From contig CAKNPS010000003.1 of the NCBI GenBank assembly GCA_930990515.1, positions 49,006-113,005 of the forward strand: 64,000 bases of DNA. Reading direction: 5' to 3'. The stretch comes from an uncultured Clostridia bacterium (GTDB lineage Bacteria; Bacillota; Clostridia; Christensenellales; UBA1242). Shown in pieces: positions 1-64,000 of this stretch (the first letter of the stretch is position 1; the number at the start of each line of letters is the position of its first letter). Under the pieces are notes generated by a model that saw only the letters and a program-made list of their open reading frames with translations, was not told where the DNA came from and ran no database searches. The translations under genes and the position numbers were made by a program.

Positions 1-1
1 T

Positions 2-568
2 GATAAAGTAAATCATCACACCCTGCCCGCTTCTTATGTTCCACTATCTTTTGATGCTATGGTTTCGGGGGATTATGCTGATTTGGTTTTCACAAACAAT
101 TTAGACAAACCAATTTATATAAAAACAACTGCTGATGATAGTAACGTGAAAGTGGAAATTTATGGACAAGCCACTGATGGTGTCACAATTGAAAGAAGAG
201 CGGAACTAGTTAAAGTTTTAGGGCATAACGGAGATAAAATTTTGCCAGACACAAAGGGTGAGTATGCAAATAAAATTCTTTATAAGGGCGAATTTTATCG
301 TGTTAAATGGCCAAAACAAGGATACGAGAGTAAAGGATATTTAAGATATTATAAAGACGGAGAATTTGTTGAAGAAAAAGAAATTCGTCACGACTTTTAT
401 ATGCCACAAGATGGAATTGTTATGGAAGGAACGGAAGAACTTGGCGTTGGCATGACATTGCCTGCAACTGATGTCACAATATGTAGTCCACAAAAGGTGA
501 CAAAACAAACAGAAGAAAATGTTAGAAACAAACTTTTAAAAGAGAATCCAAGCGAATATAGTTTATAA
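2..568 (+). CDS. VanW family protein, C-terminal portion (gene begins upstream of window)
   Basis: Frame is open from nt 2 to TAA 566-568. Translation ...LPASYVPLSFDAMVSGDYADLVFTNNLDKPIYIKT... fits the conserved VanW core pattern. Confidence 0.55.
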   Translation, partial: DKVNHHTLPASYVPLSFDAMVSGDYADLVFTNNLDKPIYIKTTADDSNVKVEIYGQATDGVTIERRAELVKVLGHNGDKILPDTKGEYANKILYKGEFYRVKWPKQGYESKGYLRYYKDGEFVEEKEIRHDFYMPQDGIVMEGTEELGVGMTLPATDVTICSPQKVTKQTEENVRNKLLKENPSEYSL

Positions 569-636
569 GATTAATGAAAAAAAGGAATAAATAATATTTT
601 GTAAATTTATTTCTTTTTGGTATAATATATAATTAT

Positions 637-1698
637 ATGAAAAAATTAAGAAGTAAGAAGGTTGATAAGAAGAAAGAAGATGTTTCAATAGAGGCTATTG
701 AAGAAGTTTCTACTATTAAAAATAGAAAAGAAACTGAAAAATCTATGAGTGATATTCAAAATGACGGAGTAAAAGAAAAACAGGAAGAAAGTCCCAACAA
801 AAAAGATAAAAAGGAAATGAGTTTAAAAAGTAAAATCATAAGAACAACAATTGTCATTTTAATTATTGCTGGGATTATTGTTCTTGGATATTATATTCTT
901 ATTTGGACGGGAGTTTGGGAAAAGGTTAATACTGCAGAAAAACTTCGAGAGTTAATACTATCGTGGGGATTTTGGGGAAGGCTTGGCTATGTTTTTATTT
1001 CATTTTTGCAAGTTACTTTTATTCCATTGCCATCAACAGTAACAATCATTGCGGGGACATTGTTATATGGACCACTACAAGCAGCACTTTTATCTCTTGC
1101 GGGAATTTTGTTAGGCAGTATGTTGGCCTTTTTCTTGGGAAGATTTTTTGGAAGAAAACTTGTTGTTTTTATGGTTGGAGAAAAAACCTGCGAAAAATGG
1201 GTGCACTTTTTGAATAATGCAAAGTATTCCTTCTTTATCATGATGCTTCTTCCAATTTTTCCAGATGATGTTTTGTGTTTGGTTGCAGGACTAACAAATA
1301 TGAGTTGGACATTTTTTACTCTTACAAATTTGATTTGCAGACCAATTGGAATTTTAACGGTAAGTTACTTTGGAAGTGGATATATAATTCCATATCACGG
1401 CTGGGGATTGATTGTTTGGGCGATTATTATTGTGGCAATTATTGCGATAATAATTCTGTCATATAAATATCAAAAGCAAATAGAAAATTTCATACTGAAA
1501 GTTTTTAAAAACAAAGATAAAAAAGATAAGAATGTGGTAAAAATTTTGAAAGGGAAAAAAGCAAATACTGTAGAAGCCTTGGAAAAGAAAGAAGAAAGTA
1601 AAGAAAACGACAAACAAAATAAAAATAACAAAACAAAAGAAAATGAATTGAAAAATAGTAAAAAATTAGAAAATAACGAAAAATCTATAAAAAAATAA
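637..1698 (+). CDS. TVP38/TMEM64 (VTT domain, DedA-like) membrane protein with Lys/Glu-rich tails
   Basis: 353-aa ORF with a multi-TM core. FIPLPSTV...GPL...LGSMLAFFLGRFFGRK is typical of the VTT/SNARE-associated family. TTGTAA-16-TGgTATAAT promoter-like element at 599-626. Confidence 0.65.
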   Translation: MKKLRSKKVDKKKEDVSIEAIEEVSTIKNRKETEKSMSDIQNDGVKEKQEESPNKKDKKEMSLKSKIIRTTIVILIIAGIIVLGYYILIWTGVWEKVNTAEKLRELILSWGFWGRLGYVFISFLQVTFIPLPSTVTIIAGTLLYGPLQAALLSLAGILLGSMLAFFLGRFFGRKLVVFMVGEKTCEKWVHFLNNAKYSFFIMMLLPIFPDDVLCLVAGLTNMSWTFFTLTNLICRPIGILTVSYFGSGYIIPYHGWGLIVWAIIIVAIIAIIILSYKYQKQIENFILKVFKNKDKKDKNVVKILKGKKANTVEALEKKEESKENDKQNKNNKTKENELKNSKKLENNEKSIKK

Positions 1699-1788
1699 TA
1701 AAAAATCGATAAAAAATCGATTTTTTTATTAGTTTAAAACATTTTTTATTAATTTTTATTTAAAATAAAAAATTGTTTATAAATATAT

Positions 1789-1953
1789 TTATTTTTTTAT
1801 TAAGATAAAAACCCCTTCTTTGATTTGCTTAGGGGACATATTATTATCTAATAAAATTTTTGTAGGTTCAACATCAAATTTTTGAGCAACACTTTTTAAG
1901 TTTTCTCCTTTTTTCAGTTGGTAGTAAGGAAAGGTTATTTTTCTTATACTCAT
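1789..1953 (-). CDS. small LysM domain protein
   Basis: YYQLKKGENLKSVAQKFDVEPTKILLDNN is a LysM-type motif. Internal ATG at 1953 chosen because the longer ORF (to 2034) overlaps the divergent flippase ORF. Confidence 0.5.
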   Translation of the reverse strand: MSIRKITFPYYQLKKGENLKSVAQKFDVEPTKILLDNNMSPKQIKEGVFILIKK

Positions 1954-2057
1954 AAAATCTCCAAGATTAAAAATTTTATATAATTTTATAGGCAACATTG
2001 TCACACAAAATATTTTATTGTCATATTTCTGCAAAAAGAACTATAAAATTATTTTGT

Positions 2058-3587
2058 ATGAAATCAATTTTTAAAAGCGTGGCTATAATAACTATATTTT
2101 CAGTGGCAACTAGACTGTTAGGTTTTCTGCTTAGAATTTTTTTATCGAGAACGATAGGTGCAGAAGCACTCGGTTTATACCAAGTCGCTCTTTCTGTTTT
2201 TATGGTGTTAATGACAATTGTGTCAAGTGGCTTTACTTTGATTATTTCAAGATTGACGGCAAGTTATAGAGTGTCAAAAGATAAAAAGGGTGTGGCAACC
2301 TTGGTCACATCTGGACTATTAGTTGGACTTGTTGTCAGCATAATTCTGTGCCTTATAATCTTACTTTTTAGAAATCTTTTTTCCAATCTTTTTTCTGACG
2401 AAAATTGTATTTATATTTTAATAATTTTGTTGCCATCGTTAATTTTTTCGTCTATTTATTCTGTTTTTCGCGGAGCAATGTGGGGGTATGATAACTACTT
2501 TGCGCTTTGTGTAACAGAACTTTTTGAAATGGTGGTAAAAATTGCTCTATGTGTTTTGATGTTAAGTGCTGGAATGACCGCACTTACCAGTGCTATGACT
2601 GTTGCTTGGTCGTTTACAATTTCGTGTATTGTTTCAGCAGTTTTTGTGATTATCCTTTACTTTTTCTATGGCGGAAAAATGTCCAAGCCTAGCAGAATAT
2701 ACAAAACAGTCATCAAACAATCAACACCTATCACAGCAGTGCGAGTTGCTGGAAGTTTGGTTCAACCTTTGATTGCTTTAATTTTGCCTGCTCGTTTGGT
2801 CGCTTGTGGATATACAGTTGAGCAAGCGATGAGTATTTACGGGGTGGCACTTGGAATGACATTTCCGCTTCTCTTTCTTCCAACAACACTTATTGGCTCT
2901 CTTTCAACTGCTCTTGTGCCAGATATTTCAATGGCAATGGTGCAAAATGACAATGAGCATATCCAAAGAAGGGTTAGTTCGTCAATAACTTTTGCTCTAT
3001 TTATCACATTTTTGATTATTCCACTTTTTATTGGAATAGGCGACAAAATTGGAATGTTTTTATTCGGCGAAGCACTGAGTGGAACACTTCTTCAATATTC
3101 GGCATGGATTATGGTTCCAATGGGCTTGACAAATATCACTTCGGCAATTTTAAATTCTGTTGGGTTAGAAGTTAAATCATTCATAAACTATATTATTGGC
3201 GGAATTTTTACTTTCATTTCTGTTATGTGCCTAACACCATATATGGGCGTTTTATCTCTTCCTTTTGGAATGGGAATAAGTATGACAATAACGGGTATTT
3301 TAAATGTTATAATGCTTAAAAGAAAACTGAAAATTGAAGTTAAAATTATTAAACAACTTTTAATTATGATTTTGTTAAGTTTACCGTCAGTTGCCGTGAC
3401 TTCGTTTTTAAGTTCCCTTCTATCATTTGTGCTTCCAGACTTTTTCACTATTGCAATTTCTTGTATTGTTGGGGCTTCAATGTTCTTGCTCCTTTGTATC
3501 ATTTTCAATGTTGTGAGTGTTCAAACTTATTTTGTTCAATTTAAAGAAAAATTCAAAAAATCACGAAAAATGCATAAAAAAGCATAA
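2058..3587 (+). CDS. spoVB: MOP-superfamily flippase, SpoVB-like (stage V sporulation protein B / polysaccharide biosynthesis protein family)
   Basis: About 14 hydrophobic segments. N-terminus ATRLLGFLLRIFLSRTIGAEALGLYQVALSVF matches the R-LGF--R----R-IG-E--GLY signature of SpoVB/MurJ-like proteins. ATG 2058 preferred over the TTG-extended ORF start. Confidence 0.6.
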   Translation: MKSIFKSVAIITIFSVATRLLGFLLRIFLSRTIGAEALGLYQVALSVFMVLMTIVSSGFTLIISRLTASYRVSKDKKGVATLVTSGLLVGLVVSIILCLIILLFRNLFSNLFSDENCIYILIILLPSLIFSSIYSVFRGAMWGYDNYFALCVTELFEMVVKIALCVLMLSAGMTALTSAMTVAWSFTISCIVSAVFVIILYFFYGGKMSKPSRIYKTVIKQSTPITAVRVAGSLVQPLIALILPARLVACGYTVEQAMSIYGVALGMTFPLLFLPTTLIGSLSTALVPDISMAMVQNDNEHIQRRVSSSITFALFITFLIIPLFIGIGDKIGMFLFGEALSGTLLQYSAWIMVPMGLTNITSAILNSVGLEVKSFINYIIGGIFTFISVMCLTPYMGVLSLPFGMGISMTITGILNVIMLKRKLKIEVKIIKQLLIMILLSLPSVAVTSFLSSLLSFVLPDFFTIAISCIVGASMFLLLCIIFNVVSVQTYFVQFKEKFKKSRKMHKKA

Positions 3588-3676
3588 AAAATTGCATATT
3601 TATTTCATTTTTTTGATATTTTTAAATATTTTTTTAATTTTTGATTATTTTAAAAACTTTTAATTATAATAAAAAT

Positions 3677-4396
3677 ATGTTAACAACAGTTTTTAGAGTA
3701 ATAATAATTTATGTTATTGTGCTTTTCTTATATAGGCTTATGGGGAAAAGGCAACTTGGGCAAATGCAACCATTTGAACTTGTCCTTACTTTGATTATTG
3801 CAGACCTTGCAACCATTCCTATGGCGGAAATTTCTGTGCCTGTGCTTGACGGAATTGTTCCACTTTTCACTTTGGTTATTATTCATTTTTTAATTACAGT
3901 TTTTAGCAAATTTTCCACTAAGTTTTCTCATTTTATAAGTGGTAAACCTGTAATAGTCATCAACCCAAATGGAATTGATTATAAGGCATTAAAAAATTTA
4001 AACCTATCTATTGATGACATAACAGAAGCGGTGCGTGGAGCAGGCTATTTTAAGTTAGAACAAGTTCAGTATGCCATAATGGAAACGAATGGCAAAATGT
4101 CAGTTTTTCCAAAAAGCGAATATGCACCAGTTACAGTTGGTGATATGAAATTGCAAGTCGAAAAAAGTGCCTTGCCAATCAATTTAATTTCAGAAGGGAA
4201 AATTTTGAAAAACAATTTGGAAGTGGCAAAGGTTGATAAAAATTACATATTAGAATTACTAAAAAAAGCAGATATTAAAAGGGTTAAAGATTGCCTTATT
4301 CTTTCAGTTGACAAAGGTGGGGCTGTTTTTGTTCAGGAATTTGATAAGGCATACAAGACTTTTAATGTTGAACCACTGGGGCAGGTGCAGGAATGA
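3677..4396 (+). CDS. DUF421 (YetF-like) membrane protein
   Basis: N-terminus YRLMGKRQLGQMQPFELVLTLIIADLA is the hallmark DUF421 motif. ATG 3677 chosen within ORF 3641..4396. Confidence 0.7.
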   Translation: MLTTVFRVIIIYVIVLFLYRLMGKRQLGQMQPFELVLTLIIADLATIPMAEISVPVLDGIVPLFTLVIIHFLITVFSKFSTKFSHFISGKPVIVINPNGIDYKALKNLNLSIDDITEAVRGAGYFKLEQVQYAIMETNGKMSVFPKSEYAPVTVGDMKLQVEKSALPINLISEGKILKNNLEVAKVDKNYILELLKKADIKRVKDCLILSVDKGGAVFVQEFDKAYKTFNVEPLGQVQE

Positions 4397-4797
4397 CAAA
4401 ATTTATGTGGTTTCAAATGATTTCAATTTTTGTTATTTTAGGGCTTTTAATCACAATTTGTGCGGTGGAAGACAAACTTGTGTCTGATGCTCTTTATAAT
4501 GTTAGAGAATACTGCTATCAAATTGAGAATGCTGTGATAGAAAATGATGGAATAAAAAACAATGTTGTCAATTCCCTAGTGGAAAATCTGGAAGAAAAAT
4601 GGTTAAGCGACGAAAGAAATTTATGCTATGTCGTAAACCATAAGTCAATTCAAGAAATTGGAGTGGAAATCATTAAATTAAAGACCTATATTGAAGAAGA
4701 TGACATACGCGAGTTTTCCGTTTCACTTGAACTAATTAAACTTTATTCTGAGCAATATCATCACTTTATGGGTGCTAACTTTAAAAATGTTTTGTGA
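4393..4797 (+). CDS. DUF4363-like small membrane protein, translationally coupled to the DUF421 gene
   Basis: ATGA start/stop overlap at 4393-4396. N-terminal TM. A DUF421-DUF4363 gene pair is a common Firmicute arrangement. Confidence 0.5.
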   Translation: MTKFMWFQMISIFVILGLLITICAVEDKLVSDALYNVREYCYQIENAVIENDGIKNNVVNSLVENLEEKWLSDERNLCYVVNHKSIQEIGVEIIKLKTYIEEDDIREFSVSLELIKLYSEQYHHFMGANFKNVL

Positions 4798-4969
4798 TTG
4801 TTTTATTTTTAAACATTAATTAGTAAGATGATATTGAAAAAAATTTGTTGAATTTAAGTCTGAAAGTATTTATTTTTTTGAATTTGCTGTATAAAAATAG
4901 CATAGAAATGTATAACCAAATGCAATTTGCTTGCTAAAAAGTTTAATATAAGTTATATTATATATAGTT

Positions 4970-5740
4970 ATGAAGAAGTTTATTGTTTCATTTTTTGCTT
5001 TCATGTTAATTGCCCAGAAGGGACATTTGATGGTACAAATATTACTGGTGAAGGAACTGTAACGGTTGAATCAGACGGAGCAAGAGAACACGATTTATAT
5101 ATCATAAATGGACTTACAGGAACTCCTGAATATGATTACTACATTGGAACTTCATCGACCGCAACAACTGTGAATCAATTTTCTGCAACTTATAATATGA
5201 CAACTAATAGGACAATCAATATATATATTTATCAGCGGTATGAAGTTTCATATAATCCAAATGGCGGGTCTGGTTCAATGAGTCTTTCTTATAAACGGCA
5301 TGGAACAGATTTGACGCTTAGTGCTAATACATTCACACGAACATCTTATGTTTTTGCTGGCTGGGCAACAAGTGCAAGTGGAAGTGTTGTTTATCAAGAT
5401 AAAGGGAGATATACATCAAATGCGGACGATGTTTTGTATGCAGTATGGGAGAAGCAGGTATATACCATAACACTTGATAAACAAAGTGGAACAGGTGGCA
5501 CGAGCACGATATATTTGAAATATAACACAGGTTGGTATTCAAATTCAGGTGCAACGACAAGTATAACTTCAATTAGTATACCTTTTAGTGAATAACTTAA
5601 TGTATTGGACACGCGATGTTGGTTCTAATTTAAACACAGCAGAATGTATAACAAGACTTGGGACAGTGACACAAGCAAAAATGCAAAATATGTTGGGAGT
5701 TAGACTTACAGTCAATGTCAAAACTTTTGGATGTCTATGA
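4970..5740 (+). pseudogene. decayed surface protein gene with Listeria-Bacteroides (InlB B / Flg_new) repeats, split over three frames
   Basis: Signal-peptide-like MKKFIVSFFAFMLIA from ATG 4970 is in a different frame from the body (4927..5595). The body carries YEVSYNPNGGSGSM...YVFAGWATS...DVLYAVWEKQVYTITLDKQSGTGGT. A third frame (5600..5740) encodes YWTRDVGSN...GVRLTVNV. Confidence 0.55.
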
Positions 5741-6022
5741 CACGTTTTAGATTCTAGCAATGGTTGTTTTGAAAATTAGTATTTAAGTAAAAATAAAACA
5801 ATATCAAAAAAATCCAATCACGGATTGGGTGTCAATGACACTTTCTAGATTCTAGCAATGATTGTTTTTGGTATAAGCATTTAAGCAAAAATAAAATAAT
5901 ATCAAAAAATCCAATCATGGATTGGTGCCAATAGCACTTTCTAGATTTTAGCGGAGTAATGTTCAAGCATTAGCAAATAAGTTGTTTAGCAAATATTCTC
6001 AAAATATCCAATCATTGATTGG
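5729..6022. repeat. three tandem ~97-100 bp repeat units (plus a partial fourth), each with short palindromes
   Basis: Units at 5729-5828, 5829-5925 and 5926-6022. Each ends in CCAATC-nnn-GATTGG preceded by an A-run. Each starts with a small palindrome (GTGTCAaTGACAC, GTCtatGAC, GTGCcaataGCAC). The first two units also carry CTAGAtTCTAG. Confidence 0.8.
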
Positions 6023-6053
6023 TGTTTGTGGAACTCTTTAAATTTAAGTAAAT

Positions 6054-6082
6054 AAAAAAGGCAGTCGGTGACTGCTTTTTTT
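6054..6082. terminator. bidirectional intrinsic terminator
   Basis: A-run, GCAGT-cggtg-ACTGC hairpin, T-run. Lies immediately downstream of the minus-strand CDS stop at 6086-6088. Confidence 0.7.
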
Positions 6083-6085
6083 ATT

Positions 6086-7234
6086 TTAATACATTTTTTC
6101 TTTCTTCTTTAAAACTATTATAAGAATTATTGTTGCGATAATTACTAGAAGAAGAATTATTCCCAAAATGATAAGCCATAAATATGAAACATTATCAACT
6201 TTTATGGTTGTTACTTCAATGCTTGCAGTGTTTTTAAGGTTTCCATTTGTGTCATATATATTGCAAGTTATTGTGAAATCGGCTTCAATTCCATTACTAT
6301 CAAAATAAAATTCATTACCATTTCTTCCATAAGGATATTCTCCGTCATAGATTGCTTCATAAGAAAAGTATTGGTCTTCTCTATCACTTTCGGTAAGGAC
6401 ATATCTCATATTGTGTTCGTCCACACCTTCCACAAACCATTCAATATAAGCAGGGTTAGCATATTGATAAATATTGTTATTTATGCGGAAATTAAAAGCG
6501 TTTAAAAATGTTGTTGAACTTGAAACTGTATATTCAATTCCAAAACCGCCATTTAAGTTATCAATATTGTCAGGAAGCACTGCAAAATATATTGAACCTA
6601 CGCTTCTATCTGTAGCAAGAGTTTGTTCTGTGTCGCTTATGTCCATATAACTATAGACAAATTCAAATTTATAAAGTCCATAGCCGTAACCAAATTTTGT
6701 TTGATTTCCTTCTTCCATTCCTTCCATTTCGTTGATGTAATATGTTATTGGTAGGAAAGAAACGCTTTCGCCGTTGGAATTGTATAGTTCAATGTCTAAA
6801 TATTTTTCGCCATTAAAATCTTGAATGTTTTGAGTTAAATTTTCTGTTTGCATATATGACAAACGAAGTTTCACTCCTAAAAATCTTAAATTCGTATCTG
6901 TTGTTGCTGAGCGTTGAATGTTAATGTTTATATGTGATAAAGTTGACCAGTTATAGCAAATATATGTGATTTCATTTTCTTCTTCGACCACTTGCACTGG
7001 GTCGCTAAGAGTTGGAGTTAAAACTGAGTTATTGCTGTTAAAACCTTGAAAACGGACAGAATAGTAAGTGTCTGAAAGAGTTAAGGCTTCGTCGTCGCTT
7101 AAGACCATTTCGGAATTGTTTATCATTGTTTTTGCTTTTGTTGGTATTGCCGGCAAAAAAGAAAAAGCAAAAAGAGTTATTATTGCTAAAACTAGAGAAA
7201 TAATTAAAAAGGAAATATTTTTTCTTTTAATCAT
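6086..7234 (-). CDS. hypothetical surface protein with N-terminal signal and C-terminal TM anchor
   Basis: 382-aa ORF. N-terminus MIKRKNISFLIISLVLAIITLFAF. C-terminus YLWLIILGIILLLVIIATIILIIVLKKKEK. No family recognised. Confidence 0.6.
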   Translation of the reverse strand: MIKRKNISFLIISLVLAIITLFAFSFLPAIPTKAKTMINNSEMVLSDDEALTLSDTYYSVRFQGFNSNNSVLTPTLSDPVQVVEEENEITYICYNWSTLSHININIQRSATTDTNLRFLGVKLRLSYMQTENLTQNIQDFNGEKYLDIELYNSNGESVSFLPITYYINEMEGMEEGNQTKFGYGYGLYKFEFVYSYMDISDTEQTLATDRSVGSIYFAVLPDNIDNLNGGFGIEYTVSSSTTFLNAFNFRINNNIYQYANPAYIEWFVEGVDEHNMRYVLTESDREDQYFSYEAIYDGEYPYGRNGNEFYFDSNGIEADFTITCNIYDTNGNLKNTASIEVTTIKVDNVSYLWLIILGIILLLVIIATIILIIVLKKKEKMY

Positions 7235-7298
7235 AACTTAATTTTAGCACATATTTTTATAAATTAAAAATAAAATTAGCAAATTTTTAAAAAGTCAT

Positions 7299-7327
7299 TT
7301 GACTTTATTTAATTTTGTTTTTATAAT
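7299..7327 (+). promoter_or_regulatory. sigma-A type promoter TTGACT-17-TATAAT
   Basis: TTGACT 7299-7304 and TATAAT 7322-7327. The -10 ends 6 nt before ATG 7334 and no SD is visible, so the transcript could be leaderless. Confidence 0.5.
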
Positions 7328-7333
7328 ATTAAT

Positions 7334-8176
7334 ATGGAAATTGATGAAATGATTGGTGTTGAAGTGGAAACTTCAATAGAAACAAATTTGGATAATGTGG
7401 TTCAGAAAGTTAATGGCACTGAACCAGAAGTTTTGCACGCAAGTTTTGATTGGGTGCAAGAAGAAACTCTTGTTTTGATTGTGAAAGTGCAAAATGAAAA
7501 ATTTGATTATTGCAATTTTGACCTTTGCGGAAAGAAAATGATTGATTGGGTGAAACTTGCAACTTCTATGTGCACACAAAAAATTCTTGAGAGTGAAAGT
7601 TTAATTTTAGATTTCTTGAAAAAATATGCTGGGGAATACAAGCAAATGGCTGTGCTTTATAGCGACACGCCACTTCTTCAAAAGTCAACATTTTTGGAGA
7701 TTATGAAGTATTTTTCGGCAAAAAAGATGAATTTTTTGCCACTTCAACGCGGTTTTGTTATAAATTCCGATTTTGTTGATAATTATGAAAACATATTGTC
7801 CACTCCTTTTGTTGATTTTGGAACTGACGATTTTTATGTGGTAAATTCAAGTAAAAGACTTTCCAATGCTTTCAAAATTTTGAACAAACGAATTATTAAT
7901 TTCCATAAAAATCAAGGGGTTGTCATCTTTAGTGAAAACACAACTTTCATTGAAACAGATGTTCAAATTGAAGAAGGAGTTGTTATCTATCCAAACAACA
8001 TAATTAAGGGAGAAAGTTATATTGGAAAAAATGTTGTTTTAGAAAGCGGAAACTATATCTCTGACACAATTATTTGCGATAATTCTATAATCACACAAAG
8101 TTATCTTGAGAAAAGCAAAGTTCCAGAAGGAAAGACTGTTGGGCCTTTTGAAAAACTTATTAATGAAACATTATAA
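7334..8176 (+). CDS. GlmU-like protein (degenerate nucleotidyltransferase region plus short left-handed beta-helix)
   Basis: Sits directly upstream of pth, where glmU/prs normally lie. AVLYSDTPLL resembles the GlmU GDTPL motif. Hexapeptide-like C-terminus VQIEEGVVIYPNNIIKGESYIGKNVVLESGNYI. Only 280 aa and lacks the LAAGKGTRM loop. Confidence 0.4.
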   Translation: MEIDEMIGVEVETSIETNLDNVVQKVNGTEPEVLHASFDWVQEETLVLIVKVQNEKFDYCNFDLCGKKMIDWVKLATSMCTQKILESESLILDFLKKYAGEYKQMAVLYSDTPLLQKSTFLEIMKYFSAKKMNFLPLQRGFVINSDFVDNYENILSTPFVDFGTDDFYVVNSSKRLSNAFKILNKRIINFHKNQGVVIFSENTTFIETDVQIEEGVVIYPNNIIKGESYIGKNVVLESGNYISDTIICDNSIITQSYLEKSKVPEGKTVGPFEKLINETL

Positions 8177-8185
8177 GGGGAAGAT

Positions 8186-8692
8186 ATGAAAATTATTATT
8201 GGTCTTGGAAACTATGACGAAAAATATAAAAACACCTATCACAATATGGGATTTGATGTTGTTGATGCTTTGGCGGACAAGTTAGGGGTTACTTTCAAAC
8301 TTAAAAAAACATATAAATCGCTTGTTGGCGAAACGACAATTGCTGGGGAAAAGTATATTTTGGCAAAGCCTTTAACTTTTATGAACAACTCTGGTGATGC
8401 TGTCAAAGTTTTTAGACAAAAATATAAAGATGCTCGTATTTTGGTGGTCACTGATGACATTGACTTGCCACGTGGAAGCATCAGATATAAAGAACACGGA
8501 AGTGGTGGAACTCACAACGGGCTTAGAAGCATTGTCAACAACATCGGTCCTGAGTTTGAAAGATTAAAAATTGGCATTGGAAGAGATATTTTTATGGATT
8601 TGAAAGACTATGTTTTGTCAAAATATGACAAAGAAACTTTTAAACATATCATTGAAAAAGCAGTTATTGAAATTTTAGACAGGTTGAAATGA
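8186..8692 (+). CDS. pth: peptidyl-tRNA hydrolase
   Basis: IIGLGNYDEKYKNTYHNMGF and GSGGTHNGLRSI motifs. 168 aa. Conserved pth-mfd order. Confidence 0.9.
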   Translation: MKIIIGLGNYDEKYKNTYHNMGFDVVDALADKLGVTFKLKKTYKSLVGETTIAGEKYILAKPLTFMNNSGDAVKVFRQKYKDARILVVTDDIDLPRGSIRYKEHGSGGTHNGLRSIVNNIGPEFERLKIGIGRDIFMDLKDYVLSKYDKETFKHIIEKAVIEILDRLK

Positions 8693-11600
8693 CATTTTTA
8701 GATTATATTAAAGAAAAAGACCTTTTAAGATATAAAAATATCGGGGGACTTACTATTGGCGAAAAGGCAATTTTGACAGCAAGTTTGGGGCGTGGTGTCT
8801 ATCTTTGTGGCGATTTTGTCACTGCAAGCAAGTTGAAATTTGCTCTTTCAAATTTAAATATCAAAGCGGAAATTGTTTCTTGTGGTAGGGAAGTTGAAGG
8901 ATACGACCCTAACCTTTTTTCTTTTGCTAATAACATATCCAAATTTTTAAACAAAGAACTTGATTTTTTAATTTTTTTGCCATCATCTTTAACCACAAAG
9001 TTTGATTTAAACTTTTTGACACAAGAATTTAAAATCAAGGTGGGCGAAAGTTACTCATTAGATGAACTTTTTGAAAAACTCACAAACCTTGGCTATGAAA
9101 GAGTTGATTATGTCAATATTGAAGGACAATTTGCCGTTCGTGGCGACATTTTGGACATTTTTTTGCTTGGAGAAGACAGTCCTGTTCGTATTGAGTTTTT
9201 TGATGAAGATGTGGAGAGAATAATTCAGTTTGACACGTCTTCAATGAAAACTTTGAAAGAATTAAAGATCATCAAAATTCTTCCATTAATTCTTCCGCTT
9301 GGAGATAATAATGTTACTGATATTAGTGAAAAATTTATTATTGATGAGCCGGTTAAAATTGAAAATGAATGTGAAATTTTGAAAAAGGCAAGAGCAAATC
9401 TTTCTTGGGCAAAGGAAGAGATGTTTGCCGAATTTAGTGACATCTACAAGAAGAAAAAGATTGTTTTCACAAATACAGAAATTGCAAGTTACGAAAATTC
9501 CACAATAGGTCAAAAAAGTTATTTAACCGATTTTATGGCACTCAAAAAAGACCTTGAAATGTATCGTTATCACAACTACACCACTTTTCTTTTTGTTGGT
9601 CAATTCAAAGATATGATGGTGGAATTTTTAGATACAAACAAAATTCCATACAAGATTTTTGACGGAGTGGTTCAAGAGGAAACAACTTATGTTGTTCAAG
9701 AATATTTTCCATTTTCTTTTAGTTTTTTGAAAGAAAAAATCATTGCGATTGGCACAGATGACTTATACAAGGCAAAGAAAATTGATTTTAAACGCGGAAA
9801 AGAACGTTTTTCCTATCTTCCAAAAGTGGGAGATTATGTTGTTCACTCTTTTTATGGAATTGGTGTTTGTAAAGATATTGTAAGGCTGAAACTATCTCAC
9901 TTTGAAAAAGATTATTTTGTTCTAGAGTATAAAAACGGGGCGCTTTTATATCTTCCAACCGAGCAGGCAAATTATATTTCGGCATATATTGGGGCGGAAA
10001 ACCCAAAACTCAACGCTTTAGGTTCAAGCGAATGGACAAGATTAAAGCAAAAAGTTAAGGAAAACTTGAAAGAAGTCGCCATTTCACTTGCAAAAATTTA
10101 TAAGGAAAGAGAAACAGAAAAAGGCTTTAAATTTGAGCGAGATGATGAACTTGAAAAGCAGTTTGCAGATAATTTTCCTTACGAACTTACACCTGACCAA
10201 GTGCAAGCCATAAGCGATGTTGACAAAGATATGGAAAGCGACAAAATTATGGATAGACTGATTTGTGGAGATGTCGGCTTTGGAAAGACAGAAGTTGCTT
10301 TTCGTGCTTGTTTTAAAGCGTTTTACAACTCTAAACAAGTGGCATTCCTTTGTCCAACAACAATATTAAGTGAACAGCACTATCGCTCTGCAAAAGAGAG
10401 ATTTGCTCCTTTTGGTGTCAAAGTGGAAATTTTAAACCGCTTCAAGACGGAAAAGGAAACAAAAGAAATTTTGGAAAAACTTAAAACGGGCAAAATTGAT
10501 ATTTTGATTGGAACACACAAGATTTTAGGTAAAAATGTTCAGTTTAAAGATTTAGGACTCTTAGTTTTAGACGAAGAACAGCGTTTTGGTGTTAAAGACA
10601 AGGAAAAAATCAAGGAAGCCAAGAAAAATATTGATGTTATAACTTTGTCTGCCACTCCAATTCCAAGAACACTTCACATGTCACTTTCAAATATTCGTGA
10701 TATTAGTGTGATTGCCACTCCACCAAAAGATAGACTTCCAATTCAAACTTATGTCACAGATTATAGTGATGAATTACTTCAAGATGTTTCCAAAAGAGAA
10801 TTATCGCGTGGTGGAAAAGTTCTCATTCTCTTTAATCGTGTTATGGATATTTATAATTTTGCTTCACGCGTAAAGAATTTAATTCCAAATGCCAGTGTGG
10901 GAGTTGCTCACGGACAAATGATGGAAAAAGAACTTTCTAAAGTTATTAATGACCTATATGACAACAAATACAACATTTTTATTAGCACAACTCTTATTGA
11001 AAATGGCATTGATTTGCCAAGTTTGAACACGCTTTTTGTTGTGGATAGCGATCACTTGGGCTTAAGTCAACTCTATCAAATTCGCGGAAGAATTGGGCGT
11101 GGAGATAAACTTGCTTATGCTTATCTTACTTATGACAAAGGAAAGGTTTTGACAGAAGATGCCTATAAGCGTCTTGAAGCCATCACTGAATTTAGAGAAC
11201 TTGGAAGCGGTTTTAAGATTGCTATGCGTGACCTTGAAATTCGTGGTGCAGGAAACATTTTAGGAAAAGAACAACACGGACACATGGAAAAAGTTGGCTA
11301 TGACCTTTATATAAAACTACTTGATGAAGTGACGCGTGGCCTTAAAGATGGGAATTTGGAAAGTGCCAAAGAAATCAAAGTGGAACTTCCTCTTGATGCG
11401 TATATAAGCGAAGATTACATTGCTTCGCAAGACGAGAGAATTATTTTCTATGATAAGATAAGTCAAATTTCCACAGTAAAAGAGAGAGATAAGGTTTTGG
11501 AAGAAATGAAACTTACAAATGGCGATGTTCCAAAAGAAACGGTAAATCTTGCCAATATTGCTCTTTTAAAGAATTTGGCGGTTAATTTTAATGTTAAACT

Positions 11601-11814
11601 TATTAAAATTACATCTAAAGAATGTCTTGTATATTTCTATAAAAGCAAGGAAATTATTGATAAAAGATTGTCGAAAATGAATGAATTTTATAATTTCAGT
11701 TTAAAATTTGCTGACTTGCCTATTCTAAAACTGAACATTGAAGATAGTGTTGAAAACAAGATGAAAACTTTGCAAAAAATGTTTATAAAAGCCCTTGATA
11801 CAAAAAAAGATTGA
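8689..11814 (+). CDS. mfd: transcription-repair coupling factor
   Basis: ATGA overlap with pth. Helicase motifs GDVGFGKTEVA, LVLDEEQRFGV, SATPIPRTL, RGRIGRG and LGKEQHGH. 1041 aa. Confidence 0.9.
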   Translation: MTFLDYIKEKDLLRYKNIGGLTIGEKAILTASLGRGVYLCGDFVTASKLKFALSNLNIKAEIVSCGREVEGYDPNLFSFANNISKFLNKELDFLIFLPSSLTTKFDLNFLTQEFKIKVGESYSLDELFEKLTNLGYERVDYVNIEGQFAVRGDILDIFLLGEDSPVRIEFFDEDVERIIQFDTSSMKTLKELKIIKILPLILPLGDNNVTDISEKFIIDEPVKIENECEILKKARANLSWAKEEMFAEFSDIYKKKKIVFTNTEIASYENSTIGQKSYLTDFMALKKDLEMYRYHNYTTFLFVGQFKDMMVEFLDTNKIPYKIFDGVVQEETTYVVQEYFPFSFSFLKEKIIAIGTDDLYKAKKIDFKRGKERFSYLPKVGDYVVHSFYGIGVCKDIVRLKLSHFEKDYFVLEYKNGALLYLPTEQANYISAYIGAENPKLNALGSSEWTRLKQKVKENLKEVAISLAKIYKERETEKGFKFERDDELEKQFADNFPYELTPDQVQAISDVDKDMESDKIMDRLICGDVGFGKTEVAFRACFKAFYNSKQVAFLCPTTILSEQHYRSAKERFAPFGVKVEILNRFKTEKETKEILEKLKTGKIDILIGTHKILGKNVQFKDLGLLVLDEEQRFGVKDKEKIKEAKKNIDVITLSATPIPRTLHMSLSNIRDISVIATPPKDRLPIQTYVTDYSDELLQDVSKRELSRGGKVLILFNRVMDIYNFASRVKNLIPNASVGVAHGQMMEKELSKVINDLYDNKYNIFISTTLIENGIDLPSLNTLFVVDSDHLGLSQLYQIRGRIGRGDKLAYAYLTYDKGKVLTEDAYKRLEAITEFRELGSGFKIAMRDLEIRGAGNILGKEQHGHMEKVGYDLYIKLLDEVTRGLKDGNLESAKEIKVELPLDAYISEDYIASQDERIIFYDKISQISTVKERDKVLEEMKLTNGDVPKETVNLANIALLKNLAVNFNVKLIKITSKECLVYFYKSKEIIDKRLSKMNEFYNFSLKFADLPILKLNIEDSVENKMKTLQKMFIKALDTKKD

Positions 11815-11831
11815 AAATCTCGTAAATTTAC

Positions 11832-11860
11832 TTGAAATTTGTTTCCATTTAATATATAAT
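11832..11860 (+). promoter_or_regulatory. sigma-A type promoter TTGAAA-17-TATAAT
   Basis: TTGAAA 11832-11837 and TATAAT 11855-11860, upstream of the lipoprotein gene at 11892. Confidence 0.5.
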
Positions 11861-11891
11861 AAACTAGTTAGTTATTTTACGCGGAGATATT

Positions 11892-13841
11892 ATGAAGAAA
11901 AAAATTTTTTCCTTAGTGTTATGTTTAGTTATGTGCACTGCAGTCTTGACGGGCTGTAATTTATTCGGTAGAGATCTTGAAACTTATTATAACGCTGTTG
12001 TCGCAAGAATTAATTATAGTTATGAACTTAATGGACAAACAATTACGGAAAGTGAAGATATCACAAAAAGAGAATTAATTAATGCCTACAATTCTTATGG
12101 TTACAATTATGTTAATAACTATGGTTATAGTCAGCATGAAGCTGTTGAAGAAACACTCGACACCATCATTAACCGTAAACTTATGATTAAAGATGTCGAA
12201 TCTACTTACAAAAGAGAAAACAAAGAACTTTTCAATGACAGCGAAACAACTTATTTATGGGAAAGCACCTATGATGCATTTTATAGCAATCTTAGACAAT
12301 ACTACAATGAAATCTTAGGTATTGAAGACGAAGAAGACGCTTCTCAAGAAGAAACATCTGGTGTTTACGAAAGATATAAACCAAACGCCACATATTACAC
12401 ATACATCGACGATAATGGGGTTTTAAGATATGGCGTAAAGAGAATAAATGAAGTTTCAACAATTAGTGGAGGCGGTAAAGTTTTATATCTTGATAGTGTT
12501 CCTTATAACTATGAATATCAAGATGCTGAAGGGAAATATGTTTTCAAAGAATTAATTTATGAAACAATCAACTCTTACACATCAAACACACAATGGAGAA
12601 GTGCTTTAAATAGATATATTGGTGTTGTTCGCGACAACTATAGTTATGTTGACTTTGCAAATGACGAAGAAGTTTTCTATTTTGAACTTGACAGAATTTA
12701 TGACATTGTTAGAGATAACTATGTTGTAGACAAATATGAAGAACTCTATAATCGTAGAGCAGAACATGGTTCCACACTTACAGGCGTAAGAGTTCAAAAT
12801 ATGATTGATTACTATGAAGGAGAAGTTCTTTCAGATTATTACACTTATAGAAACAATCCATCAACTTTTGAAACAGATGTTCTTTCAACATCAACAAATG
12901 TAAATTATGTTTACACTGGCGAAAATGCTTCAAATTATTTCTATGTTGGCGTAATTAAACTTGGTTTCAAAGAAGGTCAAAGAACTCCAACTGATTTGGA
13001 AACTGATATAAACAATGGAAAGATTGATGAAAGCGAAGAACAATCACAATTAAATGCAATTTATAATGCAGTTTATGCAGACATTAAGAATGATACAACA
13101 GGTCAAAGCACAGGCGACAGAATTTATGCTCAAGACCTACTTGATGAGATTAACGACTTAATGGATAATGAAGAATTCAAATATCTTGATTACAATGTCG
13201 TTATTAATAATAGCGGTCGAGTTGATGAAATTTTAGCAGATGAAGGTTATGCAAGAGAAGAATTAGATGAAAACCAAATCAATCAAATTGTTAAGGATTA
13301 TGTAGATGCTAGAAATCAATTGGTCGAATATGCTCGTGCTGATGCTTTCATCAAATACTATTACTACTATAATGATGATACAACTTATCAAAACTCTGAT
13401 AAAACTTCCGTTTTTGGAATTTCTTCAACAGGCGATGTTGTTTATAATGACACATTTAGTTCTGCACAAAATGACGATTTTGACGCAGCATTAAAGGCTT
13501 TATATAACAACGGAGAAGGTCAAGTTGGCGATACATCAGGTCTTATTAGAGCAAATGATGGAATTTACATTCTTTTCTATGCTGGCGAAGTTGAAAGTTT
13601 GTTCCCAAATGTTACAAGCAATTTCTCATTGACATTTTCTGACATTGAAAAACTTGCATCAACAAGAGTTAATATCTTTAATAACAAAACTTATTTTGAT
13701 TTAGTTTATGATGCAATCTATGAAGATAATAATTACAGCAATTTTGAAGAAGAAAATCTTAACTATTTAAAACAAACATTGACAACTGGCGATGATAACG
13801 GAATTGTAAAATATCCAGATAGTTATAGCGATTTATTTTAA
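11892..13841 (+). CDS. lipoprotein, PrsA/SurA-N-terminal-domain-like foldase candidate
   Basis: Lipobox LTGC (MKKKIFSLVLCLVMCTAVLTGC). ITKRELINAY...TLDTIINRKLMIKD resembles a SurA-N-like chaperone domain. Occupies the slot after mfd where Clostridia carry a PrsA-like gene. No clear parvulin motif. Confidence 0.45.
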   Translation: MKKKIFSLVLCLVMCTAVLTGCNLFGRDLETYYNAVVARINYSYELNGQTITESEDITKRELINAYNSYGYNYVNNYGYSQHEAVEETLDTIINRKLMIKDVESTYKRENKELFNDSETTYLWESTYDAFYSNLRQYYNEILGIEDEEDASQEETSGVYERYKPNATYYTYIDDNGVLRYGVKRINEVSTISGGGKVLYLDSVPYNYEYQDAEGKYVFKELIYETINSYTSNTQWRSALNRYIGVVRDNYSYVDFANDEEVFYFELDRIYDIVRDNYVVDKYEELYNRRAEHGSTLTGVRVQNMIDYYEGEVLSDYYTYRNNPSTFETDVLSTSTNVNYVYTGENASNYFYVGVIKLGFKEGQRTPTDLETDINNGKIDESEEQSQLNAIYNAVYADIKNDTTGQSTGDRIYAQDLLDEINDLMDNEEFKYLDYNVVINNSGRVDEILADEGYAREELDENQINQIVKDYVDARNQLVEYARADAFIKYYYYYNDDTTYQNSDKTSVFGISSTGDVVYNDTFSSAQNDDFDAALKALYNNGEGQVGDTSGLIRANDGIYILFYAGEVESLFPNVTSNFSLTFSDIEKLASTRVNIFNNKTYFDLVYDAIYEDNNYSNFEEENLNYLKQTLTTGDDNGIVKYPDSYSDLF

Positions 13842-13953
13842 AAGATAGTTATAATTTAAAGTATTAAAATTAAAAAAAGAAGAAACCTAAATTTATAGTT
13901 TTGTTCGCACTATAATTTGACAAAGGTTTCTTTTTTTGATAATATATATTTAT

Positions 13954-15387
13954 ATGGAAAAATTTGAGGCGGAAAGGGAAATAAAAAAAGAGGAAGATGT
14001 TTCTTTAAGTTCACAAATGGAAAAACAGCAAGATGTTACTTCTGAAAATGTCGAAACTGAAGTTCAAAGCGAAAACTTAAAGAAAGGTCTTTTTTCACGC
14101 CTTAAAGAAAAAAGAAAGAAAAAAAAGGAAGAAAGTTTAAAAGAAGTTGAAGAAGAACTAGCAAATGAAGATAAAGAAAAAGTAAATGAAAAACTTGATG
14201 AAGTAGAGGCAAAAGCCAACAAGAAAAATTCTAAAAAACAAAAAATTATCAGCATTTTACTTTTGATATTTAATATTGCACTTGTTATTGCGCTTCTTTT
14301 ATGGAATATTTTAGGTGATGGAGAATTTACACCGCTCAGGTCTTTAACAATTTATCCTTTACCTTTCATGATTTATTTGCTCCTTATTGCATTAACAATT
14401 TTGTGTGATGTTGTGGGTGCATGGCGAATGATTTACAAAAAAACTAGGCGTTCTCGTTGGCCTTTAGCATTCAAATCTATGGCGACTCTTCGTTACTATG
14501 ATTCTGTCATTCCTTTGTCTGGCGGGGAAGCAATGGCTGTGCAATATCTTAGGTCAAGAGATGTGCCGGGTTCAACCGCTTTATCTATTCCAGTTGCCAA
14601 ATTTATTTTTCAACAATTTACTTGGATAATAATTTCATTATTCTGTATTATTTTCTCTCAATTTACTTCTGATTTCTACAACTATGTAACTTATACTGGT
14701 ATAATTGGTTTTGTTCTTGCAGCAGGCTCATTGTTTGTTATTATGTTCCTTTCTCTTTCAAAAGGGATTGGGAAAAAGGTTGTTTCATGGGTTTTAAAAC
14801 TCTTATGCAAAATGAAAATTTTGAAAAATTATGATAAACAATATGAAAAAGTTTGGAAATTTGTTGAAGATTATCAAAACATTATGAGAGAATATAGTAA
14901 ATCTGGCTGGGATGTTCTACTTCAACTTTTCCTACATGCTGCTAGATACATCATAACCTATTCAATGCCGTTTTTTGTTTATTGCATATTTATGGGATTT
15001 CCGACAACTGGTGCTGCAGATTTATATGGTGTGTTCTTTATTTCATCTTCACTTATTGAATTGTCATCAAGTTTTATTCCACTTCCTGGTGGTTCGGGTA
15101 TGAACGAAATTTCCTTCTCAGTTATTTTTAGTCAATTCTTGGAAGGGCAAACTTTTTGGGCATTACTTTTATGGCGTTTTGCCACATATTACGTGTTACT
15201 TCTTCAAGGACTTGCAGTTATTGCCTATGACACAATTTATGGAAATAGAAAATATGAATGGATAAAAAAGAAAATGGAACTCCAAGAAGAAAGTCAAATT
15301 TTCAAGAAAACGCAAATTGACAACTTCAGGGCGGAACGAGATAAAAGACGTAAAAAAGAAAAATCTAAAAAATTAGTGAATAAATAA
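13954..15387 (+). CDS. UPF0104/LPG-synthase-TM family (flippase-like) membrane protein with charged N-terminal tail
   Basis: Multi-TM protein. Two P(L)(S/P)GG motifs (VIPLSGGEAMAVQYL and FIPLPGGSGMNEISF) typical of the TIGR00374 family. ATG 13954 preferred. Confidence 0.55.
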   Translation: MEKFEAEREIKKEEDVSLSSQMEKQQDVTSENVETEVQSENLKKGLFSRLKEKRKKKKEESLKEVEEELANEDKEKVNEKLDEVEAKANKKNSKKQKIISILLLIFNIALVIALLLWNILGDGEFTPLRSLTIYPLPFMIYLLLIALTILCDVVGAWRMIYKKTRRSRWPLAFKSMATLRYYDSVIPLSGGEAMAVQYLRSRDVPGSTALSIPVAKFIFQQFTWIIISLFCIIFSQFTSDFYNYVTYTGIIGFVLAAGSLFVIMFLSLSKGIGKKVVSWVLKLLCKMKILKNYDKQYEKVWKFVEDYQNIMREYSKSGWDVLLQLFLHAARYIITYSMPFFVYCIFMGFPTTGAADLYGVFFISSSLIELSSSFIPLPGGSGMNEISFSVIFSQFLEGQTFWALLLWRFATYYVLLLQGLAVIAYDTIYGNRKYEWIKKKMELQEESQIFKKTQIDNFRAERDKRRKKEKSKKLVNK

Positions 15388-15411
15388 AACTTATAAAAAC
15401 AAACTAAGGAT

Positions 15412-15957
15412 ATGAGAAAATCAACATATCCTTGGCTTTTTTCTATTATAGTTTTAGTGGTTTTGCTTATAATTACCTTTATTTTAGGTTATACTGGCTA
15501 TTTTTTTTCATTGTCATATTTAAAATCTAACACCGATTTAAATTTAGGAGAGAGTGTACTAATAAATCTAGAGCCTAACGAAACAAGTGTTTCATCTTTT
15601 ACTTTTGATGGTTCAATAATGCCCGGTGAAAAACTTAATCAAGTAATTCAAATTAAGGGAAGTGATTTAGAGAAAGATTTGCGAGTTCGCGTCAAAGCGG
15701 AAGTATTTTTTGCTGATAAAGTAATAGATTTTGATTTTGTTACAACAGACGATTTTGTTAAAGGGAATGATGGATATTTTTATTTAAACGGAGAACTTGC
15801 ATCTGGCAATAAAGTTACTTTTTCAAATTTCATTGTTGTGCCTGACGAAGCAATTTTTGAGAGTAGCAAAAAGTATATTTTGTCAATTATTGTTGAAAAT
15901 TTAGATGCAACACTTGATGTAGATAATATTTGGCAATTTCAAGAAGAAAATGTTTAA
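15412..15957 (+). CDS. hypothetical exported protein, weakly TasA/camelysin-like
   Basis: N-terminal TM followed by GYTGYFFS...NLGESV and MPGEKLNQVIQIKGS. This is loosely like SipW-type signal peptides and peptidase M73-fold proteins. The assignment is weak. Confidence 0.3.
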   Translation: MRKSTYPWLFSIIVLVVLLIITFILGYTGYFFSLSYLKSNTDLNLGESVLINLEPNETSVSSFTFDGSIMPGEKLNQVIQIKGSDLEKDLRVRVKAEVFFADKVIDFDFVTTDDFVKGNDGYFYLNGELASGNKVTFSNFIVVPDEAIFESSKKYILSIIVENLDATLDVDNIWQFQEENV

Positions 15958-16010
15958 TTTTATTGGACATTTTTTTTATTATAGTTTAAAATAAAATAAA
16001 GAGGTTTTAA

Positions 16011-16322
16011 ATGGAAGAAGAAAAGAAAGTTTTGCCAACTCCACCAAAGGAGTTAAATCAAAATCGTCCTGTCCCACCAAGACCACCTGTAATTCCAAAT
16101 AAGGAACAGAATGCGTCTACAACTGCTGGAAATGTTTCTGCGGAACAAAATTCTGCACCATCGGATAGTCAAGAAGTTTCTCAAAGTGAGATTGATAAGT
16201 CAAAGGGAAAGGGAAAAACTAAAAAGGAGAAGTTTTGGAACCGTAAACCTGTTTTGTGGTCAGGTATTGTTTTAGGCGTGGCACTTGTTGGGCTTATCGT
16301 GTTCTTTATTGTTGCTTTTTAA
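16011..16322 (+). CDS. hypothetical tail-anchored protein with Pro-rich N-terminus
   Basis: 103-aa ORF. PTPPKELNQNRPVPPRPPVIP N-terminus and C-terminal TM LWSGIVLGVALVGLIVFFIVAF. Confidence 0.4.
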   Translation: MEEEKKVLPTPPKELNQNRPVPPRPPVIPNKEQNASTTAGNVSAEQNSAPSDSQEVSQSEIDKSKGKGKTKKEKFWNRKPVLWSGIVLGVALVGLIVFFIVAF

Positions 16323-16408
16323 AATAAAAAGTTTATAGATTTTACATTTTTCATAAAAATTCAACAAGAATATTTGTTGAATTTTTTTATTTTGTCAAAA
16401 ATTATCTT

Positions 16409-16858
16409 ATGAAAAAGTTGATAGTATTTTTATTAATAATAGTTTTTATCTCCATAACATCTTTTGCTAAAAACTCACAAAATCCACTTTTTTATTTTGA
16501 TGATGTTAATAGGGTTTGTTTAGTGGTTGATGCTGGTTCGTTAGATGGTGAAGTTATAAATTGTGGAAATAAAGATTTTGTTTATTGTTCAAAAGAAGAT
16601 GCATTAGAAAAAATAAACAATAGCAAAATCTATGCTAAACAATTTTATTTTGATGATGTTAATTTGAAAGAAATATTGTCAGTCCTAAATGCAGATATTG
16701 TTTCAACACAAGAGTTTGAAGATTTAAAAATTTATTATTGCTATACTCCCTATGAACAAGATTGTGTTTATATAGAAAATAAAAAAGTTAATTTGCAGAT
16801 TGTTTTTAAAAGCAATGAGATTGTTGCTGGGCTTCCGTTAATTTTGACTGGTTATTAA
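16409..16858 (+). CDS. hypothetical secreted protein
   Basis: 149-aa ORF with signal-like MKKLIVFLLIIVFISITSFA. No family recognised. Confidence 0.4.
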   Translation: MKKLIVFLLIIVFISITSFAKNSQNPLFYFDDVNRVCLVVDAGSLDGEVINCGNKDFVYCSKEDALEKINNSKIYAKQFYFDDVNLKEILSVLNADIVSTQEFEDLKIYYCYTPYEQDCVYIENKKVNLQIVFKSNEIVAGLPLILTGY

Positions 16859-17009
16859 AATTTAATTCAAAATAAAATCAAATAGACAACTAAAAATAGT
16901 TAAAAATAATTAAAAATAGTTATAAAAATGCGAAAATTTTGGCAAAAAAATCAAAAATTTATGTATAAACACTTTAAAAAGCGTTAATAAAAGGGGTATG
17001 GAGGAAGAT

Positions 17010-17564
17010 ATGGAATTAAGTAAACAAAACAAAATTAAAAACTTTTTCAAAAGATATGGCGTTATGATTATCGCAGGTGTTTTTGTTGTGGCAATTGCTC
17101 TTACTGTTGGTTTAACCTTGCCAGCATCACAACAAGTGTCAACAACAAGTCTTGATTTTACTGCACCAATGCTTAATGCTGAAATTACTAAAGATTTTTC
17201 TGATACTGATTTACAGTATAATGAAAATTTAAATAGATGGGAAATTCATCTTGGAATTGACTTTGCTGGCGAAAACAATGCGGTTTTTTCTGTTCTTGAC
17301 GGAACAGTTTTAAGTGTGACGAACAACTCTCTTGAAGGCTATGTTGTGGAAATTGAACACGCAGATGGTTTTACAAGTGTTTATTCTTCACTTGGTGAAA
17401 ATGTTTTAGTTAAAGAAGGTGATACCGTTGAAGGTGGACAACAAATCGGCGAGGCATCTAACACTGCAACAAGTGAATTTACTGACTCTCAACTTCATTT
17501 TTGTCTTTTAAAAGACGGTGTGGAAGTTGACCCAAATCTCTATATTGATTTACAAAATAAATAA
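17010..17564 (+). CDS. membrane-anchored M23 (LytM) peptidase domain protein, SpoIIQ-like
   Basis: GGAGG 17000-17004 then ATG 17010 (alternative ATG at 16998). N-terminal TM. HLGIDF (HxxxD), GYVVEIEHADGF and QLHF motifs. Located next to spoIIID as spoIIQ is in Bacilli and Clostridia. Confidence 0.65.
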   Translation: MELSKQNKIKNFFKRYGVMIIAGVFVVAIALTVGLTLPASQQVSTTSLDFTAPMLNAEITKDFSDTDLQYNENLNRWEIHLGIDFAGENNAVFSVLDGTVLSVTNNSLEGYVVEIEHADGFTSVYSSLGENVLVKEGDTVEGGQQIGEASNTATSEFTDSQLHFCLLKDGVEVDPNLYIDLQNK

Positions 17565-17585
17565 CAGGCTTGCCTGTTTTTATTT
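17563..17585 (+). terminator. intrinsic terminator
   Basis: ACAGG-cttg-CCTGT hairpin followed by a T-run. Confidence 0.6.
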
Positions 17586-17803
17586 TACATAAAAGATGAT
17601 TTTTGACAAATTTATAAAAAATTTTGATAAAAAAAACTAAAAATCAAAAAAATTTTTGTATTTTTTCAGTTTTTATTGAAATTTTATTTAAAAATAAGAG
17701 ATTTATATAATTAAAAAATTTTAAAGAAATTTTTGTTTTTGCTTGAAATAGTTTGCTTTTTCTTTCGCTTATATGTTATTATATATGCGTATGGAGGGCA
17801 AAG

Positions 17804-18031
17804 ATGATTGAAAAAATTAAACAAGTTTTAGCAGAACAACTTGGAATTGATGCTAGCACAATTAAAGACGATGCAAACATTCTTGAAGATTTAGGAGCAG
17901 ATTCTCTTGACATAATTGAAATGCTTATGACACTTGAAGATGAATATGGAATTACAATTCCTGATGATAAAATTAATCAAGTTAAAACAGTTTCTGAAAT
18001 TGCTGAACTTATTGAAGAATGCAGAAAATAA
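17804..18031 (+). CDS. acpP: acyl carrier protein
   Basis: GGAGGG SD then ATG 17804. LGADSLDIIEMLMTLEDEYG carries the phosphopantetheine Ser motif. 75 aa. Confidence 0.85.
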   Translation: MIEKIKQVLAEQLGIDASTIKDDANILEDLGADSLDIIEMLMTLEDEYGITIPDDKINQVKTVSEIAELIEECRK

Positions 18032-18069
18032 GTTTGAAGTTTTGATAATCTAAAATTTGACAATGTTTG

Positions 18070-18098
18070 TCATATTTCGACATATCCTCACATAAGGT
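18070..18098 (+). promoter_or_regulatory. possible mother-cell sigma-E/K type promoter for spoIIID
   Basis: tcATAtt (18070-18076), 16 nt, CATAaggT (18091-18098), compared with the Bacillus ATA-N16-18-CATACAnT pattern. The TGACAatgttTGTCA palindrome (18058-18072) overlaps it. Confidence 0.3.
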
Positions 18099-18118
18099 TA
18101 CTTATGGAGGATTTTTTT

Positions 18119-18376
18119 ATGAAAGCATACATTGAAAAAAGAACTCTGTTAGTAGCAAACCATATTTTAGATACTCATGAAACTATTAGAAAAACCGCTG
18201 AAATTTTTAATCTTTCTAAAAGTACTGTTCACTATGATTTGGCATATAGATTAAAAAGTATTGACAAAAGTTTGTATGATGATGTAAAAAAAATTTTAGA
18301 TATAAACTTTTCAGAAAAACATATTCGAGGAGGAGAATCAACAAGGAAAAAATATATTGAAGAAAAAATAAATTAA
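18119..18376 (+). CDS. spoIIID: sporulation transcriptional regulator SpoIIID
   Basis: 85 aa. MKAYIEKRTLLVANHILDTHETIRKTAEIFNLSKSTVHYDL...HIRGGESTRKKY matches the SpoIIID HTH and basic tail. GGAGG SD precedes ATG 18119. Confidence 0.85.
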   Translation: MKAYIEKRTLLVANHILDTHETIRKTAEIFNLSKSTVHYDLAYRLKSIDKSLYDDVKKILDINFSEKHIRGGESTRKKYIEEKIN

Positions 18377-18426
18377 ATAAAAAAGTTTATTTAATAAAAA
18401 AATTAAAAAAATAATTAAATTTTTGC

Positions 18427-18465
18427 AAAAAAAAGCCTAAAAAATTGATTTTTTTGGCTTTTTTC
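18427..18465 (+). terminator. intrinsic terminator after spoIIID
   Basis: AAAAGCC ... GGCTTTT stem with a T-run. Confidence 0.5.
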
Positions 18466-18597
18466 ATTAATTTTATTGTTAGAAACTATGATATTTTCAT
18501 TTTTTTGCTTTTTTAAATTTTGTTTTTTTAATTAAAAATTAAGAAAAATTGCTAAAAATATTTATTTATTATTTTATTTAATTTTATTTCAATTAAT

Positions 18598-18627
18598 TTG
18601 ACTTTGGTGCCATTTATATTTTATAAT
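18598..18627 (+). promoter_or_regulatory. sigma-A type promoter TTGACT-18-TATAAT for the giant gene
   Basis: TTGACT 18598-18603 and TATAAT 18622-18627, about 70 nt upstream of ATG 18700 in a 320-nt AT-rich intergenic region. Confidence 0.5.
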
Positions 18628-18699
18628 TTAAATATATAATATTTCTACAAACTTGGTTAAATTTATTTGCTTTTGCAAATATTACTTAAGGAGGCATTA

Positions 18700-21600
18700 A
18701 TGAAAAAAATTGCGTTTGGCTTTTTAACTTTGATGATGCTTTTTGGAGGTGTTCTTCTTTCTGCGTGTGGAGAAAGGAATATCTCTATTTCAGTTTCTGC
18801 AAGCGAGGTGGAAGTCTATACCAATAATGCGCAGGAAGATAGTTTTGAAAATATCTCTGTGACACTTAATGGCTCAGATGATGGCATAGGGGTGCAACTG
18901 GAATCTCAAAACGATGTGGTTGAAGTTACAGAACCTACAAGAGATAGAAGTGGGAATTACACTTTTACAATTAATGCTTTGAGAAGTGGTAATGCAACAG
19001 TTAGAGTATATTCCATTGAAGACCCTTCAGTTTATCAATATATTAATGTTACATCATACACATATCTTGAAGAACTTGAAAGCCTTGACTTAAATGACCA
19101 AGATGGTAGAAGTGGACTTTATGTTGTCAAAGGAGATAGTAACGGAAAAGATTTAACTCCAACAAATTTCTTTAATTTATATCCATTAGATGCCAATGTT
19201 ACAGATATTGTTTGGACATTTGCTGAAAATGGTGGAACCGTTTTATATCAAAGCAACACACAAGTTGTTGCAGAGATTGTTGATAATCAAACCTTATATG
19301 TTTCAGAAAATTGCACTTCTTATTTAACGATTGATTTGGTTGCTTCTTTTGTTCAAATGCCAAGTGTTACTGGAAATGTAAGTTTAGAAGTGATTGATAG
19401 TTCAAGTATTGCTGATTTTTATATTGGTGCAAGTGATGAAGACAGAATTTTAATTCGCAATGATGCTACAGAATCAACTGTTAGCGGAAGAATTGTTGTT
19501 AATACTATCGATGATGAAATGACTGCAGAACTTGTTGCTTATCAAATGAGAAACGGAATGTATATCGAACTTCAAGATTATAGCGACTATTTTACAGTTT
19601 CATCTATGACTTATAATTATGAGAATGATCAAAGAATTATTGATTTTACGATTGATGCTCAAGTTGACCCTGAGAAACAAAGATTAAGCGGAGATATATA
19701 TGTGGCATTTAACCTTAAATATAGTGCCTTTACTTATGAAATTTCAACCGCTTCTTCATTAGATGACCTTGTTCTTATTTCTACATATTTTATTCCTGAA
19801 ACCTTATTACTTCGTGACTCAACTATGAGTTCTATATCTGGTCGCACAATTGATTTGTATTCAAATTATTTTACAAGTTATGGATATGAAGTTTTAGTGA
19901 ATGTTTATCCTGATGATGTTGTTTTGAATAACAGTAACTATCAAATTTTAATTAATGCTAATAGCACAAACATGGCGCAAAATCCAAATTATTATTTGAA
20001 AGTTTACAAGGAAGATGACCTTTTAAATCCTATAACTTTTACACAAAGTGGAACAAGCACAACTTGGATTTCGGAAGAAATAGAAAATGGAACTTCGGTT
20101 TACTTGCAAGCAGGTGATGGAAATTATGGTAGCATTGCAGACTTTGCTATTCAATTTGTGGCATCTGGAAATGGAACTGCGACAGAAACCATTTATGCAA
20201 ACTTATACAATATTACCGAAAATGAAAATCTTGACATTCGCGAATATACTATTGGTGAAGACGGAGAACATATTCTTGGTGACGAATTTGCGTTTAATCA
20301 AAGATATTATATTTCTTCAAGTGAAAATTCTATGTCAAGAGATTTCTATTTAAGAATTTATGGTTATTCAACTTCAACTGGTCTTAACTTGGTTTATAAT
20401 CAAAACAACAATTTCACAGTTTCTTATGTGGAAAATGGTAGATATGAAGACGTTAATAATCCTGATAATTCTTATGTTGATTTAATTGTGACAGTAAATG
20501 TTACTCGTGAAGGATATGAAGGGGCGTTTAACTTCTCATTCTCACATCAAACAGGAGCGACAAGTGAAACAATTTCAATCTTTGCTTTTGCACCAATTGA
20601 AGATGTTGTTTTAGTTAACAATAGTGAAGGTTCGACAAACATTTATTATGATGAAACAAATAGTCAAGGATTTGTGTATGAACAAGTTGATGGACAAACA
20701 ATCGTTTCTGAAGACCCTAACTATACAACAAACCACACATTATCTTCACTTTTAATGTCAGCAGGCTCAAATATTAATCTTGGTCTTGGCTATGGAAATG
20801 CAACTTTAAATATTGATGAATATACAGCAGGCTACTATTTTGCTTATATGGACTATGATACTTTTATGGGAATTAATACCTTTGAAGAAGGTGTTGACAC
20901 TGAGGCTATATTTAACAATCTTGACCCATATAGAGATGGTTATAACTATAACTTTATAACTAATAATAACAACTATTTCACATATTCAAATGGTTATTTG
21001 ACTGTGGCAAGTGAACAAGGAGAGTTTGTTATTTATGTTGCTGTCATTGTTCAAGGTTATGATGAAAATCACGATGAACTCAACTTAATGAGAATTTTCA
21101 AACTTGAAAGTTTCTATCCAGTAAATTCTTTAAGAAGCAATGTTACTGATGCAAGATTATATGCTAGCGAAAGCGTAAGTTCGACTGATGCGAATTTGAC
21201 TTATACTGATGTTTCAGTAAGTTTGCGTCTTGATAAGAGTGCTCCTACATATATTGATTTATCAAATTTCTCAATTTCTCTTAGAAATGGAATAACAAAT
21301 GTTGTTTCTAACGAAGAAGATGGTTTAACCTATGATACTGACTCAAATGGCAATATTACAAGGGCATATTTAAACAGTGTGACAATTGAAAATGAATATG
21401 TAACACTTTCTGGTTTTGAACTTGTGTATGCTGACCAAACAAGTCAAGGACTTAACAGTTTGAGATTTAGAATTACTGCAAAATCAACCGAGTTTAATTC
21501 AGTTTGGAATGAAATTGTAAATTTGACTTATGAATTAAATTATGAAAATGTTTTAGTTTCAACTCTTAGCACTAATATTAATATTGAAATTATACAAGCA

Positions 21601-24600
21601 GACCGTGTTGAAAATGTGACTTGGATTAATGAAACAGAAGATGGCGAAATATATCTTAATATTGCTTCAAATGACCCTGCTGAACAATCTTTCATAATTT
21701 CAACATCAATTTCACCAAATTATGCGGAAAATCGTAATTTAACTTATCATTATCAACAACATAATCAAGGCGAAAGCGTTCTAGAGATTAGAACTGACTC
21801 AATAAGTCAATCATTTAGTTTGACGATTGGAAATCGTAGTCGTGGTGGCTATGGTTATCTCTATATTTTGCCAGAAGATATGGTTAAAATTGTGAATGGT
21901 ATAAGACAAATTGTCATTTACGGTGTTGATGAAAATGGAGATATTGAAACTCAAGCACAATATTTACCACTTTCTCAAATTGATAATTATTATGAAGAAT
22001 TGATTGGTGGAACTTATGAAACAGAATATGGAACTATTGCCAACTACTTTATAAATAATTATAATGAAAGAGTTTATTATAGTGATATTATTTTAAAAAT
22101 AAGAGTTACAGTTGCAGATGGATTGAGCGAAGAAACGGCAATTCGAGTTTATTCACAATCTGACTTAGAAAATGTTGAAAACAATCTTTATTATAGAGTT
22201 ATGAATGATATTGACCTTGTGAATTTTAATTCGATTGGGGAAGGAACAACTTTTTCTGGAATGATTTTTGGAAATACTGATGATGTTACTTTGTCATTTG
22301 CAAATAATAGTGAAAGTTTGGTGGATAGACTTAGCGGAACAATCAAAAACTTGACTATGACAGGTAATGTTGTCGGTGGCGGATTTGTTGCTAATTACAT
22401 TCAAGAAGGCGGACTTGTTGACAATGTGACAGTTGATGTAAATTATGAAAATGGCAATTATCTACCAAGCACTTTAACTCAAGGTGTGGCTATAGATGGA
22501 AATTATTATGCCGGCGGTATTGCAGGTCAAAATATGGGAACAATTTCAAATTCCAATGTTTTTGGTTTGGAAATTGATTTAAATCAAAATGGTGGTTATA
22601 CAAACACTGTTGCTGGCGGAATTGTTGGTTATAACCTTGGCGGAAGAGTGGAAAACTGTGGCGTTGAATTTTATAACTTTATTAGGACAGAATCTACGGG
22701 CGAAGAAGATGTTGAAGCAACCTATAACAACAAAATCACAGCAAATGTGGTTGGTGGTATCATTGGACAAGGTGGGTATTCTTTGAATGCGTCAACAGGG
22801 GCTGTTAATGATATTCGAATTATAAATTCTTATGTTTATGCTTTCAATTTAATTTATCAAGATGGAGATAGTCCAGCCGACATTAGTGGAGATTCTTATA
22901 CTTCAGTTTTGAATGGACAAGACGGAGCAGTGGGAGCTTTTGTTGGAAGTCTTAATGTTAATGGAAGTGCAGGAGGTGCCACATATTTTAGATTGGTAAA
23001 TTCCTTTGCTTTCTTGGGTGACTATAGAAGAAATAATGTAAACTCTAATATTTTTAACGATTTAAGTATAGGGCAAATTAAAGGCTCTGGTTCAAGAGTT
23101 TATCAAAATTCTTACATCACATATTTTGAAATTGTTGGGGAAACAGAAAATACAGGTGATGGCGAAACAACTGTATATAGATATAGACTTAAAATGGACT
23201 ATGTTTTAAATGAAAGCACAACAATAGCAGATTTAAACAATGTGAGAACCCTTGAATATTCAAATATTGATTCAATTGATTATTCTGAATTTGACTCTTC
23301 AGTTTGGGAAACTAATGAAATTGACCAAGATGTCAACTTTGGATTTGCTTATTTAAGAGATGTAAATCAAAATATTGCCGTGTCTGTTGACCAAACAATT
23401 CAAACTGTCGACGGAAAAACAATAAATGCTGATTATGTTGACGGAGATAGTCAAGTTAAGGCAGGAATCTTGTTCTTATATCAAACACAAGAAAATGTTA
23501 CAAATGCTGGTGCTCAAAGCGAAATTAATCGTGCAAACACAATTTCTATCACTGATTTGTTTGGAGTGACTGAAAGAGAAGCACAAAGCCTTTTAATTAG
23601 TGTTGATAGAGAAAACTTTATTGGTTTTACAACTAACAACATAACCGCTTTAAGAACTAATATTAATTTAGGTCAAACAATCAAATTGACACTTTATAGT
23701 AGAGTCGACTTTAGTGATTCTCAAACTTATGAAATTATGGTTATTAACTATGTTCCAGAATTGACATTGACAACTGGCAACACTGTAATTTCAGACGGAG
23801 ATGTTTTGAATGTTCAAACAAGGTCACAAGAAGTTGACGGCTCTGATAATTCAAGACAAGTGCAAGTTGTTTTAGATTATTCAACCTATTTTAATGGCGA
23901 AGAATATCATCTTGTAAGTGATGATGCTTATAGCTACTCAGTTTCTTATGAAAATAACACTTCTGAAAATGGAGATTATATTTCAAATTATGTTTCAGGA
24001 AATAACATAACTTTCATTGCAAATAGTGCAACAGGAAATGATTATGTTAATACCACAATTAATTTGAATTTTGATAGATTAAAAACAAATTATTCTCAAT
24101 TTAACGATGCGTTAACTAATTATCGCAAGTCCAATTTCTATATTTCTTCATATTTAGGGGCAAATTCTCTTATTGTTGATGCTCGTGATTTTAACATCAC
24201 TCCAGATGAATCTGTTTCCTTTAATGCTGAAATTATTTCTGATAGCAAAGAAGAAGATTTATCTCTTACATTCACTTATAATGATAGAGATTATTTTGTG
24301 GACGAAAATAATCAAGTTGTTATCAATGATAATCTTGTTTTAGACGTTGATTGGACAAAAGAAACCGATGGAACAAGAAATAATTTTAAAGTTGTTATCA
24401 ATGTTAATCGAGATTATAGACATAAAGTTGATGCTACTTATGATTTTGTCATTAGCATCAATGCTTTAAGTCAAAACAACAACACAAATTTATTAAAAAC
24501 AATTAATTTCGTTGTTCAAAAGCAAAGAATTAATAAGGTTAATGTAACTGCTTATACAATTAGTAGTAGAACAATCAATAATTCAAGATGGTATTACACT

Positions 24601-27600
24601 CCAAGCACAACAATTTCTTCGACTTTAGTGCCAGGTTCAGACAGTATTTTAACTTTGGAAGTTAGCCCTAATTTTGCTCATTTCTCACAAATTGAAGTAA
24701 CATATACGGCTTCTTCATCTGGTATGGTTGGAACTGTAGGAATTAGTAGACTGTCATATAATTCAACTTATGGATATTATATTGATTCTTCAACAACTGA
24801 CAACATCACTTCTGGGCTTAGAGTTACTCCAACAGATAGCGATTTACAAAATGGAGTTTATTACTTTAGAATTTATGTTTCTTCAAGTTTTACATCAAAC
24901 AGCAATGTTACATTGAGATTTACTTTCTATGATGAAACAGAAAATGTTGGCTCTTACACTTATAATTATGTTATTGATTATTTAAGTTCAGCTGAAGTTC
25001 TTGTTGATGGTGCTCACAGTGTTATGCTTGCAAAAGGCGACTCTGCACAAGTTTCCATCACTTTAGACCTTGACCAAACTTTGACTAACAATAGTATTAG
25101 ATTAGAAAACAATGGAACTTCAATATATCTTAGTTCAATCACTGAAGAAGTGACAGATTCTTACAGAAGATACACCGCAACAATTTCAACAAGTGTAACT
25201 TCGAATCTTGCTGATGGAAATTCTACTGGTGCGTTCTATGTTTATGCTTCTGTTTCAAGATATGTCAATGGAATTTTAGATTATGTAGAAAGTTATGCGA
25301 CCGTTTACCTTGTTGACTTCACAATTAATGCAGACGAAACAAAGGTTGTTGGAACAACTGACACAGCAACTTATAATGGAAACACTTATGATGCTTTCTA
25401 TTCCTATATTAATGCTAATCAAACCTTAGCATTTGATTATGTAATTGAACCAGAAACATATAATTTTGACCCTAATAATAACGAAGAATATCAAGCAGTT
25501 TATGGACAAAATGGTCTTATGGCTAAGAGAAGACAATTCGTTCAAAATGGAAGTTATAGAGATGATGTTTCAGGTTACTATATCAATTATTCTTATAATT
25601 CAACAACGGGAACATACACAGAAATTCCAATTGAACAAAGACTTTATTATGTCAATAATGACGGCTCTGCGACTGCAATTTACAATAGTCAAAGAGGGGA
25701 GTTTGTGGAAAATTCTATCATTGAATTTAGTTCTGGAAGCAACGATACTCTTGTTATTAAGGGACTTAGAATTGGCAGTGTTTTACTTAGATTAACGACT
25801 ACAGTTGTCATTGGAAACACAACATTTGAATATAACTATGATTTTGTTGTTGTGATTAGCATTTGGACAGATGAAGAAGTGCCAATGCCAATCTATACAG
25901 CAGAAGAATTCTTAAATTTTGCAGCAGGAAACCCTGATGAACAAGGAAATGTAACAGCGGCTGATTACATTTTGATGAATGACATTGTGCTTGAAAACTA
26001 TACTCCTGTTGACACCACATATTTTAGAAGTTTAGACGGAAATGGCTATCAAATTTATATTTCAAGTTTCAATACTTCTGGTGCAAATTCAACATTAAAT
26101 CTTGCATTGTTTAACCAAGTTGCAAGCACTTCAACAATCAAAAATGTGAGAGTGAACTTATATAACGCTGGACAACTCACAATTAATGTAAATCAATTTA
26201 CAAACATTAATATTGCAGGTTTTGCTTTGACCAACAATGGAACGATTTATAACTGTGAAGTTGTGGCATATTATGATGAAAATCATTCAGTTTCAAGAGT
26301 TTCAGGCAACACTGGTATTGTTGTAAACTTTGTTAGAGGAAATGGAACAGATTACGTTCATTTAACATCTCAAGATATTAGTGTAAGCAATGTCAATATT
26401 TCTGGTTTTGTAAACACTAATAATAGCATAATAACAAACAGCCGTGTTGGTGGAACTAGCATTGGAACCGTTATAGAAACAGATGATCCTAATCTAAATT
26501 ACTATAGTGAAGTATTGCTTCCACTTTTCACAATTCAAGGACAAGGAACTGTGGCAGGTTTTGTAAATAACAATGTGGGAACAATTTCAGCTTCTTTTGC
26601 AAATAATGTTCAAATCAACAATCAAATGAATTCGACAACATCAATAACTTCTGGTTTTGCTGTTACAAATACGGGAGACATTAACACATCTTATACACAA
26701 GGAGCAGAGTCAGAAAGTTCATCTTCAAGTGATGGTAGAACATATTATTTTGATGGTTCAACAATTGCTTCGACAGGTAGAGTTGCAGGATTTATCTATA
26801 ATAACTCAGGTATTGTTAAAAATTCTTATGTTAATATCGCTTTTGAAGTGGATATCTCAAGAAGTTATTTATCTGCGGGCTTTGTTTATCAAAATAATGA
26901 AGGCGCGGAAATCACTCTTTGCTATGCTGCTGCAAAAATGTCATTAACTGATATTAACGAAATGAGTTTCTCGGGTGTTTCTGAAAATGGAACAACAAGC
27001 TTAAACACTGGAACAATTTCAAATTCTTATTACTATAACACCAGTCGTGTGGACACAACAACACAATCAAATTTTGATGTTGGGGCATATTCCATCACTG
27101 ATGTTGGCTACGAATCAACTTTCTATCGCTTTAGTTTTGCGTCTGAAGAAAATGCTTATGATGGCATCTGGACAATGACTGACGATGGAATTACTTTGAC
27201 AAGTGCAAATAAAATTGCTTTCTCTAATAGATATATTGTTTATAATTCTGAAGAAGAAGATGATTATTATTTCCTTTATAGAACCTTAACAGATCTAAGC
27301 AATTATAGACAAATTGACCTTTCTTATGGTTCTGAAAACAACCCAATCATCATTCGTTCGGCTGCTGATTTCGCAAAAGCAACTGGTAAAGCACAAGAAA
27401 CTGAAATTTCTTCATATAAGCGTTATTACAACGATACTGAAGTGTTTGGAACATATCGTCTTGTGAACGATATTGATTTCTCTGAAATCGACCAAAATGT
27501 TTCTGGGGAAAACAACATCTTGTTGACCACAACTTCTAAAACTTTCTCGGGAATTTTAGATGGTAACTCTTTCACAATTTCAAACATCAGTTTAGGTGCT

Positions 27601-30600
27601 TCAACAAGTATGGAAAATTATGGACTTTTTGCAAGACTCGAAGATGGTGTGATTATGAATCTTGGGCTTCAAGTGGTTTCTGTTCATAACGCAAATGCAA
27701 GAATTGTTGGAACTTTGGCTGGAACTGCGATAGATTCAAGACTTATTGCCATCAACCTTTCTCCAAATGAAAGAAGAGATGATGAAGAAGCAATTGAAGC
27801 AGTTTCAATTGAAGGTTATAATATTGTTGGTGGTCTTGTTGGTATTGTTATGGGAGATTCTATTCTTAACGATATAACAGTTACTAACATTGATGTTAAC
27901 TCTGCTTATTACTATGGAGCAAACAAATCAATAACTTACAATAGTAATTTCACTGGCGATAATTTAAGACAACTTGTATATCTCGGTTCATCATTAACTT
28001 CACTAGTTCGTTCACTTTCTTATGCAGGTGGTGTTGCTGGTTATGTGGACATATATACAAATATTGGTGATGGCTATGTTAAATATTCTTCTCAAACCGA
28101 TTTGACTGATTATGAAGTTGTTTCTATCAAAGTTTTAGATTCTGTTGATATTTTTGGCGAAGTAGCGGGCGGATTGTTTGGTTACCTTGGTAGGTCATTA
28201 ATGGCTTATGATTTAGGAATTGAACTTGATGCTGATATGGCTTTGAATAGTGCTTCATATATTACATCTAAAAACCTTTATGCTGGCGGTATTGTTGGCG
28301 AAAGTTATGCTGGTCTTTATGCCGTTTATGCTAAGTATGAAGACACCCTTCAATCTTCAATAGAAAGAGGTATTTATAATTACTATAATGGTGGCGGTTC
28401 TGAAAGAGGACAACTCAGCATATTCTCTTATTCCAGCCTTGACACAAGACATCAAGGGCGTTATAATAGTCCGCTCTATATTGGCGGTCTTGTCGGCTAT
28501 GCTGGAGCAGGCTATATCGCTGTCGGCTATAATAAATTGAATGTAACATCAAATATTGAAAGAAGTGATTACTCTTACACAACAGAAGCAGTTGGCGGAA
28601 TTGTTGGCTATATAAGTTCAGATTACAACTATGATGCTGATTTCATTTCAGAAAATGTCAATATTTCTTACTACTTGTATGAAGTTTACTTTAGCGGAGT
28701 TCTTTATTCAGAAACAAATGCTAATGCTGGTGGTATTGTTGGTGATATAGATGTAAATAACGACATTGCTTTAAATAAAGTAAATAGTATTCCTTATTAT
28801 GACACTACAGAATCAGTAAATAATGTTTATTCATTAGTTGCAGGATTTAAAGAAGAAGATAATGGTAATCTTGTTGATACTTTAGATATGTCCGATGCTA
28901 TCTACCTTCTTGATGCAAGAGGAGATTATCATAATGTAATCAATTCACTCAATGCATCAACTTCTGGTTCTGTAAGAATGAGCGTGGCAACTTCTAATCA
29001 ATATCTCATTGATGCTGGCAAACAATCATCTTATATTAATGGACTTAGCGATGATGAAGTTATTCCAAGTGGGCTATCTTATCGTCCAATTTTGGAAATG
29101 GAATCTTTAGCAAATATTCCAACAACAGATGGTGTTGACAGAGCACATTCTGCAATGGCTTCATATTTCCTTCAAAACAATTGGGACGATACTCGTTGGG
29201 AACATAAGTCAGACCAAATCTTCCCTGACATTATTCTTTATCCTAAGGACGAAGTCATTTGGCTTGATGCCGATCCTGATAGTATTGCAAGTATGCTTGA
29301 AGCGGTTAAAGATAGACCAAATGCAACTGTTGTTGTTAGAGGTAGAGTAAACGAAGATGTTGTCGGTGATTATGCCGATGTAGACTTAAGAGGATATGAA
29401 GAAATTTCAAGTTTTGGTGGAACATTTATTTCATACAACAACTATATGCATTCAAATGATGAAGGCATCATTTCTAGCACAGCGAATCAAGTAAGACAAA
29501 TTAAACGCGGAACTAATGGTGGTTCTGATACAAGTTATGTTATTGGCGGTTATGAAGGCGATGAAGTTGGACTTATTTTGAGTTCTCCACTCTTCACTTC
29601 GACTGAGTCAGGTCTTACAATTGATGGTTTAAACATATATCTTGCTGTTGATAGTAATGGAGATAAAGAGGCAATTGGAGATAATTCAGATGATTCAACC
29701 GAAATAAACCTTACTGATTCTCCAGCGATAGTTTCAGGGACACTTACAAGTGCAACACTTATTGATTTAAATATCTTTATCAATGGAAACTTGAATATTA
29801 CATCTTCTCAAACAAATATTGGACTTATTGCTGAATCTGCAAACTCAACAAATTTCCAAAGCATCAATTTCATATTTAGATATGAAAATTTAGGAACAAC
29901 AGTAAATAATCCAAAGATAAATTTAAATCTTGAAGCAAACACAGCAGATAGTAATGGTGTAAGAAACTTTGGGCTTTTAGTTGGCGAACTAGAACAAAAC
30001 AATGTTTATAATTCAACGACGGTTTCTAACATTATTATATCTTCAGAAGAGAAAAATAATAGATCATCATCGCATGATAATCTCAAGTTAGAAGCTAATA
30101 TAATTAATAATAATTATGTTAATAGTGAATATACAACTCCTGGAAATATTAATAATTCTTTAAGTTTTGGTTTCTTAATTGGACAAACAAGCATTACAGA
30201 TGGTGAAACTTTGCCTTTGAATTTTGGCATCAACAATTTGATTGACGATACTTTATCTGGAATTAACTTGACTATAGAAGGGGCAGAAGTTGAAAATGCA
30301 GGGAATAATAATGCTAATCAATCGTTGAATGATTTATATTTTGGTGGATACATTGGTAGGGCAAATTTAAGAACGGTTTCTCTAATTGGTGGAGTTAATC
30401 CAGTTTCCCTTATCAAAAACTTTATTGTTCATCAAAAGATAAGTGTTAATAATAATATGTATTTTGGACTTGGTTTTGGTGAACTTACAGGAAATGGTGA
30501 ATTTTCATTAAATGCATTATCTACAGGTTCACAAAATACAGGACTTGATGTTACAGGTGGATTATATCAATTTGAAAGTGTGACAACTGGAACCACTCAA

Positions 30601-33600
30601 ACTTCAACAAGCGATCCAGTGGTAAATGTTGGTGGGTTTATTGGAAGTGCTGATTTTACAATTTCGTTGACGAGTGCACTCAATGTTAACTTTGATGTTA
30701 AAGGTAACCAACCACTTGAAGATGCAGAGGGGAATGAAACCACATTTGAAGATTATGATAAAGGGGTTACTTCACAAAATAGTATAAATGGAATTTATTC
30801 CGCAAAAGATTTTAATAATGTTGGTGGTGTTTGGACAACTGAAACAAGTAGGACAGCTGATAATGAGTATACTGCAGAAGTCTATACTGTAAATGGTCAG
30901 AGCAATATTGGTACTTTTGTTGGAAGAATTAATAGTGGAACGTTCTCATTTAGTGAAATTTACATTAGTGAGTATAGTGATATACAAATTAGTAATGCTT
31001 CGGGTTCTACAAGTTCTAATTCTCAGTTAAATGAAACAAACATTGGAACAATTGGTTTGATTGAAAATGGTATGTTTGCAATTGAAAATGGTTCAAGTAA
31101 ATATAGTGGAGCAAACTATTTTGTTGAAACTAATGGCATTGCTAATGTTGGTGGATTGATTGGAAAAGCAAACGCTCTTTCGCAATTTAGAGTGCAATCT
31201 TATATGTATGATGGAACTGTTGTTTCATTTGCAAACACTTTGAACTTTGGTGGACTTGCAGGGAATGTAAAAATTACCAATTCTGGAAATCTTCAGTCGG
31301 TGATTTATGGTGGAACACTTAAAAACTTTGTTAAGTCAAATAATGATAATCAAACAGTAAATAATATCTACGTTGGTGGAATTATTGGTTCGGTTGATGT
31401 TTCGGGAATGTCTGGAAACAATAATTTAAATATCAATGGGGCATATTCTTATGGAGATGTTTTTGTTGCTTATGAATCGGCAAATGCAACTCTTAATTTG
31501 ACAACATTTATGTTTGGTGGAATCATAGGTTCAATCAATGACGGCGATGTTAATCCTAATGTTAGTCTTGTAAATTCTTATTCTTTAATGACGCCTTTTA
31601 ATGATAGATTGGTAGATGATGGGCTTAACGGTGCTCATTATAGAATAAACGCTTTGGTTGGACAAAATGAAGAGTTAGTAAGTTATGGACAATATAATTA
31701 TTATTCTTCTGGCGTTACAATGTCTTATCAATACGAAGGCGAAGCAAACAACATTGATGTTTCTTATGGCTTTAATGATGAAAATTATTATGGCTATAGT
31801 GCTCAAGAAATTGAAGGTAATGGTAATAATGCAGATTTATCTGGACAAATATCTAATGATAGTGACAGCGAAGGTATTATTGAAGTAATTAAAAATGCTA
31901 TTCAAGGCTTTACAACAATGTCTCAGGAAGTTAGAACCGCAGAAGGTGCTAAACTTAATCCTACAAGGGTTGTTGAAAGTGGAGATAGTGGCGATGATGA
32001 GGTTTCTTTTGCAGGTATAAGTTCAAATAGTAATACTGCAATTGATGATATGCAAATTAAGTGGTATTATTTCGAAGAAGATATTAATATTGCAGACGAA
32101 GATGCAGGCTCTATTAATACCAACAGTTTGAACAACGTTGTGATTGTCGGAAATGGTAAAACTATAACTTACACTCCAACTTCTTTAGAAAATAATCAAA
32201 TTTCTGTCTTTAAATCCATTGGGACGACTGATGACACCTTCTCAGCAATTTCTGGTCTTGTTGTTGATATTGACTTTGATTTTGATTTGGTAAGTGACAA
32301 TGTTCAGATGGCTGGTCTTGTTCAATATATTGGACAAAATGCCACAAATCCTTCAATTATGATTTATGCTGTTGGAGTTACAGGCAATGTTGAATTAGGT
32401 TCAACAGGAACAGCAAACTTTGGCGGTATTGTTTCAAATATGTATCGTGGAATGATTTCAAACTCTTATGCAGATTTGGATATCTTCTATCACGCAGGAG
32501 CAGATCGTCGAGATTCTGGCGGACAAACTTATTATTTTGCTCAATCAACATTAAGTGCAATCACAAATGTTCAAGATGGCTTGGTGGAAATTTATAACAC
32601 TTTTGCTATGGGAAATGTTAAGAGTTATGTTCCAGCAAATATCTATACATTTAATTCATATTCAACTTATAATGAAACACAAACATATAGAACAAGAATT
32701 TTTGACTCTTATTCTGTAATGCAAGTGGAAACAGAAGACTATGGTTTTAATAATAATTCTGGTGATGAAGTAGTTTCTTATGGAAATTACAATATATCAA
32801 ATTTCCAAGCATCAACACTTTCAAACAGTTATTATAGTGATTATTCTGGATTAATTGGAGTTAAAACAAGAATAGAAGGAACGAATTATATAACCGAAAT
32901 TGATTCTTCAAATAGAAATGGAATAAGATCACTTGTTGACAATATGTCCATTGGCTACAATACTGATAATGAAGTAAGATATAAAATTGACAATACTACG
33001 GGAGATATATATTCTCCATGGTTCTATTCTCCATATAGAAACTATGGCTATGGAACAACTGGATTTGTTTATTTAAGAAACACTTCAACTTATTCTCGCG
33101 AAAAAACAAACATAGAAAGCACTGCAGTTCTGACAAGTGGAGAAAATGCAACTTATGCATACAATACTTATGAATATACCAAACTTTCTGAAGAAGAACT
33201 TGCAACCTTAAATAAAACAACAGGTTCTTATACAATTACTATTGAAGAAGGAAATACAAATTCAAGAGATTATTTCTTGGCAATTACTAATGTTGGAAAA
33301 TTTAGACAACTTGTAGGTTTAGACGGCGAAAACCATAAATTCTTCTTAAAATATGACATCAATTTAAGTGATTTGTCTAAAAATAACGATACATCTTGGA
33401 ACTATAATAATAGCAATTTAGGTTCAACTAACAATATGGTTGTTCTAGACGGACAAAACCATTTAATTGAATTTGAAAATGCTAAAGGTTTGTTTATTAA
33501 TGTTTATGCTAATATGGAAAACCTTAGAGTTATAAACTATGAAGATATAAACACTCCTAACTATACAGAAGCTGTAAATGGTTATAGATACTTCGGTGTT

Positions 33601-36600
33601 CTTGCTGGAACTTATACTGGAAAACTTATTAATGTGACAGTTCAAGGAGATATTGAATTTACTGGCGCAACTGACTATGTTAATAAAGTTGGTGGTGTTG
33701 TAGGTAAATTTACTGGAACAATTATTTCGGCTGAAAATCTTGTCAATATTAGCATAGAAAATGGTGCAAATGTTGTTGGTGGTATTGTTGGCGAATTTAA
33801 TGGCGATGCCGATGTTGACGACGGATTAGTAGAAGATGTTGAAACTGTTGCTGGGGATATTGTTAATACACTTAAGGATGGAACAATTTCTTATTCGTCA
33901 AACAATGGAACAATTGTGGCAAAAACAAGTTTATTTAGTAGTACAACAGGAACTGGAACACCAAGCAGTATGACAACTGGGCTTGTGGCTACAACATCTC
34001 ATAACCCTTATAACGATGGTGGAGATAGTTCTGGAAGTATCTCAACACAAAATGAACCAGTGGATAGAAATAGCAATTTAGTTACAGTTCTTGGCGGTAT
34101 TGCAGGGTATGTTTCAGAAGGAACTATTGACCACGCATATAATAATGCAACTGTAATGAATAATTATGATGACTTAGATAACTATACTTGGGAGAAAAAT
34201 CTTGCAAGCGGTGGTATTGTTGGTTACTCTGAAGGTAATATTTCAAATTCATTAAATATGGGATATGTCGTTTCTGGAAACAACAGAAATACAGGTGTGG
34301 CTCTTGCTGGTGGTATTGTTGGCTATTCTACAGGTAAAGTTTCTTATTCTTATAACGATGCTAAAGTTCAGGCAGTAAGTTACATTAATGCAAGTCATTA
34401 TAAGATTACAATGGAAAATCTAACTTATGAGGAAAAAGGGCAAGCCGATTCTGGTTCTAACAAAGTGGATTTCACATTCAAAATTGAATACAACACTTAT
34501 GAGACAACTGAACACAATGAAGAAACTGGTGAAGAAGTCACTGTTGATGTGAAAATGGATAGGCTTGTTATGGCATATGGTATTGGATATATCAATGGTG
34601 GTTCTGAAGAAGGTAATGCAAACTTTGACACTGAAGAAATTGTTAACGATGGAAACATTGGCTATACTATAAGAAGAATAACTCCATCTTTTGAAGCTCA
34701 AAGATATTCAGGTGGTGATACTTCAATTTTAAGTGTAGTTGATAATGTTGATAATATAGTTGAAAAATATGATTATTATTTAGCAACAGGTGAAGATGGT
34801 GAAGATGGGGCTGACATAAGAATTAGTGCTTATGATTCTTATGGTTTCCCAAGTAGATTTAATTACTATTATTCTTATTCATTTGATATTAAAGGATTTA
34901 ATCATAATTATAATAGTTCGTTTGGTCCATTTATGAGTTTTATGCTCACTGATCGTTCTCCAAATACTACATTGGGAGATACTCAAATTTCAAATTACAG
35001 TGAAACAACTTCTTTAAGTGACAATATTTATCCAGGCGGAGATTCAACATATTACTTCTCAATTCCACTTTATAACACGACAACTAAGTTTATTAATGAT
35101 GGGAATTCTTATGAAGAACTTGTTGAAGATATCAGTAATTTAAACAGCAATCTTAATCGCACAAATAGTGATGATGTTGATGAAACAGATTTTGATAATC
35201 TTTATAGTGACATTAATGCAGTAAGAGAAGCAGAAGATGATGTTACTGATGAAAGCATCAATGTTAATGGTAAAGAATATACTTATGTAAGTTCAAGTGG
35301 CGATTTCACATCTTTCACTGGTGGTGTTGGCATAAGTGGAGCTATCCCTATTGAAGTTCCAGATGTAGGTTATTCTTATGAAGATGATCTTTTGGACCCA
35401 GGTTCTTTGACAGTTCGACCTATCCGTGTGTCATCAATTGATTTTGGTTTACACATAGATGAAACAAGCGGAGTTTCAGTCAATGATGATCTATTAACAA
35501 ATCTTGAAGCAATTGGTGCTAATGTTAGAATAAGCGAAGAAAATGGCTCATATTTCCTTAACTATACTGCTTATTATAATAGAAGTGAACTTGCAAATGC
35601 ATTGGGATTAACTTCAGGTAGTAATGTTCAAAATGTTATAGAGGCTATTCAACTTGATGTTCAATACAACTTAATTTATCAATATTCAACTGAAATCACT
35701 TTAACAAAACGTAATTTAAATAAATTTACTAATGCAAGATTAGGTTATGGTGTGGAAGTTGATATGATAACCAACACAAATGGTTATCAAGCACTTTCAA
35801 TTGGAGAATATTTAGATGAGTATGGTTTTGCAGACTATTATAATGGAATCTTAAATCGAGATGAAGAATTAGATAATTTAGAAGTTTATTTCACTAACAG
35901 TGGCACAAATTACTATTATGATACTCAAGATAATATTTTTGTTGAAATGGGCGATAGTGTTCCCGCAAATGTTTTAACCTTGGATTTAATTAGAGATGCA
36001 AGTTTATCTAATGATAATGAAAATGATAAAATTGCAGATTACTTAGGTGTTCTATTGCGTTTCAGCAATGATTTGAAAAGAAACAGATTCATTAATTTAG
36101 TTACAAATACGGCAAGTCCTTACACAATGAATATAGTTTATTATGTTCAAGGAAATGGTGCTTATGATCAAACAATTGGTGGTTCAACAACTTTTAATGC
36201 ATCATATAGTAGAGCAGTAAATTTCCCAACAAATGATATATCAAACCCAAATGGATCATATGTTACTAAAACTGATAATGGAAATAGTGCGGTTTTTGAG
36301 TTTATTGTTGATAGTTTTGATGGATCCGATGAAGTTGTAATTAATTTTACTTCAAGTGGTTCAAGTGGTGATAGTTCAAGTGCAACCATAACTTTAAATA
36401 TAGATTATAATGCTTCAACTGTAGATGACAGATATTCATATACTTATGGTAGTGGTGTTTCACAGGATTATAGTACTGGTAATTATTATATATTTGGTAC
36501 AGGATCAGATGTAAGCACATGGCCAGTAAGGTTGACAACTGGAGTTTCAGGTGAAGGTAATCCAACCATTATTTTAACAAGTAATAATGATAATGGTAGA

Positions 36601-39600
36601 ATATATATTACAAATGCAAATGTGAGCAGAATTTCATTCACAGAATATGAATTAGATCTTCCAAGCGAATATAATAGGACAACAACAATTGAAGTTAATG
36701 GTAATAATTATGATGTAACAGGAATCTATAAATTAAAATTGAGCGGTAATCAAATTCTTGATGAAAATGATCAGGTAATTGATGGTTATACTTATTCTAA
36801 TGGAACTTTAACAAGAGAACAAGGCGTTGATTCTAATGTCACATTGTATTATACTTATGATAGGGCAGAAACTGAAGATGGACTTCAAGTTGCATCGGCT
36901 AGCACTTCAGATGGTGGCATCAACATTGTTTATATAGCAAATGATGGTTTCTATTATTCTCTTTACGAAGATGAGAATGGAAATTTAGTAAACGGCACAG
37001 AAGATAAAGGCAGTGGAAATTATGTTCAAATGATTGATGGAGATTCTGATTCTGCCGCCACAAGCATTAATTACACATTCTATAGCACTGGAACAATTAG
37101 TTCTTTCCATGGAATTAATATTACATCTGGAAATTATATTGTTACAGAAGCAAAGTATCCAAATGGAGCATTAAGTTATACTCTAACTAAGGTTGATGCA
37201 GAAAGTCCTATTTTAGTAATATATCATATAATGGATATAGCCTATAAGGTAGACGAAAATGGACAAACAACTTCTGAAGTTATCCAATCGGGCTATGAAT
37301 ATGTTATTGATTATACAGGTTCCTCGGCATCTTATTATATGGTAGAAATTGCAGGAGAAAATACATATAACATAATAGATACAAACAAATGGGATAATTT
37401 AGAGAACTACTTCTTAGATGAAGACTATTTAAATTCATATTACATGCAAGGTGGCTCTGGCAGTATTTTAGATTATACATATGATATGGATCCTTACTTT
37501 AGTTTTAAATATTCTAAATTGCTTTCTGCTAACACTGTTTTAGGGCAAGAATATTCACTTAGAACAGGACTGGGAGAACATGATACTACTTCAGGAATAG
37601 TTAATACTTTTAGTTACATTACCAGCAGTGGAGGAAATATTACTGGACTGGAATTTAATAATATAAGATATCAAGTTCAATCATATTCATTAAATGTTAG
37701 TTTAAAGTTAGGAGAAGGGTATGAAACAAGAATAAATTATAAAGCGGAAGTCGTAACTGAAGGAGAAGAAATTCAGATTTATTATTTAGATAAAAATAAT
37801 AATAGAATTGCTATTGTAGAAAGCGAAAATATTGTTTCAGGAAGTGGAGAAATAGAAGATGTAAATCAATATATAGTTTTAATAGAAGATGTAAATTTAA
37901 ATGGAACAATAATAAGAAGTGGAACTAGGATCGCAGAAATTTTAGATAATAATGAAATTGAGTTTGTGAATGCTTCTTATGAAAATATTTTAGGGACAGA
38001 AGAACAAACCATACCTTTAGGTAGTATTATGACTTATACTATGCAATTAAGAACTTCTGATAATAATATAGTCACATTAACAATTGAATTAGGTTTAGAT
38101 TCTTTACTATTTACTAACGATTATACTTCAAAATTAATAGCAAATAATATTACAGAAAATACATCTAATTATGGCACGACAATTCCAAATGTTGAATTTA
38201 CGGAAAATAGTTTAGCATCTTACTCTGGAAATGAAGTTGTGTTTAATGCTGCAAATTTTGGTCCTACTGAAACAGAAAGTTCAACAGAGATGTATTTTGG
38301 ACCATCGTCAATAACTTTTGATGTTGGAACAGAAGATATTATTGATTCTGGAACTGTCAATGGAAATATAACACTAAGCACTTCTTCATCAAAGGATAGT
38401 TTCATAGCAACTGGTTTGGAAAATAATGTTGATAATACGAATGATAAACAACATTCTCTTTCAATTGGAGTTGATGATACAGCTCAAGAATTTGGTTCAT
38501 TTACTGATTATTATGAATTTGAATTAACAATTCCATTTATATTTAATAATCAAAAAGATGAAACTTTAACTGCTGATGATTTTGCATCATCAAATGGTAA
38601 CATCATAATTTCTGATAATATTTATATTCAAGATATGTCAACAACAATAAATGGATTAAATACTGACACTATGGAAGTTAGAGGTTATAATTATTTAATA
38701 ACACAAAAACTCTCTCTTGGAACTTTCTATTATGCTGTTCGTGTTGGGGCAACAGGCTATCTACAAGATTTAGTCTTTGCAATTTCTGCTGATGCTGATC
38801 CTAATGATGAAAGAGCAAGTGTAAATGTTTTCGACGTTGTAAGTAGTGAAACAGGTGGAACAAGAGTTTCAAATATCCTAATTTATGGAACAATAAGACA
38901 AATTTCTGTTGATAAGTTCTATAATATTGGAACTGATGCCAATGGTTCTATAACAATTTTAAATGCTTCTTCATTAAATGCAACATCATTAGAATCAAAT
39001 ATGTCATTAATTGGTGCCGATGGACTATCTGGAAATAGTGTATGGCAAAATGGAGACGGATTTGATAGTGGAAATGGTGAGAGCGTTCTTGTTACTTTAC
39101 AATCAAAAACAGGAAATGTAACTCTTGCTGACAACTCCATCTTAGTTGCTGGCAATGGTGGCAATGGCAGTAATGGGACTGATGGAAGCCGCTCAAATAA
39201 CTTTAATAGACCTAAAGGCAACAATGGTGAAAACGCTGGAAATGGTGGTAATGGCGGTGTTGTTTCTGGAGAAGGAATTTCAATTTCTGGGGCTGACGGA
39301 ACGGCTGGCAATGGCGGTAATGGTGCCGATGGATTGAATGCCACAACAGATTCAAATGCTGGCGGTGGCGGTGCCGGTGGAGATAGTGGTACTACTGGTG
39401 CTAAAAACAAAATGACAAATCGTCAATATAATAAAGATATCGCTGGAAGTGGTGGCTCGGGAGGACTAGGAATGTTCTATAATGGTAATGCTGATTATGA
39501 GAGTGATTCTGATTATTATCATGAATACTCATATTCTGGAAATGCAACACAACCCGATAAGGGTGATTCCACCAAAGGTGGCGGTTATAATGACAATGGT

Positions 39601-40824
39601 TACTCAACAAATTTAACTAGAAATTCAAATTATTCTGCTTGGATTAAAACATCTGGTGGCGGTGGTGCTGCTGGTGATATATCAACAATAACAATAAAAA
39701 GTGGTTCTAATGGAGATTTTATTGAACCTAATGAAAAAATATTACAAAGAGGGTTTAATAGATATAGAAGTAATACTACTGCAACATCTGGATATTATTG
39801 GAATTATAACTACGGCAATAATGGTAGAGAAAGGTTGTTTGGAAATCTTCAAATGACTTCAACATTCTCATACTATGGAACAACAGCAGACGATACTGGT
39901 CCACGAAATATAAATGGCTCAATTGCAGAAACGAAATATACAAGTGTCTATGATTTTTCATCATATTTAAGTCAAGAAGCGGGTGCAGGTTGGACTATTT
40001 TTGGATTTCAAGTAGCATATGAAATTTCATTGGGCGTTGCAGCCGGATTTATTAGTTCAGGAATAGGTGCAGGAATAGGTGCAGGAATAGCTGGTGTTGC
40101 AACTGGAGTATTTTTTGCAGCAACTGCTGTGGATTGGGGGATTTTAGAATATCATAATTCAAATATGATTTTTGGTAATCAGCAATTCTTTATAGGTATT
40201 AGAGATGATGGTGGCTGGTTTGTACTAGACGATATACCATTATTAGGTATTGTATTTGATATAATAATGGAAATTCCACCTTTAACTTTTATAGATATTG
40301 ATGCTCCTAGAAATTATGCAAAAACATTCTTTGAACAAGGTGATATATACTATCAAGATGGTGGTTATGGTGATTATTGGTGGCTATATTATGATAAGAA
40401 TAGCTATGACACTAATAACAATCTTTTAGATGCTAATAGTTATAAGTCCGCATTCCTTAGATATTTAAATGGAATTCAAGATAACTTCAAAATTATCAAA
40501 AATAATAGAGTTGCTAGTGGTGGTATTTATGCTTGGGAAAATAATTTCTATGGTGGTTTAGGTGCTGGAGATGGAACTGGAATTGGTGGAAATGGTGGAA
40601 CTGCCTACACAAAAGAAATTTATGGTTATGCAAAAATGGATAATGGAACTATTAACGGTGATTCACTAATTGAAAATGAATCTGGCTATAAGTGCTTCTT
40701 TACAAGAAATGATATGGTTACATCTTCTGGTAAGTATGGTGATGCTGGTCAAACTAAGGACAGTGACACAACTTCAGGGCTTGATTCTTTAGGCAATTTT
40801 GTTGATGAAACAACAAACAATTAA
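18700..40824 (+). CDS. giant (~7,374 aa) surface lipoprotein: Ig-like repeats, multiple GLUG-motif modules, Gly-rich block, glycine-zipper hydrophobic hairpin, unknown C-terminal domain
   Basis: AAGGAGG 18688-18694 then ATG 18700. The frame stays open for 22,125 nt while all other frames hold only short ORFs. Lipoprotein signal MKKIAFGFLTLMMLFGGVLLSAC. More than 20 GG(I/V/L/F)(V/I/A)G motifs, for example AGGIVGY at 22612-22632, 28282-28305 and 34306-34329. Confidence 0.9.
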   Translation: MKKIAFGFLTLMMLFGGVLLSACGERNISISVSASEVEVYTNNAQEDSFENISVTLNGSDDGIGVQLESQNDVVEVTEPTRDRSGNYTFTINALRSGNATVRVYSIEDPSVYQYINVTSYTYLEELESLDLNDQDGRSGLYVVKGDSNGKDLTPTNFFNLYPLDANVTDIVWTFAENGGTVLYQSNTQVVAEIVDNQTLYVSENCTSYLTIDLVASFVQMPSVTGNVSLEVIDSSSIADFYIGASDEDRILIRNDATESTVSGRIVVNTIDDEMTAELVAYQMRNGMYIELQDYSDYFTVSSMTYNYENDQRIIDFTIDAQVDPEKQRLSGDIYVAFNLKYSAFTYEISTASSLDDLVLISTYFIPETLLLRDSTMSSISGRTIDLYSNYFTSYGYEVLVNVYPDDVVLNNSNYQILINANSTNMAQNPNYYLKVYKEDDLLNPITFTQSGTSTTWISEEIENGTSVYLQAGDGNYGSIADFAIQFVASGNGTATETIYANLYNITENENLDIREYTIGEDGEHILGDEFAFNQRYYISSSENSMSRDFYLRIYGYSTSTGLNLVYNQNNNFTVSYVENGRYEDVNNPDNSYVDLIVTVNVTREGYEGAFNFSFSHQTGATSETISIFAFAPIEDVVLVNNSEGSTNIYYDETNSQGFVYEQVDGQTIVSEDPNYTTNHTLSSLLMSAGSNINLGLGYGNATLNIDEYTAGYYFAYMDYDTFMGINTFEEGVDTEAIFNNLDPYRDGYNYNFITNNNNYFTYSNGYLTVASEQGEFVIYVAVIVQGYDENHDELNLMRIFKLESFYPVNSLRSNVTDARLYASESVSSTDANLTYTDVSVSLRLDKSAPTYIDLSNFSISLRNGITNVVSNEEDGLTYDTDSNGNITRAYLNSVTIENEYVTLSGFELVYADQTSQGLNSLRFRITAKSTEFNSVWNEIVNLTYELNYENVLVSTLSTNINIEIIQADRVENVTWINETEDGEIYLNIASNDPAEQSFIISTSISPNYAENRNLTYHYQQHNQGESVLEIRTDSISQSFSLTIGNRSRGGYGYLYILPEDMVKIVNGIRQIVIYGVDENGDIETQAQYLPLSQIDNYYEELIGGTYETEYGTIANYFINNYNERVYYSDIILKIRVTVADGLSEETAIRVYSQSDLENVENNLYYRVMNDIDLVNFNSIGEGTTFSGMIFGNTDDVTLSFANNSESLVDRLSGTIKNLTMTGNVVGGGFVANYIQEGGLVDNVTVDVNYENGNYLPSTLTQGVAIDGNYYAGGIAGQNMGTISNSNVFGLEIDLNQNGGYTNTVAGGIVGYNLGGRVENCGVEFYNFIRTESTGEEDVEATYNNKITANVVGGIIGQGGYSLNASTGAVNDIRIINSYVYAFNLIYQDGDSPADISGDSYTSVLNGQDGAVGAFVGSLNVNGSAGGATYFRLVNSFAFLGDYRRNNVNSNIFNDLSIGQIKGSGSRVYQNSYITYFEIVGETENTGDGETTVYRYRLKMDYVLNESTTIADLNNVRTLEYSNIDSIDYSEFDSSVWETNEIDQDVNFGFAYLRDVNQNIAVSVDQTIQTVDGKTINADYVDGDSQVKAGILFLYQTQENVTNAGAQSEINRANTISITDLFGVTEREAQSLLISVDRENFIGFTTNNITALRTNINLGQTIKLTLYSRVDFSDSQTYEIMVINYVPELTLTTGNTVISDGDVLNVQTRSQEVDGSDNSRQVQVVLDYSTYFNGEEYHLVSDDAYSYSVSYENNTSENGDYISNYVSGNNITFIANSATGNDYVNTTINLNFDRLKTNYSQFNDALTNYRKSNFYISSYLGANSLIVDARDFNITPDESVSFNAEIISDSKEEDLSLTFTYNDRDYFVDENNQVVINDNLVLDVDWTKETDGTRNNFKVVINVNRDYRHKVDATYDFVISINALSQNNNTNLLKTINFVVQKQRINKVNVTAYTISSRTINNSRWYYTPSTTISSTLVPGSDSILTLEVSPNFAHFSQIEVTYTASSSGMVGTVGISRLSYNSTYGYYIDSSTTDNITSGLRVTPTDSDLQNGVYYFRIYVSSSFTSNSNVTLRFTFYDETENVGSYTYNYVIDYLSSAEVLVDGAHSVMLAKGDSAQVSITLDLDQTLTNNSIRLENNGTSIYLSSITEEVTDSYRRYTATISTSVTSNLADGNSTGAFYVYASVSRYVNGILDYVESYATVYLVDFTINADETKVVGTTDTATYNGNTYDAFYSYINANQTLAFDYVIEPETYNFDPNNNEEYQAVYGQNGLMAKRRQFVQNGSYRDDVSGYYINYSYNSTTGTYTEIPIEQRLYYVNNDGSATAIYNSQRGEFVENSIIEFSSGSNDTLVIKGLRIGSVLLRLTTTVVIGNTTFEYNYDFVVVISIWTDEEVPMPIYTAEEFLNFAAGNPDEQGNVTAADYILMNDIVLENYTPVDTTYFRSLDGNGYQIYISSFNTSGANSTLNLALFNQVASTSTIKNVRVNLYNAGQLTINVNQFTNINIAGFALTNNGTIYNCEVVAYYDENHSVSRVSGNTGIVVNFVRGNGTDYVHLTSQDISVSNVNISGFVNTNNSIITNSRVGGTSIGTVIETDDPNLNYYSEVLLPLFTIQGQGTVAGFVNNNVGTISASFANNVQINNQMNSTTSITSGFAVTNTGDINTSYTQGAESESSSSSDGRTYYFDGSTIASTGRVAGFIYNNSGIVKNSYVNIAFEVDISRSYLSAGFVYQNNEGAEITLCYAAAKMSLTDINEMSFSGVSENGTTSLNTGTISNSYYYNTSRVDTTTQSNFDVGAYSITDVGYESTFYRFSFASEENAYDGIWTMTDDGITLTSANKIAFSNRYIVYNSEEEDDYYFLYRTLTDLSNYRQIDLSYGSENNPIIIRSAADFAKATGKAQETEISSYKRYYNDTEVFGTYRLVNDIDFSEIDQNVSGENNILLTTTSKTFSGILDGNSFTISNISLGASTSMENYGLFARLEDGVIMNLGLQVVSVHNANARIVGTLAGTAIDSRLIAINLSPNERRDDEEAIEAVSIEGYNIVGGLVGIVMGDSILNDITVTNIDVNSAYYYGANKSITYNSNFTGDNLRQLVYLGSSLTSLVRSLSYAGGVAGYVDIYTNIGDGYVKYSSQTDLTDYEVVSIKVLDSVDIFGEVAGGLFGYLGRSLMAYDLGIELDADMALNSASYITSKNLYAGGIVGESYAGLYAVYAKYEDTLQSSIERGIYNYYNGGGSERGQLSIFSYSSLDTRHQGRYNSPLYIGGLVGYAGAGYIAVGYNKLNVTSNIERSDYSYTTEAVGGIVGYISSDYNYDADFISENVNISYYLYEVYFSGVLYSETNANAGGIVGDIDVNNDIALNKVNSIPYYDTTESVNNVYSLVAGFKEEDNGNLVDTLDMSDAIYLLDARGDYHNVINSLNASTSGSVRMSVATSNQYLIDAGKQSSYINGLSDDEVIPSGLSYRPILEMESLANIPTTDGVDRAHSAMASYFLQNNWDDTRWEHKSDQIFPDIILYPKDEVIWLDADPDSIASMLEAVKDRPNATVVVRGRVNEDVVGDYADVDLRGYEEISSFGGTFISYNNYMHSNDEGIISSTANQVRQIKRGTNGGSDTSYVIGGYEGDEVGLILSSPLFTSTESGLTIDGLNIYLAVDSNGDKEAIGDNSDDSTEINLTDSPAIVSGTLTSATLIDLNIFINGNLNITSSQTNIGLIAESANSTNFQSINFIFRYENLGTTVNNPKINLNLEANTADSNGVRNFGLLVGELEQNNVYNSTTVSNIIISSEEKNNRSSSHDNLKLEANIINNNYVNSEYTTPGNINNSLSFGFLIGQTSITDGETLPLNFGINNLIDDTLSGINLTIEGAEVENAGNNNANQSLNDLYFGGYIGRANLRTVSLIGGVNPVSLIKNFIVHQKISVNNNMYFGLGFGELTGNGEFSLNALSTGSQNTGLDVTGGLYQFESVTTGTTQTSTSDPVVNVGGFIGSADFTISLTSALNVNFDVKGNQPLEDAEGNETTFEDYDKGVTSQNSINGIYSAKDFNNVGGVWTTETSRTADNEYTAEVYTVNGQSNIGTFVGRINSGTFSFSEIYISEYSDIQISNASGSTSSNSQLNETNIGTIGLIENGMFAIENGSSKYSGANYFVETNGIANVGGLIGKANALSQFRVQSYMYDGTVVSFANTLNFGGLAGNVKITNSGNLQSVIYGGTLKNFVKSNNDNQTVNNIYVGGIIGSVDVSGMSGNNNLNINGAYSYGDVFVAYESANATLNLTTFMFGGIIGSINDGDVNPNVSLVNSYSLMTPFNDRLVDDGLNGAHYRINALVGQNEELVSYGQYNYYSSGVTMSYQYEGEANNIDVSYGFNDENYYGYSAQEIEGNGNNADLSGQISNDSDSEGIIEVIKNAIQGFTTMSQEVRTAEGAKLNPTRVVESGDSGDDEVSFAGISSNSNTAIDDMQIKWYYFEEDINIADEDAGSINTNSLNNVVIVGNGKTITYTPTSLENNQISVFKSIGTTDDTFSAISGLVVDIDFDFDLVSDNVQMAGLVQYIGQNATNPSIMIYAVGVTGNVELGSTGTANFGGIVSNMYRGMISNSYADLDIFYHAGADRRDSGGQTYYFAQSTLSAITNVQDGLVEIYNTFAMGNVKSYVPANIYTFNSYSTYNETQTYRTRIFDSYSVMQVETEDYGFNNNSGDEVVSYGNYNISNFQASTLSNSYYSDYSGLIGVKTRIEGTNYITEIDSSNRNGIRSLVDNMSIGYNTDNEVRYKIDNTTGDIYSPWFYSPYRNYGYGTTGFVYLRNTSTYSREKTNIESTAVLTSGENATYAYNTYEYTKLSEEELATLNKTTGSYTITIEEGNTNSRDYFLAITNVGKFRQLVGLDGENHKFFLKYDINLSDLSKNNDTSWNYNNSNLGSTNNMVVLDGQNHLIEFENAKGLFINVYANMENLRVINYEDINTPNYTEAVNGYRYFGVLAGTYTGKLINVTVQGDIEFTGATDYVNKVGGVVGKFTGTIISAENLVNISIENGANVVGGIVGEFNGDADVDDGLVEDVETVAGDIVNTLKDGTISYSSNNGTIVAKTSLFSSTTGTGTPSSMTTGLVATTSHNPYNDGGDSSGSISTQNEPVDRNSNLVTVLGGIAGYVSEGTIDHAYNNATVMNNYDDLDNYTWEKNLASGGIVGYSEGNISNSLNMGYVVSGNNRNTGVALAGGIVGYSTGKVSYSYNDAKVQAVSYINASHYKITMENLTYEEKGQADSGSNKVDFTFKIEYNTYETTEHNEETGEEVTVDVKMDRLVMAYGIGYINGGSEEGNANFDTEEIVNDGNIGYTIRRITPSFEAQRYSGGDTSILSVVDNVDNIVEKYDYYLATGEDGEDGADIRISAYDSYGFPSRFNYYYSYSFDIKGFNHNYNSSFGPFMSFMLTDRSPNTTLGDTQISNYSETTSLSDNIYPGGDSTYYFSIPLYNTTTKFINDGNSYEELVEDISNLNSNLNRTNSDDVDETDFDNLYSDINAVREAEDDVTDESINVNGKEYTYVSSSGDFTSFTGGVGISGAIPIEVPDVGYSYEDDLLDPGSLTVRPIRVSSIDFGLHIDETSGVSVNDDLLTNLEAIGANVRISEENGSYFLNYTAYYNRSELANALGLTSGSNVQNVIEAIQLDVQYNLIYQYSTEITLTKRNLNKFTNARLGYGVEVDMITNTNGYQALSIGEYLDEYGFADYYNGILNRDEELDNLEVYFTNSGTNYYYDTQDNIFVEMGDSVPANVLTLDLIRDASLSNDNENDKIADYLGVLLRFSNDLKRNRFINLVTNTASPYTMNIVYYVQGNGAYDQTIGGSTTFNASYSRAVNFPTNDISNPNGSYVTKTDNGNSAVFEFIVDSFDGSDEVVINFTSSGSSGDSSSATITLNIDYNASTVDDRYSYTYGSGVSQDYSTGNYYIFGTGSDVSTWPVRLTTGVSGEGNPTIILTSNNDNGRIYITNANVSRISFTEYELDLPSEYNRTTTIEVNGNNYDVTGIYKLKLSGNQILDENDQVIDGYTYSNGTLTREQGVDSNVTLYYTYDRAETEDGLQVASASTSDGGINIVYIANDGFYYSLYEDENGNLVNGTEDKGSGNYVQMIDGDSDSAATSINYTFYSTGTISSFHGINITSGNYIVTEAKYPNGALSYTLTKVDAESPILVIYHIMDIAYKVDENGQTTSEVIQSGYEYVIDYTGSSASYYMVEIAGENTYNIIDTNKWDNLENYFLDEDYLNSYYMQGGSGSILDYTYDMDPYFSFKYSKLLSANTVLGQEYSLRTGLGEHDTTSGIVNTFSYITSSGGNITGLEFNNIRYQVQSYSLNVSLKLGEGYETRINYKAEVVTEGEEIQIYYLDKNNNRIAIVESENIVSGSGEIEDVNQYIVLIEDVNLNGTIIRSGTRIAEILDNNEIEFVNASYENILGTEEQTIPLGSIMTYTMQLRTSDNNIVTLTIELGLDSLLFTNDYTSKLIANNITENTSNYGTTIPNVEFTENSLASYSGNEVVFNAANFGPTETESSTEMYFGPSSITFDVGTEDIIDSGTVNGNITLSTSSSKDSFIATGLENNVDNTNDKQHSLSIGVDDTAQEFGSFTDYYEFELTIPFIFNNQKDETLTADDFASSNGNIIISDNIYIQDMSTTINGLNTDTMEVRGYNYLITQKLSLGTFYYAVRVGATGYLQDLVFAISADADPNDERASVNVFDVVSSETGGTRVSNILIYGTIRQISVDKFYNIGTDANGSITILNASSLNATSLESNMSLIGADGLSGNSVWQNGDGFDSGNGESVLVTLQSKTGNVTLADNSILVAGNGGNGSNGTDGSRSNNFNRPKGNNGENAGNGGNGGVVSGEGISISGADGTAGNGGNGADGLNATTDSNAGGGGAGGDSGTTGAKNKMTNRQYNKDIAGSGGSGGLGMFYNGNADYESDSDYYHEYSYSGNATQPDKGDSTKGGGYNDNGYSTNLTRNSNYSAWIKTSGGGGAAGDISTITIKSGSNGDFIEPNEKILQRGFNRYRSNTTATSGYYWNYNYGNNGRERLFGNLQMTSTFSYYGTTADDTGPRNINGSIAETKYTSVYDFSSYLSQEAGAGWTIFGFQVAYEISLGVAAGFISSGIGAGIGAGIAGVATGVFFAATAVDWGILEYHNSNMIFGNQQFFIGIRDDGGWFVLDDIPLLGIVFDIIMEIPPLTFIDIDAPRNYAKTFFEQGDIYYQDGGYGDYWWLYYDKNSYDTNNNLLDANSYKSAFLRYLNGIQDNFKIIKNNRVASGGIYAWENNFYGGLGAGDGTGIGGNGGTAYTKEIYGYAKMDNGTINGDSLIENESGYKCFFTRNDMVTSSGKYGDAGQTKDSDTTSGLDSLGNFVDETTNN

Positions 40825-40847
40825 AATTTTACTTAGGAGAAAATGTT

Positions 40848-41570
40848 ATGGACAATAGTGATGTTTCACATGAAGGACATAGAAAAAGACTTTTGGACAC
40901 TGTCATTAAAGCAGGACTTGAAAATTTAAGTGAAATTCAAATTGTGGAATTTATGCTCACTTATGTCTTTCCGCGAGGGGATGTCAATCCTCTCGCACAT
41001 CGTCTCCTTGACGCTTATGGAACTCTTGGCGGCATTCTTGATGCTGAACCTGTCGAACTTATGACAATTAAAGGTATTAATGAAAGGAGTGCAAAGAAAA
41101 TCTCCAGTTTAAGTTCCCTTTTCTTCGCTTACACCACTTCAAGAATGAGAGGACATGGTGTTTATGAAAACGAAGGAGAAATATTGGACTTGGTGGAAGT
41201 TTCACTGAGATTTCGCACCACAGAAAATTTTCTTATGCTTGGTTTTAGTCCTGCCAATATTCTTTGCGGAAGTAAAAGAGTTGTTTCTTCCAAGACTGAC
41301 GAAGTAAGTATTAACATTCTAGATTTCATGGCTTTCATATCTTCTTGCAAACCTACATCTTTGGTTGTTGCACACAATCATCCTTATGGGAAGGCAAAAC
41401 CTAGTCCAAAAGATGACAATGCAAGAAAATTGATTGAAAATCTTTGTTTCAATTGTGGAATTAGACTTTTGGACACCTACATTATTGGCGAAGACGGAGT
41501 TTATAGCCAAGGTCGAAAGGAATTTAGAAGAAAATATTGCAATGTTGACGACTTGGTTGATTTGTTCTAA
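40848..41570 (+). CDS. radC: RadC-like JAB/MPN domain protein
   Basis: AGGAG SD, ATG 23 nt after the giant gene stop. HEGHRKRL, HhH region IKGINERSAKKI and JAB motif VVAHNHPYGKAKPSPKDD. Confidence 0.85.
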   Translation: MDNSDVSHEGHRKRLLDTVIKAGLENLSEIQIVEFMLTYVFPRGDVNPLAHRLLDAYGTLGGILDAEPVELMTIKGINERSAKKISSLSSLFFAYTTSRMRGHGVYENEGEILDLVEVSLRFRTTENFLMLGFSPANILCGSKRVVSSKTDEVSINILDFMAFISSCKPTSLVVAHNHPYGKAKPSPKDDNARKLIENLCFNCGIRLLDTYIIGEDGVYSQGRKEFRRKYCNVDDLVDLF

Positions 41571-41601
41571 AAAGTTTAAGGCATTTACCTTTGAAATCAA
41601 C

Positions 41602-41642
41602 AAAAAAAGATAGTGGAAATATAACTTCACTATCTTTTTTTT
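41602..41642 (+). terminator. intrinsic terminator closing the giant-gene/radC unit
   Basis: A-run, GATAGTG-12 nt-CACTATC hairpin, T8 run. Confidence 0.7.
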
Positions 41643-41798
41643 ATTTAATAATTAACTAAATTATATTTTTTATTTTAAAATAATAAAAAATTCATAATAA
41701 AATAATTAAAAATATTTTTTTAATCGAAATTATCGAATTTTTAGTCATTTTTTTATTTTTGAATTATTTTTATTTTATATTAATTAAAAATATTTAAT

Positions 41799-42212
41799 TT
41801 AAAATAATTTTAAGAAAAAATATGTGACAACTGCTCCTATTATTGTTCCAAGAAGTGCAAACAAAAATGATAAAAGAATTGTGAGCCGATTTGTTTTTTG
41901 TTTTTCTTTTTTTGTAATTTTTATTGGTTCTTCAATTTCTTCAAAGCCAAAAGGGAGCACAGCAAGGCAGTAGGTGTCGTCATCATCATATTTAATGGAA
42001 ATCATATCTTGTCTTTCAAGATGTGTTAGAATGTGTCTTATTCCTTCGCTATCCGTTCTATAGTGTTTCGGCAATAAAGAGATGATATCCGAACTTTCAA
42101 ATATCTTATAACTCCCACCGCTGCTTTCTTTTGCCAGTATTTTCAAAACAAGTCTTGACTTTGTGTCTAGCATAACTATATTTTTGCTTTTTAATAATTT
42201 TTTATTCTTCAT
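41799..42212 (-). CDS. hypothetical winged-helix-like protein with C-terminal TM anchor
   Basis: 137 aa. Soluble N-terminal ~95 aa (LVLKILAKES...IRHILTHLERQDMISIKYDD). Basic linker KKEKQKTNR, then TM LTILLSFLFALLGTIIGAVVTYFFL. Confidence 0.5.
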   Translation of the reverse strand: MKNKKLLKSKNIVMLDTKSRLVLKILAKESSGGSYKIFESSDIISLLPKHYRTDSEGIRHILTHLERQDMISIKYDDDDTYCLAVLPFGFEEIEEPIKITKKEKQKTNRLTILLSFLFALLGTIIGAVVTYFFLKLF

Positions 42213-42277
42213 TCCTTATTAAAGTTAAAGGTCAGTCGTGATTGTATAAAAATTTTGTTTTGCAAAAAAATAATGAT

Positions 42278-42637
42278 ATGACGAAGAAAGAGAAACTTGT
42301 TATGACTTATCTATGCAACAAGTGTCAGAAAAAGAAAACATATCTTATTTCTCCGCAAGAAATTACTTCTGCACTCTCAAAGAAGTATGTTTTATCCATT
42401 GATGAAATTGATGAGATCATGGTAGGGCTTTCCAACTCCAACTTCATAGATTTTGTAATCTCAGACGGTAAGAAGGGGTATATGTACTGTGTGACATTAA
42501 AAAAGTGCGGGCAGACATATCTAACCGATGTGAAAAATCAAAAAAAGACGCTAGGTATACTAGTCCTTCGCTCAATATTTCTTGCTACAGTCAGTTTTAT
42601 TTTTGGTATCATCTTAAAGGCAATTTTTAAATCGTGA
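42278..42637 (+). CDS. hypothetical winged-helix-like protein with C-terminal TM anchor (architectural paralog of 41799..42212)
   Basis: 119 aa from ATG 42278 (ORF opens at 42242). LVMTYLCNK...ISPQEITSAL...IDEIMVGLSNSNFIDFV then TM LGILVLRSIFLATVSFIFGIILKAIF. Divergent from its neighbour. Confidence 0.5.
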   Translation: MTKKEKLVMTYLCNKCQKKKTYLISPQEITSALSKKYVLSIDEIDEIMVGLSNSNFIDFVISDGKKGYMYCVTLKKCGQTYLTDVKNQKKTLGILVLRSIFLATVSFIFGIILKAIFKS

Positions 42638-42709
42638 TAAATTAAAAACATAATTTTTGAAAATATATCGATAATAAATAAAGAAAATGTGGTAAGTTTT
42701 GAAATTTAG

Positions 42710-42737
42710 TTGACAAATCCCCCCCCCGTTTTATAAT
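42710..42737 (+). promoter_or_regulatory. sigma-A type promoter TTGACA-16-TATAAT with a C9 tract in the spacer
   Basis: TTGACA 42710-42715, C9 at 42719-42727, TATAAT 42732-42737, AAGGAGG 42756-42762, ATG 42768. Confidence 0.6.
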
Positions 42738-42767
42738 GGCTGTGAGAGTGAATTTAAGGAGGTTAAA

Positions 42768-43502
42768 ATGCAAAAAACAAAATCTAGAAAAATTTGGGCG
42801 GTGATTGCTGTTTCTGTTATGCTTGTTGCATTCATGTTCTTAGCAACTGCCTGCGGTGGTTCAAAGACTGAGAATGTTTCTACATATCAGGAACTTGTTG
42901 ACGCCCTTGCTGGAAATTGCGACATCGTTAGACTTGAGAACGACATCAATGTTGAAGGCGGTTTGGTTGTTTCAAGAGATGTTGTGCTTGATATGAATGG
43001 TAAAACTCTTTCAAATGAAAAAGATATTTGGCATGAAGTTCAGTCAGGAGAAGAGGGGGTTAGCACTCTTTCTATCATTGCAGTTGAAGCCGGTGGGGAT
43101 TTGACCGTTAAAGGTAACGGAACAATTCGCGCAAAAGAGAATGACTGTTATGCATTTGATGTTTCTGGTGGTGGACATCTTGTTATTGAAGACGGCACAT
43201 ATGTTGGAAATATAAGCGTTGTGTATGTGTTAGATGGTTCTGCTGAAATTGAAGGCGGAAGATATTCTATTCAACAACTCAATCCAACAAAGGACTTTCA
43301 GTTCACTTTGAATTTACGAGATGAGTGCTATGAAAATGGAACAGGAAGCATTGTTGTGACAGGTGGAACTTTTGAGAATTTTGATCCATCAAAAAACGCC
43401 GCTGAAAGTGATGACCTTTCCACAAACTTTGTTAAAGAAGGATATATTTCAACTTTAACTATGGAAGGTGATTTGACAACATACGTTGTGACAGAGGCGT
43501 AA
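42768..43502 (+). CDS. lipoprotein, probable beta-helix surface protein
   Basis: Lipobox LATAC (MQKTKSRKIWAVIAVSVMLVAFMFLATAC). The repetitive G-rich turn pattern (VEAGGDLTVKGNGTIRA, VSGGGHLVIEDGTYVGN, GSAEIEGGRYS, IVVTGGTFENF) suggests a parallel beta-helix. Confidence 0.6.
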   Translation: MQKTKSRKIWAVIAVSVMLVAFMFLATACGGSKTENVSTYQELVDALAGNCDIVRLENDINVEGGLVVSRDVVLDMNGKTLSNEKDIWHEVQSGEEGVSTLSIIAVEAGGDLTVKGNGTIRAKENDCYAFDVSGGGHLVIEDGTYVGNISVVYVLDGSAEIEGGRYSIQQLNPTKDFQFTLNLRDECYENGTGSIVVTGGTFENFDPSKNAAESDDLSTNFVKEGYISTLTMEGDLTTYVVTEA

Positions 43503-43526
43503 TTTAACTTTAGTATTTTTAAAAAG

Positions 43527-43559
43527 TTGTATGAGTTGCTCTCCTCATACAATTTTTTT
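43527..43559 (+). terminator. intrinsic terminator
   Basis: TTGTATGAG-8 nt-CTCATACAA hairpin followed by T7. Confidence 0.7.
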
Positions 43560-43611
43560 ATTGCTATTAAAACTTTTTGTTGTTTATGATATTTTGTGAT
43601 ATAATATAAGT

Positions 43612-45597
43612 ATGAATAATGAAAGAAGTGAACATGATTTTGAACTTGTGAGTAAGTATAAACCTGCGGGTGACCAACCAAAGGCAATTGAAGAGTTAGT
43701 GGAAGGGTTAGAAGACGGGCTTAAAAGTCAAGTGCTTTTGGGTGTAACCGGCTCTGGAAAAACCTTCACTATGGCAAATATCATTGCAAAGGTCAATCGT
43801 CCGACGCTTGTTATTGCACACAACAAGACACTTGCGGCACAACTATGCAACGAATTTCGTGAGTTTTTCCCAAATAATCGTGTGGAATATTTTGTTTCAT
43901 ACTACGACTATTATCAGCCAGAAGCCTATATTGTTTCATCTGACACATACATTGAAAAAGATATGAGTGTCAACGAAGATATTGATAAACTTCGTTCGTC
44001 TGCCACTTTTTCACTATTAGAGCGAAGTGATGTTATTGTTGTGGCTTCTGTTTCTTGCATTTATGGTTTAGGTATTCCAGATGAATATATGAAACTCCAC
44101 ATTTCGCTAAGACCGGGAGAAGAATTTGATCGTGATGACCTTATCAATCAATTAATAGGTATTCAATACACGCGAAATGATATGGACTTTAAAAGAACAA
44201 CTTTTCGTGTTAAGGGAGATACGATAGATATTTTTCCAGCGAACCAATCAGAAAGTGCTATAAAAGTGCGATTTTTTGGTGACGAAATTGAAAAAATCTA
44301 TGAGTTTGAACCTGTTACTGGGAATTTGCTTAGAGAACTTAACTATATTGCCATTTATCCTGCAACACATTATGCGGTTGGCGGGGATAGAATGAAAAAT
44401 GCACTTGCTCAAATTGAAGCAGATAGGCAGAAGGCAATTGATGATTTCACAAGACAAGGAAAGCCACTAGAGGCAGAAAGAATTGGTCAGAGAGTGGCGT
44501 ATGACCTTGAAATGATGAGAGAAATTGGTTACTGTAGCGGTATTGAGAACTATTCAAGATATTTTGATGGACGAAAAAAAGGCGACCCACCTTATACTTT
44601 AATAGACTATTTTCCAAATGATTTTTTGACTATTATTGATGAAAGTCACATGACATTGCCACAAATTAGAGCGATGTATAATGGCGACCAAGCGAGAAAA
44701 AAGTCACTTGTTGATTATGGTTTTCGTTTGGAAGCGGCAAAAGACAATAGACCACTTACTTTTAATGAGTTTGAGAAAAAACTTAGACAAACAATTTATG
44801 TTTCTGCAACTCCAGGGAAATATGAACTTGAAAAGGCAGGGCAAGTTGTTGAGCAAGTTATTCGTCCAACTGGGCTTTTGGACCCAACAATTGAAATTCG
44901 ACCAATCAAAAATCAAGTGGAAGTTTTGATGCAAGAGTGCGAAAAAACAATCGCTCGTGGGGCAAGAGTTTTGGTTACAACTTTGACGAAGAAGATGGCG
45001 GAAAGCTTGACAACATATTTATCTGACCACTCTTTCAAAGTGAAATATCTTCATAGTGAAATTGACACAATGGAGCGTGTGGAGATTATCAACGGTTTAA
45101 GAAAAGGTGAATTTGACATCATTGTCGGTATCAATCTTCTTCGTGAAGGGCTCGATATGCCAGAAGTGGAACTTGTTTGCATACTCGACGCTGACAAAGA
45201 AGGTTTCTTAAGAAGCGAAGGAGCATTAATTCAAACAGTAGGGCGTGTTGCTAGAAATGCTAATGGTAGAGTTATTATGTTTGCCGATACAATAACAGAC
45301 AGTATGAGAAGGGCAATTGATGAAACTGCACGAAGAAGAAAAATTCAAATGGAATTTAACGAGAAACATCACATTGTCCCAAAAACAATTATTAAGGAAA
45401 TTAAAAACACTTTGGAAATTGGGAAAAAGGTTGACGAACACGACATTCCAAGGAGAGACATTCCAACTGAAATTGACCGCTTGACTTCCATGATGAAGAT
45501 TGCGTCAAGTCAACTTGATTTTGAAAGAGCGATTGAACTTCGAAATAAGATTGCAGTTTTAAAGAAAAGACTTAATAAAAAAGAACATATTGATTAA
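43612..45597 (+). CDS. uvrB: excinuclease ABC subunit B
   Basis: [12 protein letters not shown]alker [11 protein letters not shown] beta-hairpin region, C-terminal UVR motif [15 protein letters not shown]. 661 aa. Confidence 0.95.
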
Positions 45598-45661
45598 TTT
45601 AATAAATTTGTTTTGTTAATAATTTTGATTGTGATATAATTAAATCACAAAGGAGAGAGAT

Positions 45662-46057
45662 ATGAATAAAACACAAATTGGTAAATTTATTATTGATAAT
45701 GATGAGAAAACAATGATGCTAGATGGTAATGGCCCTTATACTTATGTTGGAATTTTGCTTATTCCTTCAAAGACTATTGAAGTTTTTGGAAATTATGACG
45801 ATTCAGTTTCAGAAGATTTGAAGGGGTTTAGAAGAATTTTTGGAAATATTCTTTCCGAAAAAGATTTAAAAGGCTTTATGGAACTTGCAAAAAATGATAA
45901 TTTGGTAGGGTTTGCTTGTAATTTTGATAGAAATGGCAAGTTTCAAGCATGTGTTGTGGAAGAAGACAAAGAGGTAACTAAAAAATTTCCAACCCTTGAA
46001 GAAGCTATTGATAAAGTTAAAGAAAGAGTGAAAGAATTTCAAGGTCGCGATAAATAA
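45662..46057 (+). CDS. hypothetical protein between uvrB and uvrA
   Basis: 131-aa ORF with GGAGAG SD-like sequence. No family recognised. Confidence 0.45.
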   Translation: MNKTQIGKFIIDNDEKTMMLDGNGPYTYVGILLIPSKTIEVFGNYDDSVSEDLKGFRRIFGNILSEKDLKGFMELAKNDNLVGFACNFDRNGKFQACVVEEDKEVTKKFPTLEEAIDKVKERVKEFQGRDK

Positions 46058-46142
46058 AAATTTGTGTGAAATTATTCTAATTTAAGTAAACAATCTTAAT
46101 AGACTTGTTTACTTTTATTTTTTGTGGTATAATTAATATGTT

Positions 46143-48971
46143 ATGAAAGATTCAATTATTATTAAAGGCGCAAGAGAAAATAATTTAAAAAATGTCAACT
46201 TGGAACTTCCAAGAAATAAATTCATTGTTTTTACTGGTGTGAGTGGCTCGGGAAAGAGTTCACTTGCTTTTGGCACGATTTTTGCAGAAGGACAAAGAAA
46301 GTATATGGAGAGTCTGTCTTCATATGCTCGTATGTTTTTGGGACAAAGTCAAAAACCTGATGTAGATACCATTGAAGGTCTTTCTCCTGCAATTTCAATT
46401 GACCAAAAGACAACAAACCACAATCCGCGTTCAACAGTTGGAACTGTTACGGAAATTTATGACTATTTCCGTCTTTTATTTGCAAATATCGGAACACCGT
46501 ATTGTCCACATTGTCATAAACCAATCAAACAACAAACAATTGACCAAATCGTTGATGGAATAAAATCTTATGGGGAAGGAACAAAAGTTTCCATTTTAGC
46601 ACCAGTGGTTCACGACCAAAAAGGAACTTTTGCTAATCTTCTTGAAAGTTTGAAAAGAAGCGGATACACTCGTGTGGAAGTTGATGGAAACACATATCTA
46701 CTTGAAGATGAAATTAATTTGGATAAAAATATTCGCCATAACATCAATGTTATTGTTGACAGAATTTCCATTAAAGAAGGGAAAGATACTCGTCTTGCAG
46801 GAAGCATTGAAAATGCTCTTAAACTTGCAGAAGGTTTGGTTGTTGCAAAAACAGAAGAAAAAGAAGAACTTTTTTCCATTAATTATGCTTGTCCTACTTG
46901 TGGCTGGGCACTTGGGGAAATTACTCCAAGACTTTTCTCATTCAATGCTCCTTATGGAGCGTGTCCAACTTGTTTAGGACTAGGTTACACAACTGATATT
47001 GATGAAAAAGCGGTTTTGAAATATTCTAATCTTTCCATTCGTCAAGGGGCATTTGATATTACTGGCTGGAAGTTTGATGCTGGTGGAATGGCAAGAGCAA
47101 ATTTTGAAGCATTATCAAAAAAATATGACATTTCACTTGATGTGCCTGTTCAAGAACTTAGCAGGGACAAAATTAAGATTTTGCTCTATGGAACGGGTGA
47201 TGAAGAAATTGAGCTTGAAGTTGCTGGTGAAAATAAAAAGCAATGGAGCAAGCGATTCATTAATACCACTTTTGAAGGTATTGTCAATAATCTTAGAAGA
47301 AGATACAAGGAAACCAACAGTGAGTGGGTAAGATTTGAAATCGGAAGATTTATGCGTGAACAAGATTGTCCGACTTGCCATGGGAAAAGATTAAATGAGA
47401 GTGCTTTATCCGTCAAAATTAATGGAAAAGACATTTTTGATTACTGCAATCAAAGTGTAAGAAATCTTATTAACATTGTTAAAGATTTAAAACTTGACAA
47501 AACAAAAGAGAAAATTGCCGAGCCTATTGTCAAAGAAATTTTAAATAGACTTCAATTTTTGGAAGATGTTGGGTTAGGATATCTTACTTTAAGTCGTTCT
47601 GCCGATACTTTATCTGGCGGGGAAGCACAGAGAATTAGACTTGCCACTCAAATTGGAAGCGGACTTGTCGGAGTTTTGTATATATTGGACGAACCGTCAA
47701 TTGGGCTACATCAACGCGACAATGAAAAGTTACTAAGAACACTCAAAAACTTGAAAGATTTAGGTAACACATTGATTGTTGTAGAACACGACGAAGACAC
47801 AATTCGTGCAGCAGACTATCTTGTCGATGTCGGCCCTTATGCTGGGGTTAATGGTGGAGAAATTGTTGCCGCTGGAACTGTTGAAGAAGTGAAGAAAAAC
47901 AAAAGGTCAATCACTGCTAAGTTCTTGCGTGGAGATGATAAGATTGAAATTCCAGAAACTCGCCGTAAACCAAAAGACTTTATTGAAATTAAGGGCGCAA
48001 AAGAAAACAACCTTAAAAACATTGATGTGAAAATTCCAACAGGGGTGTTTACTGCTGTTACTGGTGTTTCTGGAAGTGGTAAAAGTTCGTTAATCAACCG
48101 AATTTTATTCCCATATCTTTCAAATGCTTTGAATAATTCTAAATTGCCACTTGGAGATTGCAAAAGCATTGAAAACATTAATGTGCTAGACAAAGTGATT
48201 AACATTGACCAAGCACCAATTGGAAGAACGCCAAGAAGTAACCCTGCAACCTATACAGGAGTGTTTACTGCAATAAGAGAACTTTTTGCGTCCACTGTTG
48301 ATGCTAAGGTTCGTGGTTTTAATGCTGGCAGATTTTCTTTCAATGTCAAAGGCGGGCGATGTGAAGCCTGCGAAGGTGCCGGCGTTAAGGAAATTGAGAT
48401 GTATTTCTTGCCTGACATCACTGTTCCATGTGAAGTTTGCAAGGGAAAGAGATATAATCGAGAGACGTTGGAAGTTCGCTATAAGGGCAAGACAATTAGT
48501 GATGTTCTTGATATGACGGTGGAAGAAGCCTTGAAGTTTTTTGAGAACATTCCATCAATTACGAACAAACTTCAATCTCTTTATGATGTGGGGCTTTCAT
48601 ATATCAAACTTGGGCAACCTGCGACAGAACTTTCTGGCGGAGAAGCACAAAGAGTTAAACTTGCCACGGAACTTTCTAAACGCGAAACTGGAAAAACTAT
48701 GTATATCTTGGACGAACCTACAACTGGACTTCATGTTTATGATATTAAAAAACTTGTCAAAATTTTAAATAGGCTTATCGGAAACGGAAACTCGGTTGTG
48801 GTTATTGAACATAATCTTGATGTCATTAAATGTGCTGATTATGTTATAGATCTTGGTCCAGAAGGCGGAGATGAAGGTGGAACAGTTGTGGTCACTGGAA
48901 CACCAGAACGAGTGGCAAAATGCAAAGAAAGTTATACTGGGCAATTTTTAAGAAAGATTTTAAATTCATAA
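46143..48971 (+). CDS. uvrA: excinuclease ABC subunit A
   Basis: Two ABC modules ([12 protein letters not shown] and [20 protein letters not shown] twice). Zn-finger Cys pairs CPHCH, CPTCGW..CPTC and CEACEG..CEVCKG. 942 aa. Confidence 0.95.
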
Positions 48972-49034
48972 AAAATTATATTTTAATTAAAAAATCAACT
49001 TTTTTATTAAAATTTTTAGCAATTTGGAGAAAAA

Positions 49035-49817
49035 ATGAGAGTTTTCAATCTATCATCTGGAAGTGACGGAAATGCAACATATATTGAAACAGAAAATTCA
49101 CGAATTCTTGTGGATGATGGTATTTCATGCTCTGAAACAATAAAAAGATTAGGACTTATTGGTGTTCAAGGAAGTGACATTGACGCAATTATAGTAACTC
49201 ACGAGCATATCGACCACATAAAAGGAATAAGTGTTTTTTCTAAAAAATTTAATGTGCCAGTTTATGCTCATAATGATGTTTGGAATGGGTTATATCCTAA
49301 ACTTGCCAATTTAAAAGAAGAAAACTTAAGAGTTTTTACAGGCGATTTTGAAATTAAAGATTTATACATTTCGCCTGTCGAAATTCCACATGATGTTAAA
49401 TGTTTTGGATTTTCCATTGAAAATGGCAATAGTAAAGTTAGCCTGCTTACAGACCTAGGGCACACAACAGATAAAATTTTGGAAAGTGTGAAAGGAAGTC
49501 GCTTGGTTTATCTTGAAGCAAATCACGATTTAAATATGCTTAGAAACTCAGAAAAATATCCACTTTCGCTTAAAATGCGTATTGCTGGAAAAAATGGACA
49601 TTTGTCCAATGATGCATCTGGTGAATTTGCGGAGAAATTGGTGCTTACTGGAACGCGTCAAATTGTGCTTTCGCATTTGAGTAAAGAAAACAACACTCCA
49701 GAACTTGCATTCACATACATATCTCAAAAACTCAAAGATAAAGGAATTATTGAAGGTGAGCATCTTAGAATCGATGTTGCAACAACCGTTCCTACAAGAA
49801 TTTTCAAATTAAAATAA
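49035..49817 (+). CDS. MBL-fold metallo-hydrolase (YycJ/WalJ-like)
   Basis: LSSGSDGNATYIE...ILVDDG and THEHIDHIKG (HxHxDH) motifs. 260 aa. Confidence 0.8.
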   Translation: MRVFNLSSGSDGNATYIETENSRILVDDGISCSETIKRLGLIGVQGSDIDAIIVTHEHIDHIKGISVFSKKFNVPVYAHNDVWNGLYPKLANLKEENLRVFTGDFEIKDLYISPVEIPHDVKCFGFSIENGNSKVSLLTDLGHTTDKILESVKGSRLVYLEANHDLNMLRNSEKYPLSLKMRIAGKNGHLSNDASGEFAEKLVLTGTRQIVLSHLSKENNTPELAFTYISQKLKDKGIIEGEHLRIDVATTVPTRIFKLK

Positions 49818-49837
49818 CAGGCGTTGCCTGTTTTTTT
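49816..49837 (+). terminator. intrinsic terminator
   Basis: AACAGGC-gtt-GCCTGTT hairpin plus T-run. A degenerate second copy (ATAGGCGTTGCCTGTTATT) lies at about 49873-49891. Confidence 0.65.
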
Positions 49838-49947
49838 AAAATTTTGTAGATATCGTCTGCTATTGATTTCTATAGGCGTTGCCTGTTATTATTTTTTATA
49901 AAACTTATATGAATTTATATGTCTTATAAATACAAAATTTTCAAGTT

Positions 49948-50691
49948 TTATTTATTATTTTCTGTAAAATTTATTATGTCTTCAACAAAGGCAAATTTTC
50001 GAACAAAGATATGATTGTTTTGACTATAAATTCCATCTTTGCCGACAATTAAAGAATCAATTAAATCTGCATTTAACATTGTGATTAAATTCTCGATAAA
50101 TTTTTGTGCATCATAATCATTTTGTGAAGCATAAGCAGTTCCGCCCGGGTGATTGTGCGCAACAACCAAATGTTTTGGGTTTGTGGAAGTTACAAAATTT
50201 AATAATTCATAAGGTTCAATTCCAACTTGGTCCACTGATTTTCTGTCAATAACTTTTTTATTGATAAAATTAAAACTCACATCAAAAGCAAAGATAATAA
50301 GATGTTCAGTGCTTTGAAATCTTAATAATTCTTCCACAAAATTTAAAAATTCTTGAGCGTCATTCAAATTTAATTTTTTATCCATCTTGCTAGAAGAATA
50401 ATAGAACATAAGTTCGCTGAATAGTTTAATTTTGCTGGCACTTCTTTTGTTTATGCCTTTAACTTGCATGAGTTCATTTTCGCTGGCATCAATAATGTTT
50501 CCAAAATTTTCAAATTTATCAAGAAGTCTGTGAGCAAGTGGATTGACATCTCCACGCGGAATAATGTATGTGAGAAAATATTCAACTGCTTGCACATTGC
50601 TGACATTTTCAATGCCAGATTTTGCAATAAGTTCGGTTAATCTCAATCTATGTCCGCTGTGACTTACATCATCATTTCTTTTGTTCGTCAT
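49948..50691 (-). CDS. radC: RadC-like JAB/MPN domain protein (second paralog)
   Basis: HSGHRLRL, VKGINKRSASKI HhH and VVAHNHPGGTAYASQNDY JAB motif. The N-terminal half is clearly alignable with the protein at 40848..41570. Confidence 0.85.
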   Translation of the reverse strand: MTNKRNDDVSHSGHRLRLTELIAKSGIENVSNVQAVEYFLTYIIPRGDVNPLAHRLLDKFENFGNIIDASENELMQVKGINKRSASKIKLFSELMFYYSSSKMDKKLNLNDAQEFLNFVEELLRFQSTEHLIIFAFDVSFNFINKKVIDRKSVDQVGIEPYELLNFVTSTNPKHLVVAHNHPGGTAYASQNDYDAQKFIENLITMLNADLIDSLIVGKDGIYSQNNHIFVRKFAFVEDIINFTENNK

Positions 50692-50703
50692 TTCTTTTCT
50701 TTC

Positions 50704-51624
50704 CTATATTTTATTTATTGAATTAAAAACTTTTTCATTTCTTTCAGCAACATAATTGGCGATTTCTTCAATCGCAATTTCGTTAAATTTGCGTAAATCT
50801 ATGTTTTCAGGGTGGTCTTTTAGGTGTTTTCTAAGGCTGGCAAAATAAACAAGTCTTAAATCAGTGTCTGTGTTAATCTTGAAAATGTTATGCTTTGTTG
50901 AAGCTTCATTCAAAAGATTTTCATCAACTCCTTTTGCTCCTTTAACATTTCCACCATAAGCATTTATAATTTCGACATACTTTTGTGGAACTGTGGAAGC
51001 TCCGTGCAAAACAAGGGGATAGTTAGGAAGTTTATCTTCAATTTGTGAAAGAATGTCGAAGCGGAGAGTCGATTCTCCTTTAAATTTGTATGCACCATGG
51101 CTTGTGCCTATTGCCACTGCTAAACTGTCACAGCCAGTTTTTTCCACAAAGATTTTTGTTTCATTTGGATTGGTATAAATGTTGTTGTCTGCTTTCACAG
51201 TATCTTCAATTCCAGCGAGCACTCCAAGTTCTGCTTCCACAAAGACATTGTGTTTATGAGCATAATCAACAACCTTTTTTGTGAGAGCGATGTTTTCTTC
51301 AAAAGGCAGGCTACTTCCGTCAATCATAACGGAGTCAAATCCTAAATCAACCGCCCTTTTGCAGATTTCAAAACTTTTTCCGTGATCAAGGTGAAGAAAA
51401 ATTGGAATGTTATAATGTTTTTTTGCGGTTTTAAAAGTTGGCAAAATGAAATCTTCTCCAAGATATGAAAATCCGCCTTCACTAAGGCTCACAAGACATG
51501 GAGATTTACTTTTTTGACACCCTTCACAAATACCTTTCAAAATTTCTAGGCTGACAAAGTTATAAGCTCCAAGTGAATACCCTTTTTTGATGCTATCTTG
51601 CATATAAAATTTAAGACTTTTCAT
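50704..51624 (-). CDS. fba: class II fructose-bisphosphate aldolase
   Basis: GGAGG SD then ATG 51624 (longer ORF to 51687 is unlikely). LHLDHG, VMIDGS, EAELG and GTSHGAYKF motifs. Confidence 0.85.
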   Translation of the reverse strand: MKSLKFYMQDSIKKGYSLGAYNFVSLEILKGICEGCQKSKSPCLVSLSEGGFSYLGEDFILPTFKTAKKHYNIPIFLHLDHGKSFEICKRAVDLGFDSVMIDGSSLPFEENIALTKKVVDYAHKHNVFVEAELGVLAGIEDTVKADNNIYTNPNETKIFVEKTGCDSLAVAIGTSHGAYKFKGESTLRFDILSQIEDKLPNYPLVLHGASTVPQKYVEIINAYGGNVKGAKGVDENLLNEASTKHNIFKINTDTDLRLVYFASLRKHLKDHPENIDLRKFNEIAIEEIANYVAERNEKVFNSINKI

Positions 51625-51722
51625 TTTTCCTCCAAAATTCGAGTTTATTAGCAATATTTTACCACATTTTTCCTTTTTTACAAACATAAATTGTTATAAA
51701 ATCTTATCAAGGAGAAAAATTT

Positions 51723-52388
51723 ATGTTCAAAAAAGTTTTTATCACTTTAAGTTTGGTTTTGGTTATGGTTTGTGTTGCTGGTTGCGGAAAGACAATCAAT
51801 AATTATGTTCAAGAAAATATGTCAGAAATCACAAAAGACTATTTCTTTGGTGAGAATGATGATTTTTATGTAACTTTAAGTGTTGGGGAAAGAGAAGAAG
51901 ATTATTTATATAATGGGACAAGCACGGACAAAGTTGATTTTGCTCTTTTAACTTTAACTTTCAAAAACAATATAAATGAAAGAGTGATTTGGGTGCAGGT
52001 GGCAAGCGGGGAAAATTCAGTGCGTGTGGAAGCAGAATATAACGATATGAGCGACACATTTATGGTGGATATTATTGATGCCATTGCAATCGGCGATAGT
52101 GTTTTTGTTAATTATAACGGCTCCGATGTAGAACTAGAAAAAATATCATCTAATTTTACTATTAAATATGATGAAGCATTGAATATTGCTTGTGAAAACT
52201 TACAAACAGAACTTGAAGCTCTTAAAAGTTACACACATTTTAATGGGGAATGTTATCTTCGTGTTCTAAATCAAAAAGAAAACAATTTTGATGATTTTTA
52301 TTGGTGTTTTACATGCCTTGGACAAGATGGAAATAACTTTTCAATAATTATCTCAACTAGTGACGGCTCAATTCTTGCAAAATCATAA
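51723..52388 (+). CDS. hypothetical lipoprotein
   Basis: Lipobox VAGC (MFKKVFITLSLVLVMVCVAGC). No family recognised. Confidence 0.5.
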   Translation: MFKKVFITLSLVLVMVCVAGCGKTINNYVQENMSEITKDYFFGENDDFYVTLSVGEREEDYLYNGTSTDKVDFALLTLTFKNNINERVIWVQVASGENSVRVEAEYNDMSDTFMVDIIDAIAIGDSVFVNYNGSDVELEKISSNFTIKYDEALNIACENLQTELEALKSYTHFNGECYLRVLNQKENNFDDFYWCFTCLGQDGNNFSIIISTSDGSILAKS

Positions 52389-52580
52389 TTCTAAAAATTT
52401 TTGTTTAAACCGTTGACCTTTACACTTTGACAGCATATAAAAATAACAACAAAGAAAAATCTTTTGCCTGTGGTAAAACTACAGGTTTTTCTTTTTTATC
52501 TTTTTAGGTTAAACTTAATTGTAAATATAAAAAGATTGTGTCAAAGTCAACCTTTTTATTTAATTTTCTATAAATTATAG

Positions 52581-52609
52581 TTGACAAAAGTTTGTGGTAT
52601 TGATATAAT
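52581..52609 (+). promoter_or_regulatory. consensus sigma-A promoter TTGACA-17-TGaTATAAT
   Basis: TTGACA 52581-52586, extended -10 TGaTATAAT 52601-52609, about 110 nt upstream of tRNA-Thr. Confidence 0.6.
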
Positions 52610-52718
52610 GCTAGTGCATTTAAATTTAAGGGAAACTACAATTTTATTTAATTTCTATAAAATTTGTAATGCTTAAAATATAAAAATATAACTAAAAAAT
52701 TTTGCACATTTAGTTTGT

Positions 52719-52793
52719 GCTGATGTGGCTCAGGGGTAGAGCACCACCTTGGTAAGGTGGTGGTCGCGGGTCCGATTCCCGCCATCAGCTCCA
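52719..52793 (+). tRNA. tRNA-Thr (anticodon GGT), CCA encoded
   Basis: Manual cloverleaf: acceptor GCTGATG/CATCAGC, D stem GCTC/GAGC, anticodon stem CCACC/GGTGG with loop TTGGTAA, T stem GCGGG/CCCGC. The T loop reads TCCGATT (C at position 55 instead of the usual T). Confidence 0.85.
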
Positions 52794-52845
52794 GAAAAAA
52801 GGCTTGCTAATAGGCAAGTTTTTTTATTTAAAAAGATTAAAGCGA
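52763..52845 (+). repeat. 83-bp direct repeat, copy 1 (3' 28 nt of tRNA-Thr + CCA + terminator + flank)
   Basis: Identical base for base to 52967..53049 by manual comparison. Confidence 0.9.
52803..52825 (+). terminator. intrinsic terminator after tRNA-Thr
   Basis: CTTGC-taatag-GCAAG hairpin followed by T7. Confidence 0.6.
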
Positions 52846-52966
52846 TCACCACCGAAAATAAAGCATTCCAAAAATGTGTGCCATTTTTGGAAAAAAGGAA
52901 CAAACAAACGAATGGTAAGACTTTTGTTAATGTCAAAAGTCGAAATGAAGTGCAGTTTGTGACGCT

Positions 52967-53049
52967 GTCGCGGGTCCGATTCCCGCCATCAGCTCCAGAA
53001 AAAAGGCTTGCTAATAGGCAAGTTTTTTTATTTAAAAAGATTAAAGCGA
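52967..53049 (+). repeat. 83-bp direct repeat, copy 2 (orphan tRNA-Thr 3' fragment + terminator)
   Basis: Identical to 52763..52845. No matching acceptor 5' strand (GCTGATG) upstream, so it is not a tRNA gene. Confidence 0.9.
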
Positions 53050-53184
53050 CCATGAGCGAAAAGAAATCTTTCATATTTAATAATTTTTCAATCATTACAT
53101 AGATAAAATTACCTAAACTCTACGGATAGTGGGAGTTTTTTTAGCGTTTTATATGATATAATGAAAGTGTGAAAGGAGAAAATT

Positions 53185-53790
53185 ATGAATTTGCAGATTA
53201 TTGGTAGATTTATTAAAGAACAAAGAAAAATAAGGGGAATGACTCAAGCGGAACTTGCTGAAAAAATTTGTGTAAGTGAAAAGACGATTTCTAAGTGGGA
53301 GTGTGGAAATGGTTTTCCTGATACATCTTTAATGTTACCTCTTTGCAAAGAACTTGGAATTACTGCAAATGAACTTTTATCGGGAAAGAAATTGACAGGT
53401 GACGAATATATGAGACAAGCAGAAAATAATTTAGTTACATTAAAAACTCAACAAGAACAAAGTCATAAACTTTTGCTGACTATTGAATATATTTTGGGCT
53501 ACATGTCTTCTTTAACTTTAATAATTTTAGTTTTTGTGGCATCATATATAAATATGCCAACTTGGCTTCGAATTTTCTTAATTGTTTTTGGATTGATACA
53601 CACGATTTTTGGTATTCATTTCTGCATAGTGATAGAAAAAGATGCTGGATTCTATGAATGTCAACATTGTCACAACAAATATATTCCGACATACAAGCAA
53701 GTATTATTTTCAATGCATTATGGAAGAACAAGATACATGAAATGTCCAAAATGTCATAAAAAATCTTGGCAAAAGAAAGTTATAAAATAG
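53185..53790 (+). CDS. XRE-family HTH protein with TM segments and C-terminal zinc ribbon
   Basis: MTQAELAEKICVSEKTISKWECG HTH. Two hydrophobic helices. CQHCHNK...CPKCHKK Cys pairs. Confidence 0.7.
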   Translation: MNLQIIGRFIKEQRKIRGMTQAELAEKICVSEKTISKWECGNGFPDTSLMLPLCKELGITANELLSGKKLTGDEYMRQAENNLVTLKTQQEQSHKLLLTIEYILGYMSSLTLIILVFVASYINMPTWLRIFLIVFGLIHTIFGIHFCIVIEKDAGFYECQHCHNKYIPTYKQVLFSMHYGRTRYMKCPKCHKKSWQKKVIK

Positions 53791-53833
53791 ATTCGCATTC
53801 TATTTTAAAGTAAAAATTTAGTTTGATTTTATT

Positions 53834-54781
53834 ATGAATTTTAAAATTAGAAACATTTCCCTTTTTTAGCATTAATAACTTTAATGGTTGTGTTAGAAAA
53901 ATTGCAAAATATTTTGCAAATTTTATTTGTTTTTATTTATTTTTTGCCATACAACTTGTTTTGCTTGTTGCCATCATTGTTCTTATGTGCAAGGGTGCAA
54001 AACATAAGGCAATTTCATCTTTAATGTTGTTCTGTGCATTGATTTATATAATTACGCCAACTATTATTGCTTTTGCAAATACAGGAGAACAAAATTACGA
54101 GTACGTAGTTCATGCGGGGGTGGGATTTCTAATATTCAATATTTAAATTCCAAAGAAGGTTTTTTGCAATATGCAAATGAAGGGTGCACTATTATGGAGA
54201 TAGATTTTCTATATACTAGTGACGGAGAAATTGTTGGCTCGCATTTGTTTGAACATTTGGACGGATTTAGTTTTAACAATAGGCCGACACTTGAAGAGTT
54301 TGAAAACACAAAACTTGAAGGGAAATTTTTGGGCATAACATTTGACTGGTTAATTGAACAATTAGAAAATTTTCCAGAAATTAGAATCATTTTTGATTCC
54401 AAAGAAAACAACACTCTTTCGCTTTTAGAAGATATGGTTGAAAAAGCAAATGAAAAAGATTTTGATTTATTATCCAGAATGATAATTCAAGTTTATAGCA
54501 TTGAAAATTACAACGAGATTAAAAATAATCTGGCACTGAACTTTACAACTTTTTGGTTTACTAATTATAAATCTAATTACACGAATTTTCAAATTCAAAA
54601 ATATTTTGGTGATAAAGAAGATGTGGAAACTATTGTTCTTTCTTGTTTAGATTGGTGGTTTTATCATCAGACTGCTTTCCATTTTGATAAAAAAATTGCT
54701 GTCCACACTGTCAATGGTTCTAGTGCTGTAAACTTTTTAGCAGACAGGGGTGCAAATTATATTTTTGTGGATAGATTTTAA
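53834..54781 (+). pseudogene. glycerophosphodiester phosphodiesterase / PI-PLC-like membrane protein, frameshifted
   Basis: ORF 53961..54146 ends ...YVVHAGVGFLIFNI*. Adding one G to the G5 run at 54116-54120 gives HAGGGISNIQYLNSKEGFLQYANEGCTIMEIDFLYTSDGEIVGSH, continuous with ORF 54164..54781. A second possible shift at T6 53862-53867 would join ATG 53834. Confidence 0.6.
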
Positions 54782-54902
54782 AAAATTATAAAATATTAGC
54801 AAAAATTAAAGAAAAAATTAGAAAAATAATGCAATTTTTTATAAATTTTGATATTTTTCAGAATTAAATTAAAATAAAAATAAAAAATTAAATATGTCCA
54901 TA

Positions 54903-54931
54903 TTGACATATTTTCTTTTTTGAATTATAAT
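54903..54931 (+). promoter_or_regulatory. consensus sigma-A promoter TTGACA-17-TATAAT
   Basis: TTGACA 54903-54908, TATAAT 54926-54931, GGAGGG 54951-54956, ATG 54961. Confidence 0.6.
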
Positions 54932-54960
54932 ATTTAGGCAATAAACTTTTGGAGGGAAGA

Positions 54961-57513
54961 ATGAAAAAACTTACTGAACAAGAAGTTCAAGAAAAAATTG
55001 ATTCAAATGAAATGATTTCTTATGCTGTGAGTGAACTTGAAGAAATTTTTAAAACCAAATTTTATTTATCCGAGAAAGAATTGAAAGAAGTGATTGTTGA
55101 TGTGGTTTCAAGAACTGACGAAGATATAATCATTGGACTTACTGATATTTTTCAAAAATTTGTGGATAATGAAATAAATGGTGTTTCTAAGAACGAGAGA
55201 AGAGTTTTGGCAAAAAGGACAATTTCAAACTGCTTAGATTTATACAACATGGAAAAACAAGAAATCTTAAACGACTTTTTTAATATGATTGCAGAAGCAA
55301 AAAAATATAACATTGACCCATTCAAACTTGCAATCAAAGGAAATTTAAGAAATGCATCTCCAGAAAAATTTTATTCAAGTTTAAATGCACTTGTTGAAAA
55401 AGAATATGTTGATTTAAACACAAATGAAAAATTTACACTTTTTGATAAAAAAGATGTTAAAGATTTGTTTGAAAGATGTGCTTCTTTTGCCTGTGGGTTA
55501 AATGAAGAAGATGTTAAAAATGTTTTAGATGTTTTGGCAAATTTTGCTTTTGATGAAGAAACTGGAAACTATTATGTTCATCCTCGAGAATTAGTTAAAA
55601 AAGTTAATTTCCTTTTAAAAACTTCTCCAAAGCGTCTTGAAGAAAATATTGATTTTTTAATTAGAAGTTTCGTTCCAAATTTAATGTCAAAAAAAGATTT
55701 GGTTATGAGAGTGAGTGAATCTCCATCAATTTTGTTATGTAGTCCTGAAAAGATAGTTTCATTTGAGGACAAATTATCAAAGTGTGTTGATATAATTATA
55801 GAAGATGAAAACTTCACAGAAAAAATTGATGATAAGAAAAAATATGCTAGAGATTATGCTCATAATTTTTGTTATGATTTAGATAACTTTAATCTTATTA
55901 ATTCAATTAATGAAAATGGCTTTAAAAATATTGAAGAAATAAGTAAAATTTTAATAAAAAATTTAGGGGCAAATAATGCACTTAAGTGCTTAAAGAAAGT
56001 GGAAGTTTTGTCTTGTGACCCTAGCACATTAGATTGTTTCTTGACTAAACTTGCGGTTGATGAAAAGAAATATGATTTTGATTTTAGAGCATTTTTTATT
56101 CAAAACACAAATCTTTGTCTTAATCTTATGGAAGACGAAGAAAGTTTTCAAGATGTGGTGTCGGGAGCAAAAACAAATCGAAGAAAAAGAGAGCAAGAAG
56201 TTGCGGATAAAGGTGCTTTGCCAACCATTTCTGATGATGCTTATGAAAAGAAATATCAATCTCTTTCTGCTAAAAAGAAAAAAGATGTAGATGAACTTTC
56301 TGGTAATATTTTAGAAAATATTCAAAAACGAAAAGAAAAAAGAAAGTTGTCAAGAGAAGAGAAAAAGCAAGAAAAATTACAGGAAGAATATAAACATATA
56401 GATGAAATTAAGGCAAAATTAAATGAAAAGGAATATTCTTCAGAATATGTGAGAATTTTAAGTAAAATTAAAGCATTCCTTGATGATAAGTATGGTGAAG
56501 GTTATGCTCAAAAAACTTATTCCATTGATGATTATATAAAATCATATAACGCTTTAAAGGTTGTTAATGATGAGTATAACAAAATTATTGCTTTTACAGA
56601 CGAAGTTAGTAAAATTTTAGAAACAAATGCTGATGGTGGGACAATTCTTCCAGTTATAAAGATTGTAGATGCTAATGTAAATACTGAAGTTTTAAAAAGA
56701 CAAATTTTAGAGTTTGACGCAACTCTTACTCCAGTTTTGAAAAAGTTAGAAACACTTCAAAATATGTCTATTGATGCATTTAAAAGTAATATGAAATTAT
56801 TTGAAAAAATACTACAATTGGATGATAAAATTGGACTTAAAACAAAAGATGGTTTTTATAAAAAATTTCAAGAGGGGTTTGTTATAGATGAAATTCTAAA
56901 TAATGGAATTTATCTTCGTTATTTAGAAATGATGAAAAAGGTAGTAGATAAAGAGTTTAAAGAAACGACTGATACGATTTTGCCAACTTATGAAATTGAT
57001 GCTTTGCTTGAAATTGAAATTGTTACTAAAGATAAATTTCGTTCTCTTGGCGCTGTTTATGCATTATCAAATATTATTTATAATATTTATCAAACGAGTT
57101 ATGAAAATATGGCAAAACTAATTGAACAGGAAGATAAAAGAAGAAAAAGTACTAATGAAGATGGGTCATTTGATAAAGTGCTAATGAACAATTTAGATGG
57201 ATACTTGCAAGATTCAAAAGATAGGCAAAATTATATAAAAATTGCATCAACTCTTTTAAACTGGGGCAAGAAAATTGAAAACTTTTCAAAAAGCACTTCT
57301 GTTTTCAATAGATTTAGAAAACTTCTAAAAGGAATGGATTTTAAAATTGACGATAATGGAGCAATTTCACTTGAAACAAAAATTCCAAAATTTGATGAAG
57401 AAGGTTATCCTACTAACGAAAGAAATGAAAATTTATTAACAAATAAAAAATGCTTATTTTTATGTTCACAAAAAGCAAAATCTAAAAAAAATAGTGGAAA
57501 AGATGACAAATAA
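54961..57513 (+). CDS. 850-aa hypothetical protein; N-terminal half resembles mTERF-type helical repeats, C-terminal half Lys/Glu-rich coiled-coil-like
   Basis: Long ORF with a good SD. Repeated patterns LLKTSPKRLEENIDFLIRSF, VSESPSILLCSPEKIVSFEDKL and LKKVEVLSCDPSTLDCFLTKL recall the mTERF P-iL--s-e-l motif. Assignment by eye only. Confidence 0.6.
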   Translation: MKKLTEQEVQEKIDSNEMISYAVSELEEIFKTKFYLSEKELKEVIVDVVSRTDEDIIIGLTDIFQKFVDNEINGVSKNERRVLAKRTISNCLDLYNMEKQEILNDFFNMIAEAKKYNIDPFKLAIKGNLRNASPEKFYSSLNALVEKEYVDLNTNEKFTLFDKKDVKDLFERCASFACGLNEEDVKNVLDVLANFAFDEETGNYYVHPRELVKKVNFLLKTSPKRLEENIDFLIRSFVPNLMSKKDLVMRVSESPSILLCSPEKIVSFEDKLSKCVDIIIEDENFTEKIDDKKKYARDYAHNFCYDLDNFNLINSINENGFKNIEEISKILIKNLGANNALKCLKKVEVLSCDPSTLDCFLTKLAVDEKKYDFDFRAFFIQNTNLCLNLMEDEESFQDVVSGAKTNRRKREQEVADKGALPTISDDAYEKKYQSLSAKKKKDVDELSGNILENIQKRKEKRKLSREEKKQEKLQEEYKHIDEIKAKLNEKEYSSEYVRILSKIKAFLDDKYGEGYAQKTYSIDDYIKSYNALKVVNDEYNKIIAFTDEVSKILETNADGGTILPVIKIVDANVNTEVLKRQILEFDATLTPVLKKLETLQNMSIDAFKSNMKLFEKILQLDDKIGLKTKDGFYKKFQEGFVIDEILNNGIYLRYLEMMKKVVDKEFKETTDTILPTYEIDALLEIEIVTKDKFRSLGAVYALSNIIYNIYQTSYENMAKLIEQEDKRRKSTNEDGSFDKVLMNNLDGYLQDSKDRQNYIKIASTLLNWGKKIENFSKSTSVFNRFRKLLKGMDFKIDDNGAISLETKIPKFDEEGYPTNERNENLLTNKKCLFLCSQKAKSKKNSGKDDK

Positions 57514-57781
57514 ATGAAAAAATTGCAAAAAAATAATTTTTTTTGCGATTTTTTTGTATTTTTTATGTTTTTTTAACTTTAAATATTTTTAATTTGGATT
57601 GGTTTAAAAAAACTTTTAAAGAACACTTTAAATTTTAAAAAATAATTTTCTTTAATATAATAAACAAGTTGCTTTTTTAATTTATTTATTTTATAATATA
57701 TTTAAAGTTATCGCACATCATAACTTAATCGCATAAATAAAGTTGACATACCTAGATTACGAAACCTTTTGAGGTGAGATT

Positions 57782-58747
57782 ATGGATATTATCGAAGTTA
57801 AAGATTTAACACAAGATTATGGACACGGCCGTGGCGTGTTTGATGTTTCTTTCAGTGTTAAAGAAGGGGAAGTTTTTGGATTTTTAGGTCCAAATGGTGC
57901 GGGAAAATCAACAACGATTCGACATATTATGGGATTTTCAAGACCACAAAAAGGAGAAACAAAAGTTTTTGGTCTTGAAAGTTTTCATAATTACTATAAA
58001 ATTTTGGCTAATGTTGGCTATCTGCCCGGTGAAATTGCTCTTCCAGAAGGACTTACAGGGGTGGAATTTATTAAAATGATGGCAGATTTAAGACATTGTA
58101 AAAATACTGAAAGGCTAGATTATCTTCTTGATAAATTTAAGTTAAATCCAAAGATTGAAACCAAAACAATGAGTCTTGGAGAAAAAAGAAAACTTGCCAT
58201 TGTTGCTGCTTTTATGAATGACCCTGATGTTCTCATATTAGATGAACCAACAAGCGGGCTGGACCCTGTTATGCAACAAAACTTTATTGATTTTATTAAA
58301 GAAGAAAAGAAACGCGGAAAAACTATTCTTCTTTCATCACATATTTTTAATGAAGTTGAAGCAACATGTGACAGAATTGCAATTATTAAAGATGGACGAA
58401 TTGTTTCCACTTTTGAAACTAATCTTATTAAACACAATGAAAACAAGAGCTTTGAAGTTTTGTTTAATGATAAACAAGAGTATGAGAAATTTTTAAAAAC
58501 TTTACCAAAAGCAAAACTTAAAATGGAACGCATTGAAAAATATGGTATAAAAGATAAAGATGACGAAAAGTTAAAAGTAGAAATTGCTTGCTGTGATAAA
58601 GATATTAATAAAATTGTGGAAATTTTAGGTGATTTTAAAATTAAATCATTTAAAGAAGTTAAATTCACATTGGAAGATTACTTTATGCAGTTCTATCGTG
58701 AAGATAAAGATTTTGGAGGGGTTAAATGGAAGAAAAAGAAGAAGTAA
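57782..58747 (+). CDS. ABC transporter ATP-binding protein
   Basis: Walker A GPNGAGKSTT, signature-like MSLGEKRKL, Walker B LILDEPTSGLD, H-loop SSHIF. Confidence 0.85.
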   Translation: MDIIEVKDLTQDYGHGRGVFDVSFSVKEGEVFGFLGPNGAGKSTTIRHIMGFSRPQKGETKVFGLESFHNYYKILANVGYLPGEIALPEGLTGVEFIKMMADLRHCKNTERLDYLLDKFKLNPKIETKTMSLGEKRKLAIVAAFMNDPDVLILDEPTSGLDPVMQQNFIDFIKEEKKRGKTILLSSHIFNEVEATCDRIAIIKDGRIVSTFETNLIKHNENKSFEVLFNDKQEYEKFLKTLPKAKLKMERIEKYGIKDKDDEKLKVEIACCDKDINKIVEILGDFKIKSFKEVKFTLEDYFMQFYREDKDFGGVKWKKKKK

Positions 58748-59649
58748 TTAAAGTCACGAACCTCACAAAAGATTATGGAAACGGTCGCGGAATTTTTGAT
58801 TTAAATTTTACTATTTATAAAGGCGAAACTTTTGGTTTTGTGGGAACTAATGGAAGTGGAAAAACCACGACAATTCGTAATATTATGGGGTTTATAAAGC
58901 CACAACAAGGAACAGTTCAAGTTTTAGGTATGGATGCTTGGAAAGATTCTTGCGAAATTAAAAAGTATGTGGCATATATTCCTGGCGAGATTGCATTTCC
59001 AGATTTAACGACAGGTATCTCATTTTTTAAAGCACAAGCAGAATTGCTTAAATTGAAAAATATGGATTACGCAAACTCTCTCATAAAACGCCTTCAACTT
59101 GACCCTTCGGCGAACCTAAAAAGAATGAGTAAAGGAATGAAGCAAAAGACGGCAATTGTTGCGGCTCTTATGGCAGATAAAGACATCTTAATCTTAGATG
59201 AACCGACAACTGGACTTGACCCGCTTATGAGAGAAACATTTTTGGAACTTATCAAGGAAGAGAAAGAAAAAGGCAAAACAATTTTGATGAGTAGCCAAAT
59301 GTTTGACGAACTTGAAGCAACTTGTGACAGGGTTGCACTTATATTTGATGGAAAGATAATCGATATTGCTGATATAAACGCACTTAAAAACTCTGATATT
59401 AGGGCTTATAAAATTGAGTTTTTGGATAAAGAAGAATATAAAAAATTTAAAAGACTTAAATTTAAAATCATTCGTGACCAAGAAAAATATTCTCAGGTGA
59501 CAATTCAAATTGAAGATAATAAAATTAATCATTTGTTTAAAGTTCTTAAAAATTATCATCTTAAATTCATTAGTGAAGTTAAGTTTAATTTGGAAAAACA
59601 TTTTAAAGAAATTCTCGCAGAGAGATTAAAAGGAGGAGAAAATGTTTAG
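58726..59649 (+). CDS. ABC transporter ATP-binding protein (second subunit)
   Basis: 22-nt overlap with the upstream ATPase gene. GTNGSGKTTT, MSKGMKQKT and [11 protein letters not shown] motifs. Confidence 0.85.
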   Translation: MEEKEEVIKVTNLTKDYGNGRGIFDLNFTIYKGETFGFVGTNGSGKTTTIRNIMGFIKPQQGTVQVLGMDAWKDSCEIKKYVAYIPGEIAFPDLTTGISFFKAQAELLKLKNMDYANSLIKRLQLDPSANLKRMSKGMKQKTAIVAALMADKDILILDEPTTGLDPLMRETFLELIKEEKEKGKTILMSSQMFDELEATCDRVALIFDGKIIDIADINALKNSDIRAYKIEFLDKEEYKKFKRLKFKIIRDQEKYSQVTIQIEDNKINHLFKVLKNYHLKFISEVKFNLEKHFKEILAERLKGGENV

Positions 59650-61330
59650 TAAGGCGCTTTTTAAACAATCAATGAAAGCGAATTGGGTTAAATGGACATG
59701 TGTGACTGTTGCCACTTGTGTTATGCTTGCCATTGTTATTATTGCACTTGGAAGTCTGGCAATTGATAACATTCGTGATTCTCTTAAGGGTGTGTTTCAA
59801 CAGGCAGACCAAGAATCAGTCCTTAAATCTAATTCAGTTGATAGTTATGAGTTATACTTAACCACGGCTCAATTTGAAAATGGGGTGGAAATGATTAATG
59901 ATTCTGGTTTTACTGAACTTATGTGGTCTATAGTTATTCAACCAAATTATAATGATGCATTAAATGAATATCAAACAACAAATCCAGGAGCAGAATTGAC
60001 AGAGAAGGCTTTGGAAGAGATAAAAAATAATGCTGTTAATAGTGCCTACGATACAATTATATCTATTCTTCCATCTGTTATGCCAGATGCTGATTTTACA
60101 GAAAGTGAATTAAAGCAACTTTTGTATATTATGATGTGTGCACACGAAGATAACAATAGTTTATCAAGTGCTGCAGACATAATAACAGCAATTGAAAATT
60201 CATATTTGCAATATGTTCAAGATAGTGCTTATGAAATGTATTTGCAACAAGAAGATGCAACTGAAGAAACTGCGACTGCATCTAGTTTAGCAGCAAGAGC
60301 ACTTGCAAGTTATGCTATGGAATCATACAAAACTCAATCTGCACAAGAAGGTTTTGTTTACACGGAAGATACTTTTAAAGAAGAAGCAAATTCTTATGTT
60401 AACCAAATGATTTATGACCAAGTTTTAGCAACATTTAATCTTGGAGATGATGCAACTGACGAAGAAAAAACGGAAGCGGAATATTATGCTGTGGCTTCAA
60501 AAGTTATATCAAACACTGCAATTAACACTTATGAACTTTGGCTTGACGAATATGATGATACAGAAAAATATCCAGATATGACAGAAGAACAAGCAAAGAT
60601 AAGTGCAAAAGAGCAAGCATCTGCCAGCCTTATGGATCAAATTGATGAAGAAGTTGCTGCCGCTTTAAAAGAACTTGGTGATATGGATATGTATGGGCTT
60701 ATTATTGGCAATCTTTTCTACCGTGTTGCTGGAATTTTGCTCCCAATGGTATATGTTATTATGGTGGCAAATGGACTTCTTGCTGGGCAAGTTGATAGTG
60801 GCTCAATGGCTTATGTTCTTTCAACACCAACAAAGAGAAGAACAGTAACAGTGACACAAATGACATATCTTATGTTATCTCTCCTTGCAATGTTCTTACT
60901 TGTAACTGTCACCAGTGTTGTTTCAATTTGGATTGTCGGCGGAAATGAATTTACCATTAATTTTGTAGAAATTTTACTTCTCAATCTTGGAGCATTCTTA
61001 ACAATGTTTGCTTTTGCTGGTTTCTGTTTTATGTGTTCTTCAATTTTTAATCGTTCAAAATATTCAATGTCGATTGGCGGTGGTATTTCCATTTTAATGC
61101 TTGTTTGCACAATCTTAGGTTTGTTTGGTTCAGATGTTGTTCCTGCTGCTATGAGAATCGGGCAAATGAATTTCTTTAACTATTTATCAATTATTTCACT
61201 TTTTGATGCAACATCAATCTTGTCAGGCGGTATGGATTTCTTATGGAAATTTGGAATTTTAGCTTTAATTGGGATTGTGACATTTATTGTTGGTGTGTTC
61301 TGGTTTGAAAAGAAAGATTTACCACTATAA
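59642..61330 (+). CDS. ABC-2 type permease with large acidic extracytoplasmic domain
   Basis: 8-nt overlap with the ATPase gene. N-terminal TM, ~300-aa Asp/Glu-rich loop, then about 5 C-terminal TM segments. Confidence 0.7.
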   Translation: MFSKALFKQSMKANWVKWTCVTVATCVMLAIVIIALGSLAIDNIRDSLKGVFQQADQESVLKSNSVDSYELYLTTAQFENGVEMINDSGFTELMWSIVIQPNYNDALNEYQTTNPGAELTEKALEEIKNNAVNSAYDTIISILPSVMPDADFTESELKQLLYIMMCAHEDNNSLSSAADIITAIENSYLQYVQDSAYEMYLQQEDATEETATASSLAARALASYAMESYKTQSAQEGFVYTEDTFKEEANSYVNQMIYDQVLATFNLGDDATDEEKTEAEYYAVASKVISNTAINTYELWLDEYDDTEKYPDMTEEQAKISAKEQASASLMDQIDEEVAAALKELGDMDMYGLIIGNLFYRVAGILLPMVYVIMVANGLLAGQVDSGSMAYVLSTPTKRRTVTVTQMTYLMLSLLAMFLLVTVTSVVSIWIVGGNEFTINFVEILLLNLGAFLTMFAFAGFCFMCSSIFNRSKYSMSIGGGISILMLVCTILGLFGSDVVPAAMRIGQMNFFNYLSIISLFDATSILSGGMDFLWKFGILALIGIVTFIVGVFWFEKKDLPL

Positions 61331-61365
61331 TAAAGCAAAAAATTTTAAAATTTAGGGTATATATT

Positions 61366-62208
61366 ATGATAACATTAAAAATTATTGTAGAAAATAGAGA
61401 TAATTGCAGTTTTAAAGGAGAAAGTGGATTATCAGTTTTGGTTGATGCCTTTGGAAAAACTTTTTTACTTGATACAGGATATTCTGACTTGTTCCTGAAA
61501 AACGCACAACTTTTAGGTATTGACTTGTCAAAAATTGAAAAAGTTATTCTTACTCATGGTCATAGCGACCACACAAATGGAATTCCTTTTTTGCCAGATG
61601 GGAAAACAATTATTATGCATCCTGCAGGTTTTAAAGATAGATGGTCAATAAGGAAAAAAGAATATGTGGGTTTTCCTATGACGGAAGATGAATTAGAAAA
61701 ACATCATAATGTTTTGATTTCAAGAGAGTCTATAAAATTTTATGAAAATTGCTATTTCTTAGGCGAAATTCCGATGGTTGTTGACTTTGAACGAAATGGA
61801 AATTTCTCAACAACCTTAGATGAACAATTAACTCAAAAAGATTATACAGAAGATGATTCAGGGGTTGCAATTACAACTTCTAAAGGGCTTTTTGTAATAA
61901 CAGGTTGTGGACATAGGGGCGTATGTAACACTATTGAGCATGCAAAAGAGATAACAGGGCAACAAAAAATTTGGGGAGTTTTTGGCGGATTTCATTTAAG
62001 AAATTTAGAAAAACAAAAAGAAGTAATTGACAGAACGATTGAATATTTGAATAAAAATAAAATTAAAGCATTATTTTTAGGTCATTGTGTCACAGATGAA
62101 GTTATAGATTATTTTGAAAAAAATATGCCTAATGTAGAAATATTTAGATTAGCATCTGGAAAAGAATTTAGTTTAGATTTAACTCCATTAATGCAAAGAC
62201 AAAAATAA
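61366..62208 (+). CDS. MBL-fold metallo-hydrolase
   Basis: GLSVLVDAFGKTFLLDTG and THGHSDHTNG motifs. CGHRG later in the sequence. 280 aa. Confidence 0.75.
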   Translation: MITLKIIVENRDNCSFKGESGLSVLVDAFGKTFLLDTGYSDLFLKNAQLLGIDLSKIEKVILTHGHSDHTNGIPFLPDGKTIIMHPAGFKDRWSIRKKEYVGFPMTEDELEKHHNVLISRESIKFYENCYFLGEIPMVVDFERNGNFSTTLDEQLTQKDYTEDDSGVAITTSKGLFVITGCGHRGVCNTIEHAKEITGQQKIWGVFGGFHLRNLEKQKEVIDRTIEYLNKNKIKALFLGHCVTDEVIDYFEKNMPNVEIFRLASGKEFSLDLTPLMQRQK

Positions 62209-62404
62209 ATTAATTTATATAATATAAACTATGTGATGTTAAAATTTTATTAGCATAAAATTTTAATAAATTCTATCGAATTTGTGTGCTAACGCACACT
62301 CATCACTTAGTATGTATAAACATCAGCCTCACCCTTGCAAGCAAGTTCGGCTTCCGATAATATTGATTATGTAACAAAAATACTTCTTTAGTCATGTAAA
62401 AAAT

Positions 62405-62434
62405 AATAAAAAACAGGCGATTGCCTGTTTTTTA
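62405..62434. terminator. bidirectional intrinsic terminator (serves hflX on the minus strand)
   Basis: A-run, ACAGGC-gatt-GCCTGT hairpin, T-run, about 20 nt downstream of the hflX stop codon (62454-62456). Confidence 0.65.
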
Positions 62435-62453
62435 TATTAATTATAATAACTAA

Positions 62454-63533
62454 TTAAAATAATCGATTTTTAATTTCTTCTTTAAGTTTTTCAAGATTAG
62501 TTTTCTTTTTTACTGAAAAAAGAATTTCGTCTTTGTTAATTTCAATAGGCTTGTTTATTAAATCAGTTTTGTTTAATATTACAAGTCTATTTTTTGTTGC
62601 TCCGATGTCGTCTAAGATTTCGTTTGTTATATCAATGTTTCGTTTGTAATTTTCATCTGAAACGTCAACAACATGTAAAACTAAATCGGCATCTTTGATT
62701 TCTTCCAAAGTGGAAGAGAAACTCTCAACAAGTTCGTGGGGGAGTTTGCTGATAAAGCCGACTGTGTCTGTCAAAGTGCAATATTTATCTTCCCCTAAAA
62801 ACATTCTTCGGCAAGTGGTGTCGAGAGTGGCAAACAATTTATCTTTAACATAAATGTCATCTTTTGTAAGCAAATTGAAAAGGGAACTTTTTCCTGCATT
62901 TGTGTAACCACCAATTACAACACTTTTTATGCCAGACTTTTTCCTTGCAAGTCGATTTTGTTCACGAGAATTTTTGATTTTTTTAATTTCTTTTTCCAAA
63001 GTTAAAATCTCGCTTTCAAGTTTACGCCTATCAAGTTCGAGTTTTGTTTCGCCTGGTCCACGCATACCAACACCAGCACCGCCAAATCTTCCAAAACTAC
63101 CTTGCATTGATGAAAGACGTGTTAAAAGATATTTGTTTTGAGCAAGTTTAACTTCAATTTTTCCTTCATTTGACTTTGCATTGAGTGCAAAAATGTCAAT
63201 GATAAGCAAAATTCTGTCTAAAACTTTGATGTTTAATTCATCGCTCAAGTTTCTTAGTTGTGAACCTGTAAGTTTAAAGTCAACAACAAGAACATCAACA
63301 TCATTTTCTTTTACAAATTCTTTAATTTCTTTAAGTTTTCCTTCGCCCATAATTGTTCGGCGATTGAAGGCTTTTATGTCTTGATGAAATATTTTTAAAA
63401 CTTGTAAATTTGCTGATGTGCACAATCTTTCAATTTCAGCAAATTGAAAAGCCTTATCTTTGTCATTTTCAATTGGACAAAACACAACAGCATTTTCCAT
63501 TTCAATTACATTATTTTCATACATCTTTGTCAT
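62454..63533 (-). CDS. hflX: GTPase HflX
   Basis: HflX N-terminal domain (QLRNL...LDRILLIIDIFA), G1 GYTNAGKSSLFN, G3 DTVGF, G4 NKTD. 359 aa. Confidence 0.85.
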   Translation of the reverse strand: MTKMYENNVIEMENAVVFCPIENDKDKAFQFAEIERLCTSANLQVLKIFHQDIKAFNRRTIMGEGKLKEIKEFVKENDVDVLVVDFKLTGSQLRNLSDELNIKVLDRILLIIDIFALNAKSNEGKIEVKLAQNKYLLTRLSSMQGSFGRFGGAGVGMRGPGETKLELDRRKLESEILTLEKEIKKIKNSREQNRLARKKSGIKSVVIGGYTNAGKSSLFNLLTKDDIYVKDKLFATLDTTCRRMFLGEDKYCTLTDTVGFISKLPHELVESFSSTLEEIKDADLVLHVVDVSDENYKRNIDITNEILDDIGATKNRLVILNKTDLINKPIEINKDEILFSVKKKTNLEKLKEEIKNRLF

Positions 63534-63611
63534 ACTTCTTACCTCACTATTGTTTAGATTTTGGCAAAGTAATCACAAATTAAAATTTATAGGAATTTTT
63601 TAAATTTTTAA

Positions 63612-63839
63612 TTAGTGTTTCACATTTTCATTGAGTTTTTTAAGAACGAAATCTGTTTCCATGCCGTGAACAAGGCAGGCTTCTTCCACTGTTTCCATTT
63701 GACTTACTGGGCAGGAAACACAATGCATACCAAATCCCATAAAAACTTCAGCAAGATTTTCGTCAATTTGTAAAACTTCGCCAATTGTCATATCTTTGTT
63801 TATTATATCTTTCTTATCTTCATTTTTCTTTTTTACCAT
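63612..63839 (-). CDS. DUF1858 (hybrid-cluster-protein-associated redox disulfide) domain protein
   Basis: 75 aa. DMTIGEVLQIDENLAEVFMGFGMHCVSCPVSQMETVEEACLVHGME matches the DUF1858 pattern with a CxxC pair. Confidence 0.65.
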   Translation of the reverse strand: MVKKKNEDKKDIINKDMTIGEVLQIDENLAEVFMGFGMHCVSCPVSQMETVEEACLVHGMETDFVLKKLNENVKH

Positions 63840-64000
63840 TTTATTTACCTCTTTTAAGTGCTTTGCACATAAACTAATGGTATTCTAACACAAAAACTTG
63901 AAAAAAGTCAACAATCGTTGATTGAATTTTTGGTCTAATTAAAGATGTTTTAAGATAATTGAATGGGTGTTAAGTATGGTATTTTAAGTTATATAGTCAA

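What the first reader, a model, noticed from the sequence alone, without database searches (positions are those of the whole stretch)
22114..34400. At least six divergent GLUG-motif modules with a recurring head motif
Each module opens with a head of the form (I/V)x(I/V)x(S/T)xx(D/E)(F/L) ... Yx(L/V)xNDID(L/F) ... FxGx(L/F)DGN(G/S)xxI. Module 1 near 22114 has AIRVYSQSDLENV..YYRVMNDIDLVNF..FSGMIFGN. Module 2 near 25871 has PIYTAEEFLNF..YILMNDIVLENY..FRSLDGNGYQIYIS. Module 3 near 27328 has PIIIRSAADFAKA..YRLVNDIDFSEI..FSGILDGNSFTISN. Weaker versions occur near 29221, near 32056 and near 33265 (FFLKYDINLSDL..VVLDGQNHLIEF). Each head is followed by many turns carrying GG(I/V/L/F)(V/I/A)G, for example 22612-22632, 28282-28305 and 34306-34329. 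This matches the GLUG motif family, which is seen in large streptococcal surface proteins and proteases and forms beta-helical arrays. More than 20 such motifs in one chain, grouped in separately headed modules, is unusual. The modules are divergent enough to suggest distinct specificities rather than recent duplication.
Basis: partly seen in the sequence, partly recalled or inferred. Interest (0 to 1): 0.55.

Follow-up and report, generated by a model that had tools for sequence, protein, structure and literature searches.

The report
Giant surface lipoprotein with beta-helix modules
The flagged region is the middle of one 7,374-residue surface lipoprotein gene of an uncultured gut-type Clostridia bacterium and encodes six ancient, very divergent copies of a known beta-helix domain (the GLUG domain of IgA1 proteases); the modules are real, but thousands of uncharacterised bacterial proteins carry this domain, many with more copies, so it is an ordinary member of a known kind.

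Summary
Window 22114-34503 lies inside one intact gene (18700-40824, 7,374 aa, lipoprotein signal peptide). It encodes six homologous modules, each with an N-terminal "head", GLUG-type turns and usually a Trp/aromatic tail. The strict GG[IVLF][VIAL]G motif occurs 19 times against 0.4 expected. Profiles of 24 orthologs link all six modules (hhalign 88-98%). A profile built only from unrelated proteins recognises all six. Module 1 models confidently (pLDDT 86) as a beta-helix whose best PDB matches are 3N6Z and the S. pneumoniae IgA1-protease beta-helix. The "head" equals the last ~100 positions of Pfam Peptidase_M26_N.

The claim of rarity fails. The head profile finds 31,324 cluster representatives. 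Among the 127 unrelated top hits, the median chain has 7 heads and 22 strict turns (maximum 84).

The duplications are indeed old. Paralogs share 15-27% identity, yet every module is kept in order in 23 orthologs. "Distinct specificities" remains untested.

There is no protease site or other catalytic signature, so the likely role is a rigid adhesive or spacer stalk. This is a new member of a known kind, of low to moderate interest. A side finding is more intriguing: the last ~1,400 residues are a recombining, strain-variable cassette.

The parts
18700..40824 (+). Giant gene: 7,374-aa precursor of a surface lipoprotein. The ORF is open from 18667, the start ATG is at 18700, and the stop is included.
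   Evidence: Single ORF. AAGGAGG lies 7 nt upstream of the ATG. Intact 7,355-7,374-aa versions occur in other assemblies in the same radC/uvrB/uvrA context. There are 23 collinear orthologs.
18700..18768 (+). Lipoprotein signal peptide MKKIAFGFLTLMMLFGGVLLSAC, with lipobox L-S-A-C
   Evidence: Hydrophobic segment followed by Cys. The lipobox is conserved in nearly all orthologs.
22114..23430 (+). Module 1 (aa 1150-1588): head aa 1154-1256, three strict GLUG turns (aa 1283, 1317, 1363), tail VWETNEIDQDVNFGFAYLRDV
   Evidence: Pfam GLUG 23.7 bits, above the 20.5 cutoff. External module profile scores 41.1 bits over nearly its full length. AF2 pLDDT 86.2, pTM 0.90, beta-helix. Foldseek finds 3n6z and 7uvl at prob 1.00. 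hhalign to canonical modules gives 99.4%.
25873..27210 (+). Module 2 (aa 2403-2848): head aa 2403-2535, six variant turns (A/S)GF(V/A)xxNxGxIxNS, tail GIWTMTDDGITLTSAN
   Evidence: External profile scores 39.9 + 11.2 bits. m1-m2 hhalign 95.8%, aligned head to head. No Pfam GLUG hit.
27319..29247 (+). Module 3 (aa 2885-3527): head aa 2887-3031, six strict GLUG turns, tail YFLQNNWDDTRWEHKSDQIFPDIILYPK
   Evidence: External profile scores 77.5 + 21.8 bits. Pfam GLUG is sub-threshold at 12.1 bits. m3-m6 hhalign 97.8%. The AF2 model is poor (pLDDT 41), yet its top PDB hit is IgA1 protease.
29254..31818 (+). Module 4 (aa ~3530-4384): one long array with a degenerate head (core aa 3569-3590, nt 29371-29436) and five strict GLUG turns at aa 3989-4284
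   Evidence: Ortholog consensus y.DiDLr....i.nF.G.liSY. m4-m6 96.6% and m3-m4 95.8%. The external profile recognises only the rungs at aa 4155-4384 (13.4 bits), not the head.
32008..33168 (+). Module 5 (aa 4448-4834): head WYYFEEDINI...VIVGNGKTITY, one weak turn FGGIVSNMYRGMISNSY, tail WFYSPYRNYGYGTTGFVYLRN
   Evidence: External profile scores 12.5 bits over profile positions 31-341 of 357. m1-m5 92.3% and m5-m6 87.5%, both aligned head to head.
33259..34503 (+). Module 6 (aa 4865-5279): head FFLKYDINL...VVLDGQNHLIEF...GLFINVYANMENLRVIN, five strict GLUG turns
   Evidence: Pfam GLUG 29.5 bits. External profile scores 35.4 + 27.9 bits. hhalign to m3 97.8% and to m1 97.3%.
18769..22113 (+). N-terminal ~1,100 aa with no family assignment (weak Ig-like hints); conserved in orthologs
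   Evidence: Only a weak NUP210 Ig-like hit, E 0.003. 32-69% identical in orthologs.
23431..25872 (+). About 810-aa spacer between modules 1 and 2, with no family assignment
   Evidence: No Pfam or NCBIfam hit. 37-75% identical in orthologs. No similarity to the modules.
34504..40821 (+). C-terminal third with no family assignment. From about aa 6000 (nt ~36664) it is a strain-variable cassette with a Gly/Asn-rich stretch and hydrophobic Gly-zipper segments.

Best explanation
Shown: nt 22114-34503 encodes six homologous modules inside one 7,374-aa lipoprotein of an uncultured Clostridia bacterium. Each module is a GLUG-type right-handed beta-helix. This is the same domain as the beta-helix of the N-terminal domain of M26 IgA1 proteases and of PDB 3N6Z. 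The six copies arose by duplications older than the radiation of at least 23 orthologous lineages, and they are under purifying selection. Inferred: the protein is lipid-anchored by its N-terminal Cys and extends from the cell. The beta-helix modules act as rigid, non-catalytic, elongated binding and spacer elements, so the protein is an adhesin-like stalk. Each module offers a different surface, and together they project the poorly conserved, strain-variable C-terminal third away from the cell. No ligand is known.
For: Motif enrichment: 19 strict turns against 0.42 expected. Pfam GLUG passes its cutoff in m1 and m6. All six modules are linked by ortholog profiles at 88-98%, while controls reach at most 31%. 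A profile built from 120 modules of unrelated proteins hits all six (12.5-77.5 bits; shuffled maximum 0.7) and nothing else in the protein or in the window. m1 orthologs against canonical modules: hhalign 99.4%, E 1e-21, heads aligned to heads. Canonical modules hit Pfam Peptidase_M26_N exactly on their heads. By sequence they also hit 3N6Z (1e-28) and the IgA1-protease beta-helix (5e-21). The AF2 model of m1 has pLDDT 86.2 and pTM 0.90 and is all short strands. Foldseek finds 3n6z, 7uvl_P and 7jgj_A at prob 1.00. In IgA1 protease this beta-helix is a non-catalytic mobile gate (PMC7695701). Surface location: the signal peptide and lipobox are conserved in orthologs, and the composition is strongly acidic and Asn/Ser/Thr-rich. 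Constraint: dN/dS is 0.2-0.4 for m5 and m6 between strains. GLUG proteins of gut archaea have been proposed to be adhesins (PMC9723798).
Against: Adhesion is inferred from analogy and location only. No ligand, no expression data and no localisation data exist. Only module 1 has a confident model; the module 3 model was poor (pLDDT 41) and modules 2, 4, 5 and 6 were not modelled. The head of module 4 is not recognised by the external profile. Pfam GLUG itself fails on modules 2, 4 and 5. Foldseek TM-scores are moderate (0.4-0.5), and enzymatic beta-helices also appear among the matches. The cell-envelope type of the organism is not known from the data.
Confidence: 0.65

Rival explanations
1. 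The modules are mainly an inert extender. Their job is to hold the strain-variable C-terminal cassette (a receptor-binding tip or a polymorphic effector) tens of nanometres from the cell, as the FHA beta-helix does in CdiA. Module divergence would then reflect drift or antigenic variation, not separate ligands.
For: The C-terminal ~1,400 aa switch abruptly to 51-75% identity with dS 0.4-0.7 between strains whose modules 4b and 5 are ~99% identical. The C-termini of orthologs fall into at least two barely related groups. Gene content just downstream, between radC and uvrB, also varies between strains.
Against: No toxin, lectin or other domain is recognisable in the C-terminal third. No immunity-like gene was identified; the next gene is a conserved radC. 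Each module is individually conserved and under purifying selection, more than a mere spacer would need. This rival overlaps with the best explanation and does not exclude it.
Confidence: 0.2
2. Some or all of the modules are enzymes of the pectate-lyase-like beta-helix class (polysaccharide lyases, hydrolases or depolymerases) acting on host or microbial glycans.
For: The Foldseek matches of module 1 include the fucoidan lyase FdlA (prob 0.98), phage tailspike depolymerases, the AlgE4 epimerase and alginate lyases. Module 1 has an invariant non-GLUG motif, CGVEFYxF, in all orthologs.
Against: The best matches (3N6Z, IgA1-protease NTD) are non-catalytic. The enzymatic matches have TM of 0.3 or less and mostly E above 0.01. 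No CAZyme or lyase family is detected by Pfam or NCBIfam; the only such hit is Pectate_lyase_5 at E 8.2. The residues conserved across orthologs are mostly Gly, Asn and aromatic residues, as expected for the structural core.
Confidence: 0.1
3. The protein is an IgA1-protease-like (M26 / Zmp) enzyme in which the beta-helices gate a protease active site.
For: The domain is homologous to the gating beta-helix of M26 IgA1 proteases (PMC7695701).
Against: There is no HExxH anywhere in the 7,385 residues, no Peptidase_M26 catalytic domain, no G5 domain and no LPxTG.
Confidence: 0.02
4. The pattern is a compositional artefact of a Gly/Asn/Ser-rich open frame or of a pseudogene.
For: The protein is Asn/Ser/Gly/Thr-rich. 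Direct self-BLAST finds only two weak internal hits.
Against: Shuffles that keep the composition give 0.4 motifs against 19 observed. The gene is intact in independent assemblies and in 23 orthologs. dN/dS is below 1. The structure model is confident.
Confidence: 0.01

Closest known systems
Beta-helix of the N-terminal domain of Streptococcus pneumoniae / Gemella haemolysans M26 IgA1 proteases (PDB 6XJA, 6XJB, 7JGJ, 7UVL, 7UVK; Pfam Peptidase_M26_N + GLUG)
   Same: The domain is the same: an N-cap head followed by GLUG rungs. Canonical module profile to these chains gives E 5e-21 to 6e-17. The module 1 model matches them at Foldseek prob 1.00.
   Different: Those proteins have one beta-helix attached to a zinc metalloprotease, are LPXTG-anchored and carry G5 domains. 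Here there are six beta-helices, no protease site (no HExxH), no LPxTG, and a lipoprotein anchor instead.
BACOVA_03286 of Bacteroides ovatus, PDB 3N6Z ('putative immunoglobulin A1 protease'; a solenoid noted as GLUG-like in PMC4021314)
   Same: It is the best structural match of module 1 (E 2.9e-4, TM 0.41/0.51, 388 columns) and the best sequence match of the canonical module profile (1e-28).
   Different: It is a single-module protein of about 360 aa from Bacteroidota with no known function. Identity to module 1 is only 17%.
Uncharacterised giant multi-module GLUG proteins from metagenomes (for example P0022 with 8 modules, P0024 with 14 heads and 84 turns, P0023 and P0025 with 18-19 matched head stretches)
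   Same: The repeating unit is the same (head + GLUG rungs + W...YP.L tail), many units are strung in one chain, the proteins are giant, and they carry secretion signals.
   Different: In many of them the modules are regular and directly tandem. Here the six modules are at the limit of detectability to each other (15-27% identity), differ in length (about 390-860 aa), and are interrupted by a spacer of about 810 aa. Only three of the six heads are seen by the external head profile.
Beta-helical surface adhesins and stalks: PfbA of S. pneumoniae, FHA/CdiA, autotransporter passenger domains
   Same: They share a right-handed beta-helix used as a rigid extracellular binding or spacing element. 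PfbA appears among the Foldseek matches. The variable C-terminus recalls CdiA.
   Different: There is no sequence relationship and the Foldseek probabilities are low (0.05 or less for PfbA). The secretion and anchoring systems differ. No toxin or immunity pair was found.

Membership tests
GLUG motif family (Pfam PF07581) | Match to the PF07581 profile at or above its gathering score (20.5 bits) | tested here: met
   Module 1 scores 23.7 bits and module 6 scores 29.5 bits. Module 3 scores 12.1 (below the cutoff). Modules 2, 4 and 5 have no hit. Scans of 4,000-aa pieces found nothing. The feature is met for the protein, not for every module.
GLUG motif family (Pfam PF07581) | Repeated (A/G)GG(I/L/V)xG turns far above chance, arranged in arrays | tested here: met
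   19 strict motifs against 0.42 expected. About 25 profile-detected turns, all within aa 1277-5231.
GLUG-type beta-helix domain (IgA1-protease NTD / 3N6Z type; Pfam Peptidase_M26_N C-terminal part + GLUG) | Profile-level homology of whole modules to canonical modules of unrelated proteins | tested here: met
   The external 120-module profile hits all six modules (12.5-77.5 bits; shuffled maximum 0.7). m1 orthologs against canonical modules: 99.4%, E 1e-21. Canonical modules hit 3N6Z and IgA1P by sequence.
GLUG-type beta-helix domain (IgA1-protease NTD / 3N6Z type; Pfam Peptidase_M26_N C-terminal part + GLUG) | N-terminal cap ('head') homologous to positions ~148-250 of Peptidase_M26_N | tested here: inconclusive
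   PF05342 does not hit the window modules directly. It does hit canonical heads, which align to the window heads. The heads of m1-m3 are detected by the A3 profile, but that profile was built partly from them. The heads of m5 and m6 are supported only by hhalign. The head of m4 is supported only by the ortholog consensus and is missed by the external profile.
GLUG-type beta-helix domain (IgA1-protease NTD / 3N6Z type; Pfam Peptidase_M26_N C-terminal part + GLUG) | Right-handed beta-helix fold | tested here: met
   Module 1: pLDDT 86.2, pTM 0.90, regular short strands. The top Foldseek hits are 3n6z, 7uvl_P and 7jgj_A at prob 1.00. Module 3: the model is low-confidence but has the same top hit.
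M26 IgA1-specific metalloprotease (ZmpA/IgA1P) | HExxH zinc site and a Peptidase_M26 catalytic domain | tested here: not met
   No HExxH in 7,385 residues. No M26 catalytic-domain hit.
M26 IgA1-specific metalloprotease (ZmpA/IgA1P) | LPXTG wall anchor and G5 domains | tested here: not met
   No LPxTG. No G5 hit.
Bacterial lipoprotein | Signal peptide ending in a lipobox [LVI][ASTVI][GAS]C | tested here: met
   MKKIAFGFLTLMMLFGGVLLSAC. The LSAC lipobox is conserved in most of the 23 orthologs. Lipidation itself cannot be tested with these tools.
Polymorphic-toxin / CdiA-like delivery proteins | A variable C-terminal toxin domain followed by a cognate immunity gene | tested here: inconclusive
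   A variable, recombining C-terminus is present. No toxin family is detected. The next gene is a conserved radC. The variable small ORFs between radC and uvrB were not analysed.
Pectate-lyase-like enzymatic beta-helices (PL/GH28 type) | Match to an enzyme family and conserved catalytic residues in a groove | tested here: not met
   There is no family match; the only hit is Pectate_lyase_5 at E 8.2. Structural matches are weak (TM 0.3 or less). Catalytic geometry was not examined.

The most novel reading that the evidence does not exclude
The six anciently separated, individually conserved beta-helix modules are six different ligand-binding surfaces on one lipid-anchored stalk. The stalk presents a recombining, strain-specific C-terminal cassette (Gly/Asn-rich region plus Gly-zipper membrane-active segment). 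That cassette acts as a polymorphic effector or receptor-binding tip, making the protein a Gram-positive, lipoprotein-anchored functional analogue of CdiA/FHA-type contact-dependent systems in uncultured gut Clostridia.
Probability: 0.08. Interest if true: 0.65.

Novelty: new member of a known kind. Interest (0 to 1): 0.25.

Why it matters
The result assigns about 4,100 residues of an otherwise unannotated giant protein to a domain with solved structures. It also shows that multi-module GLUG chains are common, with tens of thousands of protein clusters. Practically, curated models miss most of this protein: GLUG alone fails on three of the six modules and on the whole protein. Ortholog-profile methods are therefore needed to annotate such genes. 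Biologically, this is one more candidate adhesin or surface stalk of an uncultured Clostridia lineage that was seen in many metagenome assemblies. No function is known for any multi-module GLUG protein, so the class is worth studying even though this member is not special within it. The strain-variable C-terminal cassette is the feature most likely to repay follow-up.

Tried and rejected
- Pfam on 4,000-aa pieces found no GLUG hit. The 28-position model is lost in long queries, so per-module scans were needed.
- BLASTP of the protein against itself was useless because the self-hit masks internal hits. The chunked version found only two weak hits, so BLAST is too insensitive here.
- A head HMM built from three window heads did not detect heads 4-6 above shuffled sequence. 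Profiles from four orthologs gave only 57-71% probabilities. Twenty-four orthologs were needed.
- Sequence searches of the PDB with modules 3 and 6, and with the shallow profiles A1 and A3, found nothing.
- AF2 of module 3 with a 12-sequence alignment gave pLDDT 41, usable only as a hint.
- The word-index homolog search with module 1 returned nothing. With module 3 it returned 21 hits and none of the giant orthologs.
- NCBIfam found nothing for any segment.
- MAFFT pairwise identities between modules (23-31%) were rejected as inflated by composition. The hhalign column identities (15-27%) were used instead.
- The IgA1-protease reading was rejected because there is no HExxH.
- Searches for a recognisable C-terminal domain in the window protein and in the L007 ortholog found nothing credible.
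- A literature search for GLUG found only passing mentions.

Full report
**What is there**

The finding lies inside one open reading frame, 18667-40824 on the + strand. The true start is the ATG at 18700, which has AAGGAGG 7 nt upstream. The product is 7,374 aa and begins MKKIAFGFLTLMMLFGGVLLSAC|GE, a lipoprotein signal peptide with a lipobox. The protein is acidic (D+E 12.6%, K+R 4.8%) and rich in Asn, Ser, Gly and Thr. The neighbouring genes are chromosomal housekeeping genes: mfd, an MprF-like gene and an M23 peptidase upstream, and radC, uvrB and uvrA downstream.

The same locus, with intact 7,355-7,374-aa versions of the gene, occurs in independent metagenome assemblies. The nearest named genomes are "uncultured Clostridia bacterium" MAGs. 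So this is a real, conserved gene.

**Check of the observation**

The strict turn motif GG[IVLF][VIAL]G occurs 19 times against 0.42 expected from 500 shuffles (maximum 3). All copies lie between aa 1283 and 5215, in four clusters.

Module 2 instead has six variant turns, (A/S)GF(V/A)xxNxGxIxNS, and module 5 has one weak turn. A turn profile finds about 25 turns above the best shuffled score.

Heads are obvious in modules 1-3 and recognisable in modules 5 and 6. The conserved head core of module 4 is YADVDLRGYEEISSFGGTFISY at nt 29371-29436.

**Are the six units really homologous?**

Direct comparison barely sees it: chunked self-BLAST gives two hits. The exhaustive search returned 23 collinear orthologs at 31-56% identity, covering aa 12 to about 5400. 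With 24-sequence profiles for each module, hhalign links all six:

- m3-m6: 97.8% (P 9e-13, 280 columns)
- m1-m6: 97.3%
- m4-m6: 96.6%
- m3-m4: 95.8%
- m1-m2: 95.8%
- m1-m5: 92.3%
- m5-m6: 87.5%

Several of these alignments start in the heads. The best pair involving the N-terminal or spacer control segments reaches 31%.

As a largely independent test, I built a profile from 120 modules of 121 non-orthologous proteins. It scores all six window modules above the shuffled maximum of 0.7 bits: m1 41; m2 40 + 11; m3 78 + 22; m4 13 (rungs only); m5 12.5; m6 35 + 28. Nothing else in the protein scores above noise, and no other ORF in the window is hit.

**What the module is**

- Pfam GLUG passes its curated cutoff in modules 1 and 6.
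- Canonical external modules hit both GLUG and Pfam Peptidase_M26_N. The Peptidase_M26_N match (profile positions 148-248 of 250) falls exactly on the head.
- A profile of ten canonical modules hits solved structures by sequence: 3N6Z (1e-28) and the IgA1 proteases of S. pneumoniae and G. haemolysans (5e-21 to 6e-17), over their beta-helix region.
- The module 1 ortholog profile matches the canonical profile at 99.4% (E 1e-21, 248 columns), with heads aligned to heads.
- AlphaFold2 on module 1 with 23 sequences gives mean pLDDT 86.2 and pTM 0.90. The model is a regular succession of short strands, with a short helix in the head and small helices at the C-terminal end.
- Foldseek ranks 3N6Z first (E 2.9e-4, prob 1.00, TM 0.41/0.51). 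IgA1 protease follows (7uvl_P and 7jgj_A, prob 1.00), then other right-handed beta-helices.
- A poor model of module 3 (pLDDT 41) has the same top hit.

The conserved tails (W...NFGF.YL, W...LFP.I.L.P, W...NYGY..GF.YL) correspond to the W...YP.L ending of canonical modules. In IgA1 protease this beta-helix is a non-catalytic, mobile gate next to the active site (PMC7695701).

**Is it unusual?**

No. The head profile matches 31,324 cluster representatives at E<=1e-3 and 7,284 at E<=1e-10. Nearly all of the top 150 are giant proteins with 3-19 matched head stretches. Among the 127 that are not orthologs of this protein, my stricter local count gives these figures:

- The median chain has 7 heads and 22 strict turns.
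- 98 of 127 have at least 6 heads.
- 71 of 127 have more than 20 strict turns.
- The maximum is 84 strict turns (P0024).

The ranking favours multi-module chains, so these figures show that such proteins exist in abundance, not how frequent they are. What distinguishes the window protein is the opposite of repetitiveness. Its modules are nearly undetectable to one another, differ in length from about 390 to about 860 aa, and only three of its six heads are seen by the head profile.

**Age of the duplications**

Paralogs share 15-27% identity in the profile-aligned columns. Each module is 26-49% identical to its counterpart in the distant L007 ortholog and 48-75% identical in closer ones. All six occur in the same order in every ortholog. 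Between strains of the same species, dN/dS is about 0.2-0.4 for modules 5 and 6, indicating purifying selection. "Distinct specificities" is plausible but untested.

**Function**

The protein has no HExxH, no M26 catalytic domain, no G5 domain, no LPxTG and no CAZyme family hit. So it is not an IgA protease, and nothing indicates that it is an enzyme.

The best-supported reading is a lipid-anchored, elongated surface protein in which the beta-helices serve as rigid binding or spacing elements, like an adhesin stalk. The location and fold are supported by the data. The binding role is inferred by analogy, for example from the suggestion for GLUG proteins of gut archaea in PMC9723798.

Assuming about 25 residues and 0.48 nm per rung (general knowledge of beta-helices), the roughly 4,100 residues of modules would span a few tens of nanometres.

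**Side finding**

Strains with an identical radC protein have modules 4b and 5 about 99% identical (dS 0.03 or less). From about aa 6000 onward, identity falls to 51-75% with dS 0.4-0.7. This indicates allelic replacement of a C-terminal cassette. The cassette contains a Gly/Asn-rich GNGGNG stretch and hydrophobic Gly-zipper segments.

This third of the protein has no detectable family and falls into at least two unrelated groups among the orthologs. Gene content between radC and uvrB also varies between strains. This recalls polymorphic C-terminal domains, but no toxin or immunity signature was found.

**Verdict**

The protein is a new, uncharacterised member of a known and very large kind.

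Noticed in passing
window 36664-40821 (aa ~6000-7385 of the giant protein): Strain-variable C-terminal cassette. Against same-species assemblies L001, L002 and L004 (identical radC protein), identity drops from 97-99% (dS 0.05 or less) to 51-75% (dS 0.4-0.7), starting near aa 6000. This indicates recombinational replacement. L003 is identical to the window over aa 4070-7385. In distant orthologs the region is unrelated or only weakly related.
   Followed up: partly
window 38944-40299 (aa 6760-7211): A Gly/Asn-rich low-complexity stretch (GNGGNGSNGTDG..., 19.6% Gly) is followed by hydrophobic Gly-zipper-like segments (aa 7111-7159 and 7182-7211) that could insert in a membrane. Comparable hydrophobic segments were found only in the two closest orthologs, P0041 and P0073. 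No family hit.
   Followed up: partly
window 41571-43611 (between radC and uvrB); loci L001-L004: Gene content between radC and uvrB differs between strains: none, or 124 aa(-) + 119 aa(+), or 124 aa(-) + 244 aa(+), or 124 aa(-) + 111 aa(+). None of these small ORFs has a Pfam hit. They lie next to the variable end of the giant gene.
   Followed up: no
window 40848-41570 (+) and 49948-50691 (-): Two RadC-like (JAB domain) genes flank the uvrB-uvrA pair. The second is identified from the annotation of the matching loci L001-L004.
   Followed up: no
window 22660-22683 (aa 1332-1339, CGVEFYNF in module 1): A motif that is not GLUG-like, with G, E and Y invariant in all 23 aligned module-1 sequences. 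It sits on one rung of the beta-helix and is a candidate functional site specific to module 1.
   Followed up: no
window 18769-22113 and 23431-25872: About 1,100 aa at the N-terminus and a spacer of about 810 aa have no family assignment, although they are conserved in orthologs (32-75% identity). The only hints are a weak Ig-like hit (NUP210 Ig-like, E 0.003) and a weak N-terminal/spacer profile similarity (hhalign 31%).
   Followed up: partly
external proteins P0022-P0171: The head/N-cap motif family is very large (31,324 cluster representatives at E<=1e-3), yet none of the eight sampled clusters carries an informative name (only 'hypothetical protein'). Curated models cover it only through the tail end of Peptidase_M26_N, a name that misleadingly suggests a protease.
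   Followed up: partly
window 11892-13841 (+): A 649-aa ORF between mfd and the MprF-like gene has no Pfam hit.
   Followed up: no

Follow-up and report, generated by a model that had tools for sequence, protein, structure and literature searches.

Ebh of Staphylococcus aureus is a giant protein and a precedent for a single-pass C-terminal anchor with a cytoplasmic tail. Ebh-type giant proteins, in which a membrane span is followed by such a tail, resemble one possible reading of the protein described here. Transmembrane anchors near the C-terminus have a precedent in giant bacterial proteins (bioRxiv 10.1101/2023.11.21.568195). TelE, EsxX and CdzC/D are described as needing their glycine-zipper motifs to be toxic (PMC10434224, PMC12744356, PMC5380434).

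The window is the whole 64,000-nucleotide stretch of DNA analysed here, from an uncultured Clostridia bacterium, and it encodes a giant lipoprotein (Table 1). An AAGGAGG ribosome-binding site precedes the true start codon, the ATG at 18700; the mechanical open reading frame begins at TTG 18667. The product is a Sec-exported bacterial surface protein. Profile searches returned no Pfam or NCBIfam domain over threshold, and neither a sortase motif nor another C-terminal anchor was found in the C-terminal region. The radC-like gene follows directly, with no terminator between the two genes and a terminator-like site at 41602-41641, and the radC neighbourhood has conserved synteny with uvrB and uvrA. 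radC is also found downstream of the gene in L002, L004 and L007, and L008 ends at this offset in an ORF that is short and truncated.

Table 1. Features of the giant lipoprotein gene and its surroundings in the window.
Feature	Position	Strand	Basis
Giant lipoprotein gene, 7,374 aa	18700..40824	+	Translation, start-site inspection
Lipoprotein signal peptide MKKIAFGFLTLMMLFGGVLLSAC, lipobox LSAC, Cys23	18700..18768	+	dG -0.78
Upstream module part: polar Gly-rich GNGGNG.DG repeats, then RGFNRYR..GYYWNY..ERLFGNLQMTSTFSYYG	39139..39879	+	Kept in 14/14 members
Reported hydrophobic stretch, aa 7094-7144 (ATG numbering)	39979..40131	+	Translation; hydrophobicity scales; dG predictor
Predicted helix 1, GAGWTIFGFQVAYEISLGVAAGFIS, marginally hydrophobic, one Glu	39982..40056	+	AF2 DSSP; dG +2.67; Hessa 19-mer sum 5.18
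Turn SGIG between predicted helices	40057..40068	+	AF2 DSSP
Tandem repeat of 12 nt, 2.8 perfect copies of CAGGAATAGGTG, encodes GIGAGIGAG	40058..40090	+	TRF
Predicted helix 2, hydrophobic part, AGIGAGIAGVATGVFFAATAV	40069..40131	+	dG +1.25; KD 1.84; Hessa 1.89
Motif N[ST]xM[IV][FW]G right after hairpin	40156..40176	+	Alignment
Acidic amphipathic stretch GGWFVLDDIPLLGIVFDIIMEIPPLTFIDIDA, within same insertion as hairpin	40210..40305	+	Hydrophobicity; alignment; AF2
Conserved block DGGYGDYWWLY, subclade-specific	40357..40389	+	Alignment
Downstream module blocks WENNFYGG.GAGDGTG..GNGGTAYTKEIYGYAK and YKCFFTRNDMVTSSGKYGDAG	40534..40749	+	Columns invariant with/without hairpin
radC-like gene	40848..41570	+	Starts 24 nt after giant gene's stop

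The original prediction placed a hydrophobic stretch about 280 residues from the C-terminus and held it to be the only long one after the signal peptide. This observation is confirmed, and its interpretation is partly supported. The 51-residue Gly/Ala-rich peptide AGAGW...ATAV, encoded at 39979-40131, is exact in the translation of 18667-40824; its first and last residues lie 281 and 230 residues ahead of the C-terminus. On the Kyte-Doolittle scale, its 19-residue maximum is 1.84 vs 2.15 for the signal peptide, and the runners-up reach at most 1.52, save the adjacent acidic amphipathic stretch (1.78). A Hessa-scale cut-off was applied as well. Among the 29 other ORFs of the window it selects genuine membrane proteins and signal peptides only, and no cytosolic protein reaches it; in the giant lipoprotein it selects the signal peptide and the hydrophobic stretch.

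Insertion energies were computed with a re-implemented dG predictor, the controls of which behaved. Membrane proteins of the window score -4.5 to +2.5. The cytosolic proteins Mfd, UvrB, RadC, an MBL-fold protein and an 854-aa ORF have no segment below 2.5, and UvrA has one at 2.16. Across 7,350 exported residues, nothing outside helix 2 falls below its +1.25, and this helix is the top transmembrane candidate. Among the homologues, the better of the two helices lies at -0.51 to +0.70 and the other at 2.15 to 4.09, so that each of these five hairpins pairs one helix of near-zero insertion energy with one marginal helix. The simple Hessa and Kyte-Doolittle scales agree with the dG predictor on the hairpin. 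The Wimley-White octanol scale puts the best 19-mers at -1.6 to -6.3 kcal/mol, with helix 2 itself at +1.06, and the real transmembrane segments and signal peptides of the window at -3.3 to -16.9 kcal/mol. The hydrophobicity of the hairpin is marginal. Composition-preserving shuffles of the mature protein contain an equally hydrophobic 19-residue window in 420/500 cases, so the stretch alone is not statistically striking; an equal 45-residue window occurs in 16/500. It is judged to be real because five homologues are also hydrophobic at this site.

A two-helix hairpin had been proposed for this stretch, and the AF2 model bears this out with modest confidence. DSSP assigns predicted helices at 7106-7130 and 7135-7169 with a four-residue break at 7131-7134 (numbering from TTG 18667). 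The pLDDT is 62-71 across the hairpin and poor elsewhere, the whole models being of low confidence (pLDDT 33 and 45). Charges occur within the helices, namely the Glu of helix 1 and R, K and D in the partner helices of the homologues. In the homologues' turns, Pro/Trp and Lys/Arg are frequent; in total the hairpin turns hold four K/R and no D/E, with positive charge in just two of the six.

The stretch is present in 6/14 family members, where the insert is 188-223 aa long, and absent from the other eight, where the insert measures 63-110 aa with KD19 of at most 0.93. These eight, of which at least L007 has the same radC-linked position, retain the FGNLQ..., FYGG...EIYGY and FF[TS]RNDMVTS blocks on both sides. 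The hairpin is thus, judging from the alignment, a lineage-specific insertion into one module, carried by some relatives only. Within the subclade that bears it, the five homologues share the location and the two-part hydrophobic character of the stretch without sequence conservation, and the more hydrophobic helix is the first in P0003 and P0004 and the second in the others. The N[ST]xM[IV][FW]G motif is confined to this subclade and loosely kept there (NTHKLFG in P0004). The P0001-type allele has a premature stop just upstream in both assemblies. Because the module is kept on both sides of the insertion, a single compartment is expected for it and, with that, an even number of spans. The 25-residue flanks are acidic and symmetric, with 11-12 K/R vs 24 D/E on each side, and both observations point to flanks on one side of the membrane, as originally proposed but now with stronger evidence. 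Such same-side flanks would favour an even-span hairpin, or zero spans, rather than a single pass.

The glycine zipper did not survive as a defining feature. TRF confirms the 12-nt tandem repeat noted before (period 12, 100% identity), at 40058-40090 rather than 40060-40095, a trivial offset. The (G/A/S)xxxGxxxG pattern occurs in 2/6 hairpins, those of the window protein and P0002 (once), and not in the hydrophobic stretches of P0003, P0004, P0001 and L002. In the window protein, the matches lie mostly within or overlap the repeat-encoded part; its glycine zipper is largely the product of a recent 12-nt repeat expansion. Searches of all members against the glycine-zipper families of Pfam gave no match, even with the threshold relaxed to E<=10. 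The Gly-rich motif said to recur downstream, GGLGAGDGTGIGGNGGTAY, is present at 40534-40635 as the best-conserved block of the family, but it is a polar GGxGxD-like motif and not a hydrophobic GxxxG zipper.

The reading tentatively preferred here, at somewhat less than an even chance, is that the hairpin is a two-helix tether in the cytoplasmic membrane of the producing cell, with the C-terminal module outside. The two predicted helices, the insertion energies, the kept and acidic flanks and the composition of the domain after the hairpin speak for it, as do the lack of a sortase motif or other C-terminal anchor and the precedent in giant bacterial proteins. Against it stand the marginal hydrophobicity, the charges within the helices, the scarcity of positively charged turns, the frequency of such 19-mers in shuffles, the low overall confidence of the AF2 models and the premature stop of the P0001-type allele. 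It is rather unlikely that the helices are instead not embedded in the producer's membrane and make up a hydrophobic element on the surface or in the core of the extracellular module; they may then be packed on the module, mediate homo-oligomerisation of the giant protein by small-residue packing between helices, or rest peripherally against the membrane. Hydrophobicity that is marginal on all scales, with helix 2 positive on the octanol scale, is consistent with this, as are the charged partner helix, the acidic amphipathic helix that comes next in the same insertion and the chance expectation of such a 19-mer at the composition of the giant protein. Zero spans would fit the same-side argument equally well. 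However, all cytosolic proteins of the window miss the simple Hessa cut-off, and on dG only the UvrA segment comes close. The sequence drifts freely while hydrophobicity is kept, which is typical of lipid-facing helices and not of specific interfaces, and the low-confidence AF2 model leaves the helices unpacked against the rest of the module.

A single-pass stop-transfer anchor, with just the more hydrophobic helix in the membrane and the final ~230 residues as a tail in the cytoplasm, is less probable again. C-terminal transmembrane and intracellular regions are described for giant proteins (bioRxiv 10.1101/2023.11.21.568195), each homologue has one helix near zero with a partner at 2-4 kcal/mol, and a predictor based on hydrophobicity alone would probably report one span. 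Yet this topology splits a module whose blocks are invariant in the eight relatives with no span between them. The C-terminal flank is as acidic as the N-terminal one, giving no positive-inside signal; the tail matches the exported body in composition (N/G/Y/D-rich, K/R-poor, one Cys), and the hydrophobic helix switches position among homologues. An effector whose hairpin forms a pore or depolarises a target cell, as a contact-dependent weapon, was the alternative in the original prediction and is very improbable. The glycine zippers of the toxins introduced above speak for it, and two strains with 98-100% identical radC differ most in the hairpin region, which is reminiscent of polymorphic cassettes. 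The segment is internal, though, eight relatives do without it, and profile searches for toxin, delivery, defence-related and phage families gave no match. With the zipper unconserved and without a Pfam counterpart, no immunity-like ORF after the giant gene and an extreme C-terminus that is the most conserved part and not polymorphic, the toxin reading finds no support.

A tether is not obviously needed, since the protein is already held at the cell by its N-terminal lipid anchor and eight relatives manage without the hairpin. We infer that some 50 hydrophobic, Gly/Ala/Ser/Thr-rich residues lie inside an otherwise polar, extracytoplasmic C-terminal module. For the two-helix tether, the hairpin would arrive at SecYEG late in export and partition laterally into the cytoplasmic membrane of the producer. 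The helix of near-zero energy would insert, its marginal partner being stabilised by small-residue packing against it, with the short turn toward the cytoplasm and the ~230 residues after the hairpin also exported. The hairpin would then provide the C-terminal module with a second membrane tether besides the N-terminal lipid anchor.

The giant gene forms a mechanical ORF on the + strand, and its true start, as judged from sequence, is the ATG that lies seven bases past AAGGAGG. Translation from this ATG gives a protein of 7,374 aa. The N-terminus, MKKIAFGFLTLMMLFGGVLLSAC, is a predicted lipoprotein signal peptide with the lipobox LSAC at residues 20-23, which fits [LVI][ASTVI][GAS]C. The protein is strongly acidic, contains 10.8% Asn, and has only six Cys residues in its whole length. 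Its body carries many GG[IL][VA]G-type repeats (e.g. AGGIAGQN, VGGIIGQ and GGLVGY) that resemble GLUG or beta-helix repeats by look; Pfam and NCBIfam made no such call and returned no domain above threshold for the whole protein. A sortase-type (LPXTG) anchor was ruled out because no LPxTG, NPQTG or relaxed variant occurs anywhere in the protein and because 230 residues separate the end of the hydrophobic stretch from the stop. The features discussed here are located in the table below.

Coordinates of the giant gene, its C-terminal features and neighboring ORFs, with positions in related loci
Feature	Sequence	Coordinates	Strand	Remark
Acyl-carrier-protein-like ORF	window	17753-18031	+	92 aa
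SpoIIID-like ORF	window	18104-18376	+	90 aa
Giant gene, mechanical ORF (TTG)	window	18667-40824	+	
Giant gene, from the judged start (ATG)	window	18700-40824	+	GG[IL][VA]G-type repeats in body
C-terminal module	window	39139-40749	+	~600 aa
Region compared with L004	window	39576-41625		
L004 comparison, upstream segment	window	39576-39903		
L004 comparison, hairpin region	window	39909-40528		
Recombination-like breakpoint	window	near 40530		
Hydrophobic stretch	window	39979-40131	+	51 residues
Putative helix 1	window	39982-40056	+	
Period-12 tandem repeat	window	40058-40090		
Putative helix 2	window	40069-40131	+	
Small divergent ORF	window	41799-42212	-	137 aa
Small divergent ORF	window	42242-42637	+	131 aa
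Second lipoprotein gene	window	42768-43502	+	244 aa
Premature stop (TAA)	L004	308-313		contig coverage 6x
Premature stop (TAG)	L008	121-132		contig coverage 2x
P0011, public gene call	L007	10001-11647		548 aa
P0011, giant ORF	L007	68-11647		open over at least 3,859 aa of the locus

The hydrophobic stretch corresponds to aa 7094-7144 in ATG numbering, or 7105-7155 when counted from the TTG, and its translation matches exactly the peptide described in the original prediction. By Kyte-Doolittle (KD) hydropathy, its 19-mer maximum is 1.84, compared to 2.15 for the signal peptide, and the remaining 19-mers of the protein reach at most 1.52, save for an acidic amphipathic stretch adjoining the hairpin (1.78). 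A Hessa-scale cut-off (19-mer sum <= 3.2), run on the window's 29 other large ORFs, selects nothing except membrane proteins and signal peptides, with no segment in Mfd, UvrA, UvrB, RadC and similar proteins. Applied to the giant protein, the cut-off selects the signal peptide, the hydrophobic stretch, and nothing else. Neither scale flags another strong segment after the signal peptide, in agreement with the earlier claim that this is the only long hydrophobic stretch. The 19-mer value was discarded as proof of significance because a 19-mer KD of at least 1.84 turns up in 420 of 500 shuffles of the mature protein; a 45-mer matching the observed hydrophobicity arose in 16 of the 500 trials. 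With hydrophobicity as the sole measure, the stretch is only weakly beyond chance.

The Hessa/von Heijne dG predictor was re-implemented by us and its parameters were checked on controls. Membrane proteins of the window scored -4.5 to +2.5, and no cytosolic control fell below 2.5 except one UvrA segment at 2.16. In the giant protein, helix 2 scores +1.25, helix 1 scores +2.67, and the next-best segment among 7,350 exported residues scores +1.99. The KD and Hessa values of the hairpin are within the range of the window's real transmembrane (TM) segments, whereas helix 2 on the Wimley-White octanol scale, at +1.06, is beyond that range. The segment is therefore a Gly/Ala-rich TM candidate of marginal strength, not a textbook case.

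Two short helices had been proposed for this stretch, and AlphaFold2 predicts the same arrangement. Runs on the last 400 aa and on 161 aa around the hairpin both place a helix-break-helix across the hydrophobic stretch. The 400-aa model has a pLDDT of 33 and is unusable as a fold, as AlphaFold2 was unable to fold the C-terminal module from only 5-6 sequences. In the 161-aa model, the helices are at 7106-7130 and 7135-7169 (TTG numbering) with the break at SGIG, and the hairpin has a pLDDT of 62-71 and is the sole part with moderate confidence. A Foldseek search of this model against the PDB returned nothing with E < 2.4.

Proteins related to the C-terminal region are scarce. Queried with the last 326 aa, a phmmer search of 1.84 billion cluster representatives gave 5 matches, and word-indexed searches gave 2 matches and later nothing new. 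Scans of GTDB genomes found the loci L001 and L002, which are MAG contigs labelled 'uncultured Clostridia bacterium', and a metagenome scan found L004, L005 and L006. A search seeded with L006 yielded six further proteins, P0007-P0012. In total, these searches found 14 members of the C-terminal module family among billions of proteins, and six of the members carry the hairpin. Having only five hairpin-bearing relatives puts covariation and deep-MSA structure prediction out of reach, and the homologues, at 46-61% aa identity, are too divergent for dN/dS. No Pfam domain, precomputed or detectable, is found in any of the 14 members. A PDB sequence search with the C-terminus of the window protein gave no match, a PDB search with the family profile gave nothing meaningful (best E = 0.5, BurrH), and searches of NCBIfam and PHROGs gave no relevant family. 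A holin-like or phage origin of the hairpin was discarded on the PHROGs result.

The C-terminal module is conserved and unannotated, and it ends giant proteins of uncultured Clostridia (L001, L002, L006 and L007; P0001-P0012). It carries polar GNGGNG.DG repeats, followed by FGNLQ, FYGG...GGT.YT.EIYGY, and FF[TS]RNDMVTS.G.YG. The homologous protein P0011 is publicly called as a short gene, though its ORF is far longer (see table). Giant genes of this family seem to be truncated or split in protein collections, which partly explains the scarcity of homologues.

A two-part hydrophobic stretch is found at the same alignment position in five homologues (P0001, P0002, P0003, which is L001, P0004 and L002). 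It is bounded by ...ERLFGNLQMTSTFSYYG before and by N[ST]xM[IV][FW]G ... DGGxGDYWWLY after. The residues within it are essentially unconserved, though the hydrophobic character persists. In each homologue, one helix has a dG of -0.51 to +0.70 and its partner 2.15 to 4.09; the stronger helix is the first in P0003 and P0004 and the second in the rest. Pro/Trp is frequent in the turn, and two sequences have Lys/Arg there. Eight members (P0006/L005, L006 and P0007-P0012) are missing the hydrophobic stretch and have an insert of 63-110 aa with KD19 <= 0.93 at this site, compared to 188-223 aa and KD19 of 1.44-2.41 in the six hairpin-bearing members. Both flanking blocks are kept in the hairpin-less members, and columns in FYGG..GGT.YT.EIYGY and FF[TS]RNDMVTS.G.YG are invariant in 14 of 14. 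The hydrophobic element is therefore an insertion in a variable loop of one conserved module and a subclade feature.

The glycine zipper is a different matter. Tandem Repeats Finder detects 2.8 perfect copies of a period-12 repeat, CAGGAATAGGTG, which encode GIGAGIGAG. Defined as (G/A/S)xxxGxxxG or GxxxGxxx(G/S/T) inside a hydrophobic helix, the zipper pattern has four overlapping matches in the window protein, most of which fall in, or overlap, the part encoded by this repeat. The pattern occurs once in P0002 and is absent within the hydrophobic stretch of P0003, P0004, P0001 and L002. The zipper of the original prediction is thus present in the window protein, where it resembles transmembrane glycine zippers in having its four matches within a Gly/Ala-rich hydrophobic helix, and is not kept across homologues. 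It is not a family feature, and in the window it derives largely from a recent expansion of the 12-nt repeat, so function should not be read into it. The Pfam glycine-zipper families are mostly small Gram-negative lipoproteins. An hmmscan for Gly-zipper_Omp, Gly-zipper_OmpA, Gly-zipper_YMGG and Rick_17kDa_Anti failed to link the window protein to them: the 77-aa segment, the last 474 aa and 6 family members had no match to a glycine-zipper family of Pfam-A, even at E<=10, a null that is bounded by the HMMER filters, which discard many weak matches above about 0.1. The window protein differs from these families in both its missing HMM match and its unconserved, largely repeat-derived motif.

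The giant gene is followed by radC (PF04002), which begins 24 nt beyond its stop with no terminator between, and then by uvrB and uvrA. ORFs of radC, uvrB and uvrA size are also found downstream in L002, and radC is 3' of the giant gene in L004 and L007. The giant gene occupies a conserved chromosomal place wherever flanking DNA is available, with radC next wherever the downstream sequence is long enough. Just 5' of the giant gene are two ORFs that, by eye from their translations, we take to be spoIIID-like and acpP-like; the two suggest the chromosome of a spore-forming member of the Clostridia. Between radC and the next lipoprotein gene are two small divergent ORFs, each encoding a polar domain at the N-terminus and one TM segment at the C-terminus. 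This second lipoprotein has a signal peptide ending in LATAC and a beta-helix-like sequence with no Pfam match.

The preferred reading, to which we give slightly less than an even chance, is that the hydrophobic stretch is a lineage-specific helical hairpin for which we infer insertion into the producer's cytoplasmic membrane. The hairpin would enter this membrane during Sec export and, once inserted, would act as a tether for the C-terminal module and leave both flanks outside. The summed 25-residue flanks are symmetric and acidic (K/R 11 and 12 vs D/E 24 and 24), and the turns sum to 4 K/R and 0 D/E, all from only 2 of 6 sequences. The 230 post-hairpin residues match the exported body in composition, being N/G/Y/D-rich and K/R-poor. 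Since hairpin-less relatives keep both flanks, these should share one compartment. Flank charges, tail composition, and hairpin-less relatives speak for an even span number or for no span, and against a single one, and they support the proposal that both flanks lie on the same side. A single-pass anchor with a cytoplasmic tail is accordingly improbable, down-weighted by the relatives that keep both flanks and lack the hairpin. A non-membrane role, in which the stretch serves as a packing, oligomerisation or peripheral element, is a better candidate than the single-pass anchor and still unlikely.

A small probability that the stretch acts on a target membrane is kept by L004, a metagenomic locus whose hairpin region has no detectable DNA similarity to the window beside a near-identical radC (98-100%). 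Over the last ~100 codons of the giant gene, the identity between the two is ~94%, and in the segment upstream of the hairpin region it is 72%. A sharp recombination-like breakpoint separates the dissimilar and similar parts. Close strains thus carry different alleles of the C-terminal region of the giant gene, and the divergence resembles an exchange of alleles in a surface-exposed region at this breakpoint; the same pattern is expected from diversifying selection on any surface antigen. The giant protein has no delivery domain (LXG, WXG, FHA and the like) and no Pfam, NCBIfam or PHROGs match, and no immunity-like ORF is next to its gene, where radC follows. The extreme C-terminus (last ~100 aa) is the most conserved part, at 94% nt identity between the window and L004, and is not polymorphic. 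With the zipper also unconserved, the toxin alternative finds little backing, and a target-membrane effector is very improbable. The chance is just as slight that the hairpin insertion is a membrane-active cassette that varies between strains, borne by a giant protein anchored to the cell, where the hairpin would be masked in the module and enter the membrane of a contacted cell. If true, uncultured Clostridia would have a membrane effector that is contact-dependent and lacks an immunity gene, from a family without an annotated domain.

Shortly 5' of the hairpin module, both assemblies of the P0001-type allele have a premature stop in frame, each at a different codon. In L004, TAA replaces the Leu of ERLFGNLQ, and in L008, another homologous locus, TAG replaces a Tyr of SGYYWNY. 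Given the low coverage of these contigs, the stops could reflect error, pseudogenisation, or a split gene.

Staphylococcus aureus Ebh is a giant surface protein with a C-terminal transmembrane anchor. TM anchors close to the C-terminus are also described for giant bacterial proteins of the 'Dockerin-type' (bioRxiv 10.1101/2023.11.21.568195). Like these giants, the window protein is exported as a very long chain, has an export signal at the N-terminus, and has a putative hydrophobic anchor within a few hundred residues of the C-terminus. In contrast to them, the evidence from the window favors a two-helix hairpin inserted in an extracellular module over a single span followed by a basic cytoplasmic tail; the window protein also has a lipobox, and the putative anchor is found in only 6 of 14 family members. 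Because C-terminal TM anchors of giant proteins are already known, the window hairpin would vary a known theme, here in an unannotated protein family.

Marginally hydrophobic helical hairpins are found in polytopic membrane proteins, where a weak helix inserts aided by a strong neighbor helix. The hairpins of this family are similar in pairing a helix of dG near 0 with a partner of +2 to +4 kcal/mol across a short turn. They differ in that the window hairpin is the sole putative membrane element of an otherwise soluble, exported protein. In several contact-dependent toxins, Gram-positive and other, toxicity is described as requiring glycine zippers (PMC10434224, PMC12744356, PMC5380434, PMC11630599). 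TelE, EsxX, LXG-T2, CdzC/CdzD and the ionophoric CdiA-CT of CDI systems are surface or secreted proteins that, like the window protein, have a hydrophobic Gly-zipper element close to the C-terminus. Unlike them, the window protein is without an LXG, WXG or CdiA delivery domain and an adjacent immunity gene, and its element is not extreme C-terminal, has a conserved chromosomal position, and has an unconserved zipper.

If the hairpin is a membrane tether, a lipoprotein of 7,374 residues would be pinned to the membrane at both ends, which would limit the ways in which the chain could be exported and displayed. Related genes with and without the hairpin, of which at least one shares the genomic position, would also serve as a natural comparison. 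For the C-terminal module, an unannotated family, 14 members were found, none with a Pfam, NCBIfam or PDB match, and the hairpin would be the first handle on the placement of this module relative to the membrane.
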